Source: Candidatus Komeilibacteria bacterium (GTDB taxonomy: Bacteria > Patescibacteriota > Patescibacteriia > UBA1558). From it: 64,000 bases of DNA. This document shows, piece by piece, positions 1 through 64,000 of the stretch. Below the pieces are notes generated by a model that had not been told where the DNA came from, made no database searches, and worked only from the letters and a program-made list of their open reading frames with translations. Made by a program: the position numbers and the translations under genes. Location: NCBI GenBank assembly GCA_048538235.1, contig JBLYPX010000001.1, positions 787,011-851,010 on the forward strand. The letters run 5' to 3'. Every line of letters starts with the position of its first letter. Positions within the stretch are counted from its first letter, which is position 1.

Positions 1-1646
1 GTAACGATATCTACCGCTCTGTTGTAATCTGGCTTAGCTGTACCTTCCATAATGCCAGTAATTTCTTTAAATTGACGTCTAACCTCTTCAACTACTTTAC
101 CCGCAGTTTTACCAACGGCTTCCATAGCAAGAGCGCCAAACCAATATGGTAATAGTCCGCCAATAAACAACCCAGCTATAACCATTGGATCTATTAATTT
201 AAATTCTAAATTAAGTCCATGTCCGACAAATTCTTGGACATAAGATGCAAACAATACCAAAGCAGCAAGTCCTGCAGAAGCAATAGCATAACCTTTAGTG
301 ACAGCTTTAGTTGTATTACCAACAGCATCTAAAGGATCTGTTACCGCTCTGACATCGTCAGATAGTTCTGCCATTTCAGCAATACCACCAGCATTATCTG
401 TAATTGGACCATATGAGTCTATAGTCACAATAATACCAGCTAGTGAAAGCATAGCTGTTGCTGCAATAGCAATTCCATACATACCAGCTAAGCTGTAAGA
501 TAGTAAAATACCAATAACTATAACAAGAACAGGTAATACAGTAGACTTCATTGAAACAGCAAGTCCGGCAATAATATTTGTACCATGTCCACTTTCTGAA
601 GCCTTAGCAATATCTTTAACCGGCTTATATCTCCCTGAAGTGTAGTATTCAGTAATAATAACCATCAAAGCTGTTACTACAATACCAATAACCGCTGAAA
701 GATAAATATCTTTAGCACTATACAATGTTAAATCTCCCATTAATCTTTTAGTAACGGGCCACATTAAGATAATAGATAAAATACCCGTCACAGATAAGCC
801 TTTATACAAAGCTCCCATTATATTCTTAGATTTACCTAAAGAGATAAACCAAGTACCAATTATACTTGTAATAATTGAAATAGCTCCAATTACTAGAGGA
901 TAAATAACTGCGTTTGGATAAGTTGTAAATAGTAATGATCCAAGTAGCATAGTAGCAACTGTTGTAACAGAATATGTTTCAAATAAGTCTGCTGCCATAC
1001 CAGCACAATCACCAACATTATCGCCAACATTGTCTGCAATAACCGCTGGATTACGAGGGTCGTCTTCTGGAATACCAGCTTCAACTTTGCCAACAAGATC
1101 TGCTCCAACATCGGCTGCTTTTGTAAAGATACCTCCGCCAAGTCTAGCAAATACAGAGATTAAACTTCCACCAAAACCAAGACCGACTAGAGCTTTAAAT
1201 GATCCTGAAATAATAAAGAAACTTGTGACTCCTAAAAGTCCAAGCCCAACAACTAAAAGTCCTGTAACCGCTCCACCTTGAACTGCTACATTCATAGCTT
1301 GTGCAAGACCACTCTTAGCAGCTTCACAAGTCCTAACATTAGCGCGCACCGAAACATTCATACCAATGTATCCGGCAAGAGCAGATAGTACAGCTCCAAA
1401 AATAAAGCCAATAGCTGTAGCCCAATCAAGAGCAAAGCCTAAAATGAAGAACAATATTACTGCTATTACAGCTACTGTTCTATACTGCCTATTTAAATAG
1501 GCTTTAGCACCAACTTGAATAGCCTCTGCAATTTCTTTCATTTTATCTCCGCCTGCAGGCTTCTTTAAAATCAACTTGGCTAGAATAAATCCATACACAA
1601 TTGCGACAATAGACACAATAAGTGCAAATAATGATCCGTCTGTCAT
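1..1646 (-). CDS. hppA: K+-insensitive/V-type H+-translocating pyrophosphatase (membrane-bound PPase), 3'-truncated by window edge
   Basis: Not in the ORF track because it has no in-window stop. Minus-strand ATG at 1644-1646 gives [20 protein letters not shown]... Multi-TM with the characteristic GGG/DNVGDN motifs ([35 protein letters not shown]) of H+-PPases. Continues past position 1. Confidence 0.8.
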
Positions 1647-1697
1647 AGTTTTAATTATTAATTAATAATTATTAAAATTAACCCTCCTAATTATATC

Positions 1698-2957
1698 TTA
1701 TTCTTTTTCCTCTTCAGATTCTTCTTTAGTCTCCTCTTTCTCTTCCGCTACTTCTTGTTTTTCTTCCTTCACTTCATCGCTTTTCTCTTCCTTTTCTTTA
1801 CCATCTTCACTCTCTTCGTCTTCAGCTCCTTCAGCACCAGCAATATCTATTTTCCAATCTGTGAGCTTAGCTGCCAGTCTTACGTTCTGACCAGCCTTAC
1901 CAATAGCAAGAGACAATTGATCCTCTTTAACCTCAACCTTAGCAACCTTTTCTTCTTCATCAAGTTCTATACTTTTAATCTTGGCTGGAGATAAAGCATT
2001 TGAAATAAATGTTTCAACATTATCATCCCACTCAATAATATCTATTTTCTCTCCGCCTAATTCAGCAATAATTGTTTGTACACGAGCACCTCTTTGTCCA
2101 ACACAAGAACCAACTGGGTCAATATTTTCTTCTTCTGTCCAAACAGCAACTTTACTTCTTTGACCAGCTTCTCTAGCAATTGCCTTTATCTCAACAGTGC
2201 CCGCACTAATTTCCGGAACTTCCATAACAAAGAGTTCTTTAAGAAAATCTGGGTGAGATCTAGATAAAATTATCTGGGGTCCACGACCACTCATCTCTAC
2301 AGACATTATTAAAACCTTAATTCTTTGTCCTGATTGATAACGCTCACTCATAATCTGTTCTTCTGGTGGTAATATACCCATAGCATTATCTATATCTACC
2401 ATAACCATTCTACCCTCACGTCTTTGTACAGTACCAACAACCAAAGCGCCTTCTTTATCTTTAAATGAATTATATATTGTGTCTCTCTCAACTTCTCTTA
2501 ATCTTTGAATAATAACCTGTTTGGCTGTTTGTGCTGCCATACGACCGAATTCATCTGGAATAGACAACTCTTGAATCAACTCATCTCCAATCTTAATAGT
2601 CTTTTTGATCTCTTTGGCGTCTTTAATCATTATCTCTGTCTTTGGATTGAAACGTATAATCCCTTCAGCTTCTTCATCCACTTCTTCACCTGCTTCACGT
2701 CTTTCTCTAACCTCTTCTAAAACCTTTTCTAATTCTTCAAGATCCATATTATCTACAACTGTTTTAACGTCAAAAACTTTGACCTCAGCTGTCTCTGGAT
2801 CAAATTCTGCTTTAACATTTTGGTTTTTCTCACCAAAATCTTTTCTATAAGCTGCAGCTAGAGCTGCTTCTATAGTCTCTATTACAGAGTCGTAGGGAAT
2901 GTTTTTTTCCTCACAAATCTGCTCTATGGCCTGCTTTATTTGCTTTGCATCCTCCAT
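1698..2957 (-). CDS. nusA: transcription termination/antitermination factor NusA with acidic C-terminal tail
   Basis: 419 aa. N-terminal NusA domain, S1 and KH-like regions (GRMVMVDIDNAMGILPPEEQ, AIGKAGQNVRLAAKLTDWKIDI). C-terminal E/K-rich low-complexity tail. Confidence 0.9.
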   Translation of the reverse strand: MEDAKQIKQAIEQICEEKNIPYDSVIETIEAALAAAYRKDFGEKNQNVKAEFDPETAEVKVFDVKTVVDNMDLEELEKVLEEVRERREAGEEVDEEAEGIIRFNPKTEIMIKDAKEIKKTIKIGDELIQELSIPDEFGRMAAQTAKQVIIQRLREVERDTIYNSFKDKEGALVVGTVQRREGRMVMVDIDNAMGILPPEEQIMSERYQSGQRIKVLIMSVEMSGRGPQIILSRSHPDFLKELFVMEVPEISAGTVEIKAIAREAGQRSKVAVWTEEENIDPVGSCVGQRGARVQTIIAELGGEKIDIIEWDDNVETFISNALSPAKIKSIELDEEEKVAKVEVKEDQLSLAIGKAGQNVRLAAKLTDWKIDIAGAEGAEDEESEDGKEKEEKSDEVKEEKQEVAEEKEETKEESEEEKE

Positions 2958-3051
2958 AATCGTATTTATAAATTTTTAATAATAAAGGCTAGTATGAAAA
3001 TACTAGCCTACTAAAATATTACCATTCAAACTGTAACTTGTCAAACATATA

Positions 3052-4032
3052 TTAAACCAATCTATCTAACTCATCATCCATAGTATCCTCAACTTTCTCA
3101 TCCTGTTTTTCCACTTTCTTATCTTCTTTAACAACTAGCTTTTCCTTAATCTCTTTTTCATCTTTACTGCTAATAATAAACCAAACAATGCTTATCACAA
3201 CAATAACTCCTAACATAGCAAAGCCAATCTGCCTGTTTTGCCTTTCTCTTAAACTTCTTTGCTCAGAAACAATTCCGTCATCCTCACTAAAGAATTCATT
3301 TATAATCTCATCCCTATCTACTGTTTTCTGCAATTCACTTACTTTTGTCTCATCTTGCTCCCAAACACCACCTTCAATTTGACCGCCATCACTAACACTA
3401 ACCTCTCCCTCTTCTTCTGGAGCTATAGAAATATCTGGATCCTCAACATCAGTACTAACAGCTACTGTTTCTTCTACCACTTCTTCTTGTTCTTCTACTG
3501 TTTCTTCAACCTCTTCCTGTTGTTCTTCTATAACTTCCTCTTTCTGCTCTTCTTTAACAACTTCCTCAATAACAACTTCCTCAACCTCCACCTGAACAGG
3601 TCTTGCTAAAACAGCAAAGCTTATATGACCAGACTCAACAGACCTTTCTCTTTCATTTAAATTACGCGCAACTGTATACACAGTATGAGTTCCAGGTGTT
3701 AATGGTAAGTATGTAGTATATGCAAAATTACCTATTCCAGAGTCGTCTAGATTTAATTTTGCTCTTCCATTAAATACTCCATCTACATATACATCTACTA
3801 ATGTTTCATTCCATGATAAACCAGTAATAGTTAAAGAATCTGCATAAACAGATGAATTATTTTCAGGCACGACAAGTGTAGGGGCTGGGACCGTACAATC
3901 CTTATCATGTAAACAAGGATCTTCAGCTGCCAACGCACTATTGCCCAAAAACAGTAGTGATATTAAAAAAAACAACCCTCCTAATAGAATTATTTTCCTT
4001 CTCATAAATATTAATGTTATTAATTTGCTCAT
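3052..4032 (-). CDS. cell-surface protein: signal peptide, Ig-like domain, acidic E/V repeat linker, C-terminal TM anchor, K/E tail
   Basis: 326 aa. N-terminal hydrophobic signal (...NSALAAEDP). About 100 aa beta-rich domain, then EEVVxEE acidic repeats. C-terminal TM (FAMLGVIVVISIVWFII) and lysine/glutamate tail. No recognisable family. Confidence 0.5.
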   Translation of the reverse strand: MSKLITLIFMRRKIILLGGLFFLISLLFLGNSALAAEDPCLHDKDCTVPAPTLVVPENNSSVYADSLTITGLSWNETLVDVYVDGVFNGRAKLNLDDSGIGNFAYTTYLPLTPGTHTVYTVARNLNERERSVESGHISFAVLARPVQVEVEEVVIEEVVKEEQKEEVIEEQQEEVEETVEEQEEVVEETVAVSTDVEDPDISIAPEEEGEVSVSDGGQIEGGVWEQDETKVSELQKTVDRDEIINEFFSEDDGIVSEQRSLRERQNRQIGFAMLGVIVVISIVWFIISSKDEKEIKEKLVVKEDKKVEKQDEKVEDTMDDELDRLV

Positions 4033-4115
4033 ATAATTTAATTAAAAATTACCATTTACACAAGTTAATAAGCTGTTAAAAACCTCTTTATTACCTGTTA
4101 ACCGATATTAAAAAG

Positions 4116-4148
4116 CCCCTTGCTTACACAAGGGGACTTTGTTTTTTT
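4116..4148. terminator. bidirectional intrinsic terminator hairpin (CCCCTTG-CTTACA-CAAGGGG) flanked by A-run and T-run
   Basis: 7-bp GC-rich stem 4116-4135 followed by GTTTTTTT on plus and CTTTTT on minus. Lies between the ends of the 4155..4502 and 3052..4032 transcription units. Confidence 0.6.
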
Positions 4149-4154
4149 GATTTT

Positions 4155-4502
4155 TTAGAGATTTGCTACTGTTTCTCTGGCATTTTGTACGAGCTCAGCA
4201 TTTGCAGGATTTTCCTCAAATCCATGCACCAGCAGCTTGGCTTCATCTGACAAGTTGGCTGAATTTGCAAAAAGAAAACCATAGCAGATAAATTTGGTTC
4301 CAATATGATCGCTTGCCAACATGTTGGCCAAAAGATCTTCTGCTGAAGAGTCTCCTGTTTCCAGAAAGATCGTGCCAATTTCGTTGAGCAGCACGCCCAG
4401 TGGTAAAAGACCCACACTACCAGACCCCGGACAAGTGGTATATTCACCACTCTCAACCATCTGTATTAACTCTTTTAAAGTAAAGCCAGTTTGTCTTTCC
4501 AT
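4155..4502 (-). CDS. hypothetical cytoplasmic protein (115 aa) in a higher-GC islet
   Basis: Complete ORF with an AAGGAGGGAA SD 5 nt before the ATG. Local GC is visibly higher than flanks. No family recognised. Confidence 0.45.
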   Translation of the reverse strand: MERQTGFTLKELIQMVESGEYTTCPGSGSVGLLPLGVLLNEIGTIFLETGDSSAEDLLANMLASDHIGTKFICYGFLFANSANLSDEAKLLVHGFEENPANAELVQNARETVANL

Positions 4503-4539
4503 TCTTCCCTCCTTAAGGATATATTTTGAGCATTTTACA

Positions 4540-4962
4540 TTAAAAACTTAAATACGTAATGGTTCCCATTACCGTACAGGTAATAATAGTAGTAAGGCCA
4601 ACAGAAGACAAAACCGCAAAACGTGGCAGCGCCCTCCATTTAATTCCCTCTATACACATCACACCTATAATTGGGGAACAGAGCAAAAGAAACGTTACTG
4701 TGCTAAACATATAAGCACCGCTAAACAACATCATTCCCCACCCAAGAGTCACAAACATTGCCATTACATATAGCGCCATAGCGCCTGCAATGCCAAACAC
4801 AACCCCTCCAACTACCATTATTGCAAAAAGCATAGCACCAAAAGCAATAAACCCTCTTGCTTCAATTGGAGCGCCTGATAAATAGGGTATTGATACAAAG
4901 ATTAAAAAAACACTTAAAATACCTGCCAACACAAACGCTTCGCGTTGAATAAGTTTTTCCAT
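4540..4962 (-). CDS. hypothetical 4-TM membrane protein (140 aa), higher-GC islet
   Basis: Four hydrophobic helices. Identical 21-nt leader/SD (TTCCCTCCTTAAGGATATATT on plus) upstream, as for the neighbouring gene. Confidence 0.5.
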   Translation of the reverse strand: MEKLIQREAFVLAGILSVFLIFVSIPYLSGAPIEARGFIAFGAMLFAIMVVGGVVFGIAGAMALYVMAMFVTLGWGMMLFSGAYMFSTVTFLLLCSPIIGVMCIEGIKWRALPRFAVLSSVGLTTIITCTVMGTITYLSF

Positions 4963-5054
4963 ATTTCCCTCCTTAAGGATATATTATTAATTTCCAATGA
5001 ACTAATATACCACATTAGTATAAATATGATTTCTTGTCAAGGTATATAAAATTT

Positions 5055-5081
5055 CACCCCCACTGTATTGAAGTGGGGGTG
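5055..5081 (-). terminator. intrinsic terminator hairpin CACCCCCAC-N9-GTGGGGGTG
   Basis: 9-bp GC stem immediately downstream (minus strand) of the 5119..5514 gene, followed by an A/U-rich run. Confidence 0.5.
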
Positions 5082-5118
5082 TGGTCGGGTCGGAGCTGCC
5101 GGTGAGGAGGAGAACAAA

Positions 5119-5514
5119 CTATGGTAGATATTTTTCAAACTCTTCCCTAATTTTTAGGTCTTTTTTTTGTTTGGGTATATTAATAACAATGTACTTAATA
5201 ATATATATCATCCAGGCAATACAAACTAAAAACCAAATCATACTCCAGGCTCTCATTCCTAAATATGGAATTAACTGATGCCTAAAAAACATTAAAATTA
5301 AACCAATAATACTAAATGAAAAACACCAAGTTCCTAGTTTTTGCATTACTTTTCTGTATGGAGAAGAAAAAACTTCTTTTTTTCTTAATATTGAAAAAAC
5401 AATAGCTAGAATAAATATTAAAACATAAATACCTACAGCTAACCTAAAAACATTTGTTGTAATGGGTAACAAATTATTTGTGAATAGATAATCTAATTTA
5501 AACCAATTTATCAT
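5119..5514 (-). CDS. hypothetical small membrane protein (3-4 TM)
   Basis: 131 aa, hydrophobic helices, basic loops. No family recognised. Confidence 0.4.
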   Translation of the reverse strand: MINWFKLDYLFTNNLLPITTNVFRLAVGIYVLIFILAIVFSILRKKEVFSSPYRKVMQKLGTWCFSFSIIGLILMFFRHQLIPYLGMRAWSMIWFLVCIAWMIYIIKYIVINIPKQKKDLKIREEFEKYLP

Positions 5515-6069
5515 TTATTTTATAAATATTAATCCGTAGTGATAAGGTCCTGCTGAAAACTCTTGTTCTAAGCTTAAACCTAAATCTACGGCATGCTTCT
5601 TAATGGTGTCAGCAGCAATTCTTTTACTAACCTCTGGCCCAATAGCTGTTTGCTGTGGGAGCCACTCAACCACCAATAATTTTCCTCCTTGCTCAAGTAA
5701 TCTAACAGACTCTTTCATCATTTGCAAGTGGTTAGTATTTTGGAAAAGTGTTGTTACTAAAAAACAAACATTCATGCCTTCTGGCACCTTAGTTGCACCA
5801 ACAATCTCTAAATCACTCCAGACTGTTTTAATATTTGGTAATGATTCCAGTTTTGCTTTACTTTCAACAGAAGACAAAACTTCTTTCTGTATATCCACTG
5901 CATAGACCAACCCATTATTACCAACTATTTTAGCTGCTGCTAATGTAAAATATGCCATTGCCCCACAGCCTAAATCTGCCACCTTAGAACCATAATCTAA
6001 ATGCAAGATGTCTTTTAGTATCTTAGTTGGATCCATTAGGCTTTTTTCTGTTTTATTTGTATGTTCCAT
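5515..6069 (-). CDS. class I SAM-dependent methyltransferase
   Basis: 184 aa. Motif I VADLGCGAMAYFTLAAAKIVGNNGLVYAVDI, then acidic motif II and LLVVEW motif. Confidence 0.7.
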   Translation of the reverse strand: MEHTNKTEKSLMDPTKILKDILHLDYGSKVADLGCGAMAYFTLAAAKIVGNNGLVYAVDIQKEVLSSVESKAKLESLPNIKTVWSDLEIVGATKVPEGMNVCFLVTTLFQNTNHLQMMKESVRLLEQGGKLLVVEWLPQQTAIGPEVSKRIAADTIKKHAVDLGLSLEQEFSAGPYHYGLIFIK

Positions 6070-6104
6070 ATGTATAATATTATACCAAAAATTAGTACAT
6101 TTTG

Positions 6105-6677
6105 TTAATCTTTAATATATTTTTTAATAGGGGCAAAAGACGTTCTATGTAGAACACTAATACCATGTTTATCTAGTTTTTGCTGATGAAGACTAGTTCC
6201 ATAACCTTTATGGGCTGAAAAATTATATTCTCCATAATGCCTATCAAACTCTATCATCATATTATCTCTATAATCCTTAGCAACTATTGAAGCGGCCATT
6301 ATCTCTAAAACACTACTATCTCCTCGAATAATTAATTCATGTGGTAATTCGTGCTTAAAACCTCTTATCATGTCCAATTTTAACTCATGAGGTTTAATTG
6401 GTAGATTAGCAACCGCTCTTACAGCAGCCATTATATTTGCTTTTTGTAATCCAAATTTATCTATTTCGAAATGACTAACTACTCCAACAGACCAATAGGC
6501 TACTTTCTTAATTTTTTTAGCTAGCTCTTTTCTCTTGGCAAAATCAAGAGCTTTAGAATCTTTCAACTCAAAATCTACTTTATCTTTAAACACCACTGCA
6601 GAAGCAACCAATGGTCCTGCCCAAGCACCACGACCAACTTCATCCACGCCAGCAATTTTTGTTTTCGTTATTTTCAT
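6105..6677 (-). CDS. rnhB: ribonuclease HII
   Basis: 190 aa. N-terminal IAGVDEVGRGAWAGPLVASAVVF is the RNase HII catalytic DEVG motif region. Confidence 0.85.
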   Translation of the reverse strand: MKITKTKIAGVDEVGRGAWAGPLVASAVVFKDKVDFELKDSKALDFAKRKELAKKIKKVAYWSVGVVSHFEIDKFGLQKANIMAAVRAVANLPIKPHELKLDMIRGFKHELPHELIIRGDSSVLEIMAASIVAKDYRDNMMIEFDRHYGEYNFSAHKGYGTSLHQQKLDKHGISVLHRTSFAPIKKYIKD

Positions 6678-7262
6678 AACAGTATTATACAGAGATCCTT
6701 AGATCTAAGCTAATTTAAACTTTCTTATGAGTAAATATAGCTATCATAACTATTACTGCTATTAAACCAATAACAGTAAATGGATTGCTCATATTTAAAC
6801 TATCTGTAACTGTTGTAGATAGTGACAATCCTATAGCTATAAATACTTTGTTCAACAAGCTATAATCTTGAGAACTTGCTGGTGTATCTAGTTTAATATT
6901 TAGTTTTATGTCCTTGTTAGGCATATATCCAGCTTTCTTAATTAATTAGTTCGACCTTTGTATTTAATTATTAATAAACAATAAAGGCTCTGCGTACAAT
7001 CAGAGCCTTAAAGAATTACCATGTCTTAATTTCAAGTATTGAAGCGTAGACTCTGATCCTCCTTTATATTAAAGTGCAATAAAACATACCACTTAGAAGT
7101 GGTCACAATTCTTATTCTTTTATAACACTTAATATTCATATATTTATATAAAAAGCCACAATCGTGCTTTTATTTTTGTTTTTTACACTTTTGTGGCTAA
7201 AATATTCATTTATTCCCTTCTATTAAATTAGACGTATGAGATTAATTGTTGTTACAGAATAT

Positions 7263-7293
7263 AAAAACAGCTTATTATATAAAGCTGTTTTTT
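7263..7293 (-). terminator. intrinsic terminator AAAACAGCTT-ATTATATA-AAGCTGTTTT plus T-run, just downstream of the malic enzyme gene
   Basis: Perfect 10-bp stem with an 8-nt loop and U-tracts on both sides. Confidence 0.6.
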
Positions 7294-7302
7294 GATAGAT
7301 GC

Positions 7303-8466
7303 TTATTTACTTTTCTTCCATTCACGTTTTACAGCACTTGCAACCTTTTTAACAACCTCTTTATTAAACACATTTGGAATGATGTTATCCTCTGTAGGTT
7401 TTTTAACACAGCTAGCAATAGCTTTAGCAGCTGCCAATTTCATATCTGTAGTAATCCTAGTAGCTCTAATATCTAAAGCTCCTCTAAATATTCCAGGAAA
7501 AGCTAGAACATTATTCACCTGATTTGGATAGTCACTACGACCGGTTGCTACAACTTTAGCACCTACCTGTTTTGCTAATTCTGGCATTATCTCTGGTGTT
7601 GGATTGGCCATGGCTATAATTATAGAACCGTTATTCATTTTCTTAACCATACTCTTTTTTAGCACACCTGCCTTTGATACACCTATAAAAATATCTGCGC
7701 CAGTAATAATCCCATCTAAATTTCCGGTTTCTTTATTCTTGTTTGTTATTTTAGATATTAAAACTTTTTCTTTATTATCCTTAATATCTTTTCTGCCGTT
7801 ATAAATTACTCCCTTGCTATCTAACATTATTATATTAGCAGGCTTAGCCCCATAAGCGATTAATAGTTTTGCAATTGCAATACCAGCTGAACCAGCACCA
7901 TTAATAATAATTTTAACTTTATTAATTTTCTTATCTACAACTTTAAGTGAATTAATAATTGCGGCTAATGTAACCACAGCCGTACCATGTTGATCATCAT
8001 GCATAACTGGTATACCTAAATCTTGTAAAGCCTTTTCAATAACAAAACACTCCGGAGCTTTAATATCTTCTAAGTTAATTCCACCAAACATCGGTGTAAT
8101 GTTTTTTATTGTTTCAATATTCTTTTTAACGTCTTGACTAGCAAGTGCTATTGGCCATGCATCAATATTTGCAAACTCTTTAAAGAGAATAGCTTTACCC
8201 TCCATTACTGGTATAGAAGCTTCTGCACCAATATTACCAAGACCTAAGACTGCTGATCCGTCTGTTATGACAGCAACTGTGTTTGATTTTGAAGTATATT
8301 CATAAATATTATTTTTATTCTTTGCTATCTGTCTACAAGGTTCTGCTACTCCAGGTGTGTAATACAAAGATAGGTCTTCTTTGTTTTTTAAAGAAACTTT
8401 AGATTTAACAGATAGCTTGCCTTTATTTTTTTTATGCAAGCTTAAACTTTTTTTATAATAATCCAT
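7303..8466 (-). CDS. maeA: NAD(P)-dependent malic enzyme (malate dehydrogenase, oxaloacetate-decarboxylating)
   Basis: 387 aa. YTPGVAEPC...[28 protein letters not shown] and [13 protein letters not shown] Rossmann motif. Short-form malic enzyme with a K-rich N-terminal extension. Confidence 0.8.
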
Positions 8467-8467
8467 T

Positions 8468-9682
8468 CTACTTCTTAGCTTTTATTAATCTATTCAAAGC
8501 AACCATGTATGAAGCTGTTCTTAAATTTACATTCTTTTTACCAGCTAATTTATCTATAGCTTTATATTCTTTTAAGATTTTATCTTTTAACTTCTTTAAA
8601 ACTTCCGCTCTTGTCCAATATTTATTCTTAGCATTCTGCACCATTTCAAAATATGAAACCATAACACCACCTGCATTAGCAAGAACATCTGGAACAACTA
8701 ATATTCCTTTTTCATACATAATTTTATCTGCGTCAGCTGTTGTTGGTCCATTAGCTAATTCTATAACTATATTGGCTTTAATTTTTTTAGCATTAGCCTT
8801 TGTTATTTGATTATCTAATGCTGCTGGAATTAGAACATCTGTATCTAATTCTAAAATCTCTTTATTAGAAATCTTCATTGTTCCTTTATATCCAACAACT
8901 GTCTTATTCTCTTCTTTGTATCTATTTAAGTGTTGAATGTTTACACCTCTTGGATCATAAATGCCACCTTTAGAATCTGACACTGCAATTACTTTATAGC
9001 CAGCATGAAAACATAAATAGGCCATAGTAGCTCCTGCATTACCAAAGCCTTGAATAACAACTCTAGGTTTTTTTAATTTAAACTTTGTAACTATATCTTT
9101 TAATATATAGAAGCCACCTTGTGCTGTAGCAACATCCCTACCTTTTGAACCACCTTTGTTGATTGGTTTACCAGTAAAAGTACCTTTGTTTTTTTCACCA
9201 GTTAACTTCATATACTCATCATTCATCCAAGCCATTATCTGTGGATTTGTATATACATCTGGTGCTGGTACGTCTATTTTGGGACCAATATTTTTATGCA
9301 TTGCTTTTGCCCAAGCTCTAGCTAGCCTTTCTAGTTCTGTGTTAGAAAACTTTTTCGGATCAACTTTAACGCCTCCTTTACCACCGCCAGTTGGTATATT
9401 AACAACAGCTGTTTTAATTGCCATCCACAAAGCTAAGGCTTTTACCTCATCAATATCTGCTGCTTGATGAAATCTAATTCCACCTTTATATGGACCCCTC
9501 CAATTATTATGCTGCACTCTGTAAGCTTCTAAAACTTTTTCTTTTCCATTATCTAATGTAATCTTTATTTTTTTCCTTAAAACTTTATTTGGTTTTTTAA
9601 GCTTAGACAAAAGACTGGGTTTAATACCCAGTTCGTTTGCCGCTACAGACAATTGTTTAATAGCATTATCTAAAGGATTCAT
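8468..9682 (-). CDS. gdhA: glutamate dehydrogenase (Glu/Leu/Phe/Val dehydrogenase family)
   Basis: 404 aa. Catalytic-lysine glycine-rich motif NIPTGGGKGGVKVDP. C-terminal NAD(P) Rossmann QGFGNAGATMA. Confidence 0.85.
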   Translation of the reverse strand: MNPLDNAIKQLSVAANELGIKPSLLSKLKKPNKVLRKKIKITLDNGKEKVLEAYRVQHNNWRGPYKGGIRFHQAADIDEVKALALWMAIKTAVVNIPTGGGKGGVKVDPKKFSNTELERLARAWAKAMHKNIGPKIDVPAPDVYTNPQIMAWMNDEYMKLTGEKNKGTFTGKPINKGGSKGRDVATAQGGFYILKDIVTKFKLKKPRVVIQGFGNAGATMAYLCFHAGYKVIAVSDSKGGIYDPRGVNIQHLNRYKEENKTVVGYKGTMKISNKEILELDTDVLIPAALDNQITKANAKKIKANIVIELANGPTTADADKIMYEKGILVVPDVLANAGGVMVSYFEMVQNAKNKYWTRAEVLKKLKDKILKEYKAIDKLAGKKNVNLRTASYMVALNRLIKAKK

Positions 9683-9999
9683 TATAGTGAGTTATCTATT
9701 CTTTCTTTCAAACTTCCTTTGTCTTGGTAGCCCACTAATTGATCTGCGATTTGACCACCTTTAAAAATAAACAAAGTTGGGATACTCATAACTTGAAACT
9801 GTCCTGCTGTTTGTTGATTCTCATCAACATTAAGTTTAACTATTTTAACCTTGCCTTCATATTCTTTAGCAAGCTCATCAATAATTGGACTCATCATTTT
9901 ACAAGGACCACACCACTCAGCATAAAAATCTACTAACACTGGTGTGTCTGCTTTTAGAACTTCGGCTTCGAAGTTTTGATCTGTTACAAATTCTGCCAT
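9682..9999 (-). CDS. trxA: thioredoxin
   Basis: 105 aa with WCGPCK active site. Confidence 0.9.
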   Translation of the reverse strand: MAEFVTDQNFEAEVLKADTPVLVDFYAEWCGPCKMMSPIIDELAKEYEGKVKIVKLNVDENQQTAGQFQVMSIPTLFIFKGGQIADQLVGYQDKGSLKERIDNSL

Positions 10000-10022
10000 A
10001 TTTTTTTTAAATTATTAATTAA

Positions 10023-10949
10023 TTATTCGTTTAAGTAAGTTATTACATCTAAAGCAGCCATACATCCTGAGCCAGCTGCTGTAATTGCTTGACGATATCT
10101 ATAGTCTGCCACATCTCCTCCAGCAAAAATACCTTTAACGCTTGTTTTGGTATTATTCTCAACCTCTAAATATCCCTTGCTATCTAATTTTACCACACCC
10201 TTCAAAAAATCTGTATTAGGCTTGTGACCAATTGCTATAAACAGACCATCTAGATCAATATCTTTTTCTTCATTTGTCTTGTTATTAATTGTTTTAACAC
10301 CAACAACTTTATCTTCTCCTAAAACCTCTTTAACCTCAGTATTAAATATAAACTCTACCTTAGGATTTTCCATAGCTCTTTCTTGCATAATCTTACTTGC
10401 TTTCATTTCTTCTTTACTCTTTCTAACAAGTACATAAACCTTCTTTGCAAAAGTTGTTAAGAAGTTTGCTTCTTCCATAGCAGCGTCACCAGCCCCAACT
10501 ACTGCTACTATTTTTTCTTTAAAGAAAAAACCATCACAAGTAGCACAAGCAGAAACTCCATGACCGCGTAATTTTTTTTCACTCTCTATATTAAGCCATT
10601 TAGCTGATGCACCAGTTGCAACTATAACAGACTTACCCATATATTCATTACTGTCCGTTTTAACAATAAATTCTTTATCTCCTTTGACTTCAATACTTAC
10701 CGCTGCTTCTGGCACTGTAACGGCTCCAAACTTTTCAGCCTGTTCTTTCATTTTCATCATAAGCTCTGGTCCCATTATTCCTTCTGGAAAACCAGGAAAG
10801 TTTTCTACATCTGTTGTGGTGGTTAATTGTCCACCAACTTCTCCGCCAAGAACAATTAAAGTTTTAAGTTCTGCTCTAGTTGTATATATTCCTGCTGAAT
10901 AACCAGCCGGTCCAGAACCTAAAATAATTACATCATATTTATCTTCCAT
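10023..10949 (-). CDS. trxB: thioredoxin-disulfide reductase
   Basis: 308 aa. GSGPAGYSAGIY FAD motif, redox-active CATCDG, GAGDAAMEEA NADPH motif. Confidence 0.9.
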   Translation of the reverse strand: MEDKYDVIILGSGPAGYSAGIYTTRAELKTLIVLGGEVGGQLTTTTDVENFPGFPEGIMGPELMMKMKEQAEKFGAVTVPEAAVSIEVKGDKEFIVKTDSNEYMGKSVIVATGASAKWLNIESEKKLRGHGVSACATCDGFFFKEKIVAVVGAGDAAMEEANFLTTFAKKVYVLVRKSKEEMKASKIMQERAMENPKVEFIFNTEVKEVLGEDKVVGVKTINNKTNEEKDIDLDGLFIAIGHKPNTDFLKGVVKLDSKGYLEVENNTKTSVKGIFAGGDVADYRYRQAITAAGSGCMAALDVITYLNE

Positions 10950-10953
10950 ATAT

Positions 10954-11202
10954 TTAATTTATTTTTATAAACCTAGTTAAAATATCTTGCAACTTCTTTT
11001 CATCATTCTTATTTATCCTTAAACAACTTGTTTCATCTTCCATAATAGCTTTTCCTAATGATGATAAAGCCCCTTTAATAGCTGCTAATTGATTAAAAAC
11101 CTCTAGACAATTTGTATTATTATCTAACATTTGTTCTAGCCCATTAAGCTGTCCTTTAATCTTAGAAACTCTTGCTTTTAGTTTTTTCTTATCCTTATTC
11201 AT
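10954..11202 (-). CDS. CsoR/RcnR/FrmR-family (DUF156) transcriptional repressor, two-Cys (CstR-like) variant
   Basis: 82 aa from the internal ATG at 11200-11202 (MNKDKKKLKARVSKIKGQLNGLEQMLDNNTNCLEVF...ETSCLRI...). Two Cys, no His at the W-X-Y-Z positions. The ORF-track 95-aa version (start 11241) would have to read through its own -35/-10 elements. Confidence 0.7.
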   Translation of the reverse strand: MNKDKKKLKARVSKIKGQLNGLEQMLDNNTNCLEVFNQLAAIKGALSSLGKAIMEDETSCLRINKNDEKKLQDILTRFIKIN

Positions 11203-11208
11203 AAATGT

Positions 11209-11237
11209 AGTATACCCCCCGGGGGTATATCTGTCAA
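11209..11237 (-). promoter_or_regulatory. consensus sigma70-type promoter (-35 TTGACA, 17-bp spacer, -10 TATACT, 6 nt, ATG) with an embedded 19-nt palindromic operator TATACCCCC-C-GGGGGTATA
   Basis: Minus-strand read: cTTGACAgatatacccccggggggTATACTacatttATG. The palindrome fills the spacer and overlaps the -10. It resembles the G/C-tract inverted-repeat operators of CsoR-family repressors. The transcript would be leaderless. Confidence 0.6.
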
Positions 11238-11240
11238 GCA

Positions 11241-11738
11241 TTACAACACTAGGAATATTATTATTAAGACAATACTTACAGCCATATCATATTTAGAAAA
11301 ATATCCTATTGGTCCTTTAAGATTAATTTTCTTCTTTGGATAAAAAGGATAATACTCTGCTCCATCTAAAGCATCCATAAGTAGGTGCAAAAAATATGCA
11401 ACTGTTATTATAACCCCAATTTGTAAATTAATTATCATAGCAATTACAGATAAAGCAACCGCAACAAAAATATTGTGTAGATAATTTCTTTGATCATCAA
11501 AAGGATCTTCCTGTTGAACAACTATATTAACAAACTTCTTCCAGTTTTTTAGATAGCCGTGTTTAAAAAAAGCATAGGCATGATCTGTATCAGGAAAAAT
11601 AGATGCTATTACAGCAGTAGTATAGTCTCCGGTTATTTTTCCAATAACCAGTCCAGCTGCGATGTGTGATGGTGCATACATAAATTGTATATTAATTTTA
11701 AGTACATCTATTATATGTCCTAGAGCAATATGACACAA
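11241..11738 (-). CDS. YdjM-family inner-membrane metal-dependent hydrolase-like protein (TTG start)
   Basis: 165 aa. N-terminal His pair (MCHIALGHI) and FPDTDH motif matching the LPDIDH motif of E. coli YdjM. Multi-TM. Confidence 0.55.
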   Translation of the reverse strand: MCHIALGHIIDVLKINIQFMYAPSHIAAGLVIGKITGDYTTAVIASIFPDTDHAYAFFKHGYLKNWKKFVNIVVQQEDPFDDQRNYLHNIFVAVALSVIAMIINLQIGVIITVAYFLHLLMDALDGAEYYPFYPKKKINLKGPIGYFSKYDMAVSIVLIIIFLVL

Positions 11739-11744
11739 ATAGAA

Positions 11745-11955
11745 AAAGCCATCACAATGTGATGGCTTAAAATTTGCTCATCAGCCTATCGCGATCAATA
11801 ATTATTACTTGACCACCAAGTGCGTCGGTGACGTTCTTTTGCCGTCTTAAACCTTAGCTTCTTGTCTGGGTATGAGATTCCCTTTAGGCAATAATGATTG
11901 TTCAAATTCAGATAAGTAGAATCAGATATGCACGTGTGCCTTTCAGCCAATGAGC
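11745..11955 (-). ncRNA. candidate sRNA or 5' leader upstream of the ydjM-like gene (about 200 nt, GC-enriched). It ends in hairpin GCCAUCAC-AUU-GUGAUGGC plus U-run at 11742-11766
   Basis: Minus-strand -10 TATAAT at 11962-11967 with palindrome 11974-11989 at the -35 position. Transcript GC is clearly above the local background. A terminator-like hairpin and U5 sit immediately before the TTG start of the downstream gene. Identity unknown. Confidence 0.3.
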
Positions 11956-11973
11956 AATATAATTATACTACAA

Positions 11974-11989
11974 TGTTCCACGTGGAACA
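11974..11989. repeat. perfect 16-bp palindrome TGTTCCACGTGGAACA (copy 1 of a TGTTC-N6-GAACA family)
   Basis: Directly read. Located after the tRNA-Ala terminator on the minus strand and at the -35 position of the minus-strand promoter reading into 11745-11955. Confidence 0.8.
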
Positions 11990-12012
11990 AAAAAACAACC
12001 CTTAAGGTTGTT

Positions 12013-12089
<77 letters not shown>

Positions 12090-12133
12090 GTGAGCAATAT
12101 TTTATATTATATATTAAAAATTATCAATATTAA

Positions 12134-12149
12134 TGTTCTACGTGGAACA
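12134..12149. repeat. palindrome copy 2, TGTTCTACGTGGAACA (one mismatch)
   Basis: Lies between divergent promoters: 3 nt upstream of the -35 of the plus-strand ncRNA promoter and about 45 nt upstream of tRNA-Ala. Confidence 0.7.
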
Positions 12150-12151
12150 AT

Positions 12152-12180
12152 TTGACAAGTAGATTTTATTAATATAATAT
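12152..12180 (+). promoter_or_regulatory. promoter for plus-strand ncRNA: -35 TTGACA (12152-12157), 17 bp, -10 TAATAT (12175-12180)
   Basis: Read directly. An alternative -10 TATAAT lies 2 nt upstream. Confidence 0.45.
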
Positions 12181-12186
12181 ATTCTT

Positions 12187-12500
12187 AATGGAAAATGAGA
12201 GGTTTGGCGAACGCTGTTGTAGCGGGTGCAGCTAATGAGGCTATCTGTCTCAAATGCGCAAATGCTCATCAGGGTTGGTTCAGATAAGATGCCGCTTCAG
12301 AGCGAGTTATGCAGAGACAAGGGTGGAATATTAAATTGTTTTGCAGCAAGGCGATATTCTATGCAACTCCCAAGTTAATGCTCAATTCAGAGTCTGAATA
12401 CCTTATTTCCTTAAGGGAATGAGTCTGAACAGGAGAGCCTAAACGCTATAACAAAACCTTCTCTAATTAACCCCTGTCGCAACGTCGATGGGGGTTTTTT
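12187..12500 (+). ncRNA. candidate structured ncRNA of about 300 nt with its own promoter and a strong intrinsic terminator (12471-12500). Identity unresolved
   Basis: No ORF of 60 aa or more. GC is clearly above flanking DNA. 5' GAGAGGUUUGG can pair with 3' AAACCUUCUC (closing helix). Terminator CCCCUGUCG-CAACGU-CGAUGGGGG plus U6. It lacks the RNase P P4 motifs (GGAAAGUCC), the tmRNA CCA-ending tRNA-like end, and a clean SRP GGAA/AGCAG helix 8. Confidence 0.45.
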
Positions 12501-12512
12501 GATTATCTATTA

Positions 12513-12528
12513 TGTTCCACGTGGAACA
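12513..12528. repeat. palindrome copy 3, TGTTCCACGTGGAACA (perfect)
   Basis: Follows the tRNA-Arg terminator (ACACC-UUAUU-GGUGU plus U7) on the minus strand. Same module layout as copy 1: tRNA-CCA, hairpin, U7, palindrome. Confidence 0.8.
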
Positions 12529-12553
12529 AAAAAACACCAATAAGGTGTTATTC

Positions 12554-12628
12554 TGGTGCCCCCGGTAGGAATCGAACCTACATCTAGACGTTAGGAGTGT
12601 CTTGTTCTATCCATTGAACTACAGGGGC
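12554..12628 (-). tRNA. tRNA-Arg (anticodon CCU), CCA encoded
   Basis: RC reads GCCCCTGTAGTTCAATGGATAGAACAAGACACTCCTAACGTCTAGATGTAGGTTCGATTCCTACCGGGGGCACCA. Anticodon loop CU-CCU-AA. T-arm GTAGG/CCTAC. A31-C39 mismatch in the anticodon stem. Confidence 0.85.
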
Positions 12629-12651
12629 TAGGGTATAATCTACTAAAAAAA

Positions 12652-12667
12652 TGCTCTATATAGAACA
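12652..12667. repeat. palindrome variant TGCTCTATATAGAACA (TGTTC-N6-GAACA family, AT core, one mismatch) upstream of tRNA-Arg
   Basis: Read directly. Located in the putative tRNA-Arg promoter region. Confidence 0.45.
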
Positions 12668-12927
12668 TTTTACATAATATTGTATATAATATTGCTAATA
12701 TTAGCCATTAATTTGTGTCGTAAAATGTTATATGGACTATTAAATTATATAAATTGCCTAATTACAACAAATAAAACTACAAATATTACAGCTAAAACCA
12801 TTATTAGTCTTAAATCCTTTTTGTAATAAATTTCATTCATTTAATAAATTGTTATTTTTTTAGTGTTTATACTATAATATATTCACTTAGATTTGTCTAA
12901 GGTAAATTAATCAATATATAGAAAATT

Positions 12928-13323
12928 ATGTTTAAAGAAGAAAACCCAGCTAAAGATATAAAATCTGCTGAAACAATTATAGGCCCCTCTGTTCGTGTTG
13001 AGGGTGATTTTATTAGTGATAACGACATTATTATTGACGGTGAGGTGGTTGGAAACATAAGTACCGCCAATAATCTAAGAATTGGCAGAGGAGCTGTTGT
13101 AAAAGCTAAAATTGATGCTAAAAATGCATATATAGCTGGTAAAGTAACAGGCAATGTTACTGTTAAGGACAAATTAAAGATTACAGACTCAGCAACTATT
13201 AAGGGTAATGTTACGGCTAAACTATTAGATGTAGAACAAGGTGCTTCACTTGTTGGTCAATGTAAAGTTGATCCAGGTAATGAAGTAAAACCTGAACCTA
13301 AGCCAGAAAAAACTACTAAATAA
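12928..13323 (+). CDS. bactofilin (CcmA-like polymer-forming cytoskeletal protein)
   Basis: 131 aa. Beta-helical repeat signature IIGPSVRVEGDFISDNDIIIDGEVVGNISTANNLRIGRGAVVKAKIDAKNAYIAGKVTGNVTVKDKLKI. Confidence 0.8.
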   Translation: MFKEENPAKDIKSAETIIGPSVRVEGDFISDNDIIIDGEVVGNISTANNLRIGRGAVVKAKIDAKNAYIAGKVTGNVTVKDKLKITDSATIKGNVTAKLLDVEQGASLVGQCKVDPGNEVKPEPKPEKTTK

Positions 13324-13334
13324 AAACTCGGTTA

Positions 13335-14081
13335 ATGTATTTATACATCTACGACAATTTTTTAACTGAGAAAAAATATCAAAGCCAATTATACAAGATA
13401 GAAAACAGATTGGTGGATTTAGGTATTAAAGGTAGAGTTGTTAGACTTAACATATTAAAGAATATGGCTGAGGTAGTTGAAGACGGAATTAAACAAGGTG
13501 TTAAAACTGTTGTGGTTGTTGGCAATGATGTAAGTTTTTCAAAAATAATAAATATTGTGGCAGATAAAAATGTTGTGCTCGGAATTATACCTGTCGATAA
13601 TAAATCAAAGATAGGAAAAATTTTAGGTATACCTCCTTTAGGTTCTGCTTGTGAAGTTCTTGCTCAAAGAATAATTAAAACTATAGACCTTGGAAAGGTT
13701 GGTAATTATTATTTTATTGATTCAGCTGTTATTAGGAATGAAAAAACTACAGTTCATTTACCTAAGTACACAATTCAACCCACTAGTCCACAGAATATTG
13801 TTTCATTTAATAACCTTGGTATATTTACAGCTAACGAAGAAACCCGATTTAATTTTGATCCAACAGATAGTAAACTTGAGCTGGTTATGAATTCTACCAA
13901 AGACACGTTAAAGAAGGGGAGTGATTTAACAATAATACCTTTTGAAAAAGTTAAGGTTGAGTGTTCTGAACCTGGTGCTTTTATTATTGCTGATCAAGTT
14001 ACTAAATTAAAGCCGCCAGCAGAAGTTACGGTTGTATCTAAAAAACTTAAAGTAATCGTTGGTAACAAAAGATTGTTTTAA
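13335..14081 (+). CDS. diacylglycerol-kinase-catalytic-domain-like (YegS/BmrU-type) protein with degenerate GGDG motif
   Basis: 248 aa. TVVVVGNDVSFSKIINIV...VVLGIIPVDNKSKIGKILGI follows the DAGK_cat pattern VVVxGGDGT...GIIPxGTGND, but Gly-Gly-Asp-Gly is replaced by GNDVS and GTGND by DNKSK. Likely non-catalytic. Confidence 0.45.
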   Translation: MYLYIYDNFLTEKKYQSQLYKIENRLVDLGIKGRVVRLNILKNMAEVVEDGIKQGVKTVVVVGNDVSFSKIINIVADKNVVLGIIPVDNKSKIGKILGIPPLGSACEVLAQRIIKTIDLGKVGNYYFIDSAVIRNEKTTVHLPKYTIQPTSPQNIVSFNNLGIFTANEETRFNFDPTDSKLELVMNSTKDTLKKGSDLTIIPFEKVKVECSEPGAFIIADQVTKLKPPAEVTVVSKKLKVIVGNKRLF

Positions 14082-14135
14082 TTATCTACATATACAAAAA
14101 ACCGCTATTTCTAGCGGTTTTATATATAATATATT

Positions 14136-14882
14136 TTACTGAACAACTTCTATGGGGTTGTCTTTTTTCTTCTTTGAAAATATTAAGTATTGTTGTAAAA
14201 CTGTTAAGACAATAGATATTAACCAGTAAAGAACCAAGCCGCTTGGCAATGACACTCCAATAAATACTGTGAATAGCGGCATCATATAAACCATTTGTTT
14301 GCCCATAGCATCTGCCATATCATTTCCTTTTTTCTTATCTTTAACTTCTCCCTTCTTACCTTTAATATTCATTATCATCTTTGATTGTACATACTGACCA
14401 ATACCGGCAAGCACTGCCAAAATTGTATTTGGTTCTGCCAAATTTATTAATCCCAAGAACATATTATTTATAGTTCCAGGATTTTGTACAAAAGAATATA
14501 AAACATCAAACGAACCATTTGAAAGTCCTAATCTAAAAACTTGGTAAACTGCAATTAAAATTGGTAGCTGAATAAATAATGGTAAACAAGAAGACGCTGG
14601 ATTTATTTTCTCTCTTTTATAAAGCTCCATAGTTGCTCTACCAAAAGCTTCCTTATCATCTTTATGCTTTTCTTTTAATTCATCGATTTGAGGTTTTAAC
14701 TCTTGAAGTTTTTTCTGTGACTCAATTGAACTTTTTGATAGGGGATATAAAACTAACCTTACAAGAATAGTTATAAGAATAATTGCAAAACCAATATCTT
14801 TAATAGGAATAATATTATAAAAAAATATTAATACATTAAATAATGGTTCATATAAAATTGTATTGTATAAAGAGACAAGCAT
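14136..14882 (-). CDS. yidC: membrane protein insertase YidC (short form)
   Basis: 248 aa. LVRLVLYPLSKSSIESQKKLQELKPQIDELKEKHKDDKEAFGRATMELYKREKINPASSCLP, typical of YidC/Oxa1. Confidence 0.85.
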   Translation of the reverse strand: MLVSLYNTILYEPLFNVLIFFYNIIPIKDIGFAIILITILVRLVLYPLSKSSIESQKKLQELKPQIDELKEKHKDDKEAFGRATMELYKREKINPASSCLPLFIQLPILIAVYQVFRLGLSNGSFDVLYSFVQNPGTINNMFLGLINLAEPNTILAVLAGIGQYVQSKMIMNIKGKKGEVKDKKKGNDMADAMGKQMVYMMPLFTVFIGVSLPSGLVLYWLISIVLTVLQQYLIFSKKKKDNPIEVVQ

Positions 14883-14884
14883 AG

Positions 14885-15133
14885 TTATTTATTTTTTTTA
14901 ATTATAGGGTCATAACCGCCTTTTGACAACGGGTTACAACGCAACACTCTTAAACAAGTATATAAAGAGCCTTTTATAGCTCCATGTTCTTTAATTGATT
15001 GATGTCCATATTCTGAACAGGTTGGGTAATAGCGACACGCCCCAAAAGGATATAACATTTTTAATATTCCTGTATCAGGAGATATATATTTTTGATACTT
15101 CTTAATAATACTCAAAATACCTTTTTTAATCAT
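14885..15133 (-). CDS. yidD: membrane protein insertion efficiency factor YidD
   Basis: 82 aa. GACRYYPTCSEYGHQSIKEHG matches the YidD CxYxPxCSxY signature. Confidence 0.85.
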   Translation of the reverse strand: MIKKGILSIIKKYQKYISPDTGILKMLYPFGACRYYPTCSEYGHQSIKEHGAIKGSLYTCLRVLRCNPLSKGGYDPIIKKNK

Positions 15134-15467
15134 TTTTAAGAATCTTTAATTCTTTTAAACCTGCTGTTATTTGGTCTTGAATTGAAGAAAAGTCTGCATT
15201 TTCTACGCCTTTTTTGGCTATTATGACAAAATCCCACTGTTTTCCAATGTTTTTAGCATGCTTAGCCACAATACTACGAGCTCTTCTTTTAAATTTATTC
15301 CTATCTACTGCTAATTTTAGGTTTTTTTTAGAAACAATAACAGTATATCTATATTCCTTGTTTTCATTGTTTTTAACTGCTTTTAAAGTTAAATACTTTG
15401 AAAAAAAGGGCCTTCCCTTTAAGGCCCGTATAATTTCTTTTTCTTTGGATAGACTATTTCTTCTCAT
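15126..15467 (-). CDS. rnpA: ribonuclease P protein component
   Basis: 113 aa, basic. [19 protein letters not shown] motif. Conserved rpmH-rnpA-yidD-yidC order. Confidence 0.85.
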
Positions 15468-15606
15468 TACTAGCAGAAATTTTAGCGCGTCCTTTTGCTC
15501 TTCTTCTTTTTAGAGTGTTTTTACCGCCTACGCTTGCTTGGCGAGCTCTGAATCCGTGCTTTTTTAATCTATGCTTTTTCTTTGGTTGGTAAGTTCTCTT
15601 TGGCAT
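15454..15606 (-). CDS. rpmH: 50S ribosomal protein L34
   Basis: Not in the ORF track (under 60 aa). Reads [50 protein letters not shown]. Overlaps the rnpA start by 14 nt. Confidence 0.85.
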
Positions 15607-15823
15607 ATTTTTAGTATATTAGTAAAAAATTTTGCAACGGTAGTGTAACAACTATTTACCTTCTTGTAAAGACCCTTTCCTTGATAGATTTTTTATCCAT
15701 ATATTATTAACAGGTTGTAAACAAATTGTTCTTTTTTAGTGTGTTCTTTAAATCACCCCTTTGTGATAAAATTATTATCGTCACGTGTTTTACTCTTTCA
15801 TTATTAATTAAATAAAAAAATAA
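15607..15823. promoter_or_regulatory. rpmH-dnaA intergenic region with DnaA-box-like sites (oriC / dnaA promoter region)
   Basis: TTATCCATA at 15693-15701 and TGTGATAA (TTATCACA on the other strand) at 15761-15768. AT-rich. Confidence 0.5.
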
Positions 15824-17209
15824 ATGCTAACAAATCAATTGTGGGACGCTGTACTTGGCGAACTAGAACTTACTATTTCAAAAGCAAACTTTACTACATG
15901 GTTTAAAAATACTTTTATCCATTCTGTTGACGACAATAGTATTGTAGTTGGGGTTCCTAATGCTTTTACAAAAGCTTGGCTTGAAAACAAGTACCACGAT
16001 CACATCTTAACTGCTTTAAACAAAAGTAGTCAGGGAAAAATTGATTCTGTTGTATATAAGGTTGCATCAAACAAAGAGCAAAACCCAGAGCAAATTAAAA
16101 ATCATGTAGCTAGTGCTAATGGAGAGAAAGAAGAGGTTGAAAACACTTCTACCGTAGAAGAACCTGTAAGGCCTGCACAAAATAATTTTAATTTAAACCC
16201 AAAGTATACTTTTGAAACATTTATTGTTGGTAAGGGTAATGATTTGGCTACAGCTGCTGCTAATGCAGTGGTTAATAAACCAGGGGAAGTATATAATCCC
16301 TTGTTTTTATATGGTGGTGTTGGTCTTGGTAAGACTCATTTATTACAAGCTATCGGAAATGCTCTTCTTGCTAAGGATCCTAAAATTAAAATTGTATATT
16401 TAAATACTGAAAAATTTGTTAATGATTTTATTAACTCCATTAAGAAAGGAACGACTGATGAGTTAAAAAAATATTACCGTACTGTTGATGTTCTTTTAAT
16501 AGATGATATTCAATTTATTGCTGGCAAAGAACAAACTCAAGAAGAATTCTTTCACACCTTTAACGAATTACACCAAAAGAATAAACAAATTGTAATGACG
16601 TCAGATAGACCACCAAAGGCTATTGCAGAGGTTGAGCAACGTTTAATATCTAGGTTTGAGTGGGGAATGATTGCAGATATTGGTGTGCCAGATATGGAAA
16701 CAAGATACGCGATTCTAGAATCTAAATGTCATGAAAAGGGTATTTCTCTATCACCAGATATAATTTCTTATGTGGCAGAGAATATACAAAATAATATTAG
16801 AGAATTAGAAGGCGCATTAAATAGAATAATAGCCTATCAACAGTTAAATAACGCTGAAATTACGCTTGAATCGGTTCAAAATGTATTAGGCTCATTATCT
16901 TTAAGTGCAAAGAAAAGTGGTTTAACTCCTAAAAAAATAGCTGCTAAAGTTGCTGACTTCTATGATATTGCTGTAAGTGATTTAATGGGTAGTAGTAGAA
17001 GAAAAGAGTTAGTCTTTCCAAGACAAATAACTATGTGGTTGTTAAGAGAAGAATTAAAAAGCTCTTACCCATCTATTGGACAAGAGCTTGGTGGAAGAGA
17101 TCATACTACTGCTATACACGCTTGTAATAAAATTACTGAACAAATTAAGAACGATAGTAAAACAAAAAGTGATATTGAATTAATAAGACAACAACTTTAC
17201 GCTTCATAA
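15824..17209 (+). CDS. dnaA: chromosomal replication initiator DnaA
   Basis: 461 aa. Walker A GGVGLGKTHLLQAIGN, sensor motifs, C-terminal DNA-binding domain (RDHTTAIHA). Confidence 0.95.
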   Translation: MLTNQLWDAVLGELELTISKANFTTWFKNTFIHSVDDNSIVVGVPNAFTKAWLENKYHDHILTALNKSSQGKIDSVVYKVASNKEQNPEQIKNHVASANGEKEEVENTSTVEEPVRPAQNNFNLNPKYTFETFIVGKGNDLATAAANAVVNKPGEVYNPLFLYGGVGLGKTHLLQAIGNALLAKDPKIKIVYLNTEKFVNDFINSIKKGTTDELKKYYRTVDVLLIDDIQFIAGKEQTQEEFFHTFNELHQKNKQIVMTSDRPPKAIAEVEQRLISRFEWGMIADIGVPDMETRYAILESKCHEKGISLSPDIISYVAENIQNNIRELEGALNRIIAYQQLNNAEITLESVQNVLGSLSLSAKKSGLTPKKIAAKVADFYDIAVSDLMGSSRRKELVFPRQITMWLLREELKSSYPSIGQELGGRDHTTAIHACNKITEQIKNDSKTKSDIELIRQQLYAS

Positions 17210-17468
17210 ATTGTTAATAAGGTTGTTTATTAAAAACTAATCTTAAGTTAACAACCACACCTAATGTGTTAATAAAAAAACGGTTATACACAGACATAGA
17301 ATTTAAAGTAAAACTTAATAACAGATAATAAAATTTTCCCTAACTGTTTGTTAACTTTCAAAACCATCTCTAAACCGTTTGTACATAATATAATAATAGA
17401 CCTTATCAACATATTAACAGCCCCTATTATTATAACTAAGTAAAATATAATTAATTAATAATATAGTA
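17210..17468. promoter_or_regulatory. dnaA-dnaN intergenic AT-rich region with DnaA-box-like 9-mers (candidate oriC / unwinding element)
   Basis: TTATACACA at 17284-17292 and TTATCAACA at 17407-17415. Long AT runs. Confidence 0.5.
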
Positions 17469-18569
17469 ATGAAATTTATATGCACAAGAGAAAATTTGAA
17501 TAATGGTTTAAGCGTTGTAAACCATTTAGCTTCTCACAATGCAAACCTACCAATTCTAAATAATGTTTTAGTAGATGCTAAAGACGGAATAATAACTTTA
17601 GCTACAACAAATTTAGAAATTGGGATTAAGGTTGTAGTGAGAGGGAAAATAGAAACAGAAGGTTCTTACACTGTGCCAGCTCGTTTATTTTCAGATTTTG
17701 TTTCATTACTGCCAAATGAAAACGTAGATATAGATTTAGAAACAGATGGTTTAAATGTACGTTGTAAAAATTCACAAACACAAATTAAAGGAATGCTGTC
17801 AGAGGATTATCCTTTAATTCCAGATGTTAGTTCAGATAAAAAGGTTTCCATAGATATGCAAGTTTTTAAAGAAACTTTAGGACAAACAGTTTTTGCAGCA
17901 ACGCTAGATGATAATAGACCAGAAATTAGTGGTGTGTTTTTTAACTTCAAAGGTCAAGATCTTGTGGTGGCAGCAACAGACAGTTATCGTTTGGCTGAAA
18001 AGAGAATTAAAGTAGAAAATTCTATTGATCAAAAAGTTATTATACCTTTAAAAACTCTACAAGAACTTAGTAGAATTTTAGCAAACACTACAGAAAAGAA
18101 AATAGAAATATATTTAAATGAGAACCAAATAGCTTTTAGTTGTAATAATATAGTTTTAACTTCGCGTTTAATTGATGGAAATTACCCAGATTATGAACAA
18201 ATTATACCCACGGATGAAAAGACAGTAACAAAGGTTGGTGTTAGTGAGTTAGTTAAAGCTATAAAAGGTGCTTCATTGTTCTGTAAAACAGGGATAAATG
18301 ATATAAAAATGACTATTATACCTTCAAAAAATGAAGTGGTTATCCTGTCAACAAACAGTGGATTAGGAGAAAATATTACCAACATAAAGGCAGATATTAA
18401 GGGCGAAGAGGTGGAAATAGTCTTTAATTACCGCTATTTACTTGATGGCTTAAATAACTTACAATCAGAGCAGGTAATAATAAAAACCTCCAATCAAGGT
18501 GCTCCAGGGGTTTTTGTGCCGGACAACAAAGAAGGATACCTATACATTGTGATGCCAATCCGGCAATAA
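17469..18569 (+). CDS. dnaN: DNA polymerase III beta sliding clamp
   Basis: 366 aa, three-domain beta-clamp pattern. N-terminal MKFICTRENLNNGLSVVNHLAS. Confidence 0.9.
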   Translation: MKFICTRENLNNGLSVVNHLASHNANLPILNNVLVDAKDGIITLATTNLEIGIKVVVRGKIETEGSYTVPARLFSDFVSLLPNENVDIDLETDGLNVRCKNSQTQIKGMLSEDYPLIPDVSSDKKVSIDMQVFKETLGQTVFAATLDDNRPEISGVFFNFKGQDLVVAATDSYRLAEKRIKVENSIDQKVIIPLKTLQELSRILANTTEKKIEIYLNENQIAFSCNNIVLTSRLIDGNYPDYEQIIPTDEKTVTKVGVSELVKAIKGASLFCKTGINDIKMTIIPSKNEVVILSTNSGLGENITNIKADIKGEEVEIVFNYRYLLDGLNNLQSEQVIIKTSNQGAPGVFVPDNKEGYLYIVMPIRQ

Positions 18570-18668
18570 ATTTACTTAATTGGGGCGGTCAGGCGACATA
18601 AGTTTACTTAAGTTGCTTACCACTACCTCTTAAGATATAGTTCTCAGGCATGGGGGCTACCTAAAAAA

Positions 18669-18693
18669 CCGACACTTATAGTGCCGGTTTTTT
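18669..18693. terminator. weak bidirectional terminator CCGACAC-TTATA-GTGCCGG flanked by A6/T6 between convergent dnaN and PBP genes
   Basis: 3+3 bp stem with a central mismatch. Flanking homopolymer runs. Confidence 0.35.
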
Positions 18694-18712
18694 GGTTAAG
18701 ATGTTTTATATA

Positions 18713-21649
18713 TTATTCTTCAATATTTATTGTTATATCACTTCCTTGAACCACTTGATTGTTTTTATCTGTAAACACTGGATAAGCCTTATATATACCA
18801 ACCGCTGGTTTATTAGCCCAGGTGGTAGATATTAATTTATTATCTATTGTTTTAACAGCTCCTAACCAACTAGACTGATTTGACTCACTTTCTTTGTAAT
18901 AAAAGTCTACTTGTTTTAAGATATTAAAATTTTCTACACTAATACTTAGTGAGTATGGAAAGTTAAAAGCGCTTAAGGTTGTGCCAGAGCCGGGTGAGAC
19001 CCAACTCATTTTAATATAGTCTTCTCTATCAAAATTAAGAGTTATAGAGTCTTCATTATTATTTAATAAATCATCATAAACTTTAGCAGTTAAGGTGTGC
19101 TGACCATTTTTAATACTTGGTGGAATAATGTAAGTAAGATTAAATGGTTGAGAATATATTTCTCCAACTATTTTATCATCAAGCAAATAAACAACCTTTC
19201 TGGCTCCACGAGGTGCTCCTGCATTTACGCTAACGTTTAATTGTCCTAAAACAACCCTGTAATTATTAGAAGGAGTTGTGATATTAATAGATGGCTTGTC
19301 TTGTGGCAAATGAACATCATCATATTCTGTTGGTGGTTTTTGAGCAATAATATTTTGTTCTTCAGCCCATTTTATAACAGGCGCTTCCCAATTAGCATAC
19401 TGGTAATTATCTTCTGGATTTTTTGGCTCAGGACCGGTTGGGTCACCACGATCTACATAATGTAGAATATTATGAACCTCTAAAAACTTTTTGTTTATAA
19501 TTGCTTCTTCTGGAGTAAACTCAGTTGCCAGTTTTTCAGAGAACTTATCTATAGCTATTGAATCACCACCCTCCATAAATCCACCAATCATTGGTTTCTC
19601 AATATTTACAATAGAAGGTTTGGTAAATGCTTTAACTTCTTTACCGGCTAGGTATTTGTTTAAGAAAGATTGCCAAATTGGAGCAGCAACAACTCCGCCA
19701 GCAGCACCCAATTTCATTTCTGTATTATCATTATTACCAACCCAAACACCAGCAGCTACTTGGTAAGGAGTATAACCTACTGTCCAGGCATCTCTGTAGT
19801 CGTCTGTGGTGCCTGTTTTTGCCGCTACAGGCCTATTACCAAGAGTTAGGTAGTTTGACTCACCAAAGGCATAAGCACGAGCAGGATTGTCAGCTAAGAC
19901 GTCAGATAACATCCTGACATAATTAGCGTCTATTACTCTTTCGCCCTTTGGTTTTTGGTATTCTTCTAAAACCCTTCCATCACCATCTTCAACCCTTAAA
20001 ATACTTGAATAAGGGTACCAAACGCCCTCTCTAGAAAAAGCTGCAAAAGCATTAACATGTTCTAGTAGTTTAACTTCACCGCCACCAAGAACTAAAGATA
20101 ATCCAAAACGAGATCTGTCTCCAAAACTTGAATAACCTAAAGAATCTGCAATGTCTAAAACATTGCTAACGCCAGCTAAGTAAATCATTTTAACAGCTGG
20201 AGTGTTTAAGGAGCCGGCTAGAGCTTTACGAATAGAAACTGGACCATATTCTTTTAAGTCGTAATTTCTTGGCTCATAAGATGTAGGCTCTGCTTTAAAA
20301 GAAGTGTTTAAGTCAAAAAGAATTGAGTCTGGAGTAAAGCCTTTTGTAAAACCAGTTAGATAAACCAGAGGCTTAAAAGAACTACCAGGTTGCCTTAGTT
20401 GAGTTGTTACATTTACTTGTCCATCAATCTCGTCATCAAAATAATTTTTAGAGCCAACCATAGACAGGATTTGTCCAGTTTGAACATCTATTGCAACTAG
20501 GGCAGCATTAGTAGCGTTATAATTTGTTTCATTTCTTTCCACTCTTTCGCTTATTGCTTCTTCAGCAGCTTTTTGAGCATCCAGATCTAGGGTGGTAATA
20601 ATTTTTAACCCTCCCTGCTCTATCATTTGATCGCCATACTTATTTGCAAGATATTCTTTTATGTATAGCACAAAGTGTGGAGCGGTAATATTAGTAATTC
20701 TATTTTTAAAATCAAGTTCATAATCTTTGGCGGTCTGTCCTTCTTCTTCTGTTAAATAACCCTGTTCAACCATTAAGTCAATAATATATTGTTGTCTACC
20801 AATTAACCTATCTTTATTTGAGCCATAAGGTGAATAAAAGGAAGGTGCTTGTGGTAGAGCAGCAAGAATGGCAGACTCAGCAACCTCAAGTTCGTTTGCG
20901 TGTTTGCCAAAGTAATAATTAGCAGCAGCTTCCACACCATACACATTAGAACCATAAGGTATTTCATTGAAATATAGTTTAAGGATTTCATCTTTAGAAA
21001 ACTTTTGTTCAATTCTGTAAGACAATATCCACTCCTTTATTTTTCTAGACACTTTTCTTTCATTTGTAAGAATAGCATTTTTTACTAACTGTTGAGTAAG
21101 AGTAGATCCTCCTTGAGCTGGCTTACCTTGTAAACGAGGCACTATCTGACCACGAATAATACCCCATATAGAAATACCACCATGTTTGTAAAAGTTTTTG
21201 TCTTCAATAGAGATAGTTGCATTTATTGTATGTGGTTGTATTTGATCGAGCTCAATTAAGGTTCTTTTTTGATCACCAGCAATTTCATAAAGTAGTTCTT
21301 CACCAGTTCGGTCATAAATTTTAGTACTTTGAGCAATAGTCCGGTCTATTATCTTGTTTGGATCCGGTAAATCTTTAGCATAATATGCGAACAAAAGAGT
21401 AACAAAAACAAAACAAGCAACAATTAAAGAAAGCCCTAGTTTTATTAGAAAACGAGAGTTCTTTTTAGAAAACTTAAAAAGTTTGCTTAAAATAGCAGAG
21501 CTAGTAAAGCCACTCTTTTTAGGTTTGTTGTTTGTTTTTTTAGGACGCTTTAAGGTTGGAACTGACTTTTGCCTCTTTCTTTTTTTTGGTTTCTGCTTGT
21601 GTTGTTTCCAGCTTTGTGGCGATTTAACAGATAACTGTGGTATTGGCAT
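18713..21649 (-). CDS. mrcA: class A penicillin-binding protein (PBP1A-type glycosyltransferase/transpeptidase) with basic N-terminal tail and C-terminal Ig-like extension
   Basis: 978 aa. GT51 motifs (EDKNFYKHGGISIWGIIRG, RKIKEWILS). Transpeptidase SSFKP (SxxK), SLN, KTGT motifs. About 40-aa K/R/P-rich N-terminus before the TM. About 230 aa extra C-terminal beta-rich domains. Confidence 0.9.
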   Translation of the reverse strand: MPIPQLSVKSPQSWKQHKQKPKKRKRQKSVPTLKRPKKTNNKPKKSGFTSSAILSKLFKFSKKNSRFLIKLGLSLIVACFVFVTLLFAYYAKDLPDPNKIIDRTIAQSTKIYDRTGEELLYEIAGDQKRTLIELDQIQPHTINATISIEDKNFYKHGGISIWGIIRGQIVPRLQGKPAQGGSTLTQQLVKNAILTNERKVSRKIKEWILSYRIEQKFSKDEILKLYFNEIPYGSNVYGVEAAANYYFGKHANELEVAESAILAALPQAPSFYSPYGSNKDRLIGRQQYIIDLMVEQGYLTEEEGQTAKDYELDFKNRITNITAPHFVLYIKEYLANKYGDQMIEQGGLKIITTLDLDAQKAAEEAISERVERNETNYNATNAALVAIDVQTGQILSMVGSKNYFDDEIDGQVNVTTQLRQPGSSFKPLVYLTGFTKGFTPDSILFDLNTSFKAEPTSYEPRNYDLKEYGPVSIRKALAGSLNTPAVKMIYLAGVSNVLDIADSLGYSSFGDRSRFGLSLVLGGGEVKLLEHVNAFAAFSREGVWYPYSSILRVEDGDGRVLEEYQKPKGERVIDANYVRMLSDVLADNPARAYAFGESNYLTLGNRPVAAKTGTTDDYRDAWTVGYTPYQVAAGVWVGNNDNTEMKLGAAGGVVAAPIWQSFLNKYLAGKEVKAFTKPSIVNIEKPMIGGFMEGGDSIAIDKFSEKLATEFTPEEAIINKKFLEVHNILHYVDRGDPTGPEPKNPEDNYQYANWEAPVIKWAEEQNIIAQKPPTEYDDVHLPQDKPSINITTPSNNYRVVLGQLNVSVNAGAPRGARKVVYLLDDKIVGEIYSQPFNLTYIIPPSIKNGQHTLTAKVYDDLLNNNEDSITLNFDREDYIKMSWVSPGSGTTLSAFNFPYSLSISVENFNILKQVDFYYKESESNQSSWLGAVKTIDNKLISTTWANKPAVGIYKAYPVFTDKNNQVVQGSDITINIEE

Positions 21650-21757
21650 TATATATAAGTATAAAATAATCTTTTCACCATAAATGTTACCATTTTACAA
21701 GTGTTTTTTCAATGAACTATTATTTGCTATAATATGACTATAAATAATAACTAAATC

Positions 21758-22954
21758 ATGAAAATGAAAGTAAATAATGACAAGGCCGCAGTAGAGGCTG
21801 TTTTGACAAGAGGGGTTCAAGAAGTGGTTGTAGATAAGGAATTAAGGAAAAAACTACTATCTGGAAAACAACTTAGAATTAAACACGGTGTTGATCCAAC
21901 ATCTAAAGATTTAACATTAGGACACGCTGTTGTTTATGAAAAGCTTAGGCAGTTTCAAGAGCTTGGGCATAAGATAGTCTTTTTAATCGGATCTTTTACT
22001 GCACGTTTTGGTGATCCTACAGACAAGGGTAAAACCAGAGAGATGAGAGATAAGAAGGAGGTGTTAGCTATGGGCAAGAACTATGTTAAACAATTATCTA
22101 AGATATTAGATATTAAAAAAGTAGAGATTAGATATAACGGAGAGTGGTATGATAAATTTTCTGGTGAAGACATGTTGAAACTCATGTCTAAGTTTACAGT
22201 AGCAAGAATGCTTGAAAGGGACATGTTTCAAAAAAGAATTAAAGAAGAGAAAGAAATATATTATCATGAACCAGTTTATCCAATTCTGCAGGGATATGAT
22301 TCTGTGATGTTGAAATCCGATTTAACTGTTATTGGCTCTGATCAAAAATTTAATGAATTGCAAGCAAGACCACTACAAGAAGAGGCTGGGCAAAAACCAC
22401 AAGATATTGTAATTATGCCATTGCTGGTTGGCACAGATGGGTCGCAAAAAATGAGTCAGTCGCTTGGTAATTATATTGGCATTAGCGATCCAGCAAATGA
22501 AATGTTTGGAAAGATTATGTCTATACCAGATGATTTGATTTATAACTATTTTGAATTGTGTACAAGAGTAACAGAAGATGAGTTGGGGGAAATAGAACAA
22601 CTATTAAAATCCGGAGTAAACCCAAGAGATATTAAAATTAAATTAGCTAAAGAGATTATTAAGATTTACCATAGCGAAAAAGACGCAAATAAAGCAGAGC
22701 AGGAATTTATTAACGTGTTTAGCAATAATCAAAAACCAGAAGAGGTTGAAAAGAAAGAATTTACAGGCGGATTAAACGCACTAGATTTGTTGGTTGAATT
22801 AGAAATGGTAAAGTCTAAGGGTGAAGCCAGAAGACTTGTTGAACAGCGAGGTGTTAAAGTGAATGACGAGGTTTTAGAAAGTTGGGAAAAGAATGATTTT
22901 AAGGCTGGAGACGTTATTCAGATAGGAAAAAGAAAGTTTATAGAACTAAAATAG
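21758..22954 (+). CDS. tyrS: tyrosyl-tRNA synthetase (with C-terminal S4 domain)
   Basis: 398 aa. DPTSKDLTLGHAV (HIGH-type) ... GSFTARFGDPT ... KMSQSLGN (KMSKS). C-terminal S4-like ALDLLVELEMVKSKGEARRLVEQRGVKVN. Confidence 0.85.
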   Translation: MKMKVNNDKAAVEAVLTRGVQEVVVDKELRKKLLSGKQLRIKHGVDPTSKDLTLGHAVVYEKLRQFQELGHKIVFLIGSFTARFGDPTDKGKTREMRDKKEVLAMGKNYVKQLSKILDIKKVEIRYNGEWYDKFSGEDMLKLMSKFTVARMLERDMFQKRIKEEKEIYYHEPVYPILQGYDSVMLKSDLTVIGSDQKFNELQARPLQEEAGQKPQDIVIMPLLVGTDGSQKMSQSLGNYIGISDPANEMFGKIMSIPDDLIYNYFELCTRVTEDELGEIEQLLKSGVNPRDIKIKLAKEIIKIYHSEKDANKAEQEFINVFSNNQKPEEVEKKEFTGGLNALDLLVELEMVKSKGEARRLVEQRGVKVNDEVLESWEKNDFKAGDVIQIGKRKFIELK

Positions 22955-22992
22955 TAAACAAAAAAACACTTTAGATATTCTCTAAAGTGTTT

Positions 22993-23499
22993 TTATTTAC
23001 CTAATTTTTCTAATTTTTGACTAGCAAAACAACAAAGCGCAACCGCTAATGCGTCAGCTGCATCATCGGGTTTCGGAATCTCTTTTAACCCAAGAACAGC
23101 TTTAATCATTAATTGCATTTGTTTTTTTTCAGCTCTACCATAACCAGTTAAAGACTGTTTTATTTGTAAGGGAGTGTATTCGTGAATGCTTAATTTATTT
23201 TGTTGAGCGGCTAATAAAACAATACCTCTAGCTTGGCTTACTTTAATTGCAGTTGTTACATTCTTATAAAAAAACAATTGCTCAACAGCAATGCTTCCTG
23301 GTTTGTATTTCTTTATTAATTTATTTAGCTCATTATATATATATTCTAATCTCTCTGAAAAATCTTGCTTAGCAGGAGTTTTAATAGAACCGTAACCCAA
23401 AGTTTTTGTTTTGCCGCCAATAAACTCTACTATGCCATAACCAGTATCGGCAAAGCCCGGGTCTATTCCAAGAATAATATTTTTCTTTTTATTAGTCAT
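22993..23499 (-). CDS. ruvC: crossover junction endodeoxyribonuclease RuvC
   Basis: 168 aa. IILGIDPGFADTGYGIVE catalytic-Asp region. Confidence 0.9.
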   Translation of the reverse strand: MTNKKKNIILGIDPGFADTGYGIVEFIGGKTKTLGYGSIKTPAKQDFSERLEYIYNELNKLIKKYKPGSIAVEQLFFYKNVTTAIKVSQARGIVLLAAQQNKLSIHEYTPLQIKQSLTGYGRAEKKQMQLMIKAVLGLKEIPKPDDAADALAVALCCFASQKLEKLGK

Positions 23500-24206
23500 T
23501 AAATGTCTGCGTTGGTATAGATATTTTGAACATCATCCAAATCATCTAGAGCATCCATAATTCTTATAACTTTTTCTTCATTTTCAACCGGAGCTTTATC
23601 TTTAGCAATATATTCTAATTTACTATCTGAAATAATTAAATTATTTTTTTCAAGTTCATCTTTAATTTTGTGCAAGTCACTATCTTTTGTATAAACAACA
23701 ACAGAACCATCTTCATTAGAAAGATCTTCTGCACCAGCATCAATTATTAATAGTTCTTGTTCTTCGTTTATTGAATCGTTTTCTAAATATATAACACCCT
23801 TTCTGTCGAACATCCACATAACATTACCACTACCACCAAGATTGCCACCATACTTACTTAAGGTATGCTTAACCTCACCCACTGTTCTGTTTTTATTATC
23901 TGTAATAGTTTCAATAATAAGAGCAACACCTCCTGGGCCATAACCTTCGTATGTTATTTCTTCAATTAAGTCACCACCATTTTCACCGGTACCAGCTTTA
24001 ATAGCTCTTTCAATATTATCTTTTGGTAGGCTTAACTTTTTAGCTCTATCAATAGCCATTCGTAATTTAAAATTCATTTCAGGATCGCCACCATCTCTAG
24101 CAGCTATAGAAATTGCTTTTGCTAGCTTGGTAAAAAGACCGCTACGTTTAGCGTCTTTCCCCTCTTTTGCTCTTTTAGTTGTGGCCCATTTAGAGTGACC
24201 TGACAT
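23499..24206 (-). CDS. YebC/PmpR-family DNA-binding transcriptional regulator
   Basis: 235 aa. MSGHSKWATTKRAKEGKDAKRSGLFTKLAKAI N-terminus is the family hallmark. Confidence 0.9.
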   Translation of the reverse strand: MSGHSKWATTKRAKEGKDAKRSGLFTKLAKAISIAARDGGDPEMNFKLRMAIDRAKKLSLPKDNIERAIKAGTGENGGDLIEEITYEGYGPGGVALIIETITDNKNRTVGEVKHTLSKYGGNLGGSGNVMWMFDRKGVIYLENDSINEEQELLIIDAGAEDLSNEDGSVVVYTKDSDLHKIKDELEKNNLIISDSKLEYIAKDKAPVENEEKVIRIMDALDDLDDVQNIYTNADI

Positions 24207-24278
24207 AATAATAGTATTAATAACGTTGTTATCTTAGCAAGAAATACTCAAAAAGGCAATAATATAGGTTATTTATGG

Positions 24279-24307
24279 TTGTTAAACAGCTTAAAAAACT
24301 GTAAAAT
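24279..24307 (+). promoter_or_regulatory. promoter TTGTTA-17-TAAAAT-6 nt-ATG (leaderless start of the 24314 gene)
   Basis: Read directly: ggTTGTTAaacagcttaaaaaactgTAAAATgtatatATG. Confidence 0.45.
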
Positions 24308-24313
24308 GTATAT

Positions 24314-25324
24314 ATGAATAAAATAGAAAAAAATAGAGCTAAGGTATATTCATCAATTGAACTAATACCAGCTCAAATAGAACAGGCCTGGACAATGATG
24401 GCTGAGGCAAAAATACCTAGTAAATATAAAAAGTTCAGCAACATTGTTGTTTGTGGTATGGGAGGATCAAACATTGGGTTTCATCTAGTAAGACAAGCGC
24501 TAGCATCAAAAATAGAGGTTCCCATTTTTATACACTCGGATTATAAATTACCAAAATTTGTTAATAAGGATAGCTTAGTTATTTTATCTAGCTATTCTGG
24601 TAATACAGAAGAGGTTATTAGTTGTGCTAAACAGGTGGTTGCTAACAAGTATAGTGGGTATATTATTACTGGCGGTGGGAAGCTTGCAAAAATGACAGAT
24701 AAAATACCGGGTGAGGTTTTCTCAACAGATTTTAATCCTTCAGACGAGCCACGCTGGGGCTTGGGATATTCAATTGGGTCGTTTTTACAACTTTTAAATA
24801 GATTAGATGTCTTATCTATTACAGATGCACAGCTAATGAAGGCAAACGTATCTCAACCAGTGAATGATTTTAAAGCTTTGGCTAAAATAATGAGGAATAA
24901 AATGGTTGTTGTAATGGCAGCTGAACATTTAATTGGCAATGCTCATATATTCTGCAATCAATTAAATGAGACCGCTGATAATATGGCTATTTGGATGGCT
25001 TTGCCAGAGCTAAACCATCATTTTATGGAAGCCTTATCTAATCCAAAAGAGGTGGTGCAGAAAAATATGGTAGTTTTGTTTTTAAATTCAGACAATTATT
25101 CAAGCAAGATAAAGAAAAGAATAGAAATTACAAAAAAAGTACTTAATAAGAAGAAGGTTAAGTGGTTGGAGCTATCATCTGGCAAGAAGAACGCTTTGGA
25201 GGACAGCTTATCCACATTGCAACTACTATCATACTTGTGCTATCATATGAGTGTTGTTAATAAAGTTGATCCGATTGCTATACCAACGGTAGATTTCTTC
25301 AAAGCACAGTTGAAAAAACAGTAG
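24314..25324 (+). CDS. SIS-domain sugar isomerase, bifunctional phosphoglucose/phosphomannose isomerase family
   Basis: 336 aa. VVCGMGGSNIGFHLV ... LVILSSYSGNTEEVISCA follows the PGI/PMI SIS pattern. Confidence 0.6.
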   Translation: MNKIEKNRAKVYSSIELIPAQIEQAWTMMAEAKIPSKYKKFSNIVVCGMGGSNIGFHLVRQALASKIEVPIFIHSDYKLPKFVNKDSLVILSSYSGNTEEVISCAKQVVANKYSGYIITGGGKLAKMTDKIPGEVFSTDFNPSDEPRWGLGYSIGSFLQLLNRLDVLSITDAQLMKANVSQPVNDFKALAKIMRNKMVVVMAAEHLIGNAHIFCNQLNETADNMAIWMALPELNHHFMEALSNPKEVVQKNMVVLFLNSDNYSSKIKKRIEITKKVLNKKKVKWLELSSGKKNALEDSLSTLQLLSYLCYHMSVVNKVDPIAIPTVDFFKAQLKKQ

Positions 25325-25381
25325 ACAACATAAATTTAGTGTAAGGGAGGAGCGATCCTCTTTTATATATGCCCCCATGCT

Positions 25382-25439
25382 GAGTCAATTTTTTGACTCG
25401 ATGGCAAATCCCCACAACCGTGCTTGGCGGGGATTTTTT
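25382..25439 (+). terminator. tandem hairpins (GAGTCAA-TTTT-TTGACTC and ATCCCC-N15-GGGGAT plus T5) after the SIS gene
   Basis: Read directly. Confidence 0.5.
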
Positions 25440-25463
25440 GTTTCCTTGTGATATAATACTAGC

Positions 25464-27041
25464 ATGTTAGTGCGTAATAGTTTCCAAAAAATAATACATT
25501 TTATCAAGGATCATAGATTAAATTATTTATTGGTTTTTTTATTAGTCTTTTTGCTAATGTCTTGGCTACAAGCAGGTCCATATTTTCTAGGAACAGAATC
25601 TTTTTACCATGCTAAGATGGTGGAAAGTTTAGAAAATTCGCTAAAATTAGATAATTTTTCTTGGTTACAATCTACTAATTATTCTAATAGTTTTACAGAT
25701 AGTAATTGGCTTTATCATATATTTTTGAGTTTGTTTGTTGGTGTTTTGCCAACTTTTTTAGTTATAAAAATATTCGCAGCGCTTTTTTCAGCGCTACTAG
25801 CTTTGTATGTATATTATTGGTTAACAAAACACAATGGATTTCTTCCGGGGCTATTTGTGCTCCTTTTATTTTCAATTATTCCGTTTGCTATTAGTATTAA
25901 TAACTTGGGTGCTATTAGTGCGGCCTTGTTTGTTTTGCTGGTTGGTTTAGAGTTTGTTGTGAATTATAGGTATTGGCAACTAGGCGTTCTTAGTATCACA
26001 TTAACCCTCCTAACAGGACAATTTATTTTCTTATTTGTCATCGCTTTACTCTGGCTTTTAATTGAGCTGATATACAACAAGTATAAACTAGATATGTTCA
26101 GAGAAGGATTGTCGAGTATTAAAGATTGGGTACTGAGAAAGTTGGGGCTACGTAGTAAAACTAGTAGAAGGAAATGGTTGATTTTAATATTTTGTTTGTT
26201 TGGCATAGTGATTGGCTTAATGGTTAATCCGTATTGGCCAGAGAGCACGTCTTTTTATAAGGAGCTTATTGCTAACAAAAACACAAACACGTTCTCAGGA
26301 GTATATAATAGCTTTGTTAGTCTAATTTCATCTGCCAAGCTATTGTTTATAATATTTTTGTCATCAGTATTCAGCGTTGTTTATTTGAATAAAAGAATTG
26401 TTAAACTTACAGCCTTTTTATTACTACTAACATTTGTATTTGTTTTAAACACCTTGCTGTTTAGTTGGGGAATAGAGTTTACATACTTGATTATTATTTT
26501 AACAACTTCACTTATACTAAGAGATTGTTTTGGAAGTCTTGGTTTGTGGTCTGCCTGGAATAGCCATAAAAGAAACACTAATTTAGTTAGAGCTGGAATT
26601 GTTATAGCAACTATTATTATTTTGTTTATACCCCTGAAAGGGTACTATGTTCTAAATAAAGATGGTGATTTTTACCCATTGAATTATATGCAAGAAGCAG
26701 CAGAGTGGTTATATTATCATATTCCAGATAATGCGCTGGTTATTAATACAGATTACGAGGATTGGGCTCCTTTGTTTTATTATAATGACAATAATAGATA
26801 CTGGTGGGGTTTGAGTAATAACATTATGAATAATGCTCAAAAATCAAGCAGGAATGACCTGATTGGTATTATAGATGGTTCTAGTAATAAAAACCCTTAT
26901 GCCCTATTTAAAGGCAGTTTTAAAGCAGATTACCTATTGGTAAATAGTCGTAGAAATATACTGAATAGTCGCTTAACAGACAATATATACTTTTCATTAG
27001 TATATAGCGATGAGGATTGCTATATATATGAAATACAATAA
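25464..27041 (+). CDS. large polytopic membrane protein, GT-C-fold glycosyltransferase-like (ArnT/PMT/YfhO-like), 12+ TM
   Basis: 525 aa. First extracytoplasmic loop contains GTESFYHAKMVESL (acidic DE-like motif typical of GT-C enzymes). Many TM helices, then about 150 aa soluble C-terminal domain rich in N/Y/W. Convergent with the pilin operon. Confidence 0.4.
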   Translation: MLVRNSFQKIIHFIKDHRLNYLLVFLLVFLLMSWLQAGPYFLGTESFYHAKMVESLENSLKLDNFSWLQSTNYSNSFTDSNWLYHIFLSLFVGVLPTFLVIKIFAALFSALLALYVYYWLTKHNGFLPGLFVLLLFSIIPFAISINNLGAISAALFVLLVGLEFVVNYRYWQLGVLSITLTLLTGQFIFLFVIALLWLLIELIYNKYKLDMFREGLSSIKDWVLRKLGLRSKTSRRKWLILIFCLFGIVIGLMVNPYWPESTSFYKELIANKNTNTFSGVYNSFVSLISSAKLLFIIFLSSVFSVVYLNKRIVKLTAFLLLLTFVFVLNTLLFSWGIEFTYLIIILTTSLILRDCFGSLGLWSAWNSHKRNTNLVRAGIVIATIIILFIPLKGYYVLNKDGDFYPLNYMQEAAEWLYYHIPDNALVINTDYEDWAPLFYYNDNNRYWWGLSNNIMNNAQKSSRNDLIGIIDGSSNKNPYALFKGSFKADYLLVNSRRNILNSRLTDNIYFSLVYSDEDCYIYEIQ

Positions 27042-27059
27042 ATTTAGGTAACAAAAAAA

Positions 27060-27080
27060 CTGCTCGTCTGAGCAGTTTTT
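27060..27080. terminator. bidirectional terminator CTGCTC-GTCT-GAGCAG flanked by A8 and T5 between the GT-C-like gene and the pilin operon end
   Basis: Read directly. Confidence 0.65.
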
Positions 27081-27094
27081 ATATTTAGTTTAAT

Positions 27095-27565
27095 TTAATT
27101 TATCACACAACGACTCTCGTCTAGACCATTGGTCCAGCAATGGAATCCACTAGGACAATCTGAATCAGAACTACATTCATTACCACCACCCCTAGTTGAA
27201 TTGTATACATTTGTTATTACAAAGTCAGTTATTACATAGGCTGCTAAAACTATGATTAAACCTATAATGGCGTTTATAATTCTTTTTTTAGCTGAGTCGA
27301 TAGCGGTTGAATTACCACCAGCTGTCATCCATTGAAAACCAGACCATATAATAAGGATAACAAATACAAGACCTAAAAAGCCAAGTAGAATTTGTATAAA
27401 ATTTATTACTATATTTTCTACATCTGTTGATGTGGTAGATCCGGTAACACCTTCTTGAACATAATCAAATTCACTGTTCACCAGGTCGCCTAAATCTGCC
27501 TGAGCTAAAGGTGTGAACAGAACAAAAGAAAATATAATTAAAGTAAGAAGGATAATTTTTTTCAT
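27095..27565 (-). CDS. VirB2/TrbC-like (T4SS-type) pilin paralog P1, subfamily A, with Cys-rich C-terminal module
   Basis: 156 aa. Signal peptide (…PLAQA/DLG), variable acidic/T-rich segment, then the conserved hairpin core IQILLGFLGLVFVILIIWSGFQWMTAGGNSTAIDSAKKRIINAIIGLIIVLAAYVITDFVI. C-terminal GGGNECSSDSDCPSGFHCWTNGLDESRCVIN has 4 Cys. Confidence 0.65.
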   Translation of the reverse strand: MKKIILLTLIIFSFVLFTPLAQADLGDLVNSEFDYVQEGVTGSTTSTDVENIVINFIQILLGFLGLVFVILIIWSGFQWMTAGGNSTAIDSAKKRIINAIIGLIIVLAAYVITDFVITNVYNSTRGGGNECSSDSDCPSGFHCWTNGLDESRCVIN

Positions 27566-27566
27566 A

Positions 27567-27944
27567 TTATTGTACAGAGTCTATTACTTTATCTAAAACA
27601 AATTCAGTTATAGCAAAGGCTGCAATTACTATAATTAAACCTATAACGGCGTTTATAATTCTTTTCTTAGCTGCATCTATTACAGTTGAGTTGCCACCAG
27701 CCATCATCCATTGGTACCCAGAAACTATTATTAATATTATAAAAATTATTGATAGCAAGCTAAGAGCTATTCGAATAATATTTACTATAATGTCTTGTGG
27801 GGTTGCCGGCTCATAGTCTGCGCCGAGAGCAGCGGTTTCAACTAACTCATTTTTTGCATTTATATCGTCTTGAAGAGAGGCTAATGAAACTAAAGGAGTG
27901 GCTATTGTTAGTAATATTAAAAATGTTAAAAGTAATTTTTTCAT
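27567..27944 (-). CDS. VirB2/TrbC-like pilin paralog P2, subfamily A
   Basis: 125 aa. Signal peptide, variable region, SGYQWMMAGGNSTVIDAAKKRIINAVIGLIIVIAAFAITEFVL. Confidence 0.65.
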   Translation of the reverse strand: MKKLLLTFLILLTIATPLVSLASLQDDINAKNELVETAALGADYEPATPQDIIVNIIRIALSLLSIIFIILIIVSGYQWMMAGGNSTVIDAAKKRIINAVIGLIIVIAAFAITEFVLDKVIDSVQ

Positions 27945-27949
27945 AATAT

Positions 27950-28339
27950 TTAATGTCTTCCTCCTAAGGTGAAAGCTTTTTCTATAACAAAGTCAGTTAT
28001 ACCAAATACAGCTAAGGTTATAACTAAACCAATAATTGCATTTACCATACGTTTTTTAGCTGAATCAATGGCAGTAGAGTTACCACCAGCTGTCATCCAT
28101 TGATAGCCAGAAATTAAAATAAGAATAGTAAATATTACCCCAATAAAACCAAGTGCTATCTGAATTGCATTACCGACAATAATGGCCGGATCTTTCACGC
28201 CTGGAGCCTCTCCCGCGCTATTATAATATGCTTGACCACCAGTTTGTTTGAGGTTTTCTCCTATTGATGTAGCTCCAACGGGCAAGGCAACGCTAATTAG
28301 CAGGAAAATAATTATTAATTTTATTATATTTTTGTTCAT
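27950..28339 (-). CDS. VirB2/TrbC-like pilin paralog P3, subfamily A
   Basis: 130 aa from the internal ATG at 28337-28339 (MNKNIIKLIIIFLL…). The ORF-track start at 28378 would overlap P4. Core SGYQWMTAGGNSTAIDSAKKRMVNAIIGLVITLAVFGITDFVI. Confidence 0.6.
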   Translation of the reverse strand: MNKNIIKLIIIFLLISVALPVGATSIGENLKQTGGQAYYNSAGEAPGVKDPAIIVGNAIQIALGFIGVIFTILILISGYQWMTAGGNSTAIDSAKKRMVNAIIGLVITLAVFGITDFVIEKAFTLGGRH

Positions 28340-28343
28340 AATT

Positions 28344-28769
28344 TTATTGAACTTGCTGTGTTTCAAGGCTGCCACCACCAGTACTTATTAATATTTGGTC
28401 TGTTACAAACCAAGTGATACTATATGCAGCTAGGGCTATTACCAAGCCAATTGTTGCATTAATCATGCGTTGCTTAGCTTTTCCAATAGCTTCACTATTA
28501 CCACCAGCCATCATCCACTGAAAGCCAGATATGATGATTAGTATCAAGAAAACTGTACCCAAGAAGCCTAATATAATTTGTATAAAGTTACCAATTCTAA
28601 CTGGCAGTGGAGTTTCGTCACCTGTGTTAAAACCAGACTGTGTTCCAAACTCTGAATAACTATCTATTGGAGAACCTTCTGTAGGGTTTAATACATCTGA
28701 ATTAATAAGAGCGGCACCAGCAGGTATAGCTATAATCATTGCCAATAAGATGGATATAAAAAGTTTCAT
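28344..28769 (-). CDS. VirB2/TrbC-like pilin paralog P4, subfamily A
   Basis: 141 aa. Core SGFQWMMAGGNSEAIGKAKQRMINATIGLVIALAAYSITWFV. Confidence 0.65.
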   Translation of the reverse strand: MKLFISILLAMIIAIPAGAALINSDVLNPTEGSPIDSYSEFGTQSGFNTGDETPLPVRIGNFIQIILGFLGTVFLILIIISGFQWMMAGGNSEAIGKAKQRMINATIGLVIALAAYSITWFVTDQILISTGGGSLETQQVQ

Positions 28770-28770
28770 A

Positions 28771-29163
28771 TTATATATTAGCTACACTTGTTATCACAAA
28801 GCTTGTTAAAGCATAGGCTGCTAAAACAACTATTAAACCTATGGTGGCATTTATAAGTCTTTTTTTTGATGTATCAATAGAGCTAGAATTACCACCAGCT
28901 GTCATCCACTGAAAACCAGAAACTATTATTAATACTAAGAAAAGGGTTCCTATTAAACCAAGAGCTATTTGTACTACAGAAGCCACAATTTGCTGTGGAT
29001 TTTTGTAGCCAGCTTCGTCCTTGGTGGTAAACCCAGCTTCACCTGCTGTTGTTTCCAGCCCAGTTTCTATAGCTAAAAGAGGAGCGGCTATTATAACTAA
29101 AAAAGAGGTTACAATAAATATAACCACCAATAAAGCACTTAAATTGTTTATAGATACTTTCAT
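28771..29163 (-). CDS. VirB2/TrbC-like pilin paralog P5, subfamily A
   Basis: 130 aa. Core SGFQWMTAGGNSSSIDTSKKRLINATIGLIVVLAAYALTSFVI. Confidence 0.65.
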   Translation of the reverse strand: MKVSINNLSALLVVIFIVTSFLVIIAAPLLAIETGLETTAGEAGFTTKDEAGYKNPQQIVASVVQIALGLIGTLFLVLIIVSGFQWMTAGGNSSSIDTSKKRLINATIGLIVVLAAYALTSFVITSVANI

Positions 29164-29180
29164 ATATATAGTTTAAGCTC

Positions 29181-29215
29181 AGGCGGACCATATAAATATG
29201 ATCCGCTATAGTCTA
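29181..29215 (-). other. intergenic RNA hairpin between pilin paralogs P6 and P5 (GCGGAUCA-loop-UGGUCCGC), no U-tract
   Basis: 8-11 bp stem in the 62-nt P6-P5 spacer. Could be a processing/stability element or a partial attenuator separating the two subfamilies. Confidence 0.35.
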
Positions 29216-29225
29216 GACTATATTT

Positions 29226-29597
29226 TTAAGCTTGAGTTGCGCCTTGAATGTTTGTAATAACAAATGAGGCAATAGCGTAAGCAGCTAAAATGATGATCAA
29301 ACCGATAACACCATTAATAATAAACTGTCTACCTTTCTTAACTCTGTCTTCATTACCACCAGCTGTCATCCACATGAATCCACCGATTAGAATCAAAATA
29401 ACAGCGATTAAGCCTAAGAAGCCCAAGATGATAGAGATGATGTTATTTACAATATCTTTAACACCAGCATCACCTAAGCCTAAAGCTTGTGCGTCTTCCA
29501 ATCCTAAGTCAGCTGTTGCCATACTTAGCATAGGAGCTGCCATGAAGGCAACAATCATAACGATTGCGAATAATTTTTTGTTCATAAGTTTTTTCAT
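29226..29597 (-). CDS. VirB2/TrbC-like pilin paralog P6, subfamily B, with own promoter and strong SD (candidate major subunit)
   Basis: 123 aa from the ATG at 29595-29597 (MKKLMNKKLFAIVMIVAFMAAPMLSMATA/DLG…), preceded by AAAGGGGGTGA SD. Core GGFMWMTAGGNEDRVKKGRQFIINGVIGLIIILAAYAIASFVI. The ORF-track start at 29621 is a TTG with no SD. Confidence 0.65.
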   Translation of the reverse strand: MKKLMNKKLFAIVMIVAFMAAPMLSMATADLGLEDAQALGLGDAGVKDIVNNIISIILGFLGLIAVILILIGGFMWMTAGGNEDRVKKGRQFIINGVIGLIIILAAYAIASFVITNIQGATQA

Positions 29598-29651
29598 AAT
29601 GTCACCCCCTTTCGTGGGCAAATTAATTATTATTATGTTAACTATAGTAAT

Positions 29652-29680
29652 ATTATACTATAAATTATCAATTTTAACAA
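29652..29680 (-). promoter_or_regulatory. internal operon promoter for P6: -35 TTGTTA (29675-29680), 17 bp, -10 TATAAT (29652-29657)
   Basis: Minus-strand read: TTGTTAaaattgataatttatagTATAAT. Sits in the 60-nt P7-P6 spacer. Confidence 0.5.
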
Positions 29681-29681
29681 T

Positions 29682-30032
29682 TTAGTTAGCAGGAATTATT
29701 TCAAAGATAAAGGCTAGAATGCTATAAGCTGAGAATATAATTACAATGCCTAAAGTAGCCCAAATAAGAGTATCTTTACCCTTTTTTATCTTGTCCATGT
29801 TGCCAGAAGCTGTCATCCACATGAATCCACCGATAATGAAATATATTAAAGCTATTGTTCCGGTTAGCCCCAGTACAGCTTTAATTATTAACCCAACTAG
29901 TTCCTGAGGACTCTCTGTGGTCAAAGGGTTTGTAATATGAATAGATTCTTCAGTGGTTTCTGCGTGAACAGATAAGGCTGTAAACAGTAGCAATGAAGAT
30001 GTTCCTATGTAGTTTATTATTTTTTTAATCAT
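29682..30032 (-). CDS. VirB2/TrbC-like pilin paralog P7, subfamily B
   Basis: 116 aa. Signal peptide …SVHA/ETT. Core GGFMWMTASGNMDKIKKGKDTLIWATLGIVIIFSAYSILAFIF. Confidence 0.6.
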   Translation of the reverse strand: MIKKIINYIGTSSLLLFTALSVHAETTEESIHITNPLTTESPQELVGLIIKAVLGLTGTIALIYFIIGGFMWMTASGNMDKIKKGKDTLIWATLGIVIIFSAYSILAFIFEIIPAN

Positions 30033-30047
30033 ATATTTAAATAATTA

Positions 30048-30656
30048 TTATTCAGATTGACAGCAAACAATATTGTTTGGACCAAAACACATATTACTTA
30101 CAATTGTCCCCTCGACACATTGCGTAGAGTTTCTGCAGGCATAACCTCCACCCTCTGGCGGAGTAGCATCACATTTTTGTACACAGTCATTATTTATACA
30201 TATGCCCAAACCACTTCTACAAGAATCATTTTCTTGAAGACCATCGCAAGGTCCAGCAACTTGAGTGTTGGTGTTTTCTAATGACCTGGTAGAGATAGAA
30301 ACTAAAATTGTTTGAACAATTAACCACGCGCCCATCACTATAACAATTCCAATCACAGTATTTACCATTATATCTTTACCCTTTTCAATTTTTCCCGATT
30401 TACCACCAGATGTTAGCCACATAATTCCACCGAATATGAAAAAGAGTAGAGCAAAGCTACCAAGTATACCTAATCCCCATTTGCTTAAGACTACAAAGGT
30501 GTTAAAACCCTGATCAAGAGAACAGCTACCGTCTGCAATACAAGAGTCTTCGTAGTCTGTTGATCCTTCAGGGTAGAAACTTGAGTCTTGCAAAACTGAA
30601 GCACTAGCAAGAAGCGGTGTGACAAGTAAAATTAGAACAATTATTAATTTTTTCAT
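30048..30656 (-). CDS. VirB2/TrbC-like pilin paralog P8, subfamily B, with 66-aa Cys-rich (11 Cys) C-terminal module
   Basis: 202 aa. Signal peptide. Variable region with 2 Cys. Core GGIMWLTSGGKSGKIEKGKDIMVNTVIGIVIVMGAWLIV. C-terminus PCDGLQENDSCRSGLGICINNDCVQKCDATPPEGGGYACRNSTQCVEGTIVSNMCFGPNNIVCCQSE. ATGA overlap with the upstream SBP gene. Confidence 0.6.
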   Translation of the reverse strand: MKKLIIVLILLVTPLLASASVLQDSSFYPEGSTDYEDSCIADGSCSLDQGFNTFVVLSKWGLGILGSFALLFFIFGGIMWLTSGGKSGKIEKGKDIMVNTVIGIVIVMGAWLIVQTILVSISTRSLENTNTQVAGPCDGLQENDSCRSGLGICINNDCVQKCDATPPEGGGYACRNSTQCVEGTIVSNMCFGPNNIVCCQSE

Positions 30657-32050
30657 TCTGGTTTTTTAATTGTTTGATTTATTTTTCGAACTATTAAGTC
30701 TAGTAAATCCATAGTTGTAAACTCACTAGAAACATTATGATATGCCTGATAAATTAAATCTTCCATCGCTGAATTTGCTTCACTGTAGTCATAGCCACGA
30801 TACCAGGCTCTAGCGTTTAGGACTTGGTCAGCAAACACACCAACACTTTCGCTTTGTATTTGGTTGTTTATTAAAGATAAAAGTGCAGTTGGTTGTTCAC
30901 TAGCTTCTAAATATGCCATAGTTACTTCTGGTGTTGTAGTTACAAATCTTATAAAATCCCAAGCTGGTTGAATTTTATCTTCAGAAGAGCCAAAATATGT
31001 AGATAATGCCCAGAAATCTGCAAAATTAACCTCTTGTACATCTGGTACGGTTTGTAGCATTGGTGCAATATTGAAGTTTAATTTAGGAGATTGAGCTTTA
31101 ATTATTGGTGCCTGATAAGAGTAGCCAATAAAGTAAGCAAGTTTTCCAGAAGTAAACATTTCTAATGCATCTGGTTTATCTTCAGACCAAGAGTATACTT
31201 CCTTAGTTGGATCAATAAAGTTTACAAAAAATTCTAGAGCATCTTTACCAGGATAAAACTTTCCCTGTCCAGGAGGAGGTTGGTTGAATGTTACATTATT
31301 ATATTCATCTGTCATTTGAGCACCATTTTGCATCATTAGCAGTGCTAGTATATCTGTTGCTCTTGGAATGTTTGTGGCAGAGCCTAATGCAATTCCAGCT
31401 TGTTGAATATTTCCATTGCCATCAAAAGTTGTTAATTCTTTTACTTGCTCAATTAATTCAGCCCAAGTAGTAGCGGGTAAAGGTATTTTAGCGCTGTTTA
31501 GTAAATCGCGATTATAATATAGAGCTAAACTATCAACACTTAAAGGTAGGCCATAAATTTGATTATCTATTACCACTTGATCATAGACAGCTGGAACAAA
31601 TAACTCTTGAACCTTTTTTGGAGTAAGGCCCGCAACTGTTTTAATAACAACAGTTGGTTCTTGTTTAATAGTGCCCTTCATTTCAACATAAGGAATACGC
31701 ATAGATTCAGGCATTTCCTTTATCAAACTTTGGTATTGCCTAATCTGTGTAGAAGGGATAGAAAATATTTCTGGACCTCTTTGTTCTAGCCAAGCTTGCG
31801 TTAACTCGCTTTCATATTCTTCGTATCTGAACTTTCTATACTTAATCTTAATGTTTGGGTGTATTGTCTGGTAAGCATTTATTAAACTAGCAACGTCTGC
31901 TGTTTCTTCCCAAACACCCCACCAATTTAATTCAACAGGTTTGTATAGTTGTTCGACCTCACTACTTTGTGAGAATTTACAACCAAAACCCATTAGTGGA
32001 AGTGACACCAAGATTAAAGTAAGAATAGATAATTTTGTTTTAGATAGCAT
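30653..32050 (-). CDS. extracellular solute-binding lipoprotein (ABC transporter SBP family 1, sugar/MalE-like), orphan: no permease or ATPase adjacent
   Basis: 465 aa. Lipoprotein signal LILVSLPLMGFGC. MalE-like two-lobe pattern (…YRGYDYSEANSAMEDLIYQAY…). Translationally coupled to pilin P8 (stop/start overlap ATGA). Confidence 0.65.
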   Translation of the reverse strand: MLSKTKLSILTLILVSLPLMGFGCKFSQSSEVEQLYKPVELNWWGVWEETADVASLINAYQTIHPNIKIKYRKFRYEEYESELTQAWLEQRGPEIFSIPSTQIRQYQSLIKEMPESMRIPYVEMKGTIKQEPTVVIKTVAGLTPKKVQELFVPAVYDQVVIDNQIYGLPLSVDSLALYYNRDLLNSAKIPLPATTWAELIEQVKELTTFDGNGNIQQAGIALGSATNIPRATDILALLMMQNGAQMTDEYNNVTFNQPPPGQGKFYPGKDALEFFVNFIDPTKEVYSWSEDKPDALEMFTSGKLAYFIGYSYQAPIIKAQSPKLNFNIAPMLQTVPDVQEVNFADFWALSTYFGSSEDKIQPAWDFIRFVTTTPEVTMAYLEASEQPTALLSLINNQIQSESVGVFADQVLNARAWYRGYDYSEANSAMEDLIYQAYHNVSSEFTTMDLLDLIVRKINQTIKKPE

Positions 32051-32165
32051 AGTAATTTTTAATTAAAACTAAGTAAATTATACAATTTTATAGGTGATTT
32101 GTAAAACAAAGACCTGATTAAGAAAATACTATATAATACATATATTATTATTAACATATATAATT

Positions 32166-32624
32166 ATGATAAGTTTAGAAAATAAAAAAGCACCAAGCTT
32201 TAGATTAAAGGATCAAGAAGACAAATGGGTGAGTTTAAGAGATTTTAAAGGAAAGTATGTGTTGTTATATTTTTATCCTAAAGATATGACCCCTGGATGC
32301 ACTGTTGAGGCAAAGTGTTTTAGAGATAGGTTAAATGAATTTAAGAAAAAAGGCGTACAAGTGCTAGGATTGTCTGTAGATAGTGTAGAATCACATAAAA
32401 AGTTTGCAGATAGGCATAAACTAAATTTTCCATTACTTTCTGATGAAAAGAAAGAGATAGTTGAAAAATATGGTGTTTGGAAAGAGAAAAGTACGTTCGG
32501 TAAAAAATATATGGGAATACAAAGAGATTCCTATTTGATAGATAAAGATGGAAAGGTTATAAAACACTATGAAAAGGTTAATCCTAGTAAGCACGTTGAA
32601 GAAGTTTTGAAAGATTTAAAATAA
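32166..32624 (+). CDS. bcp: peroxiredoxin Bcp (thiol peroxidase, AhpC/TSA family)
   Basis: 152 aa. FYPKDMTPGCTVEAKCF with peroxidatic and resolving Cys 5 residues apart. Confidence 0.85.
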   Translation: MISLENKKAPSFRLKDQEDKWVSLRDFKGKYVLLYFYPKDMTPGCTVEAKCFRDRLNEFKKKGVQVLGLSVDSVESHKKFADRHKLNFPLLSDEKKEIVEKYGVWKEKSTFGKKYMGIQRDSYLIDKDGKVIKHYEKVNPSKHVEEVLKDLK

Positions 32625-32642
32625 TTCTAGTGTTAATTAAAT

Positions 32643-32667
32643 AAATCCAGCCTAAGCTGGATTTATT
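32643..32667 (+). terminator. intrinsic terminator AAATCCAGC-CTAA-GCTGGATTT plus TATT after bcp
   Basis: Perfect 9-bp stem. Confidence 0.6.
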
Positions 32668-32681
32668 ATTTGTAATATATT

Positions 32682-32769
32682 TGGCGGAGGCGGGAGGATT
32701 CGAACCTCCGAGACCAAAAGGTCCACTGCTTTTCGAGAGCAGCGCATTAAACCACTCTGCCACACCTCC
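32682..32769 (-). tRNA. tRNA-Ser (anticodon CGA), long variable arm, CCA encoded
   Basis: RC reads GGAGGTGTGGCAGAGTGGTTTAATGCGCTGCTCTCGAAAAGCAGTGGACCTTTTGGTCTCGGAGGTTCGAATCCTCCCGCCTCCGCCA. Anticodon loop CU-CGA-AA. Type II variable arm. Its 5' end abuts the stop codon of the upstream gene. Confidence 0.85.
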
Positions 32770-34160
32770 TATTCAAGTTGCGACAATTTTTTGTTTACAG
32801 TGTGGTTGTAAAGAACTATTGTAATTCCTACTATTAGCCAAAATAATATACTAAGGTCATTTTTAAAATATGGGACATCAACTATTCCATGAATTATTAT
32901 AACAATTAAAGAGGCACCAACACCTAAGCTTAGGTGAGTAATATATTCTTTTTTATAAATTGGTAGCCACTTCTTTTTAATATTTATTCTGTATATTAAT
33001 ACACCAAGGATTATAAAGAGCCACAAGGTGCTAATAAGACCAAGTATACCAACCTCTGTCCAGAAATTTAAAATAATATTATGAGGATAAAGAAAAACCT
33101 CAACTGGTTGCCACTTATCATTTATGGTAATTCCAGATGAATGGTATTGTTTAACAGCTTCTTGGTAATTTGCTAGCCCACCTCCAGTAAACGGATTATC
33201 TTTAAGCATGGATATTGTTTCAGTCCACTGAGCTCTACGTATTTGTCCAGAATAGTCAGATATCGTTATTTTCTCAAAAGCTACACTTCTTAAAGAAGGG
33301 GTTATTAGTATTACAAAATATAATATTACAGCTAAAACTATTGCTAGTAGGCGGGTGTGTTTTTTTGCTAGTAATATAATGAACACACCAATACTTAAAG
33401 CTATTAAAGCACCTTCTGAGCTTGCCCAAATGATTGTAAATATTATTGAAATAAAAGCAATGAATTTTAATATTTTTAAGTATGTATATTCTTTAATCCA
33501 CAGAGTCGCAAAGATAAGAGCTCCAATTGGAGCAAGTAATAATCCATTGGCATTTGGATAACCAAAAAAGGTTGTTACTCTCCTTGTTTCTGGTAAATAC
33601 CAATCTAGTACAGGTATGTTCCAGCCAGTAAGCTTTTGTATTAAAGCATAGATGAATATTATTATAGACAAAACACTAAAGGTGTATATTAGTTTGTTTA
33701 TCTCAGAATTTTTTCTTATATAATATAGTAAAACGCCTAAAAACATTAATGGTTCTAGAAAGTATGCTTTCCATATTCCAGCACCAGCCATTGTTTGTGG
33801 AGTTGTAATAAGAGCAATAATAGAGGCTAGAAAGAATATAAATATTGGCAGAGCTATTATCTTAGGGATTAAATTTCTTTTACTAGTAGCTATTTTTTCT
33901 TCTTCTGCTTTGAAGAATTTTTTAAACCAAGCGCTAATAGCAATGTGTAGTTTTCTACTTTGCCATAGTTTAATAACCCACATTATGAATAGCAATACTA
34001 CCATCCCTTCTAAAAGTGTGGCTGGTATATTAAATATTTGAAAACGGATCAAATACGTTGGTAATAATAAAATAGTTAAATAAATACCTCTTTGCATACG
34101 AGGCCAAGCTAGAATAATAAAGAAGAGATAAAAGATAGCAATTAATATTAGATTTAACAT
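32769..34160 (-). CDS. O-antigen ligase/polymerase-like (Wzy_C family) polytopic membrane protein
   Basis: 463 aa, about 12 TM. Periplasmic-loop motif FLYPHNIILNFWTEVGILGLIS resembles the Wzy_C H-N...E.G signature. Confidence 0.55.
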   Translation of the reverse strand: MLNLILIAIFYLFFIILAWPRMQRGIYLTILLLPTYLIRFQIFNIPATLLEGMVVLLFIMWVIKLWQSRKLHIAISAWFKKFFKAEEEKIATSKRNLIPKIIALPIFIFFLASIIALITTPQTMAGAGIWKAYFLEPLMFLGVLLYYIRKNSEINKLIYTFSVLSIIIFIYALIQKLTGWNIPVLDWYLPETRRVTTFFGYPNANGLLLAPIGALIFATLWIKEYTYLKILKFIAFISIIFTIIWASSEGALIALSIGVFIILLAKKHTRLLAIVLAVILYFVILITPSLRSVAFEKITISDYSGQIRRAQWTETISMLKDNPFTGGGLANYQEAVKQYHSSGITINDKWQPVEVFLYPHNIILNFWTEVGILGLISTLWLFIILGVLIYRINIKKKWLPIYKKEYITHLSLGVGASLIVIIIHGIVDVPYFKNDLSILFWLIVGITIVLYNHTVNKKLSQLE

Positions 34161-35576
34161 TTATTTGGCTCTTAATTCATTTAAAATACTTTTATCTATA
34201 CCTTTAACAAGGTATAGAACAAGTGCATATATTAAGGAGGCTAGGACTATTAATAATATTAGGTTCAAACTGAAGCATAGATATATAAAAACTCCCATTA
34301 TTAAACTGGCGAATATTATTTTTCCACTCATTTTTAAGCTTATTCCAACTTGTGAATATTTATAACAAACATAGAAAGCAAAAATTGCATAAAGTAATTC
34401 TATAAACACAGTTATACTAGCTGCTGCCCAGTAAGAGAATTGTGGAATGAATACAAAATATAATATTAAAGAAAGAACAGCGGTTATAATATAGTAAGGA
34501 ATCATTTTCTTTTGTTTATCTATTGCTAATATAATGTATCCAAAAAGACTACCAAAGAAAATAATAGCTGTTGCCCATATTAATATTTTTAAAACACCGC
34601 CTGAGGCTAAAAAGTCGTCTCCGGCTATTAAAACCATAACCCTGTCAGCAAGTAGCATAGTGCCAACTATTAAGGGTGCTGCCACAATTAAAAAGAAATC
34701 AAATACTTTTTGGTAAACTCTTTTAAATCTTTCAATATTTTTTGTAACATAAGCGGTTGTTAGAACTGGCAGGACAAGCCCTAAGAACATATGAGGGAAT
34801 GTACCTATTATTTCTAATACTTTATAGGTTGCACCATAAATACCAACCTCGCCCTCTGATCTAAAAACAGATAGGATAAGAGTATCAGCTTTAAAATATA
34901 CCAAGGTGAGTAGTGAGGTTAAAGCAATTGGCCAAGCTCTGTGCCAAATTTTTTTCCAATAAGCAAAATCAAAACCAAAACTAAACTTTGTATAACCCCT
35001 GGCCATAAAAAAGATTAAGGAAAAGTATATTAGATTAAATACGACATTACCGAGGATTATGTATAGTAAGTCCTTTTGAAAAACCACAGCTAAAATTACG
35101 GTGATTAAAAAAGCGAATCTTCCTAACACTTCTGTTCCAATTATTTTATCCATTCGTAAGTTCTTTTGAAACAAAGCTACTAATACTTGCGCTAAGGTAA
35201 ATAAGAAGAATGATACAGACATTAAAACAACGCCTTGTTTAACAATAATTGCATAAGGGAATAATAGAACAACAAAAGGTGCGAGAGCAAAAAATACAAA
35301 TGAAGTAATTAATTTTATAGTAAATACATTACTCACAGCTTTTTTCTCATCTACTTCAGGGTCAGATATTTCTTGCATCAAGGCAAGGTATAGACCAAGG
35401 TCTACAATAACAGCAAAGAATTGAACAAAAGCGAGCACTGTGGCGTATTGCCCATAACCGGCTTGTCCTAAATGTCTGGTTATTAACCCAACAATAATAA
35501 CACCAATAATGGTGCTAATTATTTTACCAGTAAATTGAATTACGGTGTTATAGGCTACTTTTTTAGTTAATGACAT
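34161..35576 (-). CDS. oligosaccharide/polysaccharide flippase (MOP superfamily, Wzx-like)
   Basis: 471 aa, about 14 TM. N-terminus MSLTKKVAYNTVIQFTGKIISTIIGVIIVGLITRHLGQAGYGQYATV is typical of the Wzx/polysaccharide biosynthesis protein family. Confidence 0.7.
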   Translation of the reverse strand: MSLTKKVAYNTVIQFTGKIISTIIGVIIVGLITRHLGQAGYGQYATVLAFVQFFAVIVDLGLYLALMQEISDPEVDEKKAVSNVFTIKLITSFVFFALAPFVVLLFPYAIIVKQGVVLMSVSFFLFTLAQVLVALFQKNLRMDKIIGTEVLGRFAFLITVILAVVFQKDLLYIILGNVVFNLIYFSLIFFMARGYTKFSFGFDFAYWKKIWHRAWPIALTSLLTLVYFKADTLILSVFRSEGEVGIYGATYKVLEIIGTFPHMFLGLVLPVLTTAYVTKNIERFKRVYQKVFDFFLIVAAPLIVGTMLLADRVMVLIAGDDFLASGGVLKILIWATAIIFFGSLFGYIILAIDKQKKMIPYYIITAVLSLILYFVFIPQFSYWAAASITVFIELLYAIFAFYVCYKYSQVGISLKMSGKIIFASLIMGVFIYLCFSLNLILLIVLASLIYALVLYLVKGIDKSILNELRAK

Positions 35577-35655
35577 GCCTTCATTTTACGCTAAAAATAG
35601 GTAAAAATCAAACAAAAAATCTGCTTAGATAAGCAGATTTAATGTGAAATATGTA

Positions 35656-36675
35656 TTAATTTGCTTTTCTCTCTTCTTTTACTACTTTCCAAGTTTCCTT
35701 TTTAATCTTATCCATCAGCTTCTTGTTAGATTTTAAATAGTCTTTAGCTGTTTCTCTTCCTACGCCAAGTTTTTCTTCTCCATAAGTATAGCTAGCACCA
35801 GCTTTTTTTATTATTCCTTTATCTACACCCAAATCTATTACATCGCCAGCAATTGAAATTCCTTCATTATACATAATGTCGAATTCGCAGTTCTGGAATG
35901 GAGGAGCAACTTTATTTTTAACTATTTTACATCTAACTCTGTTACCAATAAATTTATCGCCCTTCTTTAGTTGAGCTGCTTTACGAACCTCTATACGAAC
36001 AGAAGAATAAAATTTTAATGCCATACCACCAGAAGTAGTTTCTGGATTGCCAAACATAATACCAATCTTCATTCTAGTTTGGTTAATAAAGATGAGTACA
36101 GTTTTTGTCTTTGAAACTACGCCAGATAACTTTCTTAAAGCTTGACTCATCAGTCTTGCCTGTAGACCAACATGAGAGTCTCCCATATCTCCTTCTATTT
36201 CTTTTTTAGGAACAAGAGCTGCGACTGAATCAACTACAACTACGTCAATTCCATTTGAGCGTACAAGTGTTTCAGTAATTTCTAAAGCCTGTTCACCAGT
36301 ATCTGGTTGGGATATTAATAGTTCATCTACATTAACACCAATTTTTTTGGCATATTCTGGATCTAAGGCATGTTCAGCATCAACAAAGGCAGCTGTACCA
36401 CCAGCTTTTTGTACCTCAGCAACTATGTGTTGAGCGAGGGTTGTCTTGCCAGAAGCTTCTGGTCCATAGACTTCAATAATTCTTCCTCTTGGTACACCTC
36501 CTATGCCTAAAGAAATATCTAATGATAAACAACCAGTTGAAACAGCATCAACTTCCATAATTTTGGCTTCACCAAATTTCATAATAGCGCCATCACCAAA
36601 TTTTTCTCTTATTTGATCAACTGCAGCTATTGCCGCGTTGCCACGTTCTTGATTGGCAGTGTCTTTTTTTGTCAT
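35656..36675 (-). CDS. recA: recombinase RecA
   Basis: 339 aa. [42 protein letters not shown]. Confidence 0.95.
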
Positions 36676-36705
36676 ATTTTCTTGTTAATTATTTAAAGAC
36701 CCTGT

Positions 36706-37422
36706 TTAAAAGTCTGATTGTATAGATAATGATGTATTTACCCTGTTTACCTGCTGTTCTTGTCTGAATACGGAAATAGTTATTTGTTTTTGGGCTCCGT
36801 GTTTCTTAACGGCGGTTACTTCTAATATGTTTAAACCTAAGGATAAATTAATGTCTTTAGCGAAATCTCCATTCGCATCTGCTAGCACAAGTTCATTATT
36901 AATTGTTAACTCTATTTCTGGATCAGTTTCTCCACTAATTGTTATTAATCTAGAGTCAGTCGTAATATTATTAGCTGGCTCATGTATTAATAGTGATGGT
37001 GGCTTAATAATATTATATACTCCTGTTCCTATATAGAAGATAAAAGCAAATGTAGCCAGAGCGATACCAGTTGCTCTAAGAGTTTTTGGATTTAACCACG
37101 AAAGCCAACTATCTTTATGAACACTTGGTCTATCAAAGCCAGTGAATTGCATTTGTACTCCTTTTTCTCTGTCATACTCTTTGATTAACCAACGTATATC
37201 TAAATCTAATAATTTACCATAAGATCTTAACCATTGTTGAGCATAAACCTCTCCTGGTAAAGACTCATAGGCACCATCTTCTAAAGCTTCTAAATACTTA
37301 ACTTGTATATTAAGTTTTTTTGAAACATCCACCAATTCTAGAGACTGTTCCTCTCTTGTCTTTCTTAATGTTTCAGGCACTGTTTGGTGAGAGACTACTT
37401 TTTTTGTAATAAATGAATTCAT
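36706..37422 (-). CDS. RodZ-like protein: cytoplasmic HTH (XRE-like), single TM, extracytoplasmic DUF4115-like domain
   Basis: 239 aa from the ATG at 37420-37422 (MNSFITKK…). The ORF-track start at 37521 would overlap ftsK by about 100 nt. HTH ETLRKTREEQSLELVDVSKKLNIQVKYLEALEDG. TM IALATFAFIFYIGTGVYNII. Confidence 0.55.
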   Translation of the reverse strand: MNSFITKKVVSHQTVPETLRKTREEQSLELVDVSKKLNIQVKYLEALEDGAYESLPGEVYAQQWLRSYGKLLDLDIRWLIKEYDREKGVQMQFTGFDRPSVHKDSWLSWLNPKTLRATGIALATFAFIFYIGTGVYNIIKPPSLLIHEPANNITTDSRLITISGETDPEIELTINNELVLADANGDFAKDINLSLGLNILEVTAVKKHGAQKQITISVFRQEQQVNRVNTSLSIQSDF

Positions 37423-37423
37423 G

Positions 37424-39697
37424 TTATTTATCCTCTTCCTCTTCATTATATTCATCGTCTTTGTTTTGTCCAGAGTCTTCATTTTCTGACGTTTCATCTG
37501 AATCATCATCTTCCCATTCATCAGTATATTCTCTCATATCTAGATTTTCCTCAAGATCCTCTTGTCTTAACAAAACTTCTCTTGGTTTAGCTCCATTAGG
37601 AGGACCAACTATACCTTTTTCTTCTAGCATATCCAGTAGACTAGCAGCTCTAGCATAACCAACTCTTAATCTTCTTTGTAACAATGAAGCAGATGCTTTA
37701 CCAGCCTTAACTACAACTTCTTGAGCATCAGTTAATAGTTCATCCTCATCATTACCTCCACCAAGTGTGCCACCAGGCATACTACCAATTTTTTGTCTTT
37801 CAACAATTGCTTCGTCATATTCTGGCTCACCTTGTTCTTTCCAGAAATTTACAACATTGTTTATTTCCTTTTCTGAAACAAAAGCACCTTGTAATCTTCT
37901 TGGTTCAGGAAGTTCAGAAGAAGTGTATAACATGTCTCCATTGCCAAGTAGTTTTTCAGCACCAGGAGAATCTATGATTGTTCTTGAATCAATATTTGAA
38001 GCAACAGAAAAAGCTATTCTAGTTGTAATATTGGCTTTAATTAAACCAGTAATAACATTAGTAGAAGGTCTCTGTGTAGCAATTATTAAATGAATACCAA
38101 CTGCTCTAGCAAGCTGCGCAAGTCTAATAATTGATGGCTCTACATCTTTTGGATTAATAACCATCAACTCAGCAAGTTCATCAATTATTATTACCAAATA
38201 AGGCATTCTGTTAACCAAAACACTGCTATTGTATGATTCTATATCTTTCTTACCAACGCTTTGTAAAAGTTTATATCTTTCTTCCATTTCACTAACTGCC
38301 CAGCGTAAGGCATTAATGGTTTTTGGAATCTCCGTAATAATTGGAGTTAATAAATGAGGGATATTATTGTATACAGACAACTCAACTCTCTTTGGGTCTA
38401 CCATTATGAACTTAAGTTCGTCTGGATGGTATTTGTATAAAAGGCTGACAATAAATGCATTTAGGCAAACGCTTTTACCTGAACCAGTTGCACCAGCAAT
38501 CAGACAATGAGGCATTTTAGATATGTAAGTAACCTTTGATTCTCCAGACACATCTTTACCAAGAGCAACTACTAGTGGTTTAGGAGCTCTTTGAAAGCTG
38601 TCAGATTCAATAATTTCTCTTAATTTAACAACAGCTACTTTTTTGTTTGGTACTTCTACACCTACTAATGATTTACCAGGAATAGGAGCTTCAATACGAA
38701 TACGTTTAGCAGCTAGAGCTAAAGCAATATCCTTATCTAAAGCTGTTATTTGAGATAGTTTAATACCATCGGCAGGTTTAAAGGTAAACTGTGTGACTGT
38801 TGGCCCAATATTTGCTTCGCCCATAGTTACTTCTATGTTGAAGTTCTCAAAAGTTTTACGTATTTTTTCTGCACTAGAATCTATATCTCCGCTAGTTGGT
38901 TCGCTACCATTTTTATCTAATAAATCTATTGGAACCTTTACCTTAGGAGCTTTCTTCCTAGGCTTTGGCATTTCAATTAATTCATTATCTGAAGATTCTT
39001 TTTTGTTGGTTTTTTCTTCTACAACCTCTTCATCTTCTTCCTCTTCATAGTCTTCTTCATCTTCATCTTCTTCGTAATCATCTTCTTCGTACTCTTCTTC
39101 CTCTTCATAGTCTTCTTCATAATCTTTACCACTTCTGTTGAAAGAGAAAGATTTTATCTTAAGCCATAACAATCTAAAGATATTAACTTTATTACCAAGC
39201 TCATCTAAGGAGATGTTAAAAGATATTAAAATAGATATTAAAAGTAAACCTAACAAAATTACAAAAGAGGCAAAACCACCCATAGCTTGTTGTAATGGTT
39301 GGGTTATAGCATAACCAATATATCCACCACCCTGATCAGCTGTAAAAGTATTTTGTAAATTATTGAAATCATGTATTAATTCTAAAAGTCCTGAGTAGGC
39401 TAGAATAACAAAAAATAATCCAAGATAATTGCTAGGCTTTAATAAGTATTTATCTGGATTAAGAAGGAAATATCCCCACATTAAAAGTAGTAGCGGGAAT
39501 ATCCATTTACCCCACCCTAGGATCATTCCTAGGATTTGATCAGTAATTATTCCAAAAGCTCCAGCCAGATTTAGCAAAGCAAGTAGTGCAAGTAGTGCAA
39601 TAAGGAAAATTAGGATAATAAAGATACCTTTTTTAGTCTCAGCAGATAGAATTTCACTGTTTTTTCTACCTCTTTTTGATTTTTTCTTTTTAGCCAT
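37424..39697 (-). CDS. ftsK: DNA translocase FtsK/SpoIIIE with acidic D/Y/E-repeat linker
   Basis: 757 aa. N-terminal 4 TM. Linker EDYEEEEEYEEDDYEEDEDEEDYEEEEDEE. Motor with Walker A GATGSGKSV. C-terminal gamma winged helix LLQRRLRVGYARAASLLDMLEEKGIVG. Confidence 0.9.
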   Translation of the reverse strand: MAKKKKSKRGRKNSEILSAETKKGIFIILIFLIALLALLALLNLAGAFGIITDQILGMILGWGKWIFPLLLLMWGYFLLNPDKYLLKPSNYLGLFFVILAYSGLLELIHDFNNLQNTFTADQGGGYIGYAITQPLQQAMGGFASFVILLGLLLISILISFNISLDELGNKVNIFRLLWLKIKSFSFNRSGKDYEEDYEEEEEYEEDDYEEDEDEEDYEEEEDEEVVEEKTNKKESSDNELIEMPKPRKKAPKVKVPIDLLDKNGSEPTSGDIDSSAEKIRKTFENFNIEVTMGEANIGPTVTQFTFKPADGIKLSQITALDKDIALALAAKRIRIEAPIPGKSLVGVEVPNKKVAVVKLREIIESDSFQRAPKPLVVALGKDVSGESKVTYISKMPHCLIAGATGSGKSVCLNAFIVSLLYKYHPDELKFIMVDPKRVELSVYNNIPHLLTPIITEIPKTINALRWAVSEMEERYKLLQSVGKKDIESYNSSVLVNRMPYLVIIIDELAELMVINPKDVEPSIIRLAQLARAVGIHLIIATQRPSTNVITGLIKANITTRIAFSVASNIDSRTIIDSPGAEKLLGNGDMLYTSSELPEPRRLQGAFVSEKEINNVVNFWKEQGEPEYDEAIVERQKIGSMPGGTLGGGNDEDELLTDAQEVVVKAGKASASLLQRRLRVGYARAASLLDMLEEKGIVGPPNGAKPREVLLRQEDLEENLDMREYTDEWEDDDSDETSENEDSGQNKDDEYNEEEEDK

Positions 39698-39822
39698 TTT
39701 TTATGTTTAAAATACTCTTGAGTAGTGTATATTTTACCATTTTTAGGTCACTTCTACAACTTGATAATATACAAAAACAGGGCCAATAATGACCCTGTTT
39801 TATATATAACTGTTTTTCTTCC

Positions 39823-42800
39823 TTATTCTTTAAGTCCAGTACCGGCTGGTATTAATCTACCAATAATTACATTCTCCTTCAATCCTTTTAATTTGTCAAC
39901 TTTACCAGTAATAGCAGCATCTATTAATACTCTGGCAGTTTCTTGGAAAGAAGCAGCAGATAGCCAACTATCTGTAGATAGAGAGGCCTTAGTAATACCT
40001 AGTAGTAATGCATCACCAATAGCTTCTTTACCTTTTTCATCTGCAACCCTTTGGTTTTCTTCAATGAATTCTGAATAGGTTGTAACATCGCCAGGTAGCA
40101 TATTTGTATCACCAGAATCTATAACCATTATTCTTGAGAACATCTGACGGATAATAATTTCAATATGCTTCATATTAATCTTTTGACCTTGAGATGAATA
40201 AATCCACATAATCTCTTTAATAATATACTTTTCAGTAGATCTTCTGTCTTTCTTAGAGTATAGTTCTTTAAGATCAATACTTCCTTCTGTTAATGAATCG
40301 CCAGCTTTTAATTTATCTCCATTCTTAACACATAGACTGTATCCAGGTGGAATAATAATTTCCTTTGAAGCTTCAACAGGTGAGAATACTTGGATCTCTG
40401 TTTTACTAACTCTGATTTGACCATCATTTTTGGCAGTAATAGTTTTACTACCACTAATGTGTGCCATAATTACATCACCTGTTTTAACTTTATCATCAGC
40501 CTTAACTTTAACTTCATAATCTTCGTTTAAAGGATGGGTTTCAAGAGTTGGTCCAAAATACTTATACACTAGCTTTCTTTCTTTTCTGATACTCATGTCT
40601 GCATCTTTGTCTATAATTATTTCACCATCTTCATCTGCTAGAATAGCTTTCTTTCTAGGCTGTCTAGCTTCAAAGATTTCTTCAACTCTAGGTAAACCTT
40701 GAGTAATATCTCCAGCTGCTGCAACACCACCAGTATGGAAAGTTCTCATAGTAAGCTGTGTACCAGGCTCACCAATACTTTGAGCTGCTATAATACCAAC
40801 CGCTACACCATTCTTAACTGGTTCATTGTAAGCAAGATCCCAGCCATAACATTTTTGACACAAACCGCGAGTAGTTTTACAAGTCATATTAGATCTAATT
40901 GTAACCTCAGGAACTTCTGCTTTCATAATAGCTGCAACTGCTTCTCTGTCTATAATTCCATTCTTCTTTACAATAATATCTCCAGTCTTTGGATCTTTTA
41001 TTGTTGTCATAGCAAGTCTACCTAAGATTAATGCGTCTAGCTTTTCACCAATATCTTCAGCGTCTTGTAATGTTAATGTAAGACCTTCTGTATCTCCACA
41101 GTCTGGTTCAGAAATGATTAAGTCTTGAGAAACATCTACCAAACGTCTAGTTAGGTAACCAGCAGAAGCTGTACGAAGAGCAGTATCTGATAAACCTTTT
41201 CTAGCACCATGAGTTGAAATAAAGTACTCAAGCACATCAAGACCTTCTCTAAAGTTGGCCTTAATAGGAAGTTCAATAATTTCACCAGAAGGTGATACTA
41301 CAGAACCTTTCATACCCATAATCTGAATCAACTGTGCCCATGATCCACGAGCTCCAGAATTAATAACAGAATATAGTGATGAACCTGCGTCAAAAGATGC
41401 TTTACTTACATCTGTAATATCGTTCTTAATTTCATTCCAAGTTTCAATAACTTTAACATATCTTTCATGGTTGGTAAGAAGTCCATCATTAAACTGTTTT
41501 TGAATTTCTTGAACTCTTTCTTCACCACCTTTAATAATACCTGCCTTTTCTTTAATAATTGGCACATCGGCAATACTCCAAGATAGTCCTGACTTTGTAA
41601 TATATTCGTAAGCCAAATCTTTTAACTTATCTAATAATATTACAGCTTGTTCTGGTCCTGCTAAATGAATTGTTTGGCCAATAATATTTCTTAAATCTCC
41701 AGAGGTTAATGTTTTGTTAACAAAACCAATTTCTTTTGGAAGAATAGAATTAAAGATAAGTCTACCGACTGTAGTTTCTGTTAATTTATCTTCAATTTTT
41801 ATCTTAATAATTTCGTGTAAAGAAATATGATCAAGGTCGTAGGCAATTTTAGCTTCATTATAATCTGTAAAAGCTTTTGGATGCTCTTTCTTAGTTCCAC
41901 TATCATATGTTAAGTAATAGCTTCCCCAAACAATATCTTGATCAGCTGACATAACTGGTTGTCCAGTAGCAGGCTTTAATACATTCTTAGTAGAAAGCAT
42001 TATCTCAGCTGCTTCTTTTTTAGCTTCGTCTGTTAAAGGAACGTGAACAGCCATTTGGTCACCATCAAAGTCAGCATTAAAAGCTTTACATACCATAGGG
42101 TGAATCTGAATAGCTTTACCTTCAATAAGCTTTGGTTTAAAAGCTTGAATACCTAAACGGTGAAGCGTAGGAGCACGGTTAAGAAGTACATATGCTTCTT
42201 TTGTGACGTCTGCTAGAATATCCCAAACCTCAGGATGATCCTGTTCAATATATCTGTTTGCAGAACGAACATTGTGCACTATTTCATCTTTAATAAGTCT
42301 AGATATTACAAATGGTCTAAATAGTTCAAGAGCCATTATCTTTGGAATGCCACACTCTTCAATCTTTAATTTTGGTCCAGCAACAATTACTGAACGACCA
42401 GAGTAATCAATTCTTTTACCAAGTAAGTTCTGTCTGAAACGACCCTGCTTACCCTTTAACATATCTGCAATACTTTTTAGAGTTCTCTTTTGACCAGTTG
42501 AAGCTGTTACAGTTTTACTTCTTCTAGCATTATTATCTATTAAAGCATCAACAGCTTCCTGAAGCATTCTCTTTTCATTTCTTTGAATAATCTCAGGAGC
42601 GTTTAATTCTTTCAAACGTTTCAATCTATTGTTTCTATTAATAACTCTTCTGTATAGATCATTTAGATCTGAAGTTGCAAAACGTCCACCATCAAGAGCT
42701 ACCATTGGTCTTAAATCTGGTGGAATAACTGGAATAGCAGTCATGATCATCCACTCAGGTCTAATTTCATTAACTATTAAATTCTTAACCAACTTTAATC

Positions 42801-43722
42801 TCTTAGTAATCTTTTTTAATTTAGAAGGAATAGCAACAGCTTTTTCTTCTTTTAATTCTTCAGCTAGTTTTTCTAGATCAACTCTGGCTAAAAGATATTT
42901 AATAGCCTCAGCACCAATATTTGCACTAAATACATGACCATATTTCATAGATAGGTCTTGGTATTTACTTTCAGAGATAATTTGGTTTATTTTTAAATCT
43001 CTTAATTCTTTCTTAGCTCTATCTGCTGCTTCTTGTAAGTGATTTAATTTATCTTCACGAGCTGTTTCAATAACCTGTATTTGTTCAATAGATTCTTTTT
43101 CAATCTTTTCTTTAGTTTTATCATCTGCTGCTTTGCTTAACTTATCTGCCTTTACTTTATTTACTTGATTTATCTTTTGATCAAATTCATTCTTAATACT
43201 TTTTGTCTTAGATTTGAGTTCAGTCTTTAACTGTTCCATTGTTTGTTCTCTTAAATCTTCATCAACATCTGTAATAACAAAAGATGCAAAGTAAATAACC
43301 TTTTCAAGTTCTTGTGATGACATGTCTAGAACAAGTCCAATACGTGATGGAATACCACGTAGAAACCAAATGTGAGAAACTGGAGTAGAAAGGTCAATGT
43401 GGCCCATGCGTTCACGTCTAACAATAGCTCTAGTTACTTCAACGCCACATTTGTCACAAACAATACCTTTGTAACGAATACGTTTGTATTTACCACAATA
43501 GCATTCCCAGTCTTTTGATGGTCCAAATATCTTTTCACAGAAAAGACCATCCTTTTCTGGTTTTTGAGTACGGTAATTAATAGTCTCTGGTTTTAGAATC
43601 TCACCGTGAGACCATTTATGAATTACTTCTGGGCTAGCCAATCTTAACTTAATAGCATCAAACTCTAAATTAGCAGTAGTTTGAGGTATAAAAGTTGTCT
43701 TGGTTGATGATGGAGTAGGCAT
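39823..43722 (-). CDS. rpoC: DNA-directed RNA polymerase subunit beta'
   Basis: 1299 aa. Zinc-binding CYCGKYKRIRYKGIVCDKCG. Catalytic NADFDGD. Confidence 0.95.
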   Translation of the reverse strand: MPTPSSTKTTFIPQTTANLEFDAIKLRLASPEVIHKWSHGEILKPETINYRTQKPEKDGLFCEKIFGPSKDWECYCGKYKRIRYKGIVCDKCGVEVTRAIVRRERMGHIDLSTPVSHIWFLRGIPSRIGLVLDMSSQELEKVIYFASFVITDVDEDLREQTMEQLKTELKSKTKSIKNEFDQKINQVNKVKADKLSKAADDKTKEKIEKESIEQIQVIETAREDKLNHLQEAADRAKKELRDLKINQIISESKYQDLSMKYGHVFSANIGAEAIKYLLARVDLEKLAEELKEEKAVAIPSKLKKITKRLKLVKNLIVNEIRPEWMIMTAIPVIPPDLRPMVALDGGRFATSDLNDLYRRVINRNNRLKRLKELNAPEIIQRNEKRMLQEAVDALIDNNARRSKTVTASTGQKRTLKSIADMLKGKQGRFRQNLLGKRIDYSGRSVIVAGPKLKIEECGIPKIMALELFRPFVISRLIKDEIVHNVRSANRYIEQDHPEVWDILADVTKEAYVLLNRAPTLHRLGIQAFKPKLIEGKAIQIHPMVCKAFNADFDGDQMAVHVPLTDEAKKEAAEIMLSTKNVLKPATGQPVMSADQDIVWGSYYLTYDSGTKKEHPKAFTDYNEAKIAYDLDHISLHEIIKIKIEDKLTETTVGRLIFNSILPKEIGFVNKTLTSGDLRNIIGQTIHLAGPEQAVILLDKLKDLAYEYITKSGLSWSIADVPIIKEKAGIIKGGEERVQEIQKQFNDGLLTNHERYVKVIETWNEIKNDITDVSKASFDAGSSLYSVINSGARGSWAQLIQIMGMKGSVVSPSGEIIELPIKANFREGLDVLEYFISTHGARKGLSDTALRTASAGYLTRRLVDVSQDLIISEPDCGDTEGLTLTLQDAEDIGEKLDALILGRLAMTTIKDPKTGDIIVKKNGIIDREAVAAIMKAEVPEVTIRSNMTCKTTRGLCQKCYGWDLAYNEPVKNGVAVGIIAAQSIGEPGTQLTMRTFHTGGVAAAGDITQGLPRVEEIFEARQPRKKAILADEDGEIIIDKDADMSIRKERKLVYKYFGPTLETHPLNEDYEVKVKADDKVKTGDVIMAHISGSKTITAKNDGQIRVSKTEIQVFSPVEASKEIIIPPGYSLCVKNGDKLKAGDSLTEGSIDLKELYSKKDRRSTEKYIIKEIMWIYSSQGQKINMKHIEIIIRQMFSRIMVIDSGDTNMLPGDVTTYSEFIEENQRVADEKGKEAIGDALLLGITKASLSTDSWLSAASFQETARVLIDAAITGKVDKLKGLKENVIIGRLIPAGTGLKE

Positions 43723-43746
43723 ATTATATATATTTAAATAGTTATA

Positions 43747-46700
43747 TTAATTATTCTCTTCTTGAAACTCTTCTTCATCTTGTTCCTGCTCCTCTTCATC
43801 TTTACTGCCAGATTTTTTATTCTTAACAAGATCAACTTCAAGTCCTAATCCTTTAAGTTCTCTAATAAGAACATTAAATGATTCAGGTATATTAACTTTA
43901 TCTATTGGTTCGCCTTTGATGATTGATTCATAAGCCTTGCTTCTACCAGGAACGTCATCTGACTTAATGGTCAATATTTCTTGTAAAGCATGAGCTGCAC
44001 CATATGCTTCTAAAGCCCAGACTTCCATTTCTCCAAATCTCTGACCACCAAATTGAGCTTTACCACCAAGTGGCTGTTGTGTAACAAGTGAGTAAGGTCC
44101 AATTGAACGTTGGTGAATCTTATCTTCAACTAAGTGATTTAGTTTTAACATGTAGGTAACACCAACAGTTGTCTTTTTATCGAAAGGCTTACCATTACGA
44201 CCATCAAATAATTGAAGCTTACCATCTTCAGGGTAGCCAGCTTTCTTTAACTCTTCAGCAATTTGTTCAGCCTTTACACCATTAAGAGCTGGTGTTGCAA
44301 CTCTATAGCCTAAAGCTTTAGCTGCTAGTCCTAAATGAGTTTCCATAAGCTGTCCTAAGTTCATACGAGAAATAACACCAAGTGGATTTAGAACAATATC
44401 TACAGGAGTACCATCTTCTAAGAATGGCATATCTTCTACAGGAATTATTCTTGAGATAACACCTTTGTTACCATGACGACCAGCCATCTTATCTCCAACT
44501 TGAATCTTACGTAATTGAGCAATTGTTACTTGAACAGATTTAATAACACCGGCTGGTAATTTATCTCCATTCTTTCTTGAGAAGATCTTAATGTCTATTA
44601 CCTTACCATGTTCACCATGTTCAAGATAAAGTGAAGTATCTCTAACATCTTTAGCTTTTTCACCAAAGATTGCTCTTAATAGTTTTTCTTCGGCAGATAA
44701 TTCTGTTTCACCTTTAGGTGTAATTTTACCAACTAATATATCTCCAGATGAAACTTGAGCACCAACTCTAATTATTCCTTCTTCATCTAAGTCTTTTAGT
44801 TTTTCTTCACCCACATTAGGGATATCTTTAGTTATTAACTCTGGTCCAAGTTTTGTATCTCTAATATCTATTGAATAGTTTTCAATATGTACCGATGTAT
44901 ATCTGTCTTGTTCTACAACTCTTTCAGAAATTAGAATAGCATCTTCATAGTTACCACCATCCCAAGTCATGTATGCAACTAGTATGTTTTGTCCTAAAGC
45001 AAGTTCGCCGTGTTCTGTAGAAGCACCGTCAGCAATAGCTTCACCAGTTACAACCTTGTCGCCAACATTTACTATTGGTTTCTGGTTGATTGATGTACCA
45101 GCATTAGAACGCATAAATTTATTTAAAGGATAATCATGGGTATGACCATCACTTGTTTTAAGTTGAATTAGGTTAGATTGAACTTTAACAACTTCACCGT
45201 CTTCTCTGGCAGCCACAGCCTGACCTGAGTCAATTGCAGCTCTTGCTTCCATACCAGTACCAATGATAGGGGTCTGTGGCTTAATAACAGAGACGCCCTG
45301 CCTTTGCATGTTTGTTCCCATCAAAGCACGAACAGCATCATCATTCTCAATAAATGGAATAAGAGCTGTAGATACACTAATGATTTGGTATGGTGATACA
45401 TCTACATAATCTATTGTTTCTACTTTCTCAAACGAAGGTCTTCCATTCTTTCTAACTTCAGCAAATTCATTAATAAAATGACCATCATCATCTGTTGGGG
45501 TAGTAGCTGCTGTTGTAGTTGAACGTTCTTCCATGAAAGCATCAACATATTCAATCTCATTCGTAATAACTGGTATTACAGGAATAGTTTTAATATTTTC
45601 ATTAGTTGCTAGATTCTTGGCTAGCTTCTCATCTACTTTAGTGCCTTTTTTAGCAACTGTTTTGCCAGATTCAGAATCTATTAAATCTTGTCTTAAGGTA
45701 TAACCAATTGCATCAACACCATTGTTCTTAGGATTATGAACAACTTTCTTATATGGAGTTTCAATAAATCCATACTTATTAACTCTGGCATAAGAAGATA
45801 ATTGTCCAACCAGTCCAATGTTTGGACCTTCAGGTGTTGCAATTGGACAAATACGTCCATAGTGAGTTCTGTGTACGTCACGAACTTCAAATCCAGCTCT
45901 TTCTCTAGATAAACCACCAGGACCCATAGCAGATAAACGTCTCTTATGTTCTAGTTCAGATAAAGGATTAATTTGATCCATGAACTGAGATAATTGAGAG
46001 CTCATAAAGAACTCTTTAATAGTACCAATAACAGGTCTAGCATTAATAAGCTGGTTTGGAGTTAAAGTGTGAATGTCTAATGTGCTCATTCTATCTCTAA
46101 TAATTCTTTCCATACGAGCAAGACCAATTCTGAATTTGTTTTGAATAAGTTCACCAATAGCACGAATTCGTCTATTACCTAAGTGATCAATATCGTCAGC
46201 ATCTTCTTGTGTAACATTAAGTCTAATAATTTCTTTAATAATTCTTACCAAGTCATCTACCAGTAGTACTCTATTAGTTTTATCTATTGGATAATTAGTA
46301 TCAAAACGTTTATTTAATTTATATCTACCAACTGGACCAAAATCATAACGATCAAAGTTAAAGAACATTGCGTGAATTAAACTTCTAGCATTGTCTGCTG
46401 TTGCTAAATCTCCTGGTCTAATACGTTTGTATACTTCAATCAAACCATCTTCTTCATTTTTTGATGTATCCTTCTGTAATGTAGTTTCTAAATATTTTTT
46501 TACAGCTGTTTCATCTAAATCTGAGAACAAACTCAAGATATCTTGATTAGTTCCATAACCAAAAGCTCTAAGTAAAGCAGTAACTGCAACCTTACGTTTA
46601 CGATCTATCTTAACAAAAATACCGTTATTTGATTCTGTTTCAATTTCTAGCCAAGCACCACGATTAGGAATAATCTTTGCACCATATAATTTTTTACCTC

Positions 46701-47142
46701 TGTATGGATTTGAAGTAAAAAAAGCACCAGCTGATCTAATTAGCTGGGACACAACCACTCTTTCAACACCATTAACAATAAAGGTGCCTTTATTTGTCAT
46801 TAAAGGGAAATCGCCTAAATATATTTCCTGTTCTTTAATTTCACCAGTCTTTTTATTAACTAGTTTAACCTTTACACGCAAAGGTGCTTCATAGGTAATG
46901 TTTCTATCTCTAGCTGTAGCTTCATCAAACTTAGCCTCATCTAGATAGTAATCCATTAAGTACAATTCAAGATTTCGTCCAATATAGTCTGTAATTGGAT
47001 TAATCTCTTCAAAGAGTTCTTTTATACCTTCATCAAAAAACCATTTGTAAGAATCTTTTTGTAACTGAGTAAGATCTGGCAACGGCATAGCGTTGCGATT
47101 AGGTGAGAAATACTTTCTTTCACCGAGTGGGTGTATAGGCAT
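43747..47142 (-). CDS. rpoB: DNA-directed RNA polymerase subunit beta, acidic C-terminal tail
   Basis: 1131 aa. Rif-cluster region (…[30 protein letters not shown]…). C-terminal [17 protein letters not shown]. Confidence 0.95.
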
Positions 47143-47213
47143 AGTAGGGTATTATAAAAATTAAATATATAAATTAAATTACAATAAACTAAAGTACGAA
47201 AGTATTTTGGGCA

Positions 47214-47246
47214 CAAAAAAAGCTCCTCCACACCATTGTGGACGAG
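47214..47246 (-). terminator. terminator/attenuator-like hairpin CTCGTCCACA-ATGG-TGTGGAGGAG plus U7, 70 nt upstream of rpoB
   Basis: 10-bp stem (1 mismatch) followed by CTTTTTTT on the minus strand. Confidence 0.4.
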
Positions 47247-47590
47247 TTTAACAGCTATATTTAGCTAAAATTTGCGTTCCAACCCCCAAAAAACATGTGT
47301 ATATATTAGCTGATTTTCACTGTTTAGTCAAGGGTTTAGGCTAAAACATATATATTTTGGCTTATTTAAGCCAAAAAAATAAAAAGTAAAGAAAATATTT
47401 TTGTCAAATCTTTAAAAATAGCTGCTAATATTAGCTATTTTTCATCATGTTATCCACAGTCTATGTTAATAATTGTATTATATAGGTTGTTAATATTGAC
47501 AAAGTGGTTAAAATATGATAATCTTTGTTATTAAACACTCTGTTTAATTTAATTAGATCATTGAAAAGAAAACGTAAATAGGAGGAAGAG

Positions 47591-47971
47591 ATGAAGAAGG
47601 TTTTGTTTAACCACAAGGGCATTAAGGTCTTTAGGTTTACAACTCTTATCAATTGGGCTGTCGGACTAACCCTTTTGGTATTTTTTTTCAAGTTCGTGAT
47701 GGCAACTTTGGGACCAGAGCCGAGACGAATTGCCAACGAGGTTCTTTCAGGTGACACCACAGAGTACTGCGTTGATCATGGTATCTACAAGGACTCGCTT
47801 GTAGCGGCTATTTTCAAAAATGCTGATCTTCAACCAGATGAATCGCCCAGAAGTGGTAGGAAACAAATGTCTCGAGCTTATCTTCAGAAGATAGAGCCCT
47901 TAATTGAGGAAACTTTCGACTGGAGAAAACAAGTAGATGACAACAGAGCTGTTATCTGGTCGGAGTATTGA
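47591..47971 (+). CDS. hypothetical protein with N-terminal signal-anchor TM. First gene of a higher-GC islet
   Basis: 126 aa, preceded by AGGAGGAAGAG SD. GC is clearly above neighbouring rpoB. No family recognised. Confidence 0.45.
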   Translation: MKKVLFNHKGIKVFRFTTLINWAVGLTLLVFFFKFVMATLGPEPRRIANEVLSGDTTEYCVDHGIYKDSLVAAIFKNADLQPDESPRSGRKQMSRAYLQKIEPLIEETFDWRKQVDDNRAVIWSEY

Positions 47972-48019
47972 GAAGCTTATATCGAAATCCCTCATGACAA
48001 ATCTCACGTTCCACAGAAA

Positions 48020-48406
48020 GTGAGAAGTACTGAGTTCTTGAGTTGGAATTATGAGTTGCGTGATAACGGGCACATATACATGTTGCCAGAGCGTGAGACA
48101 CCCATCAAAAGCCATCCCTTTATAACCGTACTTTTACTCATCCTGGCAGCATTTGTATTGTGGCTTGTTGTTTATTTGGCTGTCCTACTTTTATACTTTG
48201 GGATTCGAGTACTTTTGTATTGGCCACTTAAGTGGAAATATGAATGTGTGGAAAGGTTGAGCTGGACTTATAGTCTGGGTACAACCAGAATTCTAGAGTA
48301 TGCAGAAGGCAACTCTCCGAAAAAAGGCAGCGTGTTGCTTATCGGGCTCGACGATAAAAGCTATACGCACTTTTGGAATCCAAAACCGAAGGAAGAAACA
48401 GAATAA
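48020..48406 (+). CDS. hypothetical 2-TM membrane protein, higher-GC islet
   Basis: 128 aa. Followed by a strong terminator at 48414-48440. Confidence 0.4.
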   Translation: MRSTEFLSWNYELRDNGHIYMLPERETPIKSHPFITVLLLILAAFVLWLVVYLAVLLLYFGIRVLLYWPLKWKYECVERLSWTYSLGTTRILEYAEGNSPKKGSVLLIGLDDKSYTHFWNPKPKEETE

Positions 48407-48413
48407 TCAAACA

Positions 48414-48451
48414 AGAGCGCTGAGATCAACTCGGCGCTCTTTCCTTTGACA
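48414..48451 (+). terminator. terminator AGAGCGCTGAG-ATCAA-CTCGGCGCTCT plus T-rich tail. The promoter -35 TTGACA (48446-48451) for the next gene follows immediately
   Basis: 11-bp stem with one G-U pair. Then TTGACA-17-TAAAAA -10 at 48469-48474. Confidence 0.55.
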
Positions 48452-48511
48452 ACATCTTTTTTACATGCTAAAAATAGATATTACTTTGAACATAAAAAGG
48501 AAGGAAATAAA

Positions 48512-48946
48512 GTGCTAAGAGTCGCTACTAGAGTTAGGGGAGTAAAATACAAATTTATTGATTTGTATTGGCGTTGGCTTTTTGTATGTTTCGTTTTTAT
48601 GGCTAGTATCTTTTCTTTGATTAGACTAGCCACAAACTCAATGTCTTTATCTTTGCCCGGAGGTCAGTTGTTGCTTCTGCTTTTCGTGGCCAGTATTTTA
48701 ATACCGGTTACTAAAAAGAATTACAACGGACTTAAGGAGCGATGGGATCGATGGAACATTGATCGTTTGGATGAAAAGTGGTCAGCTGAAGGTTGGCGCA
48801 AGTATACGAAAAAACAGCGGCAGTCAGTAGAAGATCGTACGGGATTTGAAATGTTTCGAGACGACATGGTCAGGTGGGCCGATTCTTACGATGGACTACG
48901 GATAGTCAGAACGTGTAAGTATTACTACGTCTTTCTCCTTCGTTAA
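48512..48946 (+). CDS. hypothetical 2-TM membrane protein, higher-GC islet (GTG start with AAGGAAGG SD)
   Basis: 144 aa from GTG 48512. The ORF-track TTG start at 48446 coincides with the -35 hexamer of its own promoter, so it is unlikely. Confidence 0.4.
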   Translation: MLRVATRVRGVKYKFIDLYWRWLFVCFVFMASIFSLIRLATNSMSLSLPGGQLLLLLFVASILIPVTKKNYNGLKERWDRWNIDRLDEKWSAEGWRKYTKKQRQSVEDRTGFEMFRDDMVRWADSYDGLRIVRTCKYYYVFLLR

Positions 48947-48997
48947 TCTTTCAACAAAAAAGCAGGAAAGTTAATTTCCTGCTTTTTCATTTATATA

Positions 48998-50293
48998 TTA
49001 TATTCTTTTTAATTCTTCTCGGATTACTTCTCTATCGTCCCAAGCCAACTTCTTACCACCAGCTACACAAATAGCCTGTTCAGCACCCTTACCAGTAACT
49101 AGAACAAGATCATCTTCTTTAGCAATAGATAGAGCTTTATTAATAGCAGCTCTTCTGTCTAATATTTTATAAATACTTTTACCAGTAACTTGTGCTACCT
49201 TACTAGCACCAGCTGCAACATCATCAATTATTTTTTGTGGATCATCATCATATGGATCTTCGTTGGTAATAATAATAACGTCGGCTTTAGTAGCAGCCAT
49301 CTGGCCTAAGATTGGACGTCTGGCAATATCTCTACCACCACCACAAGAACCTAAAACGTGTATTAACTTTTTATACTTTAAACTGTCTAGTCCTTGGTAA
49401 AGTTTTTTCAAAGCTTCTGGTTCAGGAGCATAGTCTACTAATATTTTGAATGGTTGGTTCTCATTAATAAATTCAACTCTACCAGGGATACTCTTAATTT
49501 TCTTGAGTGCTGCACCACTAACTTTAAAATCTATACCTACAGATTTAGCAGCTGTTGCTGCAGCTAGAGCATTATATACTTGAAAGTCGCCAATTAGATT
49601 TAGATGAAAGTGTCTGTCTTCAATGTCAAAGGTGCTACCCTTGTCATTACTTACAATATTTTTAGCTGCAAATATTTTATCTACTGCTTTTGAGGTATTA
49701 TCTTTAGTTGTAAAACCAATTTTATCTGTAACACGGAAGTTTAAAAAATCTGCGTGATGTTTATCATCTATATTAGCGATTATCTTTTTATATTTTTTAT
49801 TAGCTCTTTCTAAATGTTTAAATAATTTTAATTTACTCTTTTTGTAATTATCAAAAGAACCATGAGCTTCAAGGTGTTCAGGGGTAAGATTGGTAAAAAC
49901 CAGAACATCATAGTCTATACCAGTATGTCTAAATTGCTTTATACCCTCTGAAGATGTTTCAATTAAAGCAAAGCGGCAATCATTTTCAGCCATTTGGTAA
50001 AGAAGCTTTTGTAGTTTAAAACGACCAAGCATAGTCATCTTTTCTTCATTTAACCACTCTCTAACACCTATTTTAAAATTAATAGTTGTAGCAAAACCTA
50101 CTTTAAAACCAGCTTCTTCAATACAGGCGGCTAACATATTAACAGTTGTAGATTTACCATTAGTTCCAGTTACACCTATAACAGTCATTTTAGTACTTGG
50201 GTAGGCATAGTAGTAGGCAGCAAGTTGAGCTAATAACCAATGATAAAAACTAAATACAAATGAAGGTATTATTTTTTTTATTAAGCTTTTCAT
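48998..50293 (-). CDS. murE: Mur ligase family protein (MurE-like UDP-MurNAc-tripeptide synthetase)
   Basis: 431 aa. P-loop VIGVTGTNGKSTT. Mur ligase middle and C-terminal domain pattern (…VLGSCGGGRDIARRPILGQMAATKADVIIITNEDPYDDDP…). Exact substrate specificity cannot be told. Confidence 0.55.
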   Translation of the reverse strand: MKSLIKKIIPSFVFSFYHWLLAQLAAYYYAYPSTKMTVIGVTGTNGKSTTVNMLAACIEEAGFKVGFATTINFKIGVREWLNEEKMTMLGRFKLQKLLYQMAENDCRFALIETSSEGIKQFRHTGIDYDVLVFTNLTPEHLEAHGSFDNYKKSKLKLFKHLERANKKYKKIIANIDDKHHADFLNFRVTDKIGFTTKDNTSKAVDKIFAAKNIVSNDKGSTFDIEDRHFHLNLIGDFQVYNALAAATAAKSVGIDFKVSGAALKKIKSIPGRVEFINENQPFKILVDYAPEPEALKKLYQGLDSLKYKKLIHVLGSCGGGRDIARRPILGQMAATKADVIIITNEDPYDDDPQKIIDDVAAGASKVAQVTGKSIYKILDRRAAINKALSIAKEDDLVLVTGKGAEQAICVAGGKKLAWDDREVIREELKRI

Positions 50294-50664
50294 TTTCTTT
50301 TATTATCTGATTTTAAATTGTCACGAATTTCTGTAACAATTTTTTTAAGCTCCATAATTTCTTTTTCACTACGCACATCTGCCTGATAATCTGCTTCATC
50401 TCTAATATCGTCTCTCTCTGCTTGACGATTTTGAGCCATCAATAATACGGTCATCAAGATGATAGCTTCTAAAGAAACTATCATGGTTAGCATGTTTATA
50501 TCTATTCTAAGCCAAAGCCAAAGAGTAAACCAAATTATGTGTAGAGTTAAAAAACTCCAAGAGCCAGACCAACTTGCTATACTGTCAGCCGCTTTATCAA
50601 ATAAGGATAGTTTTTTATTATTAATATCCGAAAACTCTGCCTGTCGTTTTTTTAAAGGTTTCAT
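50290..50664 (-). CDS. DUF1003-like small 2-TM membrane protein
   Basis: 124 aa. SWSGSWSFLTLHIIWFTLWL…EAIILMTVLLMAQNRQAERD pattern typical of the DUF1003 family. Confidence 0.4.
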   Translation of the reverse strand: MKPLKKRQAEFSDINNKKLSLFDKAADSIASWSGSWSFLTLHIIWFTLWLWLRIDINMLTMIVSLEAIILMTVLLMAQNRQAERDDIRDEADYQADVRSEKEIMELKKIVTEIRDNLKSDNKRK

Positions 50665-51683
50665 CTAAATTTTTTTAATAAATTATATATTGAATACCAA
50701 AAGTTTGAATAAACAAAATCATACGATCCTAAATATTCTTGTCCATAACCACCAAAGCTTTTTTTAAATCTAGTTATTCCTTGCCAGGCAAGCTCTTTAT
50801 CTGATCCTTCAGAAGCTACACCCCAGAAGTCATAATAGTCATAACCATTTTCTTTAGCCCATAATATTTGTTGCCATTGTAAATAGTGGGGAGCCATCAT
50901 TTCTTTGTATTTATTTGCAGAACCGCCATGCAGATATGTAACAGTATCACCATGATTAATAACAAGGTTAGCAACTAGTGACTCATTTTTATACTCAGCC
51001 AGCCAAATAGCAATTTTCTTTTCTTTATTCAAAGCTTCCCAAAGTTTTAGATAATAATTGTCTGGCCAAATTTTGAATCCAGCTCTAGCTGCTGTTACTC
51101 TTGCTAAGAATAGAAATTTATTTAAATCCCTTGCCTGGTTAGAGGTTCTTATCTTTACACCTTTTTTTTCTGCTAGCTTAATATTATACCTAGTCTTTTG
51201 TTTTTGCTGTTTAGCTAATTGTTTCTCATCTTTTGTTAAATCTAGTAGCCAAGTCTCAGCTGGTTGAACATTAGCTGTTTTAAGAAGAGGAAGGGTAATA
51301 ATTGCTCTTTCTTCACATGTTTCATTTGGTTCAATACGAATAAATATTTCATTTTCTTTTTTAGTGGCATAACAAATATCTCGAGCCTTGCTTAATAGCA
51401 GCTCTACTATTTCTTGTTGTGTTTTAACATTTAGACCTTTCATCATTAAAGGTCCACGTGGAACATACAGATAACTCTTGTCCATTTTTAATGGATGGCT
51501 AATAATTTGAGCAGTAGCAATTATCTGATTGCCAGATTTAAATGCTAAACGCCAAACTTTTCTACCCAGTGATTGTTGAAAGTCTCCCCAAACCCAACTC
51601 TGTAAAAAAGGAGAGTTTGCTTGAGAAGAAACAAACTCTTCGTAAATGTTTCTATTCTCTTTGTATAATTCTATTATTCTCAT
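50661..51683 (-). CDS. FemAB-family peptidoglycan interpeptide-bridge aminoacyltransferase
   Basis: 340 aa. N-terminal FLQSWVWGDFQQSLGRKVWRLAF, the FemAB/FemX family hallmark. Confidence 0.7.
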   Translation of the reverse strand: MRIIELYKENRNIYEEFVSSQANSPFLQSWVWGDFQQSLGRKVWRLAFKSGNQIIATAQIISHPLKMDKSYLYVPRGPLMMKGLNVKTQQEIVELLLSKARDICYATKKENEIFIRIEPNETCEERAIITLPLLKTANVQPAETWLLDLTKDEKQLAKQQKQKTRYNIKLAEKKGVKIRTSNQARDLNKFLFLARVTAARAGFKIWPDNYYLKLWEALNKEKKIAIWLAEYKNESLVANLVINHGDTVTYLHGGSANKYKEMMAPHYLQWQQILWAKENGYDYYDFWGVASEGSDKELAWQGITRFKKSFGGYGQEYLGSYDFVYSNFWYSIYNLLKKFR

Positions 51684-52255
51684 TTATTGTTAATTATTTT
51701 TAATGTTGCTTTTATCTTATCTTGAATATCTTCAATGTCTGAGGGTAATTTGCTAACAGCATGTCTAATGTCATTCTGACTATATCCTAAAGCTTCTAAA
51801 GCATCTATAACCTCATCACCAACACCCTTTACAATTTCACCAGTTGCTGATGTTAAAGCATTTATCTTATTCTTTAATTCAATAACTATTCTTTCGGCTG
51901 TTTTCTGACCAATGCCAGATACTTTTTTAAGTAGGGTTGGATCACCTTTATATATAGCTTGTTTAATATCTTCTAGTTTAGCAATGGATAATACAGCTAG
52001 GGCCGATCTTGGACCAACGCCAGAAATAGACAAAAGGTGTTTAAAGAATTCTAATTCATCAATAGTTTTAAAACCATATAAATCTAAAGCATCTTCTTTA
52101 ACATATTGGTGTGTAAATAGTTCAATTTTTTCTCCCTCTTTGACAGAGTTAAGAATCATTTCTGTAGAAAAAATTTGGTAACCAATATCTTGATTATCTA
52201 AGATTATATATTTATCTGTTTTGTAGGTAATTTTACCTTTAATATATGCTATCAT
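51680..52255 (-). CDS. ruvA: Holliday junction branch migration protein RuvA
   Basis: 191 aa. HhH motifs LLSISGVGPRSALAVLS and VSGIGQKTAERIVIELK. Confidence 0.9.
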   Translation of the reverse strand: MIAYIKGKITYKTDKYIILDNQDIGYQIFSTEMILNSVKEGEKIELFTHQYVKEDALDLYGFKTIDELEFFKHLLSISGVGPRSALAVLSIAKLEDIKQAIYKGDPTLLKKVSGIGQKTAERIVIELKNKINALTSATGEIVKGVGDEVIDALEALGYSQNDIRHAVSKLPSDIEDIQDKIKATLKIINNK

Positions 52256-52362
52256 GGACTAATTGTACTATTTTTTCAGTCTTTATTCAATTTATTGTAA
52301 TAAAAAACCGCCCTTTGTTTTCACATTGAGCGGTTTTATAGTTTTTATCCTCCTTTTGAATG

Positions 52363-53661
52363 TTAACCATTCATAATCTTGAACTGATCGTCAGACAATT
52401 CAATGAGTTTGATTTGATCGTAAATGACTCCCCAGACGTAATCGTTGTCTGCTTCACACCCAATGGTAATGAGCTCGTCTTTGCTCATTCCAACAAGGTG
52501 GGACTTGATCAAGTCTATGAGGATTGGCCAAATGTATGTTTGACTCCCTATGTTCATAAGCTGATCAAGGGTCTTGTTTTGCAATTTAGGCAGTAGATAT
52601 GTGGACATTTTTTCTAGAGCCTTTGTTGCGCTTCGGTAAAGAGAAAACGTGTTTACCAGCTCTAGAAGATTGTCTAGAGACGACCGTTTTAGTTTTTGAT
52701 CAATCAAGCCATTACCAATAACAACGGAAATTGTGTCGATGTATCCATTTTTGGCCATTAAGGTAATTTGTTTGATATCAAGCTTCCAGGTGTATAGGCA
52801 GGCTCTTATCAGGTCGCGTTCGTTCCGGTCGATGTACTGGTTAAAAAGTGCAATTACGTTGTCTTTGGGTAGCTTGCCGGTTTCAACAATAAGTTGTAAT
52901 AACTTGCCAGCCCTTTTGCTTATTAGTATTATTTGCTGAACCCACAATTTCAACCTTTCGGTGGGTACTTTTTTCAGATCATTACTAAGAGCAAAAATGA
53001 TCTCATCAAAGAGGGGTGCAGGAGCCAATTGAATTATTTCAATTAATTGGGACACTGAAAGCCTTTTTGAATTGATGACAAACTTCCAAAAACTCCCACT
53101 ATCATCTTGAATCTGGGCGGCAAGATTAATCAACTTGGGAGTGGTCATTTCCTCATGTCTGCTTGGTAATTGTTTTTCAACAAGGTTGTTTATGAGATAT
53201 TTTTTCCAACCAGCTTGTTGAATTGCCTCCACCATCTGAGCAAAAGACAGTCTGTTTAACTCAAATAGGCAAAGCCAGATTGTGTCCGACTTGATGAAAG
53301 TCCCAAGATCAAACAGATATTTTCTTGATCTTGCTTTCAACCAGGAACTCATTTTTTTGGATTCAAAGACAGATTCCCAAATAAACTCCTTGTTGTGTGC
53401 TTTGCAAATTTTAATGACTCGTCCTGAATCAACTGTGCTCCATCGTTCGCTCAGCTTCGTAACAATGTGATTATGAATATCATAGTCATCAGCCCACTCA
53501 TAAAAATTTATGAGCCCATCAAGATCACAAACAGCTAAAAAGTCATTGAGCTTTCTGGCTGCCATTTCCTTCGTTGCCGTCGTTCCTGTTGATTTGATTA
53601 TTGCAACCAATTGACCAGGGTTTAGATCCGTATTTTTAATAACCTTTTCTAAAGCTCCCAT
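52363..53661 (-). CDS. hypothetical cytoplasmic alpha-helical repeat protein (432 aa), higher GC than neighbours
   Basis: No TM or signal. Recurrent helix-pair motif of about 40 aa (LSFAQMVEAIQQA / LSVSQLIEIIQLA / LDQLMNIGSQT / MSKDELITIGCEA). No family recognised. Confidence 0.45.
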   Translation of the reverse strand: MGALEKVIKNTDLNPGQLVAIIKSTGTTATKEMAARKLNDFLAVCDLDGLINFYEWADDYDIHNHIVTKLSERWSTVDSGRVIKICKAHNKEFIWESVFESKKMSSWLKARSRKYLFDLGTFIKSDTIWLCLFELNRLSFAQMVEAIQQAGWKKYLINNLVEKQLPSRHEEMTTPKLINLAAQIQDDSGSFWKFVINSKRLSVSQLIEIIQLAPAPLFDEIIFALSNDLKKVPTERLKLWVQQIILISKRAGKLLQLIVETGKLPKDNVIALFNQYIDRNERDLIRACLYTWKLDIKQITLMAKNGYIDTISVVIGNGLIDQKLKRSSLDNLLELVNTFSLYRSATKALEKMSTYLLPKLQNKTLDQLMNIGSQTYIWPILIDLIKSHLVGMSKDELITIGCEADNDYVWGVIYDQIKLIELSDDQFKIMNG

Positions 53662-53730
53662 TTTCTTTCTCCTTGTATATTCTGTTTTTAAATTTCAGTT
53701 AACGATATAAATTAGCAAATATGGGGGATT

Positions 53731-53759
53731 TTGTCAATATTTAAGCACTAATGTATACT
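53731..53759 (+). promoter_or_regulatory. uvrB promoter TTGTCA-17-TATACT, 6 nt before the conserved-start ATG at 53766 (leaderless)
   Basis: Read directly: TTGTCAatatttaagcactaatgTATACTaatcctATG. Confidence 0.5.
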
Positions 53760-53765
53760 AATCCT

Positions 53766-55811
53766 ATGAAATTCAAATTAAAGTCTAAATTTAAGCCGAC
53801 TGGTGATCAGCCGGCAGCTATTAATAAGCTGGTTAATGGTTTAAAGGCAGGGTATAAACATCAAACACTATTAGGAGTAACAGGGTCTGGTAAAACATTT
53901 ACCATGGCCAATATTATCAATAAGGTACAAAAACCAACATTAATAATTTCGCATAATAAAACATTAGCAGCTCAATTAGCATCAGAGTTTAAAGAATTCT
54001 TTCCAGATAATGAAGTTCACTATTTTGTTTCCTACTATGACTATTACCAACCAGAAGCATATGTTGCTAGAACAGATACATATATTGAAAAGGAAACAGA
54101 TATTAATGAAGAGATAGATAGATTAAGACATGCTTCTACTCAAGCTATTCTTTCACGTAAAGATGTAATAATTGTTGCTTCTGTTTCTTGTATATACAAT
54201 TTAGGTAATCCAAAAGAATATAATAAACAAACAATTGGGCTAAAAATTAATACTAAAGAAAACAGAGATGATGTTTTAAGAAAATTAGTAGACATGCAGT
54301 ATGAAAGAAATGATTATTCTTTTTGGCGAGGAACATTTAGAGTTAAAGGAGATATATTAGAAGTATTTCCAGTCTCTTCTTCAGACTATTATTACCGCAT
54401 TGAGTTTTTGGGAGACAAGATTGAGACTATTAGTCAATTAAGTTCTATTACCAATAAAAAAATAAATGAAGAGATTATTAAAGAGTTAGAAATATACCCA
54501 GCTAAGCACTATGTAATTTCTAAAGATGAGTTAAAAAAGATAACCAAGAATATTCGTAAAGATTTAGATAAACAATTAAAAGCTTTAAAAGATAATAATA
54601 AGCTAGTTGAGGCACAAAGATTAGAACAAAGAACAAATTATGATATTGAGATGATTGAATCAGTTGGCTATTGTAATAGTATTGAGAATTATTCTAGATA
54701 TTTTGATGGCAGAAAACCAGGTCAAGCACCGTACAGTTTAATAGATTATTTCCCAGAAGATTTTTTAATGTTTATAGATGAGTCACACATGACTATTCCT
54801 CAGATTGGTGCCATGTATAACGGAGATAGAGCCAGGAAAGAAACTTTAATAGAGTATGGTTTTCGTTTACCATCAGCACTGGACAACAGACCTCTACAGT
54901 TTAAAGAGTTTGAAGAAAGAGTTAATCAAGCTATATATACAACAGCCACACCTGGACCATATGAGTATGAAAAAGTTAATGTAAAGATGAATAAAACATT
55001 AACTAGTAAGCAGGTAGATATAGCAGATTTAAAAGCTAAATTAAATGATCCTAAATCAGCTATTGTAGAGCAAATAATACGCCCAACTGGACTTCTTGAT
55101 CCAGAGATTGAAATAAAACCAACTAAGCATCAAATAGATGATTTGGTTAAAGAGATAGAGTTAAGGATTAAAAAGAAACAGAGAGTTTTAGTTACAACCC
55201 TAACAAAAAGAATGTCAGAAGAGTTAGCAGAGTACTTACAAGAGCTTAAAATAAAAGTTCACTATTTACATTCAGAAGTAGATACATTAGAGAGAATTGA
55301 AATTTTAAACAATTTAAGATCTGGTAAAGTAGATGTGGTGGTTGGTATTAATCTTCTTCGTGAAGGGTTAGATCTTCCAGAGGTAACCTTGGTTGCAATC
55401 TTAGATGCAGACAAAGAAGGATTTTTAAGATCAGAAACTTCTTTAATACAAACAATGGGTAGAGCAGCTAGACATAATGAAGGTAAAGTAATAATGTATG
55501 CAGATAAAATAACCGGTTCAATGGAAAGGGCTGTAGAAATTGTTCAAAGGAGAAGAAAAATTCAAGAAGAATATAATAAGAAACACAATATTAAACCAAA
55601 AACTATTATTAAAGAAATTAGAGGAACTCTTGTTCCAAGTAAGAAAGATAAAAAGAAAGGTAAGCCTAAAGTATTTAAACAGTTTACTAAGGAAGAAAAA
55701 GAAAAATTACTTGAAAGTTTAACCGCTAAGATGAAATTAGCCGCTCGTAATTTAGAATTTGAAAAAGCAGCTGAGATTAGAGATGAGATTGAAGATATAA
55801 AAAAGAATTGA
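53766..55811 (+). CDS. uvrB: excinuclease ABC subunit B
   Basis: 681 aa from ATG 53766 ([19 protein letters not shown], aligning with E. coli [21 protein letters not shown]). The ORF-track start at 53751 would place the -10 hexamer inside the first codons. Walker [12 protein letters not shown]-terminal UVR domain. Confidence 0.9.
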
Positions 55812-55876
55812 CAAACACACTCGTTTGATATAAATTGTTCCCATAAACGCAACTTAACAAAACCTAGGAGGGATAA

Positions 55877-56839
55877 ATGAAGGGTAATATAATGTTGTTT
55901 GCTGGTTGGGCATCCAAGACCTTGGCGAATAGTATTGCTGAGGACATGGGCATTCAATTGGGGCAGGTTACGATGAAGAAGTTTTCCGACGGGGAAAGGA
56001 ATTTGCAGATCCGTGAGAACGTGCGCAATAAGCACGTTTTTATAATCAACTCAACCGGACCTAATACTCAACACTTTGTTGATCTGCTTCTGTTGATGGA
56101 TGCTATACGTGGTTCATCGGCAGGCCAGATGACGGTTATAATCCCATATTTTGGGTATAGCCGCCAAGAAAGAAAGGATAAACCGCACGTTCCAATATCT
56201 GCACGCGTGATGGCAGACTGCATTGAATCGCAAAGACCGAGCAGACTTATTTTTTGCGATTTACATAGCGCTGCTATTCCAGCTTTCTTCAGGACAACGT
56301 CAGACCATATTTATGCTCGTCCAATTTTCCTTGATCATATCAGGGAAAAATTTGCAGACCAGTTAGATAATATGGTTTTGGTAGCACCAGATGCTGGCGC
56401 AGCCAAGATAAGCAGATCTTATGCTCAGCGTTTGGGAGTTCCAATTGCTATCATAGATAAGCGTAGGCCAAAAGAGAACAAAGCAGAGGTTATGCATATC
56501 GTTGGTGATGTTGATGGCAAGACCTGCATCATGATCGATGATATGATAGATACCGCCGGAACCATGACCAGCGGAGCAGTCGCACTGATGGAACATGGCG
56601 CTACTGGTGTTCACGCTATGACAACTCATGGAGTTTTGTCAGGACCAGCCTTACAGCGTATTAATGATTCACCAATTGAATCAGTGATGGTAACAGATAC
56701 TGTCAATATTGGAAATAAACAAAAAAAATGTTCTAAAATTGAAATTGTATCTATGGCTGGAATATTAAGTGAAGCTATCAAGCGCACTTATTCTGGCGAG
56801 TCACTATCAGCTCTTTTTTATTGTAATATACTCTTATGA
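55877..56839 (+). CDS. prs: ribose-phosphate pyrophosphokinase (PRPP synthetase), conspicuously high GC
   Basis: 320 aa. Motifs NSTGPNTQHFVDLLLLMDA, VAPDAGAAK, IDDMIDTAGT. GGAGG SD. GC is far above neighbours (uvrB, truB). Confidence 0.85.
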   Translation: MKGNIMLFAGWASKTLANSIAEDMGIQLGQVTMKKFSDGERNLQIRENVRNKHVFIINSTGPNTQHFVDLLLLMDAIRGSSAGQMTVIIPYFGYSRQERKDKPHVPISARVMADCIESQRPSRLIFCDLHSAAIPAFFRTTSDHIYARPIFLDHIREKFADQLDNMVLVAPDAGAAKISRSYAQRLGVPIAIIDKRRPKENKAEVMHIVGDVDGKTCIMIDDMIDTAGTMTSGAVALMEHGATGVHAMTTHGVLSGPALQRINDSPIESVMVTDTVNIGNKQKKCSKIEIVSMAGILSEAIKRTYSGESLSALFYCNILL

Positions 56840-57510
56840 CTGAATCAGGATATATATTAATAGATAAGCCTAAGACTTGGACATCTTTTGATGTCGTGGC
56901 TAAGCTTCGTAATATAACGGGTATTAAAAAGATTGGTCATGCTGGCACTTTAGATCCAATTGCTACCGGTCTTTTAATTGTAGCTATTGGCAGAGATGCA
57001 ACTAAGCATATTGAAGAGTTAATGAAATTAGATAAGGTGTATATTGTAAAAGCTAAACTGGGAGAAGTATCAGATACTTATGATGCTGATGGAGAAATTA
57101 AAATTAAAGAAAATAAAGAAATATCTGAGGATGAATTATTAAAAGTAGTTAATAAATATATAGGGGAGATTGAACAAGTTCCGCCAATGTATTCGGCTAA
57201 AAAAGTAAAAGGTAAAAAGTTATACGAGCTAGCAAGACAAGGTAAAGAAATTGAAAGGCAGGCTGTTAAGATAAATATTTCAGATATTAAGCTTTTAGAT
57301 TTTACGAACCCATACTTTGAACTAGAAGTTAGTTGTGGTTCAGGAACATATATTCGTAGTCTTGTTCATGACATTGGACAGGATCTAAATATGGGAGCTG
57401 TTATGTATGAATTAAGGAGAACTAGAATCGGTAAATATGATATACAAAAAGCTGTTCAAATTGAACAGCTAACAAAAGATAATTGGCAGGAATATTTGTT
57501 TAATAAATAG
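56836..57510 (+). CDS. truB: tRNA pseudouridine(55) synthase TruB
   Basis: 224 aa. GHAGTLDPIATGLLIVAIG catalytic-Asp motif. 4-nt overlap with prs. Confidence 0.9.
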   Translation: MTESGYILIDKPKTWTSFDVVAKLRNITGIKKIGHAGTLDPIATGLLIVAIGRDATKHIEELMKLDKVYIVKAKLGEVSDTYDADGEIKIKENKEISEDELLKVVNKYIGEIEQVPPMYSAKKVKGKKLYELARQGKEIERQAVKINISDIKLLDFTNPYFELEVSCGSGTYIRSLVHDIGQDLNMGAVMYELRRTRIGKYDIQKAVQIEQLTKDNWQEYLFNK

Positions 57511-57857
57511 TAATATCTTGCCCAGTTATTTCTTTAATAATTCTTTTTATCCTAGGACGTAAGAATTTAGCCTCCTTTAACATTCTGTAGAAATCATTTA
57601 AATAAATAGTTTTGACCCCTATTTTACCAACAGAAGAACCAAAAGAGTCATTAAACTTTTTTGTACTAGTAATAGAGTCGTTTGAGCGGTAAAGCTTTTC
57701 TATAACCAACATTTGTTGTTTTGGGGTTATTCTGTCCATAAGGTCTTGATTTATTTCTACTTATATGATAATCTATTATCCAGTTTAAGGGAATATTATC
57801 TGTAACCGGAGCTTAGAGATTATAATTCCTTAATAATATTATTAATTTTAGAAAAAT

Positions 57858-58127
57858 ATGCCAGTAAAGAAAGCAGCTTTTAAAGATTTAAAACAGTCAA
57901 AGAAAAAAGCAATTGTAAATTTACGTATTAAAAGATCTATTAAAACTTTGATTAAAGATATAGACAAATCTCTTGGCTCAGATAAAATTGATGAAGCTAA
58001 GAAATTAGCAGATAAGTTACAGAAGACAATAGATAAAGCTATTCAGCACGGTAGAATGAAGAAGAACGCCGGTGCTAGAAAGAAATCCAGAGTAGCATCT
58101 CGAATCAAAAAGCATTCAACAAAATAA
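57858..58127 (+). CDS. rpsT: 30S ribosomal protein S20
   Basis: 89 aa, highly basic. …AIQHGRMKKNAGARKKSRVASRIKK. Confidence 0.85.
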   Translation: MPVKKAAFKDLKQSKKKAIVNLRIKRSIKTLIKDIDKSLGSDKIDEAKKLADKLQKTIDKAIQHGRMKKNAGARKKSRVASRIKKHSTK

Positions 58128-58141
58128 TACTAGATTAAAAA

Positions 58142-58168
58142 ACACCTCGTTATATACGAGGTGTTTTT
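58142..58168 (+). terminator. terminator ACACCTCGT-TATAT-ACGAGGTGT plus T5 after rpsT (overlaps last codons of convergent holA)
   Basis: Perfect 9-bp stem. Confidence 0.65.
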
Positions 58169-59112
58169 ATTATAAATAGATTTAGGAATAGTTCATTATC
58201 TAAGGGAGACGATTTCATGTCTAGATCAAGCTTAACCAACCTGTTAAATATCTGTTTTAAATCATCCATAGAGTATTTAGATAATAGGGGTAGTGATTTT
58301 TTTATAACAAAAGGATGAAGTCCTGTAGTACTACTTATGTCAGAGCTAGAGCTATTATTTGATACTAAGGATTTTAACTGTAGCAATATTCTGAATTGTC
58401 TGAGAATCATTGTTAGTAAGTATTGTTCATTAGCACCTTGTTCTAATTGCTCTTGTAAAAGTTTAATAGCTTTTGCTTGTTGTTGACTAGCAATAGCATC
58501 TGTTAAGTTAAAAATATTTTCATCTAATTTTCCTCTAGTTAATAATTCTATATCCTGTTCAATAATATTTTGACCATTCTTGTAATTAACCAGCTTATTA
58601 ATTTCAGAAGATAGTAACCATAAATTATTACCAACATTGGCAGTTAATAGATTTAAGGCTGGTAATGTAATTTTACCATTAAGCTTTTCTATTTCAGCTT
58701 TGGCCCAAGCGTTTAACCTACTATTATCTAGTGGTTCAAATTCACTTACATATTTATATGTAGATAGCTTTTTAAACAAAGAACTTCTTTTGTCTGGTTT
58801 TCCTTCTTGCCAAAAAAGTAGAAAGTTTTCATCAGAAGAATCTGTTTGTTTATTTAAATAATTTATTAAATCATCTTTTATCTTGTTTAGACCCTTATGG
58901 CTAAAGATGTTTTTAATAATGATTAATCTTTTGTCTGCTAAAAATCCAGCCTGTGAAACAGCTTCATTAAATTGTTCTAGAGTAAGTTCTGATCCATCTA
59001 AAAGTAAGGTATTAAAACCAGACTTATCTACCTCAGCTAAGAACTTATCTTTTATTTGTTTAACTTTTTGCCACGCTCTGTACGTGTCATCTCCATAGAA
59101 AAAGAAAATCAT
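58150..59112 (-). CDS. holA: DNA polymerase III delta subunit
   Basis: 320 aa. N-terminal MIFFFYGDDTYRAWQKVKQIKDKF and overall helical-domain pattern of HolA. Confidence 0.7.
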   Translation of the reverse strand: MIFFFYGDDTYRAWQKVKQIKDKFLAEVDKSGFNTLLLDGSELTLEQFNEAVSQAGFLADKRLIIIKNIFSHKGLNKIKDDLINYLNKQTDSSDENFLLFWQEGKPDKRSSLFKKLSTYKYVSEFEPLDNSRLNAWAKAEIEKLNGKITLPALNLLTANVGNNLWLLSSEINKLVNYKNGQNIIEQDIELLTRGKLDENIFNLTDAIASQQQAKAIKLLQEQLEQGANEQYLLTMILRQFRILLQLKSLVSNNSSSSDISSTTGLHPFVIKKSLPLLSKYSMDDLKQIFNRLVKLDLDMKSSPLDNELFLNLFIIKTPRI

Positions 59113-59194
59113 AATGATTTGACATATGTTATTCGTAGAGTTAAGATACTATGAAATAGTACTTTTTGCAATAAAGAAGAAAAGGAGGTCTGTT

Positions 59195-59311
59195 ATGAGG
59201 GCCAAACAAAAGGATCACAGTCTATTGTACGCCGTTATTACGGTTGTTGTTCTCTCCGCTGTGGTTTGGTTTTTTTTCGCCGGTGGCAAAGAGATGCTTC
59301 TGGGCGGTTAA
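59195..59311 (+). CDS. small single-TM protein (38 aa) with strong SD, relatively GC-rich
   Basis: AAAGGAGG, then 6 nt, then ATG. MRAKQKDHSLLYAVITVVVLSAVVWFFFAGGKEMLLGG. Followed by terminator 59330-59365. Confidence 0.35.
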   Translation: MRAKQKDHSLLYAVITVVVLSAVVWFFFAGGKEMLLGG

Positions 59312-59329
59312 TAAAACCCAATACAAAAC

Positions 59330-59365
59330 GAAAAGATTCCTTCGTTCAAGAAGGAATCTTTTTAT
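59330..59365. terminator. bidirectional terminator AAGATTCCTTC-GTTCAA-GAAGGAATCTT with T/A runs, between the small ORF and polA
   Basis: Perfect 11-bp stem. Confidence 0.65.
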
Positions 59366-62112
59366 TTTAATTCACCCCAGTTATTACCAGAGGCTATATC
59401 TACTTTAATTGGTACTTTTAGCTTATATATATTCTCCATTGTTTCTTGAATGAATTTTGTAACTTTTCTTACATCTTTGTCTGGAGCTTCTACCACAACT
59501 TCATCGTGTACTTGTAGTAGTAATTTAGAGTTTGGTGAAATGCTTGGAAGTTCTTCCCAGATTTTTATCATAGCCAGCTTCATAATATCTGCAGCCGTTC
59601 CTTGTACAGGCATATTTATTGCGGTTCTTTCAGCAGCAGCTTGCATGAACGGTATTCTAGAATTAATATCTGGTAAATATCTTCTACGTTTAAATAGTGT
59701 TTCAACGTATCCGTTTTCGTGAGCAAATTCTTTTGTAGCATCTAAATACTGTTTAATCTTTTTATACAACTCTAAATAGTTGTCAATAAATTGTTTAGCT
59801 TCTGTTCTGTTTAGGTCTGTGCTTTTAGCAAGGCCGGTTGAGCCAAGTCCATAGATAATACCAAAGTTAATAGCTTTTGCCTGGTATCTTTGTTCAAAGC
59901 TTACATCTTTAATATCTATATGATTAATTTCAGCAGCTGTTCGCCTATGAATGTCTTCTCCTTTCTTAAACGAAGCACTCATTTTAGGATCGTCAGCAAG
60001 CGAGGAAATTATTCTTAATTCAACTTGAGAATAATCTGCTCCAATTAATTTATATCCCGGTCTAGTTATAAAACCTTTACGTATTTCACGACCTAGATCT
60101 GTACGAATAGGAATATTTTGCAAATTAGGATCAGATGAAGATAATCTACCAGTAGCTGTTACTGCTTGGTTATAACTTGTATGAACACGACCTGTTTTAG
60201 AATTAATAAGTTCTGGGAGTGCATCAAGATAGGTGTTTTTAAGTTTAGAATACTCTCTAAAGTCAGAAATTAAATCTATAATTGGATGAAGTCCTTTCAT
60301 TTTTTCTAATTGAGCAGCATCAGTTGAAAAGCCAGTTTTAGTTTTCTTTAATCCAGCTGTAGATACATTAAGTTTTTCAAATAGTATTTCTTTTAACTGT
60401 TTAGGTGAGGCCACATTAAATTCTTCACCCGCTAACTTATATATTTTTTGTTCAATAGATTTAATTCTTTTTGTTAAATCTTTATTCATTGAGTTCAAAA
60501 ACTTTTCATCAATTTTAATACCAGTTAATTCCATATTGGCCAGAACTTTAACTAGCGGCATTTCAATATCTTTCAAAAGATCAAACATTTTTTCTTCCCG
60601 TATTTGATCATAGAATACCTTGTATAACCTCCAGGTATAGTCGGCATCTTCACAAGCATAAGGAGACACCTTACTAATGTCTATATCTACCATGCTTAGC
60701 TGTTTTTTACCTTTAGGACCTATTAAATCTGTTATTGGTTGCATTTTATACCCGAACTCTGAAAAGGCTAAATCATCTAATTTTAGGCTTCTGGTGGGTG
60801 GCAAAAGTAAATAACCAGCTAGCATAGTATCGAAAAAAAGGTTGTTTGTATCTATACCAGCAACTTTTAATACTTTGTAATCATATTTAATATTATGACC
60901 AATCTTTTTAATTTTATTGTCTGTAAAAATTGGTTCTAGTTTTTTAAGCCATGCTTTATTATTTTTAATATCTAAATAATATGCAGTGCCAGTTTCCCAG
61001 CAAAAACTAATACCAAGAAGTTCGCAAGTTAAAGGATCTAAACTAGATGTTTCTGTGTCAAAAGCAAAGACGGGTTGTTTTTTTAACTCAGCTAGAAATG
61101 TATTAAATTGTTTTTCTGTATTTATTAGATTATATCCACTACTCATTTTAGATTGGGAGATAGAAGCGTATTCCTCGGTGTCTTTTGTTTTATTACCCTT
61201 AGCTAGTTTTGTTGGAATCTTTGTGAGTAAACTTTTGAATTCAAATCTTTGAAATGCTTTATATACTTCTTCTGGATCAAAGCCAGTAGTTTTCATGTCT
61301 TTTAAAGAAACATCTATTTTTACATTGGTAACAATAGTTGCTAGTTTATAACTTTGGTAAGCTTGTTCTTTTTGTTCTTTAAGAAGTTGTTTATTACGAT
61401 CAGATATCTTATCTGTTTTATCTAATGCTTTGTAGATGTTATCCAGATTGCCAAATTCTTTAATCATATCCGTAGCACCTTTGTCACCAATTCCTTTAAC
61501 GCCAGGAATATTATCTGAAGGATCACCTCTTAAAGCTTTGTAGTCAATAACTTGTCTTGGTCCAAAACCATATCTTTCTTTAACAGCTGCTTCATCATAG
61601 GTGATGGTATCTGTTATACCCCTTCTAATTGTGAAGACACTATTATTTTTATTAACCAATTGCAAAGCATCCATATCTCCTGTAACAATAATGCATTTCA
61701 ATTCTGGTTTAGTCTTGTTCATTTTACTAACCAAGGTTCCAATAACATCATCTGCTTCATAACCCTCAGCTGTATAGATGGGAATATTAAAAACATCTAG
61801 CACATCATATACTAAATCTATTTGATCAATGAACTCTTCTGGTGGAGCTTCACGTTGAGCTTTATAATCTCCAAACTCTTCATGTCTAAAAGTAGGACCT
61901 TTAAGGTCAAAAGTGCAAGCAATATATTCAGGCTCAAATTCTTTAATAATTTTTAATAGAATAGAAGTAAAGCCATAGACAGCATTAACCATAGTTCCAT
62001 CTTTTGTTCTAAGCGGAGGCAAAGCATGCCAAGCTCTGTGTAATAGAGCATGACCATCTATTATTATTAATTTTTCTTCTTTTTTTGCCATAATATGTAT
62101 ATATTTTACCAT
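59362..62112 (-). CDS. polA: DNA polymerase I (5'-3' exonuclease, 3'-5' exonuclease-like and polymerase domains)
   Basis: 916 aa. 5'-nuclease IIIDGHALLHRAWHA. Polymerase motifs RRAAKAINFGIIYG and VHDEVVVEA. True start may be the second Met (MAKKEEK). Confidence 0.95.
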   Translation of the reverse strand: MVKYIHIMAKKEEKLIIIDGHALLHRAWHALPPLRTKDGTMVNAVYGFTSILLKIIKEFEPEYIACTFDLKGPTFRHEEFGDYKAQREAPPEEFIDQIDLVYDVLDVFNIPIYTAEGYEADDVIGTLVSKMNKTKPELKCIIVTGDMDALQLVNKNNSVFTIRRGITDTITYDEAAVKERYGFGPRQVIDYKALRGDPSDNIPGVKGIGDKGATDMIKEFGNLDNIYKALDKTDKISDRNKQLLKEQKEQAYQSYKLATIVTNVKIDVSLKDMKTTGFDPEEVYKAFQRFEFKSLLTKIPTKLAKGNKTKDTEEYASISQSKMSSGYNLINTEKQFNTFLAELKKQPVFAFDTETSSLDPLTCELLGISFCWETGTAYYLDIKNNKAWLKKLEPIFTDNKIKKIGHNIKYDYKVLKVAGIDTNNLFFDTMLAGYLLLPPTRSLKLDDLAFSEFGYKMQPITDLIGPKGKKQLSMVDIDISKVSPYACEDADYTWRLYKVFYDQIREEKMFDLLKDIEMPLVKVLANMELTGIKIDEKFLNSMNKDLTKRIKSIEQKIYKLAGEEFNVASPKQLKEILFEKLNVSTAGLKKTKTGFSTDAAQLEKMKGLHPIIDLISDFREYSKLKNTYLDALPELINSKTGRVHTSYNQAVTATGRLSSSDPNLQNIPIRTDLGREIRKGFITRPGYKLIGADYSQVELRIISSLADDPKMSASFKKGEDIHRRTAAEINHIDIKDVSFEQRYQAKAINFGIIYGLGSTGLAKSTDLNRTEAKQFIDNYLELYKKIKQYLDATKEFAHENGYVETLFKRRRYLPDINSRIPFMQAAAERTAINMPVQGTAADIMKLAMIKIWEELPSISPNSKLLLQVHDEVVVEAPDKDVRKVTKFIQETMENIYKLKVPIKVDIASGNNWGELK

Positions 62113-62135
62113 TAATTTAAGCTTTAAGGAAGCAA

Positions 62136-62161
62136 AAAACGCCCTATTCTAAGGCGTTTTT
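62136..62161 (-). terminator. terminator AACGCC-N9-GGCGTT flanked by T/A runs after the 62144 small gene
   Basis: Read directly. Confidence 0.45.
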
Positions 62162-62293
62162 GTTGTTCATAGTAATTTTTTTAACATCCCTCTCTTTTTT
62201 CATACCAATTCCTAGTACTAGTATTAATCCAATAACCGCAAGAGCAGCAATAGATATTAGTAAAACGTGAAAACCATTTAATTGGTTATACAT
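62144..62293 (-). CDS. small single-TM protein (49 aa) with GAGGAGGG SD
   Basis: Internal ATG of the 92-aa ORF, preceded by a consensus SD: MYNQLNGFHVLLISIAALAVIGLILVLGIGMKKERDVKKITMNNKNALE. Confidence 0.35.
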   Translation of the reverse strand: MYNQLNGFHVLLISIAALAVIGLILVLGIGMKKERDVKKITMNNKNALE

Positions 62294-62376
62294 AATCCCT
62301 CCTCTTTGTTGGTAATATAATAGCAGATGTAGGGGGAAATAAAAAGCACCTCGGTGTTCTGAGGCGCTCATAGATT

Positions 62377-62553
62377 TCAGTTTTTTGGCGGATGTTTGTA
62401 CTTGAGTCCGCACTTTGGGCAATAGTGACCTATTACCTTTGTTGGTGCTTTTTGAGGTGGACCCCCAATTCTTATGGGGCCCTGGCGTGGCATAGTAATG
62501 GTATCTTCTTCAAGTGCTGTTTTACAAAAAACACAATTTCCGCTTTCTGACAT
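62377..62553 (-). CDS. small zinc-ribbon protein (CxxC…CxxC), 58 aa
   Basis: MSESGNCVFCKTALEEDTITMPRQGPIRIGGPPQKAPTKVIGHYCPKCGLKYKHPPKN, preceded by AGGAGGA SD. Terminator-like GCGCCUC-AGAACACC-GAGGUGC plus U5 at 62346-62370. Confidence 0.45.
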   Translation of the reverse strand: MSESGNCVFCKTALEEDTITMPRQGPIRIGGPPQKAPTKVIGHYCPKCGLKYKHPPKN

Positions 62554-62668
62554 TTTACGTCCTCCTGTCATTTATTTGTTATTTACGTCAGAGAGATTAT
62601 CTTCTCATTTATATGTATTTTTGTCAAACAAAAACACCCCGATGTTCTGAGGTGTTTATTTGATTTGT

Positions 62669-63037
62669 TTATAGCTTTGGTTGAGATTTTTCATTGCTCT
62701 CGCGTAGGGGGTGAACTTTTAAAACGTATAACCACCCAATATCTGTTGCTACGTAATGCAGCGTTACAGTTTTTGGGTTCGGCGTTCCAATCATGGCCTG
62801 CAATTTTTCGTATTCCTTTGTTGAACCTTCATAATACTCGCATAAGGTATTGGTTTGGTAGTTGTAATCAAATACCATAATTGCTTGTTCTGCTACACAC
62901 ATGGTTGGGTTGTGTAGATCATTTAAAAACTCGGATGCCCAAGCTGGTCTGTCCACCAGATATGTTGAGTGCTTGGTGATTGTGCATCCGCTTAGAATCA
63001 TCAATAGCGCCGTGCATATAATGATCATTCTTTTCAT
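62669..63037 (-). CDS. hypothetical lipoprotein (lipobox LSGC), 122 aa
   Basis: Signal peptide MKRMIIICTALLMILSGC. Followed by terminator ACACCUC-AGAACAUC-GGGGUGU plus U5 at 62630-62656, which shares its loop and stem with the 62346 terminator. Confidence 0.45.
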   Translation of the reverse strand: MKRMIIICTALLMILSGCTITKHSTYLVDRPAWASEFLNDLHNPTMCVAEQAIMVFDYNYQTNTLCEYYEGSTKEYEKLQAMIGTPNPKTVTLHYVATDIGWLYVLKVHPLRESNEKSQPKL

Positions 63038-63190
63038 AACATTCCTCCTATTCTGTTAATGCCTTATGGCTAGCGGTTGTTAACGTTCTTTAATAAGGTA
63101 CTTTATATTAAAAAGGCCATTATGTCAAATATTCAAACAAAAAAGCGTCTCAATCAAGTTTGACTCGATGAGACGCTTTGGTTTGTTTTT

Positions 63191-63859
63191 TTAGAACGTT
63201 TGTATGGCCCAGATAATTGTTACCAGGATCATACTTGATTCATTTGCGATTTCTGCAATCAGTAGACCTTTACGATTTCTATCCAAGCCGTGTTCGCGAA
63301 TAGCTAAGTAGGTTTGGAAGATGCGGATGTTGGTCATTGCATGAAAAGCGATCAGCATCACTGGATCTAGTCCGGCGCCACCATCGGTGTATACTTTCCA
63401 GGCCCACATGATTTGTGGAGCTGCTCGTACCATAGCTGAGTAAATCCCTTTTTGTATAGGATCAGCAATAGTGTTGTATACTTTGCGGCGGCTAAGCCAG
63501 AAGATCAGGGTTGTTACAGTGATAAGTGAAAGAACTAATCCAATGGTGAACCAATCCTTTGCATCCCAGACACCGATATCCTTGATAAACATCACCACTA
63601 TGAAACTTCCATAGGTGACGAAACCAAGAATGTAGATCAAAATGATCTGGTATGTGAGTCGACTTCCACCATTGCCGTGCATTTTCAGCACTAGGTAGAA
63701 GTTGATCAGTAAAGCTATCTCAGTGATGATATAGTTGCTGATACTCACGCCTTGCATGGACATAGTCCACATATGACTCAATTGCGACCACCAGAAAGGC
63801 AGTGCAAGAATCAGGTGTGCCCACATGAGAATATCAGTGAGCTTTCTTTTTTGTGTCAC
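63191..63859 (-). CDS. hypothetical polytopic membrane protein (GTG start), higher-GC region
   Basis: 222 aa, 6-7 TM. No family recognised. Confidence 0.35.
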   Translation of the reverse strand: MTQKRKLTDILMWAHLILALPFWWSQLSHMWTMSMQGVSISNYIITEIALLINFYLVLKMHGNGGSRLTYQIILIYILGFVTYGSFIVVMFIKDIGVWDAKDWFTIGLVLSLITVTTLIFWLSRRKVYNTIADPIQKGIYSAMVRAAPQIMWAWKVYTDGGAGLDPVMLIAFHAMTNIRIFQTYLAIREHGLDRNRKGLLIAEIANESSMILVTIIWAIQTF

Positions 63860-63861
63860 TT

Positions 63862-64000
63862 TAATCTGCTTTTACTATCCTCATGGGGGATGGAGTCAGT
63901 TTTGGTCGTTCTTTATCCCAAAGGATAAGCCCGGTAATCAGAGTGATTAAGACAAACATGGCAACTGGATATACGTATATAACGAATGCCCACTTGTTGA
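63862..64000 (-). CDS. hypothetical membrane protein, 5'-truncated by window edge
   Basis: C-terminal 46 codons (…NKWAFVIYVYPVAMFVLITLITGLILWDKERPKLTPSPMRIVKAD). Same strand as the preceding gene and abuts it. Confidence 0.3.

Follow-up and report, generated by a model that had tools for sequence, protein, structure and literature searches.

Which signal is decoded by a small repressor of the CsoR family that is encoded immediately upstream of the thioredoxin genes? This question was raised by a locus in the 860-kb genome of a member of the Patescibacteria (CPR), of which a contiguous stretch of 64 kb, here called the window, was analysed. We consider the regulator to represent an undescribed, thioredoxin-linked branch of this known family. 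Judged from sequence and gene context, it is fairly likely to be an autoregulated repressor of the thioredoxin system that operates by a dithiol/disulfide switch. Two cysteines, and not a metal, probably switch on an operon which comprises trxB, trxA and genes for NAD(P)H supply.

The regulator, trxB, trxA, gdh and a malic-enzyme gene are tightly packed on the minus strand and are followed by a terminator (Table 1). The gap between the regulator stop codon and the trxB start is 4 nt, that between trxB and trxA 23 nt; stop and start of trxA and gdh overlap by 1 nt (TAATG), and 1 nt separates gdh from the malic-enzyme gene. TrxB scored 388.4 against TIGR01292 (cut-off 343) and TrxA 134.5 against TIGR01068 (cut-off 96.8). 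The best NCBIfam match of the malic enzyme was the NADP-dependent malic enzyme subfamily, with a score below the cut-off. The preliminary description of this DNA had placed these four genes downstream of the regulator on the same strand. Profile matches and tight spacing bear this out, and the genes apparently constitute one operon.

Table 1. Features of the regulator-thioredoxin locus (positions in the window; descending positions in brackets).
Feature	Position	Strand	Basis
Predicted operator, 19-bp palindrome TATACCCCC-N-GGGGGTATA	11211..11229		palindrome search, operator-rule match
-35 hexamer TTGACA	11232..11237 (11237-11232)	-	promoter scan
-10 hexamer TATACT	11209..11214 (11214-11209)	-	promoter scan
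CsoR/RcnR-family repressor (predicted), 82 aa	10954..11202	-	PF02583
trxB, thioredoxin-disulfide reductase, 308 aa, CATC active site	10023..10949	-	TIGR01292, PF07992
trxA, thioredoxin, 105 aa, WCGPC motif	9682..9999	-	TIGR01068, PF00085
gdh, glutamate dehydrogenase, 404 aa	8468..9682	-	PF00208, PF02812
Malic enzyme, 387 aa	7303..8466	-	PF00390, PF03949
Terminator-like hairpin ending the five-gene operon	7263..7292 (7292-7263)	-	11-bp stem + T-rich tail

The regulator matched PF02583 with 64.6 bits (cut-off 22.8, E=1e-17). An AF2 monomer model (pLDDT 85.9) has three helices, residues 5-27, 32-60 and 65-81, and the top 18 Foldseek matches of this model in the PDB were all CsoR-family structures. 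The W-X-Y-Z fingerprint is x-Cys32-Glu57-Cys60. In HMMER alignments with InrS, Geobacillus CsoR and CsoR-Gz, Glu57 is located opposite the Y histidine. The stretch from Y to Z is one residue shorter (E-x-x-C versus H-x-x-x-C), and the two cysteines are spaced by 28 residues compared with 29 in the family. C32, E57 and C60 are invariant among close homologs. The alignment contained no histidine at W or Y of the regulator, and its N-terminus lacks His and Pro2, residue 2 being Asn. Asn/Asp precedes the X cysteine, whereas 73% of the His-class sequences carry a second-shell Tyr there. The scores against the NCBIfam models of RcnR, FrmR and RicR were far below the cut-offs, and similarity amounted to 40 bits with SpCstR, 51 with InrS and 49 with CsoR. 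Thus, the alignment to characterised relatives upheld what had been proposed initially, i.e. a CsoR-family (DUF156/PF02583) protein with Cys at X and Z and a residue other than His at Y. The designation 'CstR-like' is apt as far as the two cysteines and the probable chemistry are concerned. As a statement of membership it was abandoned: no locus has sulfide or sulfite detoxification genes next to the regulator, the score with SpCstR does not exceed those with InrS and CsoR, and Glu at Y is invariant. The best reading is a regulator which would work like CstR, yet stands outside the CstR, CsoR, RcnR and FrmR groups.

The operon promoter, TTGACA-17 nt-TATACT, agrees with the consensus at 11 of 12 positions and is the top promoter-like site within 6 kb. 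The regulator ATG at 11202 follows 6 nt downstream of the -10 hexamer, as had been described before. Because of this short distance a leaderless operon mRNA is predicted. A 95-aa mechanical ORF from 11241 was rejected as the true start since it reads through the promoter; the 82-aa product agrees in full with P0001, the protein annotated by NCBI. The stop codon of a ydjM-like upstream gene is directly 5' of the -35 hexamer. In the related loci L001, L017, L018 and L019 TTGACA is found at the equivalent position, and the layout TTGACA-17-TATAxT-5/6 nt-ATG recurs.

Within this promoter is the perfect palindrome TATACCCCC-N-GGGGGTATA with 9-nt arms and an ATAC-N9-GTAT core at 11212-11228. It had been said to fill the promoter spacer; in fact, it occupies 15 of the spacer's 17 bases and also reaches 4 bases into the -10 hexamer. 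CsoR operators obey a TAC-X9-GTA rule with the consensus ATATACCCCTNAGGGGTATAT (PMC3902906). The window palindrome fits both rule and consensus and also matches the S. mitis cst operator (PMC8643695). A G/C-tract operator of the CsoR type in the regulator's own promoter, as suggested earlier, is therefore the proper description of this predicted site. With 3 mismatches tolerated the 19-bp palindrome had a single match in the window, with 0.00 expected. This indicates one autoregulated operon; for a single operator in 64 kb the earlier term 'regulon' was overstated.

With the window included, we compared 14 distinct loci with differing flanks that encode relatives with Glu at Y (30-77% protein identity; Patescibacteria where named). 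The regulator immediately preceded trxA and/or trxB in all 14, on the same strand and at a distance of at most 59 nt, in otherwise unrelated surroundings; in the closest relatives (L001, L005, L006 and L022) the shared synteny is partly inherited and not independent. The gene order after the regulator varied (trxB-trxA, trxA-trxB or gdh-trxA-trxB). C-H-H and C-H-C relatives from the same scan had no trx neighbours. This strongly reinforces the redox interpretation that had been offered for the locus. Its second part, control of NAD(P)H-generating enzymes, needs restriction: trxA and trxB are the constant partners, but gdh is present in 5 of 14 loci (window, L005, L015, L020, L021) and malic enzyme in 2 of 14 (window, L001). 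Therefore, the NAD(P)H-supply part is lineage-variable. The ATAC-N9-GTAT box was equally persistent. It occurs in the promoter of 13 of the 14 loci (window counted), and in 12 of the 13 related loci it is 20-42 nt upstream of the regulator start. In 102 kb of related loci the motif occurred 13 times, of which 12 were at this very spot. Wherever the box precedes a regulator, its position in the TTGACA-17-TATAxT promoter is the spacer plus -10 or else about +1.

Glu occupied Y in 92 of 92 members of the class and Cys occupied Z in 95%. The X cysteine was mobile. Cys at X and none at the N-terminus was observed in 73 of 92 members, the reverse in 15; three had both and one had neither. In a clade of 12 the N-terminal Cys is retained while X drifts (S, A, Y, V, P, T), and loci of this type, L017-L019, keep the trxA-trxB linkage. 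The spacing from Glu to Cys also varies (E-x2-C or E-x3-C), and some members have an extra CC or CxxC. Loss of the X cysteine was associated with an N-terminal Cys (Fisher p = 2e-13, a value that overstates independence; the signal stems mainly from one clade and about 2-3 scattered cases). Since an N-terminal Cys was gained where that at X was lost, two nearby thiols appear to be required, without one fixed geometry.

How might such a pair of thiols regulate? The 82-aa repressor, presumably a tetramer like the rest of the CsoR family, would in its reduced state bind the ATAC-N9-GTAT G/C-tract palindrome (duplex with GATATACCCCCGGGGGGTATACT). Covering spacer and -10 of its own operon promoter, it would exclude RNA polymerase. 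The sensor would pair Cys32, where helix 2 of one subunit begins, with Cys60', where helix 2 of the adjacent subunit ends; Glu57 would lie beside them in place of the His of metal-sensing relatives. Thiol oxidation is then expected to release the repressor. In the oxidised form the subunits may be joined by a disulfide or, where reactive sulfur species act, by a tri- or tetrasulfide. The precedent is CstR, a dithiol sensor of the CsoR family: di-, tri- and tetrasulfides form between its protomers, and it dissociates from an operator much like the present one (PMC8643695). Peroxide or disulfide stress as an inducer fits equally well as persulfide. Release would provide more thioredoxin reductase, thioredoxin and enzymes that can use glutamate and malate to regenerate NAD(P)H. 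Once induced, the thioredoxin system probably re-reduces the repressor, and a negative feedback loop would be closed. The invariant Glu57 is not accounted for by a pure thiol switch.

A true CstR-type sensor would respond to reactive sulfur species and would induce thioredoxin for the reduction of protein and low-molecular-weight persulfides. Many Patescibacteria inhabit groundwater and sediment that are anoxic and often sulfidic, which counts in favour of such an inducer, and the regulator has the x-C-x-C type of two-Cys pattern by which CstR clusters are defined. The window operator differs very little from ATATACCCTTATGGGGTATAT, the cst operator of S. mitis (PMC8643695). Further, thioredoxin-like proteins are reported to reduce persulfides in S. 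aureus (PMC6196236), and sulfane sulfur is reported to act via E. coli OxyR to induce trx and grx genes (PMC6831875). However, the 14 loci have no genes for rhodanese, CoA-persulfide reductase, SQR, PDO or TauE, the very neighbours that served as a validation criterion for CstR clusters (PMC8643695). The similarity of the regulator to SpCstR is no greater than that to InrS, CsoR or FrmR, and Asn55 of SpCstR is an invariant Glu in this class. We regard a persulfide-specific sensor as unlikely. More improbable still is a Cys2-Glu sensor (Cys at X or the N-terminus, Glu at Y, Cys at Z) for a thiophilic metal, for example Zn, Cd, Co, Ni or Cu(I), with the trx operon induced on account of thiol damage by the metal. 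In this family metals are bound through positions W, X, Y and Z, and an invariant carboxylate at Y plus two Cys resembles a ligand set. The N-terminal Cys variants mimic the N-terminal W ligand of RcnR and InrS, which are also the best NCBIfam and PDB similarities. Yet no gene for a metal efflux pump, chaperone or importer adjoins the regulator in the 14 loci; trx genes are its neighbours throughout. Conservation extends to only three candidate ligands. One of these moves out of helix 2 into the N-terminal tail, and the spacing changes between E-x2-C and E-x3-C, with an extra CC or CxxC in some members; a defined coordination geometry would hardly tolerate this. The regulator also has no His and lacks the Tyr of the Cu(I) allosteric network.

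Alkylation of cysteine instead of oxidation, i.e. an FrmR-type sensor of aldehydes, electrophiles or quinones, is very improbable. FrmR is among the top sequence and structure matches, and several homologs carry the JGI label 'FrmR family', but the P-C-H-x signature was not found (residue 2 is Asn, Y is Glu), the NCBIfam FrmR score of 48.6 compares with a cut-off of 133, and no formaldehyde dehydrogenase or esterase gene adjoins the regulator in the loci examined. Moreover, alkylation at a single site does not explain the need for a second Cys. Finally, the palindrome could act as an RNA hairpin, a terminator of the ydjM-like gene or an attenuator, and be linked to the regulator by coincidence. 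Indeed, the G/C-rich inverted repeat starts 11 nt past the end of ydjM, and its arms could pair in a stem of 8 bp. The RNA (-11.2 kcal/mol, z = -0.69), however, is no more stable than shuffled sequence, has no T-run and was not called by the terminator scan. The arms are kept as sequence (ATACCCC/GGGGTAT) and not via compensatory changes, the box is found in loci without an upstream ydjM (L010, L011, L015-L020), and it matches the published CsoR operator consensus. A mere hairpin is hardly credible.

The dithiol-switch repressor that we favour shares superfamily and fold with CstR, the X and Z cysteines and a Y position without His. The operators, ATATACCCTTATGGGGTATAT in S. mitis and ATATACCCCCGGGGGGTATAC in the window, are of nearly identical type. 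Non-metal, thiol-based sensing is the best-fitting chemistry, and release by cysteine modification is what we propose here. CstR is known from S. aureus, E. faecalis and S. pneumoniae/S. mitis (SSN clusters 4 and 10; Fakhoury et al., 2021; PMC8643695). In contrast to those Firmicutes or Actinobacteria proteins, the host here belongs to the Patescibacteria. The targets are trxB/trxA with or without gdh and malic enzyme, and not rhodaneses, CoA-persulfide reductase, SQR, PDO and TauE; Y is an invariant Glu and not Asn or variable; X and Z are 28 and not 29 residues apart in this clade; the first Cys has moved to the N-terminus in some members; and similarity to SpCstR does not exceed that to InrS, CsoR and FrmR. 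TTHA1953 of Thermus thermophilus, a CsoR-family regulator of the sox cluster, likewise is a non-metal repressor, and its first repressed gene encodes the thioredoxin-like SoxW; but it belongs to a separate clade, controls a sulfur-oxidation regulon and uses an operator without a G/C tract, TACNNTACNNNNGTANNGTA (PMC10318464). With the Cu(I)-sensing CsoRs of M. tuberculosis, B. subtilis, S. lividans and Geobacillus the regulator has in common the fold, the DNA-contact residues RxxR/K and Q, a TAC-X9-GTA G/C-tract operator overlapping the promoter and its place as first gene of the operon. It differs by Glu replacing the Y His and by the absent second-shell Tyr before the X Cys, and neither copA nor copZ is nearby.

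Thiol-based regulators of trx genes exist in other families, i.e. sigmaR-RsrA (Streptomyces trxBA), OxyR (trxC, grxA) and Spx; RexT of the ArsR family reportedly regulates trxA2 in Nostoc (PMC8960804). The logic proposed here resembles what is generally known of them: a sensor is oxidised at cysteine, induces thioredoxin and is then re-reduced. Their folds and DNA sites are unrelated to the CsoR family, whereas here, in a minimal genome, a CsoR-family repressor is predicted to share its transcript with trxB and trxA.

The regulator at the head of the operon belongs to the CsoR/RcnR family. Its 82-aa product, translated from the ATG at 11202, matched PF02583 over residues 4-74 with 64.6 bits (cut-off 22.8; E=1.1e-17) and is the NCBI-annotated protein (P0001) of the 'Candidatus Komeilibacteria' MAG (Patescibacteria/CPR). 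A 95-aa reading frame from 11241 was rejected as the true start; it spans promoter and operator, whereas homologs and NCBI's annotation both begin at the ATG further downstream. A confident AlphaFold (AF2) model with 48 homologs as input (pLDDT 85.9) predicted the three helices typical of the family, at residues 5-27, 32-60 and 65-81, and placed C32 and C60 at opposite ends of helix 2, where the family has X (N-terminal end) and Y/Z (C-terminal end). When the model was compared with the PDB by Foldseek, the best 18 matches were all InrS, FrmR, CsoR or CstR. Scores against the NCBIfam models of the named subfamilies were far below the respective cut-offs (RcnR 61.2/138, FrmR 48.6/133, RicR 33/175). 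In S. lividans CsoR an RLXR motif and Q81 matter for DNA binding (PMC3902906). These positions, on helix 1 and helix 2 respectively, are held here by R11-V-S-K14 and Q38; of the 92 homologs with Glu at sensor position Y (the Glu class) 66% have R at the first position, 94% have R or K at the second, and 100% have the Gln.

The features of the operon, all on the minus strand, and those of its surroundings are compiled in the table; gene identities were assigned by Pfam and NCBIfam, and TrxB and TrxA passed equivalog cut-offs. The layout of promoter, palindrome and trxB-trxA-gdh-malic enzyme in the preliminary description was borne out by coordinates and domain assignments. In a window of about 33% G+C only some 38 nt separate the regulator from the upstream ydjM-like gene. 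They read 5' to 3', up to the start codon, TTGACA-GATATACCCCCGGGGGG-TATACT-ACATTT-ATG, and this promoter was the top site (score 11/12) in a scan of 6 kb. As the ATG is located 6 nt past the -10 element, the mRNA is predicted to be leaderless.

Features of the thioredoxin operon and of its surroundings (window positions).
Feature	Position	Strand	Remark
malic enzyme	7303-8466	-	1-nt gap to previous gene (gdh)
terminator-like hairpin	7292-7263	-	after malic enzyme gene
gdh	8468-9682	-	1-nt overlap with previous gene (trxA), TAATG
trxA	9682-9999	-	23-nt gap to previous gene (trxB)
trxB	10023-10949	-	4-nt gap to previous gene (regulator)
regulator	10954-11202	-	82 aa, PF02583
operator	11211-11229	-	19-bp palindrome
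ydjM-like gene	11241-11738	-	YdjM-family membrane protein (PF04307)
tRNA-Ala(GGC)	12013-12089		
promoter-like TTGACA-17-TAATAT	12152-12180	+	
50-aa ORF	12226-12378	+	
strong terminator	12469-12496	+	11-bp stem
tRNA-Arg(CCT)	12554-12628		
rpmH	15454-15606	-	
dnaA	15824-17209	+	
dnaN	17469-18569	+	

The operator is a 19-bp palindrome, TATACCCCC-N-GGGGGTATA (in the window GATATACCCCCGGGGGGTATACT), which contains the dyad TAC-CCCCGGGGG-GTA. It had been described as filling the promoter spacer. It does sit there, yet it takes up 15 of the 17 spacer bases and extends over the first 4 bases of the -10 element. With up to 3 mismatches tolerated the palindrome had a single match in the 64 kb (0.00 expected), and ACCCC-N3-GGGGT with 1 mismatch likewise found no window site beyond this operator. 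The loose pattern ATAC-N9-GTAT was seen 4 times against 1.04 expected, a number that 3 of 100 shuffled sequences reached; the three extra matches (23850, 26987 and 62834) were all within ORFs and devoid of G/C tracts and were therefore taken as chance. CsoR operators have in common a TAC-X9-GTA dyad which flanks G/C tracts (Tan et al., PMC3902906). The window operator fits both the streptomycete CsoR consensus ATATACCCCTNAGGGGTATAT (PMC3902906) and the S. mitis cst operator ATATACCCTTATGGGGTATAT (PMC8643695) and, read by its sequence, is a canonical CsoR box.

The box is retained beyond the window. In 12 of 13 distinct related loci, with regulators 30-77% identical to that of the window, ATAC-N9-GTAT was located 20-42 nt upstream of the regulator start codon; across the 102 kb of related loci it occurred 13 times, 12 of them at this spot. 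Two layouts were observed. In the window and in four related loci (L001, L017, L018, L019) the spacer of a TTGACA-17-TATAxT promoter holds the box, which overlaps the -10 element and is followed by the ATG 5-6 nt past the -10; in six others (L006, L010, L011, L015, L020, L022) it lies directly after the -10 element, across the expected transcription start. Both imply steric repression. A scan of the related loci for ATAC-N9-GTAT gave no second operator in any locus, thus a single controlled promoter appears to drive transcription of the regulator together with its targets. A palindrome at such a place might also act as an RNA terminator or attenuator, a reading that was rejected. The RNA fold was no better than that of shuffled sequences (z = -0.69), a T-run was absent, and the arms keep their sequence, mostly ATACCCC/GGGGTAT, and are not maintained by compensatory change. 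The conserved arm sequence together with the unremarkable hairpin makes a protein-binding site far more likely than an RNA element.

In all 14 distinct Glu-at-Y loci with context (the window, L001, L005, L006, L010, L011, L015-L021 and L022) trxA and/or trxB follow the regulator on the same strand at a distance of 59 nt or less; L016 has trxA alone, and the contig of L022 ends inside trxB. A genome scan contributed 6 loci; a metagenome scan with a narrower alignment (A5) gave 16 loci, 4 of them of the Glu class and one of these new (L022). Flanking genes differ from locus to locus, and the gene order varies: trxB-trxA in the clade of the window, trxA-trxB elsewhere, and regulator-gdh-trxA-trxB in L015. 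His-containing relatives from the same scan (C-H-H and C-H-C; L026-L031) had no trx neighbours. Of the downstream targets originally proposed, the trx genes thus proved constant, whereas gdh (inside the operon or adjacent to it in 5 of 14: window, L005, L015, L020, L021) and malic enzyme (2 of 14: window and L001) were not. The recurrence of gdh suggests that its product feeds thioredoxin reductase in these fermentative organisms. Among the 14 loci, all named sources were Patescibacteria (Komeilibacteria, Kerfeldbacteria, Woesebacteria, Saccharibacteria or 'Patescibacteria group'). A search for a cultivable host with the Saccharibacteria homolog as query returned only 2 proteins and gave no evidence of a cultured carrier.

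The sensor residues were examined by HMMER alignment to InrS, Geobacillus CsoR, CsoR-Gz and FrmR. Cys32 aligned with X and Cys60 with Z, Glu57 was opposite the Y histidine, and the stretch from Y to Z was one residue shorter; the earlier assignment of Cys at X and Z without His at Y was thereby confirmed. The sequence MNKDKKK at the N-terminus lacks both the His found in RcnR/InrS and the Pro2 found in FrmR. Within the close clade C32 and C60 do not vary, and X and Z are 28 and not 29 residues apart. We then aligned 262 homologs, collected by exhaustive and indexed searches, to a profile and recorded the residues at X, Y and Z. Glu occupied Y in 92 of the 262, and Z was Cys in 95% of these. 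Most of the Glu class (73/92) had Cys at X and no N-terminal Cys. In another 15 of the 92 Cys at X was missing and a Cys was present 12-16 residues before the conserved GQ motif instead, i.e. in the N-terminal tail or early in helix 1, close to where the W ligand sits in RcnR/InrS; of the remainder 3 had both Cys and 1 had neither. By clustering, 12 of the 15 proteins with a relocated Cys formed one clade and 2 or 3 were scattered cases. In the 12-member clade X varies freely (S, A, Y, V, P, T) and the N-terminal Cys is retained. A Fisher test on the relocation gave a raw p = 2e-13, which overstates independence because most cases are in one clade, and the pattern is used qualitatively only. 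Three loci with relocated Cys (L017-L019) are trxA-trxB operons with an unchanged operator. The spacing from Glu to Cys varies as well, E-x2-C in the clade of the window and E-x3-C elsewhere, and Z is CC or CxxC in a few of the proteins. Thus, two nearby thiols and a carboxylate are kept while the geometry is tolerant, and a switch of the dithiol/disulfide or polysulfide kind fits better than a defined metal site.

Against this background the characterised groups of the family can be weighed. A Cu(I) sensor of the CsoR type would share with the regulator Cys at X and Z, yet in the x-C-H-C set Y is His, and here Glu57 aligns with the position at which InrS, Geobacillus CsoR and CsoR-Gz have His. 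The second-shell Tyr that precedes the X Cys and belongs to the Cu(I) allosteric network is missing, too: 73% of the His-class homologs have Tyr at this residue, 58% of the Glu class have Asp, and the window regulator has Asn31. Neither in the window nor in the 14 loci was copA or copZ adjacent; the neighbours are trxA and trxB. The Ni/Co sensors RcnR and InrS use H-C-H-H or H-C-H-C with an N-terminal His, whereas the regulator has no His at W or Y. The formaldehyde sensor FrmR is P-C-H-x, with a free N-terminal amine on Pro2 and with Cys35; here Asn is the second residue and Glu occupies Y. As aligned, the regulator does not carry the ligand signatures of CsoR, RcnR/InrS and FrmR. CstR is the group to which it had been likened at the outset. 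The x-C-x-C pattern without a metal-ligand His at Y is indeed shared, although with a spacing of 28 versus 29 and an invariant Glu at Y. CstR senses persulfides, with which it reacts to interprotomer di-, tri- and tetrasulfides and so leaves the DNA, and its neighbourhood is characterised by sulfide/sulfite detoxification genes (PMC8643695). Rhodanese, CoAPR, SQR, PDO and TauE were absent from all 14 loci. The same mode of operation is proposed for the window regulator, yet the genomic context of CstR is lacking. Profile scores, taken as a proxy for membership in SSN cluster 3, 4 or 10, were 40.4 bits for SpCstR (7mq1), 50.9 for InrS, 49.4 for CsoR and 44 for FrmR; by this measure the regulator is no closer to SpCstR than to the other three. 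The likeness to CstR therefore holds for the two-Cys pattern and probably does not extend to family membership.

The family contains several uncharacterised SSN clusters (Fakhoury et al.). In the library searched, whose silence is no proof of absence, we found no paper in which a member of the CsoR family is tied to thioredoxin operons or to Patescibacteria. We regard the module as a branch of the CsoR family that occurs in Patescibacteria, has Glu at Y and is linked to thioredoxin. It is real and well-defined, and the initial interpretation was largely right.

How might such a circuit operate? We start from what was observed, i.e. family and fold, identity and position of the operator, the operon structure, the conservation of regulator, operator and trx genes, and the residue pattern. 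The reduced repressor would sit on the operator and block its own promoter. Upon oxidation, for which persulfide is one candidate agent, Cys32 and Cys60' of a neighbouring subunit would react and the repressor would be released. The geometry of this switch is modelled on the intersubunit X-Z' site of the family and its chemistry on CstR (PMC8643695); the repressor presumably is a tetramer built, like others of the family, as a dimer of dimers, and the predicted structure is that of the monomer. Thioredoxin reductase, thioredoxin, GDH and malic enzyme would then rise, the latter two as a putative NADPH supply, and the thioredoxin system would re-reduce the repressor and close a feedback loop. 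A like logic is familiar from unrelated regulator families, RsrA-sigmaR, OxyR, Spx and RexT. The class of mechanism is familiar; the circuit is rare and directly testable for an uncultivated phylum.

A wider reading appears possible, though we rather doubt it. The (C)-C/x-E-C branch of CsoR proteins would be a 'thioredoxin homeostat' and the first dedicated redox regulator recognised in Patescibacteria. An intersubunit disulfide, made under a load of oxidants or RSS, would be specifically reduced by the co-transcribed TrxA, so that the repressor senses how oxidised or reduced the thioredoxin/NAD(P)H pool is and not a single toxin. Glutamate- and malate-dependent reducing power would be co-regulated, and Glu57 would be a base or hydrogen-bond partner which tunes the reactivity of the Z Cys. 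A like logic is familiar from unrelated regulator families, RsrA-sigmaR, OxyR, Spx and RexT. The class of mechanism is familiar; the circuit is rare and directly testable for an uncultivated phylum.

Patescibacteria have tiny genomes with very few recognisable transcription factors, and the regulation of their stress defence is almost unknown. A conserved module of regulator, operator and target, trx-linked in 14 of 14 loci and with an operator predictable by eye, provides a concrete circuit that can be tested in this phylum. To the list of Cu, Ni/Co, formaldehyde and persulfide in the CsoR field it contributes a further signature, in which Y is Glu and the Cys at X can be exchanged for one at the N-terminus. 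The output is new as well and consists of the thioredoxin system and dehydrogenases that generate NAD(P)H. The natural variants with a relocated Cys are a ready-made experiment on the geometry that a CsoR-family thiol switch needs.

Several observations were made along the way. Several homologs of 170-200 aa (P0017, P0019, P0033, P0041, P0042, P0067, P0077, P0078) carry two tandem PF02583 domains per chain and would be covalently linked 'dimers'; some of the two-domain homologs have His-rich N-termini. In L020 (5108-7267) an aminotransferase gene is inserted between trxB and gdh, and in L015 (3765-5102) gdh is located between regulator and trxA; these orders suggest a recurring amino-acid-to-reducing-power module on the thioredoxin operon in Patescibacteria. 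Two Anaerolineae MAGs (L012, 1-1281; L014, 2954-4249) contain more distant CsoR-like genes, whose products have Cys, Tyr and Cys at X, Y and Z; on the same strand two thioredoxin-like genes directly precede them. His-less two-Cys proteins of the CsoR family may thus be linked with thioredoxins a second time, and independently, in Chloroflexi.

The thioredoxin reductases differ in the region of residues ~165-185 of the window TrxB. The canonical NADPH-binding motif, after E. coli TrxR, is HRRDxxRA. TrxB of L011 (4718-5656) has this form, IHRRDELRAS; L010 (1669-2607) reads LYRGEKLPGE and the window LVRKSKEEMKAS. The preference for NADPH, NADH or ferredoxin may differ among the TrxBs of these operons, and such a difference would be relevant to the presence of gdh and malic enzyme genes beside them.

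Upstream, the stop codon of the ydjM-like gene lies directly 5' of the -35 element of the operon. The true start of this gene probably is the ATG near 11681, since homologs have 146-149 aa; the gene is syntenic only in the close clade of the window (L001, L005, L006) and is outside the conserved module. Further on, the neighbourhood of the chromosomal origin (14136-18569) contains rpmH, rnpA, yidD and yidC on the minus strand and dnaA and dnaN on the plus strand, and the GC skew turns from negative to positive at ~12 kb. The trx operon thus is only ~4.5 kb from the likely oriC, an arrangement also kept in L001, L005 and L006. Between the two tRNA genes in the table a plus-strand interval (12152-12496) stands out in which a promoter-like element and a strong terminator bracket ~290 nt with the 50-aa ORF as sole content. 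When the whole window and 11700-12950 were compared with Rfam, the tRNAs alone were above threshold and the interval had no match. It could be a gene for a small RNA or a small protein.

Follow-up and report, generated by a model that had tools for sequence, protein, structure and literature searches.

Stand-alone bacterial small RNA genes, which combine a promoter, a GC-enriched non-coding body and an intrinsic terminator, are the closest described counterparts of the locus analysed here, and small RNA screens in AT-rich genomes have met the same signature as a GC-rich stretch in an intergenic region adjoining tRNA genes. The interval between tRNA-Ala(GGC) and tRNA-Arg(CCT) in the genome of a Candidatus Komeilibacteria bacterium displays all of these traits, but its predicted product (about 310 nt) is longer than most trans-acting small RNAs (50-250 nt), and it differs from stand-alone small RNAs in being found in one genome only, in presenting an accessible 5′ AUG and in having no identified target or chaperone. 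Type I toxin mRNAs of the hok/aapA1 kind offer a second comparison, since they too are highly folded, measure about 300 nt and combine a small ORF near the 5′ end with a long-range 5′/3′ helix adjoining the start region and a location in a variable region without detectable homologues; unlike them, the candidate has no transmembrane helix in either of its small predicted peptides, shows no convincing antisense promoter or terminator and leaves its first AUG unsequestered. Among the housekeeping RNAs, 6S RNA forms a rod of about 180 nt, a hairpin opened by a large central bubble, and RNase P RNA of type A (RF00010) falls into the same size class as the candidate (about 300 nt), whose closing helix is moreover flanked by GGAAAA and ACAAAA, recalling P4 with J3/4 and J2/4. 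The host also belongs to a group in which Rfam often misses RNase P RNA: in 10 of 35 complete CPR genomes this RNA scored below Rfam thresholds and had to be sought by sub-threshold searches, and some CPR RNase P RNAs lack P12 (Lui et al., PMC8172020).

The locus and dnaA are about 3 kb apart in the window, by which we mean the whole 64,000-nucleotide stretch of DNA analysed, and the surroundings of the locus (gene order yidC, yidD, rnpA, rpmH, dnaA, dnaN) adjoin the replication origin. The proteins encoded around the locus assign the window to Candidatus Komeilibacteria (Patescibacteria). The bactofilin encoded in the window is identical to NCBI MFW0862693.1. The features discussed below are collected in Table 1. 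The promoter places the -35 hexamer TTGACA at 12152-12157 and the -10 hexamer TAATAT at 12175-12180, and a perfect TATAAT (12173-12178, 15-nt spacer) provides an alternative -10. Promoter-like sites of this kind are not enriched (9 against 7.8 expected in 1.7 kb), and the candidate promoter alone is statistically undistinctive in such AT-rich DNA. Terminator-like sites, by comparison, are enriched (6 against 0.9 expected); the terminator hairpin spans 12469-12496, reaches -15.7 kcal/mol on its own and runs into a T6 tract at 12495-12500. Since no other plus-strand gene is available for this terminator to serve, its presence implies a plus-strand transcript starting inside the interval, with a predicted start at about 12187/12188, a predicted end at about 12500 and a length of roughly 310 nt. 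The GC content of the body is 0.43 compared with 0.34 for the window, which ranks in the top 2.5% among 300-nt windows, and the longest ORF is 50 aa. The interval thus carries the mark by which stand-alone ncRNA genes are recognised, an own promoter together with an own Rho-independent terminator in an intergenic region. An earlier sequence-only reading had described a TTGACA-17-TAATAT promoter, a 5′/3′ closing helix, a terminator made of a 9-bp stem plus U6, a raised GC content and no ORF of 60 aa or more, and every one of these elements was recovered.

Table 1. Features in and around the interval between tRNA-Ala(GGC) and tRNA-Arg(CCT), ordered by position in the window.
Feature	Positions	Strand	Description or basis
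ncRNA-X, unannotated RNA-like unit	11746-11958	-	body about 190 nt, 12-13-bp closing helix
parS1	11975-11988		palindrome GTTCCACGTGGAAC
tRNA-Ala(GGC)	12013-12089	-	conserved left anchor of the slot
parS2	12135-12148		GTTCTACGTGGAAC; one mismatch to the palindrome; left cassette boundary
Candidate promoter, TTGACA/17 nt/TAATAT	12152-12180	+	sigma-70-type; read from sequence
Candidate RNA body	12187-12466	+	three predicted domains within the closing helix
Possible leaderless micro-ORF, MENERFGERCCSGCS plus stop	12188-12235	+	15 codons; six-frame translation
Closing helix, 5′ strand, GAGAGGUUUGGCG	12197-12209	+	pair probabilities 0.71-0.96
5′ irregular hairpin domain	12210-12276	+	predicted fold
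3′ branched domain	12278-12430	+	closed by GUUCAGA/UCUGAAC, helix probability 0.93
Closing helix, 3′ strand, CGCUA UAACAA AACC U UCUC	12444-12463	+	base-pair probabilities
Intrinsic terminator	12469-12500	+	11-pair stem (9 core pairs), then T6
parS3	12514-12527		GTTCCACGTGGAAC; right cassette boundary
tRNA-Arg(CCT)	12554-12628	-	conserved right anchor of the slot

In the predicted fold, GAGAGGUU UGGCG pairs with CGCUA...AACC-U-UCUC to close the body. The 5′ domain ends in a tip hairpin (UGAGGC/GUCUCA, 12236-12252) with a probability of 0.99. The inner helices of the 3′ branched domain (12296/12393 and 12304/12384) reach just 0.46-0.49, and alternative pairings are possible in this domain among its three UUCAGA and two UCUGAA segments. 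For the body alone, the plus strand folded at -85.6 kcal/mol, with a z-score of -3.09 against shuffles, and the minus strand at -60.4 kcal/mol, with a z-score of +0.09. The fold of 320 nt gave z = -4.2, with the terminator hairpin supplying about 18 kcal/mol of an excess of 20 kcal/mol. When the window, mostly coding, was scanned at regular intervals, an equal energy excess was reached by 7-9% of 300-nt windows, and a strand asymmetry as large was observed in about 5% of control 300-nt windows; the ensemble diversity, at the 14th percentile of shuffles, is unremarkable. Because 7-9% of ordinary 300-nt windows fold equally well, the thermodynamic calculations support a plus-strand RNA structure only modestly. 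The plus-strand-specific predicted fold is the part of the earlier proposal of a structured RNA that is borne out.

Codon usage, scored with a log-odds model for which 31 long ORFs of the window served as the training set, was negative in all six frames (best -0.27, compared with +0.45 ± 0.20 for real genes), which fits the view of the locus as an independent plus-strand transcription unit without a protein-coding signal. Searches of Pfam and PHROGs with every frame of the candidate returned no match, and neither did exact look-up of eight small ORFs. Two small frames nevertheless deserve mention, the 15-codon micro-ORF listed in Table 1, which lies beyond the reach of codon statistics, and a 30-aa ORF at 12195-12287 (codon score -0.17), and no transmembrane helix was found in either peptide. 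The AUG of the micro-ORF (12188-12190) lies 7 nt past TAATAT, and the predicted fold leaves it unpaired. A Shine-Dalgarno (SD) core precedes just 2 of 37 confident genes of the window and a -10-like hexamer stands 6-9 nt before the ATG in 12 of the 37, a signature of leaderless mRNAs which implies that such mRNAs are widespread in this genome. The condition under which the sequence-only reading would have given up its RNA, a conserved ORF with an SD, is accordingly ill-suited to this organism. With SD sequences so nearly absent, a 15-codon frame starting at 12188 makes the micro-ORF a live rival, and an accessible 5′ AUG in a genome that uses leaderless starts counts against a purely non-coding RNA, as its translation would be expected.

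No known RNA family was recognised at the locus. Rfam 15 at the gathering threshold detected three tRNAs and nothing else in the whole window; at E<=5 across the window it returned tRNAs and noise, and at E<=10 on the candidate region (467-nt and 292-nt inputs) noise only. ARAGORN likewise reported three tRNAs and no tmRNA across the window, and the tRNA-like acceptor/T-arm domain of tmRNA was not found by ARAGORN or Rfam. The sequence-only reading had dismissed RNase P RNA and tmRNA, correctly on these data, had kept SRP and 6S RNA as candidates and had suggested a search of Rfam for all four. That search matched none of them: Bacteria_small_SRP and Bacteria_large_SRP, models that centre on the conserved domain IV, gave no hit at E<=10 and neither did any other family, and 6S RNA gave no Rfam match, the predicted fold being a three-way junction of about 280 nt and not a rod, so that SRP and 6S RNA are no longer viable. 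The RNase P models RF00010 and RF00011 gave no match at the gathering threshold or at E<=10, a result to be read with the caveat that diverged CPR forms may score very low. The conserved RNase P elements CR-I (GAGGAAAGUCC) and CR-V (ACAGAA...GGCUUA) were both missing from 12152-12500 when up to 2 mismatches were allowed, and a loose resemblance to them is limited to UGGAAAAUGAGAGG and ACAAAACCUUCUC.

Homologues were sought with nhmmer in 148 related or fetched loci, comprising 80 yidC-anchored genome loci, 19 syntenic Komeilibacteria loci reached via homologues of the DAGK-like neighbour and 49 metagenome loci with a parS beside a tRNA T-arm, and the candidate was found in none of them. Searches of the window and all fetched loci with blastn, tblastn and nhmmer revealed no homologue, including no paralogue in the window; blastn against phages and plasmids was empty, degenerate structure-aware DNA patterns had no match on viral and metagenome contigs, and the concatenated six-frame translation, including the micro-ORF frame, had no homologue among 5.8 billion protein clusters. 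A survey of the window for partner proteins (RT, TnpB/IscB, Cas, Ro, ParB) showed housekeeping genes only. The earlier suggestion of a lineage-specific RNA therefore overstates the spread of the candidate, which is so far unique to one genome, and the lack of a homologue in the collections searched weighs against the RNA reading.

Homologues of the DAGK-like protein encoded next to the slot were used to gather syntenic loci from nearer and more distant relatives, and the comparison revealed that the flanking genes are colinear and that the content of the slot differs in every relative. L084/L085, with a DAGK-like neighbour 98% identical to that of the window, carry a 116-aa membrane ORF on the minus strand; L086 (87%) has tRNA-Ala(CGC) only; L144 (83%) has a minus-strand ORF that by eye resembles a small membrane protein; L081 (79%) has a 142-aa NlpC/P60-like ORF and a partial tRNA-Arg copy; L146 (76%) has a 141-aa ORF with no family match on record and tRNA-Ala(CGC); L083 (69%) has an Rce1-like gene and two NlpC/P60 genes; and L082 (66%) has CHAP, tRNA-Ala(CGC), a 154-aa ORF and about 1.6 kb more. 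The candidate was not found by nhmmer in the slot of any of these eight loci, not even in that of L084/L085. In junction alignments, the homology shared with L084 and L144 extends from tRNA-Ala slightly beyond parS2 and begins again exactly at parS3, which defines 12150-12511, with promoter, body and terminator, as a strain-specific cassette.

The slots of the relatives offer several further observations. Small cell-wall hydrolases (NlpC/P60, CHAP) and an Rce1/CPBP-like membrane protease recur in L081, L082, L083 and L146, and the cargo of the relatives is plausibly linked to an epibiotic lifestyle or to immunity. The 116-aa cassette gene of L084 has a textbook AAGGAG SD, unlike the norm of the genome, and is for this reason probably foreign. 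Partial or nested copies of the 3′ half of tRNA-Arg(CCT) lie beside the intact gene in L081 (5103-5160) and L122 (3690-4110). Such partial tRNA copies beside an intact gene are classic scars of tRNA-gene integration, which marks tRNA-Arg(CCT) as a hot spot for integration among these CPR lineages. The region 3540-5190 of L082 contains about 1.6 kb of slot DNA without a called gene, part of it markedly GC-richer than its surroundings, and this part may be a frameshifted foreign gene. The assemblies L087, L090-L094, L145, L147 and L148 break just upstream of the bactofilin gene; the break points, which come from independent short-read assemblies of related strains, lie near the tRNA-Arg position of longer contigs, as would fit a slot that contains repeats or varies between strains.

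The boundaries of the cassette coincide with chromosomal centromere sequences. The ParB-binding parS consensus is given in the literature as TGTTCCACGTGGAACA or TGTTNCACGTGAAACA, and the cassette-bounding palindromes are, on sequence grounds, canonical parS sites; their treatment as recombination or attC-like sites was dropped once they had been matched to this consensus. Three parS sites within 550 bp of one another, and within 3-4 kb of dnaA, punctuate the tRNA/ncRNA cluster, and one further near-match in 64 kb (0.02 expected) lies inside a FemAB-family gene. The arrangement is like that of chromosomal parS/ParB clusters near oriC in matching TGTTCCACGTGGAACA exactly or with one mismatch and in its proximity to dnaA, and such clusters account for the boundaries of the cassette but not for the RNA. 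No other ncRNA lying between parS sites is known to us. Since parS2 is only 3 nt away from the candidate -35, and 1 nt away from a -35-like hexamer in the divergently oriented promoter of tRNA-Ala, ParB bound there could affect both promoters. Similar palindromes are also interspersed in the tRNA-Arg/tRNA-Ala clusters of other low-GC CPR contigs (L124, L129, L142, L122); palindrome matches in high-GC genomes fall at or inside recF near the start of gyrB, that is, in the origin region, and allow nothing to be inferred for the candidate locus. The three parS copies of L084 (at 788, 945 and 1423) all read GTTCTACGTAGAAC, a symmetric change from CC..GG to CT..AG that suggests concerted evolution of the sites, perhaps along with ParB. 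The parS of L086 reads GTTCCGCGTGGAAC, and those of L144 read GTTCCCCGTGGAAC and GTTCTACATAGAAC.

A second unannotated unit of like design, ncRNA-X, lies on the other side of tRNA-Ala. Its -10-like element TGTAGTATAAT is placed just past parS1, its terminator occupies 11768-11746, its fold has a z-score of -3.9 and it has no match in Rfam. It is kept in L084 at roughly 80% identity and is missing from L081, L083 and L086. Comparison of the window with L084 at 44 predicted pairs revealed 4 double-compensated changes, 7 one-side changes and 0 broken pairs, so that ncRNA-X has better comparative support than the 12187-12500 candidate. The compensatory changes also indicate that RNA genes of this design are real at the locus.

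Taken together, we give about an even chance to the reading that the cassette encodes an accessory RNA of about 310 nt that is strain-specific, transcribed independently and most likely non-coding and trans-acting, in a hypervariable slot that recombination has repeatedly rewritten. The cassette would then be a self-contained transcription unit between the two tRNA genes, bounded by two parS, and the transcript from about 12187/12188 to about 12500 would be a stable RNA. Such an RNA would act in trans, in a regulatory, antisense or protein-binding capacity, and would not be a housekeeping ribozyme or scaffold. ParB on parS2 could plausibly throttle the candidate promoter together with the divergent tRNA-Ala promoter, and the cassette probably arrived via recombination anchored in the flanking conserved tRNA and parS sequences. 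That it represents the founding member of a new class of structured RNAs of about 300 nt, carried as parS-cluster cassettes with a promoter gated by ParB, seems to us improbable; its novelty is limited to that of an orphan example of the familiar stand-alone bacterial ncRNA gene.

Two other readings, each of which we regard as unlikely though worth serious weight, would dispense with an accessory non-coding RNA. The transcript could be a leaderless mRNA for a micro-protein, either the Cys-rich 15-aa peptide or, less likely, the product of the 30-aa ORF, with a structured 3′ UTR of about 230 nt. The rarity of SD cores, the frequency of -10-like hexamers before the ATG of window genes and the unpaired AUG so soon after TAATAT all speak for such an mRNA, as does the fact that the other cassettes of the slot are protein genes; on the other side, the frame has 15 codons only and would leave a very long structured tail untranslated, an ATG within the 4-nt range would arise by chance in about 7% of cases (an estimate from base composition), codon usage is unsupportive and the protein clusters searched hold no homologue. 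The cassette could equally be a functionless remnant of horizontally acquired DNA, a decayed gene or leader that has retained a promoter-like match and a terminator at a recombination hot spot. Its restriction to one genome, its foreign-looking GC content, a folding stability that is normal for the genome and the integration scars of the slot (the partial tRNA-Arg in L081 and the nested tRNA-Arg fragments in L122) would all suit a remnant, but it has no DNA or translated similarity to protein genes or to cassettes of related slots, its promoter-body-terminator architecture is intact and correctly oriented, and the strong strand asymmetry of the fold is unexpected for decayed coding DNA. Ribosome-mediated transcription attenuation, in which a Cys-rich leader peptide controls the terminator, was suggested by the leader-like 15-aa ORF with 3 Cys in its last 6 codons and by the alternative-pairing segments and then the terminator that lie 3′ of it. 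In constrained folding, the terminator hairpin remained intact under every tested masking of the 5′ ORF region, and the best competing duplex (-10.9 kcal/mol) falls short of the hairpin (-15.7 kcal/mol); moreover, the terminator is followed by no co-oriented gene but by parS3 and then the convergent tRNA-Arg. The attenuator model, which we consider highly improbable, was rejected on the constrained folding and on this lack of a downstream plus-strand gene.

A highly diverged housekeeping RNA missed by Rfam, mainly RNase P RNA and also SRP, 6S or tmRNA, is very unlikely. The case for it draws on the sub-threshold RNase P RNAs of CPR genomes, on rnpA nearby and on short colinear RNase P resemblances (UGGAAAAUGAGAGG, GGGUGCAGCUAA, GCAGAGACAAGG, AGCAAGGCGAUAU, GAAUGAGUCUG and ACAAAACC), which we take to be a lead and not a test, and it is met by the lack of any RNase P, SRP, 6S or tmRNA match at E<=10 on the 292-nt input, by the negative ARAGORN result and by CR-I and CR-V remaining unmatched within 2 mismatches. 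The putative P4 5′ strand would begin about 10 nt after the predicted start, with the promoter and then the divergent tRNA gene upstream, and the AT-rich promoter in this position leaves no room for P1-P3. The strong helix 12278-84/12424-30, which comes after a CR-IV-like segment and has its partner strand (12278-84) downstream of the putative P4 strand, is nested and hence cannot serve as the P2/P4 pseudoknot, and the AGCAAGG segment lies within a hairpin, not after P12. Unlike RNase P RNA, an essential single-copy gene that close relatives should share, the candidate thus lacks P1-P3, GGAAAGUCC, the P4 pseudoknot topology and an Infernal match, and it shows no conservation among close relatives; its absence from the slot in eight relatives, among them the strain with the 98% identical neighbour protein, argues against a housekeeping RNA of any kind. 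Threading of the candidate onto RNase P RNA from consensus motifs was dropped as pareidolia, the topology being inconsistent and P1-P3 missing. That the candidate is the RNase P RNA of this organism in a form without P1-P3 has at most a very slim chance.

The main practical value of the analysis is negative, in that annotation of the locus as RNase P, SRP, 6S or tmRNA is to be avoided. If transcribed and functional, the RNA would join a small number of accessory non-coding RNA candidates described in Patescibacteria, a group with a nearly unexplored RNA biology, and the origin-proximal centromere/tRNA cluster would be a swap site for accessory cargo. Elsewhere in the window, two genes resembling TrbC/VirB2 type IV secretion pilins (27095-27565 and 30048-30656) were observed amid a housekeeping region.

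Follow-up and report, generated by a model that had tools for sequence, protein, structure and literature searches.

Tandem arrays of VirB2-like genes have been catalogued in Patescibacteria by Quinonero-Coronel et al. (2025; PMC12102498), who report 441 arrays of 2–11 genes in 383 assemblies, with a mean identity between array paralogues of 25% and a maximum of 54%. These arrays are most abundant in Microgenomatia and Saccharimonadia, and some are mapped near virB4 (Fig. S9 of that paper). In Southlakia epibionticum, an essential six-pilin array resides within the T4SS cluster SEML1_0006-0019 (Wang et al. 2023; PMC10633639) and is required for epibiotic growth (PMC10633639; PMC12857230). No pilus of PF18895 proteins is described as visualised or purified for any Patescibacterium in PMC12857230 or PMC10633639.

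Since such arrays are published, the eight-gene array analysed here belongs in its core to a known kind. It shares with the published examples the family PF18895 (with or without PF04956), the phylum, the tandem arrangement of divergent paralogues and a near-origin location, and its pairwise protein identities range from 28 to 53.5% (mean 41.5%). In contrast to those arrays, it lies outside any T4SS cluster, is led by an SBP-type lipoprotein gene, starts with a pilin carrying a Cys-rich tail and comes from class ABY1. New here are the SBP-led operon, the order P8-P7-P6 followed by subfamily-A copies, fused hairpins, GT-C-like flanks and the absence of T4SS genes nearby.

Other comparable systems include the Agrobacterium VirB2/TrbC T-pilin and TraA-type pilins (PF04956), which have in common with our proteins a signal peptide, a two-helix hairpin and a basic turn between the helices. 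Those pilins serve diderm T4SSs, whereas here the host is monoderm, eight paralogues replace one, some pilins carry Cys-rich C-terminal domains and no VirB3–VirB11 genes are adjacent. Several divergent virB2 copies in a row also occur in Bartonella and Anaplasma phagocytophilum, for which surface diversification has been proposed (cited in PMC12102498). Both are diderm intracellular animal pathogens whose copies are read as antigenic variants, whereas the first three positions here are conserved orthogroups. The pilin-like conjugal transfer protein of the Mbov_0395 family, from Mycoplasma ICEs, likewise has a hairpin resembling VirB2, and its host lineage is wall-less or monoderm, but its gene is a single copy on a mobile element rather than a chromosomal array.

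Organization of the locus

The window, a 64-kb stretch of DNA, contains eight consecutive minus-strand ORFs with maximal lengths of 116–202 aa, and the extent given for them by the first-pass annotation (27095-30656) agrees exactly with the ORF list. Their products and that of the preceding gene are exact matches to MFW0862707-715, NCBI proteins from the MAG of an ultra-small bacterium (Candidatus Komeilibacteria, class ABY1; 860,445-bp contig). Two starts were trimmed, and both products are then identical to the NCBI gene calls: P3 begins at the ATG at 28339 (maximal ORF 27950-28378, opening at GTG 28378) and P6 at the ATG at 29597 (maximal ORF 29226-29621), 3′ of the Shine-Dalgarno-like sequence AAGGGGGTGA. 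NCBI names P7 a ‘TrbC/VirB2 family protein’ and P8 a ‘pilin’. The array is chromosomal, roughly 10 kb from dnaA and close to the replication origin, among the core genes dnaA, dnaN, recA, rpoBC and ftsK.

The locus is best explained as a nine-gene operon in which a sugar-binding-type lipoprotein gene (the SBP gene) precedes eight VirB2/TrbC-type pilin genes. Spacings from the SBP gene to P1 are −4, 15, 84, 62, 1, 4, 5 and 1 nt, the first being an overlap of the SBP stop with the P8 start. The promoter-like site upstream of the SBP gene is a weak candidate for the operon promoter, because such sites occur in the region at chance frequency (27 observed versus 26 in the shuffle expectation). The terminator-like hairpin lies 14 nt past the P1 stop, between P1 and a convergent gene for a 525-aa membrane protein.

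Table 1. Coordinates of genes and putative signals at the pilin locus
Feature	Position	Strand	Description	PF18895 (bits)	PF04956 TrbC (bits)	Protein accession
525-aa gene	25464..27041	+	polytopic membrane protein; GT-C-type (PMT_2-like) relative; convergent with array end
Hairpin	27055..27080	both	terminator-like, G+C-containing, A-/T-run flanks; AAAAACTGCTC-AGAC-GAGCAGTTTTTTT on minus strand
P1	27095..27565	-	subfamily-A pilin, 156 aa; last gene of operon	40.8	27.7	MFW0862707.1
P2	27567..27944	-	subfamily-A pilin, 125 aa	32.0		MFW0862708.1
P3	27950..28339	-	subfamily-A pilin, 129 aa	27.7		MFW0862709.1
P4	28344..28769	-	subfamily-A pilin, 141 aa	34.5		MFW0862710.1
P5	28771..29163	-	subfamily-A pilin, 130 aa	36.9		MFW0862711.1
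P6	29226..29597	-	pilin, 123 aa	35.7	28.8	MFW0862712.1 (100%)
Internal promoter-like site	29652..29680	-	TTGTTA-17-TATAAT, 10/12; in 84-nt spacer before P6; consensus match only
P7	29682..30032	-	pilin, 116 aa, own orthogroup; conserved array position 2	37.7	30.7	MFW0862713.1
P8	30048..30656	-	‘head’ pilin, 202 aa	40.0		MFW0862714.1
SBP gene	30653..32050	-	MalE-like lipoprotein, 465 aa; Pfam SBP_bac_8/SBP_bac_1			MFW0862715.1
Promoter-like site	32077..32105	-	TTTACA-17-TATAAT, 11/12; in 115-bp divergent spacer upstream of SBP gene

Family membership and architecture of the pilins

All eight proteins exceed the Pfam gathering cut-off of PF18895 T4SS_pilin (26.6 bits), scoring 27.7–40.8 bits with E values of 3e-6 to 2e-10. 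The PF04956 TrbC/VirB2 cut-off (27.9 bits) is passed by P6 and P7, and the other six fall short, P1 only slightly. Together with the Candidatus Komeilibacteria source, these scores support the first-pass reading of the proteins as VirB2/TrbC-like, T4SS-type pilins of a family expanded in CPR/Patescibacteria; none of the contrary outcomes named by the first-pass annotation (no pilin-family match, a topology other than signal peptide plus two helices, or a match to an unrelated family) was seen. A profile of the P1–P8 core finds no ninth member in the window; thus, with all eight passing one Pfam family, the array is not a chance assembly. The profile of the eight matches 78,180 representative clusters at E≤0.001. 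Seven of the eight have the Mbov_0395 family model NF045849 as their best NCBIfam match, at 24.7–37.7 bits and thus below its curated cut-off of 40, and P8 has no match to it. Solved-structure relatives of the pilins are not detectable by sequence.

Each pilin opens with a hydrophobic, signal-like stretch bearing a cleavage site of the AxA type, continues with an ectodomain of 19–38 aa rich in acidic and hydroxylated residues (D+E 20%, S+T 19%, K+R <3%) and then has two hydrophobic helices. The hairpin turns at W-M-T-A-G-G-N, followed by three to four Lys/Arg residues, so the architecture anticipated by the first-pass annotation is present in all eight. Consistent with this layout, the AlphaFold2 model of P6 places helices at 41–77 and 83–122, with pLDDT >90 in the hairpin and T-A-G-G-N as the turn.

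The core had been called nearly invariant, which is an overstatement: only five alignment columns are invariant across all eight proteins. Subfamilies A and B do separate as proposed, yet ‘subfamily B’ resolves into three distinct orthogroups that diverged long ago (P8, P7 and P6). Cys-rich C-terminal tails on P1 and P8 had escaped the first-pass annotation. The 38-aa tail of P1 carries all four of its Cys residues, and P8, with 12, has two conserved Cys in its N-terminal ectodomain and ten in an 83-aa tail. The Cys positions of P8 are conserved in 17 homologues, and its AlphaFold2 model predicts a tail domain at 145–202 (pLDDT roughly 80–88).

Proposed assembly and the neighbouring genes

We consider it probable that these VirB2-type pilins are co-assembled by a distant VirB4-powered T4SS into a hetero-oligomeric surface structure. 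The family assignment, the topology features, the layout of the operon, the pattern of conservation and the linkage seen in related loci are shown by the data, and from them we infer Sec processing, T4SS dependence, filament formation, surface and lumen assignments and the roles of P8 and P6 as follows. After Sec export and signal peptidase I cleavage, each pilin would remain in the membrane as a two-helix hairpin with both ends outside and the Lys/Arg-rich turn (W-M-T-A-G-G-N-x-x-x-K-K) on the cytoplasmic side. A monoderm-type T4SS encoded elsewhere in the genome would then extract the hairpins and polymerise them into a surface filament or conduit. The hairpins would form the wall with their basic turns facing the lumen, and the acidic Ser/Thr-rich N termini and C-terminal tails would form the exposed surface. 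The solved F- and T-pilus structures suggest the same orientation by analogy, with a lumen-facing turn and outward termini. The paralogues would not be interchangeable: P8 (a Cys-rich knob), P7 and P6 may be ancient, position-fixed subunits and P1–P5 a lineage-variable set, all co-assembling into one structure that would serve a host-dependent, epibiotic lifestyle.

The first-pass annotation had listed no VirB4, VirB6, VirB11 or VirD4 gene in the window, and this proves correct. Of the 59 listed ORFs of at least 110 aa, 57 were scanned with Pfam (the remaining two overlie opposite-strand called genes), and the scans reveal none of VirB3, VirB4, VirB6, VirB8, VirB11 and VirD4; they pick up only a genuine FtsK, complete with its 4TM, alpha and gamma domains. 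The virB4-free stretch extends roughly 27–33 kb on each side of the array. Across 78 related loci, no recognisable VirB4, VirB6, VirB3, VirB8 or VirD4 gene was seen closer than 10 kb to the arrays.

This separation from secretion genes is also what might be expected of a T4SS-independent envelope module, in which hairpin proteins act with the co-transcribed sugar-binding lipoprotein and flanking glycosylation enzymes. Such a module, which we regard as unlikely, might be a membrane-embedded oligomer or channel that partners an SBP with no ABC permease of its own; alternatively, it might be a glycosylated layer or fibre on the cell surface whose assembly needs no VirB4. The lipoprotein has a signal peptide ending L-M-G-F-G-C, and among solved structures the closest to it are proteins that bind sugars and oligosaccharides. 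In favour of the module, the SBP gene directly precedes a pilin gene in 47 of 50 related loci, with a 4-nt overlap in 13 of these, and in 3 of 3 loci of a reciprocal sample picked via SBP homologues (44–46% identity). The first pilin behind the SBP gene is a long Cys-rich one in 27 of the 47. Pfam scans find no ABC permease or ATPase partner in the window. Furthermore, there are single polypeptides with one signal peptide and 2–17 fused hairpin modules, which do not sit easily with a simple helical pilus built from one kind of subunit and would suit a membrane-embedded oligomer equally well. However, the array proteins truly belong to the VirB2/TrbC-related family, and in Saccharibacteria a homologous array lies inside a T4SS cluster, both being essential (PMC12857230, PMC10633639). 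VirB4 is reported for the Komeilibacteria assemblies listed in PMC12102498, which makes a machine encoded at a distance available, and the linkage to envelope genes may in part be inherited synteny within one class.

The 525-aa protein has no Pfam match of its own, but its family adjoins arrays in 18 loci. Profile–profile comparison connects the protein with two further families that flank arrays (hhalign probability 98.0 and 98.7), and those two in turn match a PMT_2-positive family (probability 94–97). GT-C-like genes occur in 47 of 77 related loci and directly adjoin a pilin gene in 33, which would suit an envelope module. The 525-aa gene is possibly an accessory gene of the pilin system, and the array pilins may hypothetically be glycosylated. 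A comparable pairing is reportedly that described by Kus et al. in 2008, of TfpW, a GT-C glycosyltransferase, with pilA, the gene next to its own, in Pseudomonas aeruginosa group IV type IV pili. The likeness lies in Ser/Thr-rich exposed pilin segments and a GT-C-type gene beside the pilin gene, in the window the one at 25464..27041, although PilA belongs to the type IV pilin superfamily rather than to VirB2.

Gene order and divergence across related loci

The closest syntenic relative, L001, is collinear with the window orthologue by orthologue and has one gene more. The order P8 (Cys-rich tail), P7, P6 and then variable subfamily-A copies recurs in roughly 30 of 78 loci and spans Komeili-, Uhr- and Kerfeldbacteria plus further Patescibacteria MAGs. 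Compared with L001, the array proteins are 74% identical across the hairpin, 56% across the ectodomain and 41% across the tail, whereas the neighbouring genes listed are 79–93% identical, except for PGI (68%) and the 525-aa membrane protein (57%). Thus, at the level of protein sequence, ectodomains and tails diverge faster than the hairpin.

P6 is the most conserved paralogue: it shares 84% of its residues with the L001 orthologue over the full length and 97% within the hairpin, where the other pilins reach 58–79%. Because it also has the only strong Shine-Dalgarno sequence in the array and its own promoter-like site, P6 is the probable candidate for the major subunit.

Rapid divergence of exposed segments, in which the first-pass annotation saw a suggestion of diversifying selection, could also reflect antigenic or host-range variation, in which the paralogues can stand in for one another as major subunit and the cell changes its surface by shifting the dominant one, as suggested in PMC12102498. 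The widely varying number of subfamily-A copies (arrays range from 1 to 13 genes), including the extra gene in L001, is compatible with this explanation, which we nevertheless consider improbable. P8, P7 and P6 are distinct orthogroups fixed in order across candidate phyla, an argument for separate structural roles. The fused multi-hairpin proteins imply the joint presence of several modules, which argues for co-assembly. Moreover, the genes form one tightly spaced operon in which a direct-repeat search found no switch-like repeats or long identical DNA tracts among paralogues (61–72% DNA identity over 212 nt). Estimable dN/dS values against L001 are 0.07–0.34, all <0.35 and with no sign of positive selection, though synonymous sites are saturated (pS 0.6–0.85). 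The conserved P8-P7-P6 order and the fused proteins therefore favour distinct, co-assembling subunits over interchangeable antigenic variants.

That these are unrelated small membrane proteins of the holin or bacteriocin-immunity type is very improbable: the hairpin fold is generic and P5 and P8 have sub-threshold matches to Holin_9 (E=0.041) and Phage_holin_3_6 (E=0.15), but these fall 11–16 bits under the respective cut-offs, while every one of the eight passes PF18895, which effectively refutes this identity, and the locus has no phage or bacteriocin context among its core chromosomal neighbours and encodes cleavable signal peptides and Cys-rich extracellular tails, features at odds with holins.

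Eight tandem members of a VirB2/TrbC-like pilin family

The array consists of eight consecutive minus-strand ORFs (P1–P8, transcribed in the order P8 to P1) with maximal lengths of 116–202 aa. These fill the interval assigned to them by the first-pass annotation exactly, and the coordinates match the ORF listing. When P3 and P6 are trimmed to their true starts, all eight products are identical to NCBI entries MFW0862707.1–MFW0862714.1 from a Candidatus Komeilibacteria MAG, where they lie on an 860,445-bp contig (MFW0862707–MFW0862715, locus tags from ACKKL6_03955). Its annotation gives P8 the name "pilin", labels P7 as "TrbC/VirB2 family protein" and leaves the other six as "hypothetical protein". 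An ORF antisense to P6 has 'homologues' in 14 related loci and is chosen over P6 by a naive length-based gene caller. We reject this ORF as a gene and regard it as a shadow of the conserved P6 coding sequence.

Coordinates of the pilin array and of other features in the window
Feature	Position	Strand	Remark
Pilin array P1–P8	27095-30656	-	
SBP (MalE-like solute-binding lipoprotein)	30653-32050	-	first gene of operon
Nine-gene pilin operon	27095-32050	-	
P3 true start	ATG 28339	-	129 aa; later than mechanical maximum
P6 true start	ATG 29597	-	123 aa; preceded by AAAGGGGGTGA; later than mechanical maximum
P1 C-terminal tail	27095-27211	-	4 Cys
P8 C-terminal tail	30048-30296	-	10 Cys in 83 aa
ORF antisense to P6	29290-29685	+	131 aa; rejected as a gene
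GT-C-like polytopic protein	25464-27041	+	525 aa; profile-profile link to PMT_2-type families only; no Pfam match
Wzy_C/O-antigen-ligase-type protein	32769-34160	-	
Polysacc_synt flippase	34161-35576	-	
dnaA	15824-17209		
dnaA/dnaN	15824-18569		
326-aa protein	3052-4032	-	
Small TM protein	5119-5514	-	131 aa; two to three TM
Small SAM-methyltransferase	5515-6069	-	
HTH_25 + Glucodextran_B protein	36706-37521	-	
Three small adjacent ORFs	47591-48946	+	126, 128 and 166 aa
Soluble protein	52363-53661	-	432 aa

P1–P8 align with a common architecture in which five columns (L, G, W, G and G) do not vary. Hydropathy and simple topology rules identify an N-terminal hydrophobic segment and an AxA-type site in every paralogue, and the signal-peptide cleavage sites predicted by this rule are AQA↓D, LAS↓L, VGA↓T, AGA↓A, LLA↓I, ATA↓D, VHA↓E and ASA↓S. 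The exposed N-terminal segments (ectodomains) of 19–38 aa are acidic and Ser/Thr-rich (D+E 20%, S+T 19%, K+R under 3%). Each is followed by a hairpin of two hydrophobic helices, with 3–4 Lys/Arg residues directly after the W-M-T-A-G-G-N turn in all eight proteins. An AlphaFold2 model of P6 (69 homologues) places helices at residues 41–77 and 83–122 with pLDDT above 90 and forms the turn from T-A-G-G-N. The topology of VirB2-type pilins, comprising a signal sequence, two helices and a short basic turn, is therefore predicted for all eight, as had been proposed.

The proposal that these are VirB2/TrbC-like, T4SS-type pilins is borne out by profile searches. All eight exceed the curated gathering score of the whole-protein PF18895 (T4SS_pilin) model, which is 26.6 bits; P1–P8 score 40.8, 32.0, 27.7, 34.5, 36.9, 35.7, 37.7 and 40.0 bits, respectively, and precomputed Pfam labels of database homologues agree with this assignment. 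With PF04956 (TrbC/VirB2; gathering score 27.9 bits), P6 (28.8) and P7 (30.7) pass, P1 (27.7) falls short by 0.2 bit, P2, P3 and P8 score 10.5–14.8 bits, and P4 and P5 have no match. The best NCBIfam model is NF045849, the Mbov_0395 family of pilin-like conjugal transfer proteins from Mycoplasma ICEs. Although P1–P7 find their best match there (24.7–37.7 bits), none of the eight reaches its curated cut-off of 40 bits, and P8 has no match. Judged from these profiles, family membership of P1–P8 is secure.

That this is a very large family is seen when a profile built from P1–P8 is searched: it recovers 78,180 representative clusters at E ≤ 0.001 and 26,176 at E ≤ 1e-10 from 1.84 billion representatives clustered at the 50% identity level. 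A sequence-profile search of the PDB with 69 pilins gave only a chance match (E=0.24); fold and PDB sequence searches do not discriminate here because a helical hairpin matches thousands of unrelated structures. The alternative that these are holins or immunity proteins was looked for and is dismissed, with Holin_9 at 14.6 bits (cut-off 25.3), Phage_holin_3_6 at 12.6 bits (cut-off 28.4), and array neighbours that are core chromosomal genes with no phage or bacteriocin setting.

An operon led by a solute-binding protein and remote from T4SS genes

The gene preceding P8 encodes the MalE-like solute-binding lipoprotein (SBP), a likeness seen by comparison with solved sugar and oligosaccharide binding proteins. 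Its stop overlaps the P8 start by 4 nt, and the remaining spacings in the operon are, in order, 15, 84, 62, 1, 4, 5 and 1 nt. A promoter-like site lies upstream of SBP and a second in the 84-nt spacer before P6, and a hairpin with a T-run follows the 3′ end of P1. Promoter-like sites are no commoner in the region than in shuffled sequence, and these sites are therefore leads only.

Of the 59 listed ORFs with at least 110 aa, 57 were scanned against Pfam, and the window emerges as a core chromosomal region. The gene order around the array is the 525-aa polytopic protein, the array and the SBP_bac_8 lipoprotein, and past SBP come ahpC, tRNA-Ser, the Wzy_C-type protein, the flippase, recA, an HTH_25 protein, ftsK, rpoC and rpoB. 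The window also holds dnaA, dnaN, a class A PBP, tyrS, ruvC, yebC, PGI, and a Mur ligase, FemAB, ruvA, uvrB, prs, truB, holA and polA, together with nusA, rnhB, glutamate dehydrogenase, thioredoxin reductase, bactofilin, yidC and rnpA.

The first-pass annotation had noted no VirB4, VirB6, VirB11 or VirD4 gene, and the Pfam scans of the 57 ORFs likewise find none of these, nor VirB3 or VirB8, in the window; the sole FtsK/SpoIIIE ATPase is a genuine FtsK. For ten window ORFs, relaxing the E-value limits still gave no significant Pfam match, and a reading of their sequences revealed no features of T4SS parts.

We extended the comparison with a pattern scan of one genome per GTDB species, which yielded 78 related loci. 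Named lineages among these are mostly Patescibacteria (Komeili-, Falkow-, Magasanik-, Uhr-, Kerfeld- and Nomurabacteria). About 30 loci, among L005–L078, have other record titles: many read 'uncultured Gammaproteobacteria bacterium' (TPA assemblies), a single one reads 'Lysobacteraceae' and another 'Bacillota'. Loci titled Gammaproteobacteria hold the same SBP–pilin operon, and all three titles are probably placeholder or wrong taxonomic labels. By a core HMM, 72 of the 78 loci have at least two pilin genes, with a modal size of 6 and a maximum of 13. No VirB4, VirB6, VirB3, VirB8 or VirD4 was recognised among gene families within 10 kb of the 78 arrays. Large Walker-A ORFs near related arrays, considered as VirB4 candidates, were an ABC exporter, a ComM/Mg-chelatase-like protein, UvrA and SMC. 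Adjacency to T4SS assembly genes, a trait of VirB2-type pilins, is thus not seen for the array.

Clustering of all locus genes identifies the SBP family as the commonest neighbour of arrays, found at 50 loci. A pilin gene lies directly downstream at 47 of them, with the same 4-nt overlap 13 times, and in 27 of the 47 this first pilin is a long Cys-rich P8-like form (median 222 aa; extreme 585 aa with 59 Cys). A reciprocal test agrees, as three of three SBP homologues from an independent search (44–46% identity) have a PF18895 gene directly or one gene downstream. SBP is under strong constraint (dN/dS 0.07 against L001, the closest syntenic relative), and the 64-kb window contains no ABC permease or ATPase for it.

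Envelope-glycan genes lie on both sides of the array. Recurrent array neighbours include a GalU-like nucleotidyltransferase, a GT2 enzyme, DUF2079, PMT_2 and several unannotated polytopic proteins, and MptA_B/GT87 genes also flank related arrays. The 525-aa protein matches two unannotated array-flanking families with an hhalign probability of 98, and those two families match a PMT_2-positive family at 94–97. At 47 of 77 loci there is a GT-C-like gene of this kind, and at 33 it directly adjoins a pilin gene. Because envelope-glycan genes bracket the array and the ectodomains are Ser/Thr-rich, we hypothesize that the pilins are O-glycosylated.

Divergence of the paralogues and fixed order of the first three

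L001 comes from a Patescibacteria MAG of the Black Sea, and the locus and the window are collinear. Most flanking proteins are 79–93% identical (RecA 93%, DnaN 90%, PBP 86%, SBP 80%), with PGI (68%) and the 525-aa membrane protein (57%) lower, and pilin orthologues are 45–70% identical, save P6 at 84%. A ninth pilin gene (L001 7478–7867) lies between the P7 and P6 orthologues and is nearest to P6 (55% identity), which shows a recent gain or loss in an otherwise collinear array.

Pooled identity to L001 is 74% for the hairpin, 56% for the ectodomain, 45% for the signal peptide and 41% for the C-terminal tail. The exposed parts thus diverge faster than the hairpin. This much of the earlier suggestion of diversifying selection stands. 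Positive selection does not follow from it, as synonymous sites are saturated (pS 0.6–0.85, several dS infinite), which invalidates any selection test; dN/dS, where it can be estimated, is 0.07–0.34.

We matched every pilin from the 78 loci to the window paralogue that it resembles best. The order P8-type, P7-type, P6-type and then a variable run of subfamily A (P1–P5) recurs in about 30 loci; P8, P7 and P6 are therefore old orthogroups with fixed positions. On this comparison, P1–P5 are the part of the set that expands and contracts. Pure antigenic variation is accordingly disfavoured for P8–P6, and is possible for P1–P5. DNA identity between paralogues is 61–72% over 212 nt, and a search for repeats and gene conversion in the array found no long identical tracts and no switch-like repeats, only the expected paralogue similarity.

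The P6 hairpin is 97% identical to its L001 orthologue. Furthermore, P6 has the only strong Shine–Dalgarno sequence in the array and is preceded by its own promoter-like site. From these three features we infer that P6 is the major subunit.

P8 has 12 Cys residues that are conserved among 17 homologues, two of them in the ectodomain and the others in the tail. In the structural model of P8, the C-terminal domain folds into a small beta-rich unit (pLDDT of roughly 80–88), which would be extracellular, given the predicted N-out/C-out hairpin. For the P1 tail there is a weak likeness to TIGR04201, a Cys-rich repeat of Myxococcus (E=6e-4, below cut-off), and no structural match was found for the Cys-rich tails of P8 or P1. 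Cys-rich pilins in related arrays reach 585 aa and 59 Cys.

The representative search also recovered single polypeptides with one signal peptide and 2–17 hairpin modules ('poly-pilins'). Examples, all from outside the window, include the representatives P0150 (eight modules), P0151 (six), P0153 and P0156; one such protein has 8 modules in 820 aa and another 17 in 1775 aa. By Rosetta-stone logic, such fusions imply that the modules act side by side in one assembly. Poly-pilins are hard to fit to a simple one-subunit helical pilus.

Proposed assembly route, published arrays and other genes of the window

The most likely route is that the pilins would be exported by Sec, their signal peptides cleaved and the hairpins pooled in the membrane, from where a VirB4-type machine encoded elsewhere would assemble them into a hetero-oligomeric surface filament or conduit. 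By analogy with the solved structures of F- and T-pili, this assembly would expose the acidic variable termini and Cys-rich knobs, with the basic turns facing inward.

It is also possible that the array acts independently of a T4SS, in a role linked to SBP and the genes for glycosylation. A more elaborate version seems unlikely to us, namely that in ABY1 the VirB2-like hairpins moved from the T4SS locus into a separate conserved surface-organelle operon comprising SBP, a Cys-knot 'head' pilin, two fixed minor pilins and variable shaft pilins. In such an organelle, neighbouring GT2/GT-C enzymes would O-glycosylate the Ser/Thr-rich ectodomains, SBP would not belong to a transporter but would be a working part of the structure, serving a heteropolymeric filament as host-glycan receptor or nutrient-capture element, and VirB4 would possibly be dispensable.

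Tandem VirB2-like arrays are already published, and P7 and P8 already carry TrbC/VirB2 and pilin annotations in GenBank. From a PF18895 and PF04956 search of 3,035 genomes, Quinonero-Coronel et al. 2025 (PMC12102498) reported 441 arrays of 2–11 genes in 383 assemblies (mean identity 25%, maximum 54%), most abundant in Microgenomatia and Saccharimonadia. They define an array as at least two PF18895/PF04956 genes of low identity, in tandem or with one non-pilin gene between; the eight genes here, with spacings of 1 to 84 nt and pairwise identities of 28–53% (mean 41.5%), form such an array. The same study suggests host-range versatility, maps arrays near virB4 (Fig. S9), notes that T4SS genes are often near dnaA, and scores its listed Komeilibacteria (class ABY1) assemblies as VirB4-positive (Table S1). 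Fused or cysteine-rich pilins, solute-binding proteins and glycosylation do not come up in it. Local features that are undescribed are an operon headed by SBP at a distance from virB4, the constant order of P8, P7 and P6, the Cys-rich head pilin and the GT-C neighbours, and poly-hairpin fusions elsewhere in the family are also undescribed. About 10 kb separate the pilin operon from dnaA/dnaN, whose other side is occupied by rnpA and yidC. The origin-proximal slot noted for Patescibacterial T4SS genes is here held by the pilin array, not by virB4.

In a cultivated Patescibacterium, few gene sets have been shown to be essential to epibiotic life, and VirB2-like arrays are among them. By Tn-seq, the run of pilin genes within the T4SS cluster of Southlakia is essential (Wang et al. 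2023, PMC10633639), a result repeated in a 2025 review that adds that the pilus is not yet seen (PMC12857230). Both treat an extracellular filament as a possibility rather than an observation. The locus studied here is no new element type, and it sharpens, for the large, uncultivated ABY1 class, the question of what such arrays build and what passes through or along it. An array can be far from any T4SS gene, yet form an intact, origin-proximal operon. Nearly always, it is coupled translationally or tightly to a MalE-like lipoprotein, and its first three subunits are conserved, non-interchangeable parts. These features raise the hypotheses of a heteropolymer with a defined tip, of SBP involvement and of pilin glycosylation, and they caution against reading every VirB2-like array as antigenic variation.

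Several other genes of the window merit brief mention. The 326-aa protein has a signal peptide, a Cys-containing N-terminal domain, a long stretch of Glu/Val-rich acidic repeats and a C-terminal TM anchor; it has no Pfam match and is a possible surface protein. The three small adjacent ORFs, with one hydrophobic segment each, and the 432-aa soluble protein are situated between rpoB and the Mur ligase/FemAB/ruvA genes, all without a significant Pfam match. The HTH_25, methyltransferase and small TM genes, which are scattered in the window, form a fixed block in 17–19 other ABY1 loci, where the order is SBP, one pilin, HTH_25, methyltransferase, small TM protein, GT2/GT-C genes and six pilins.
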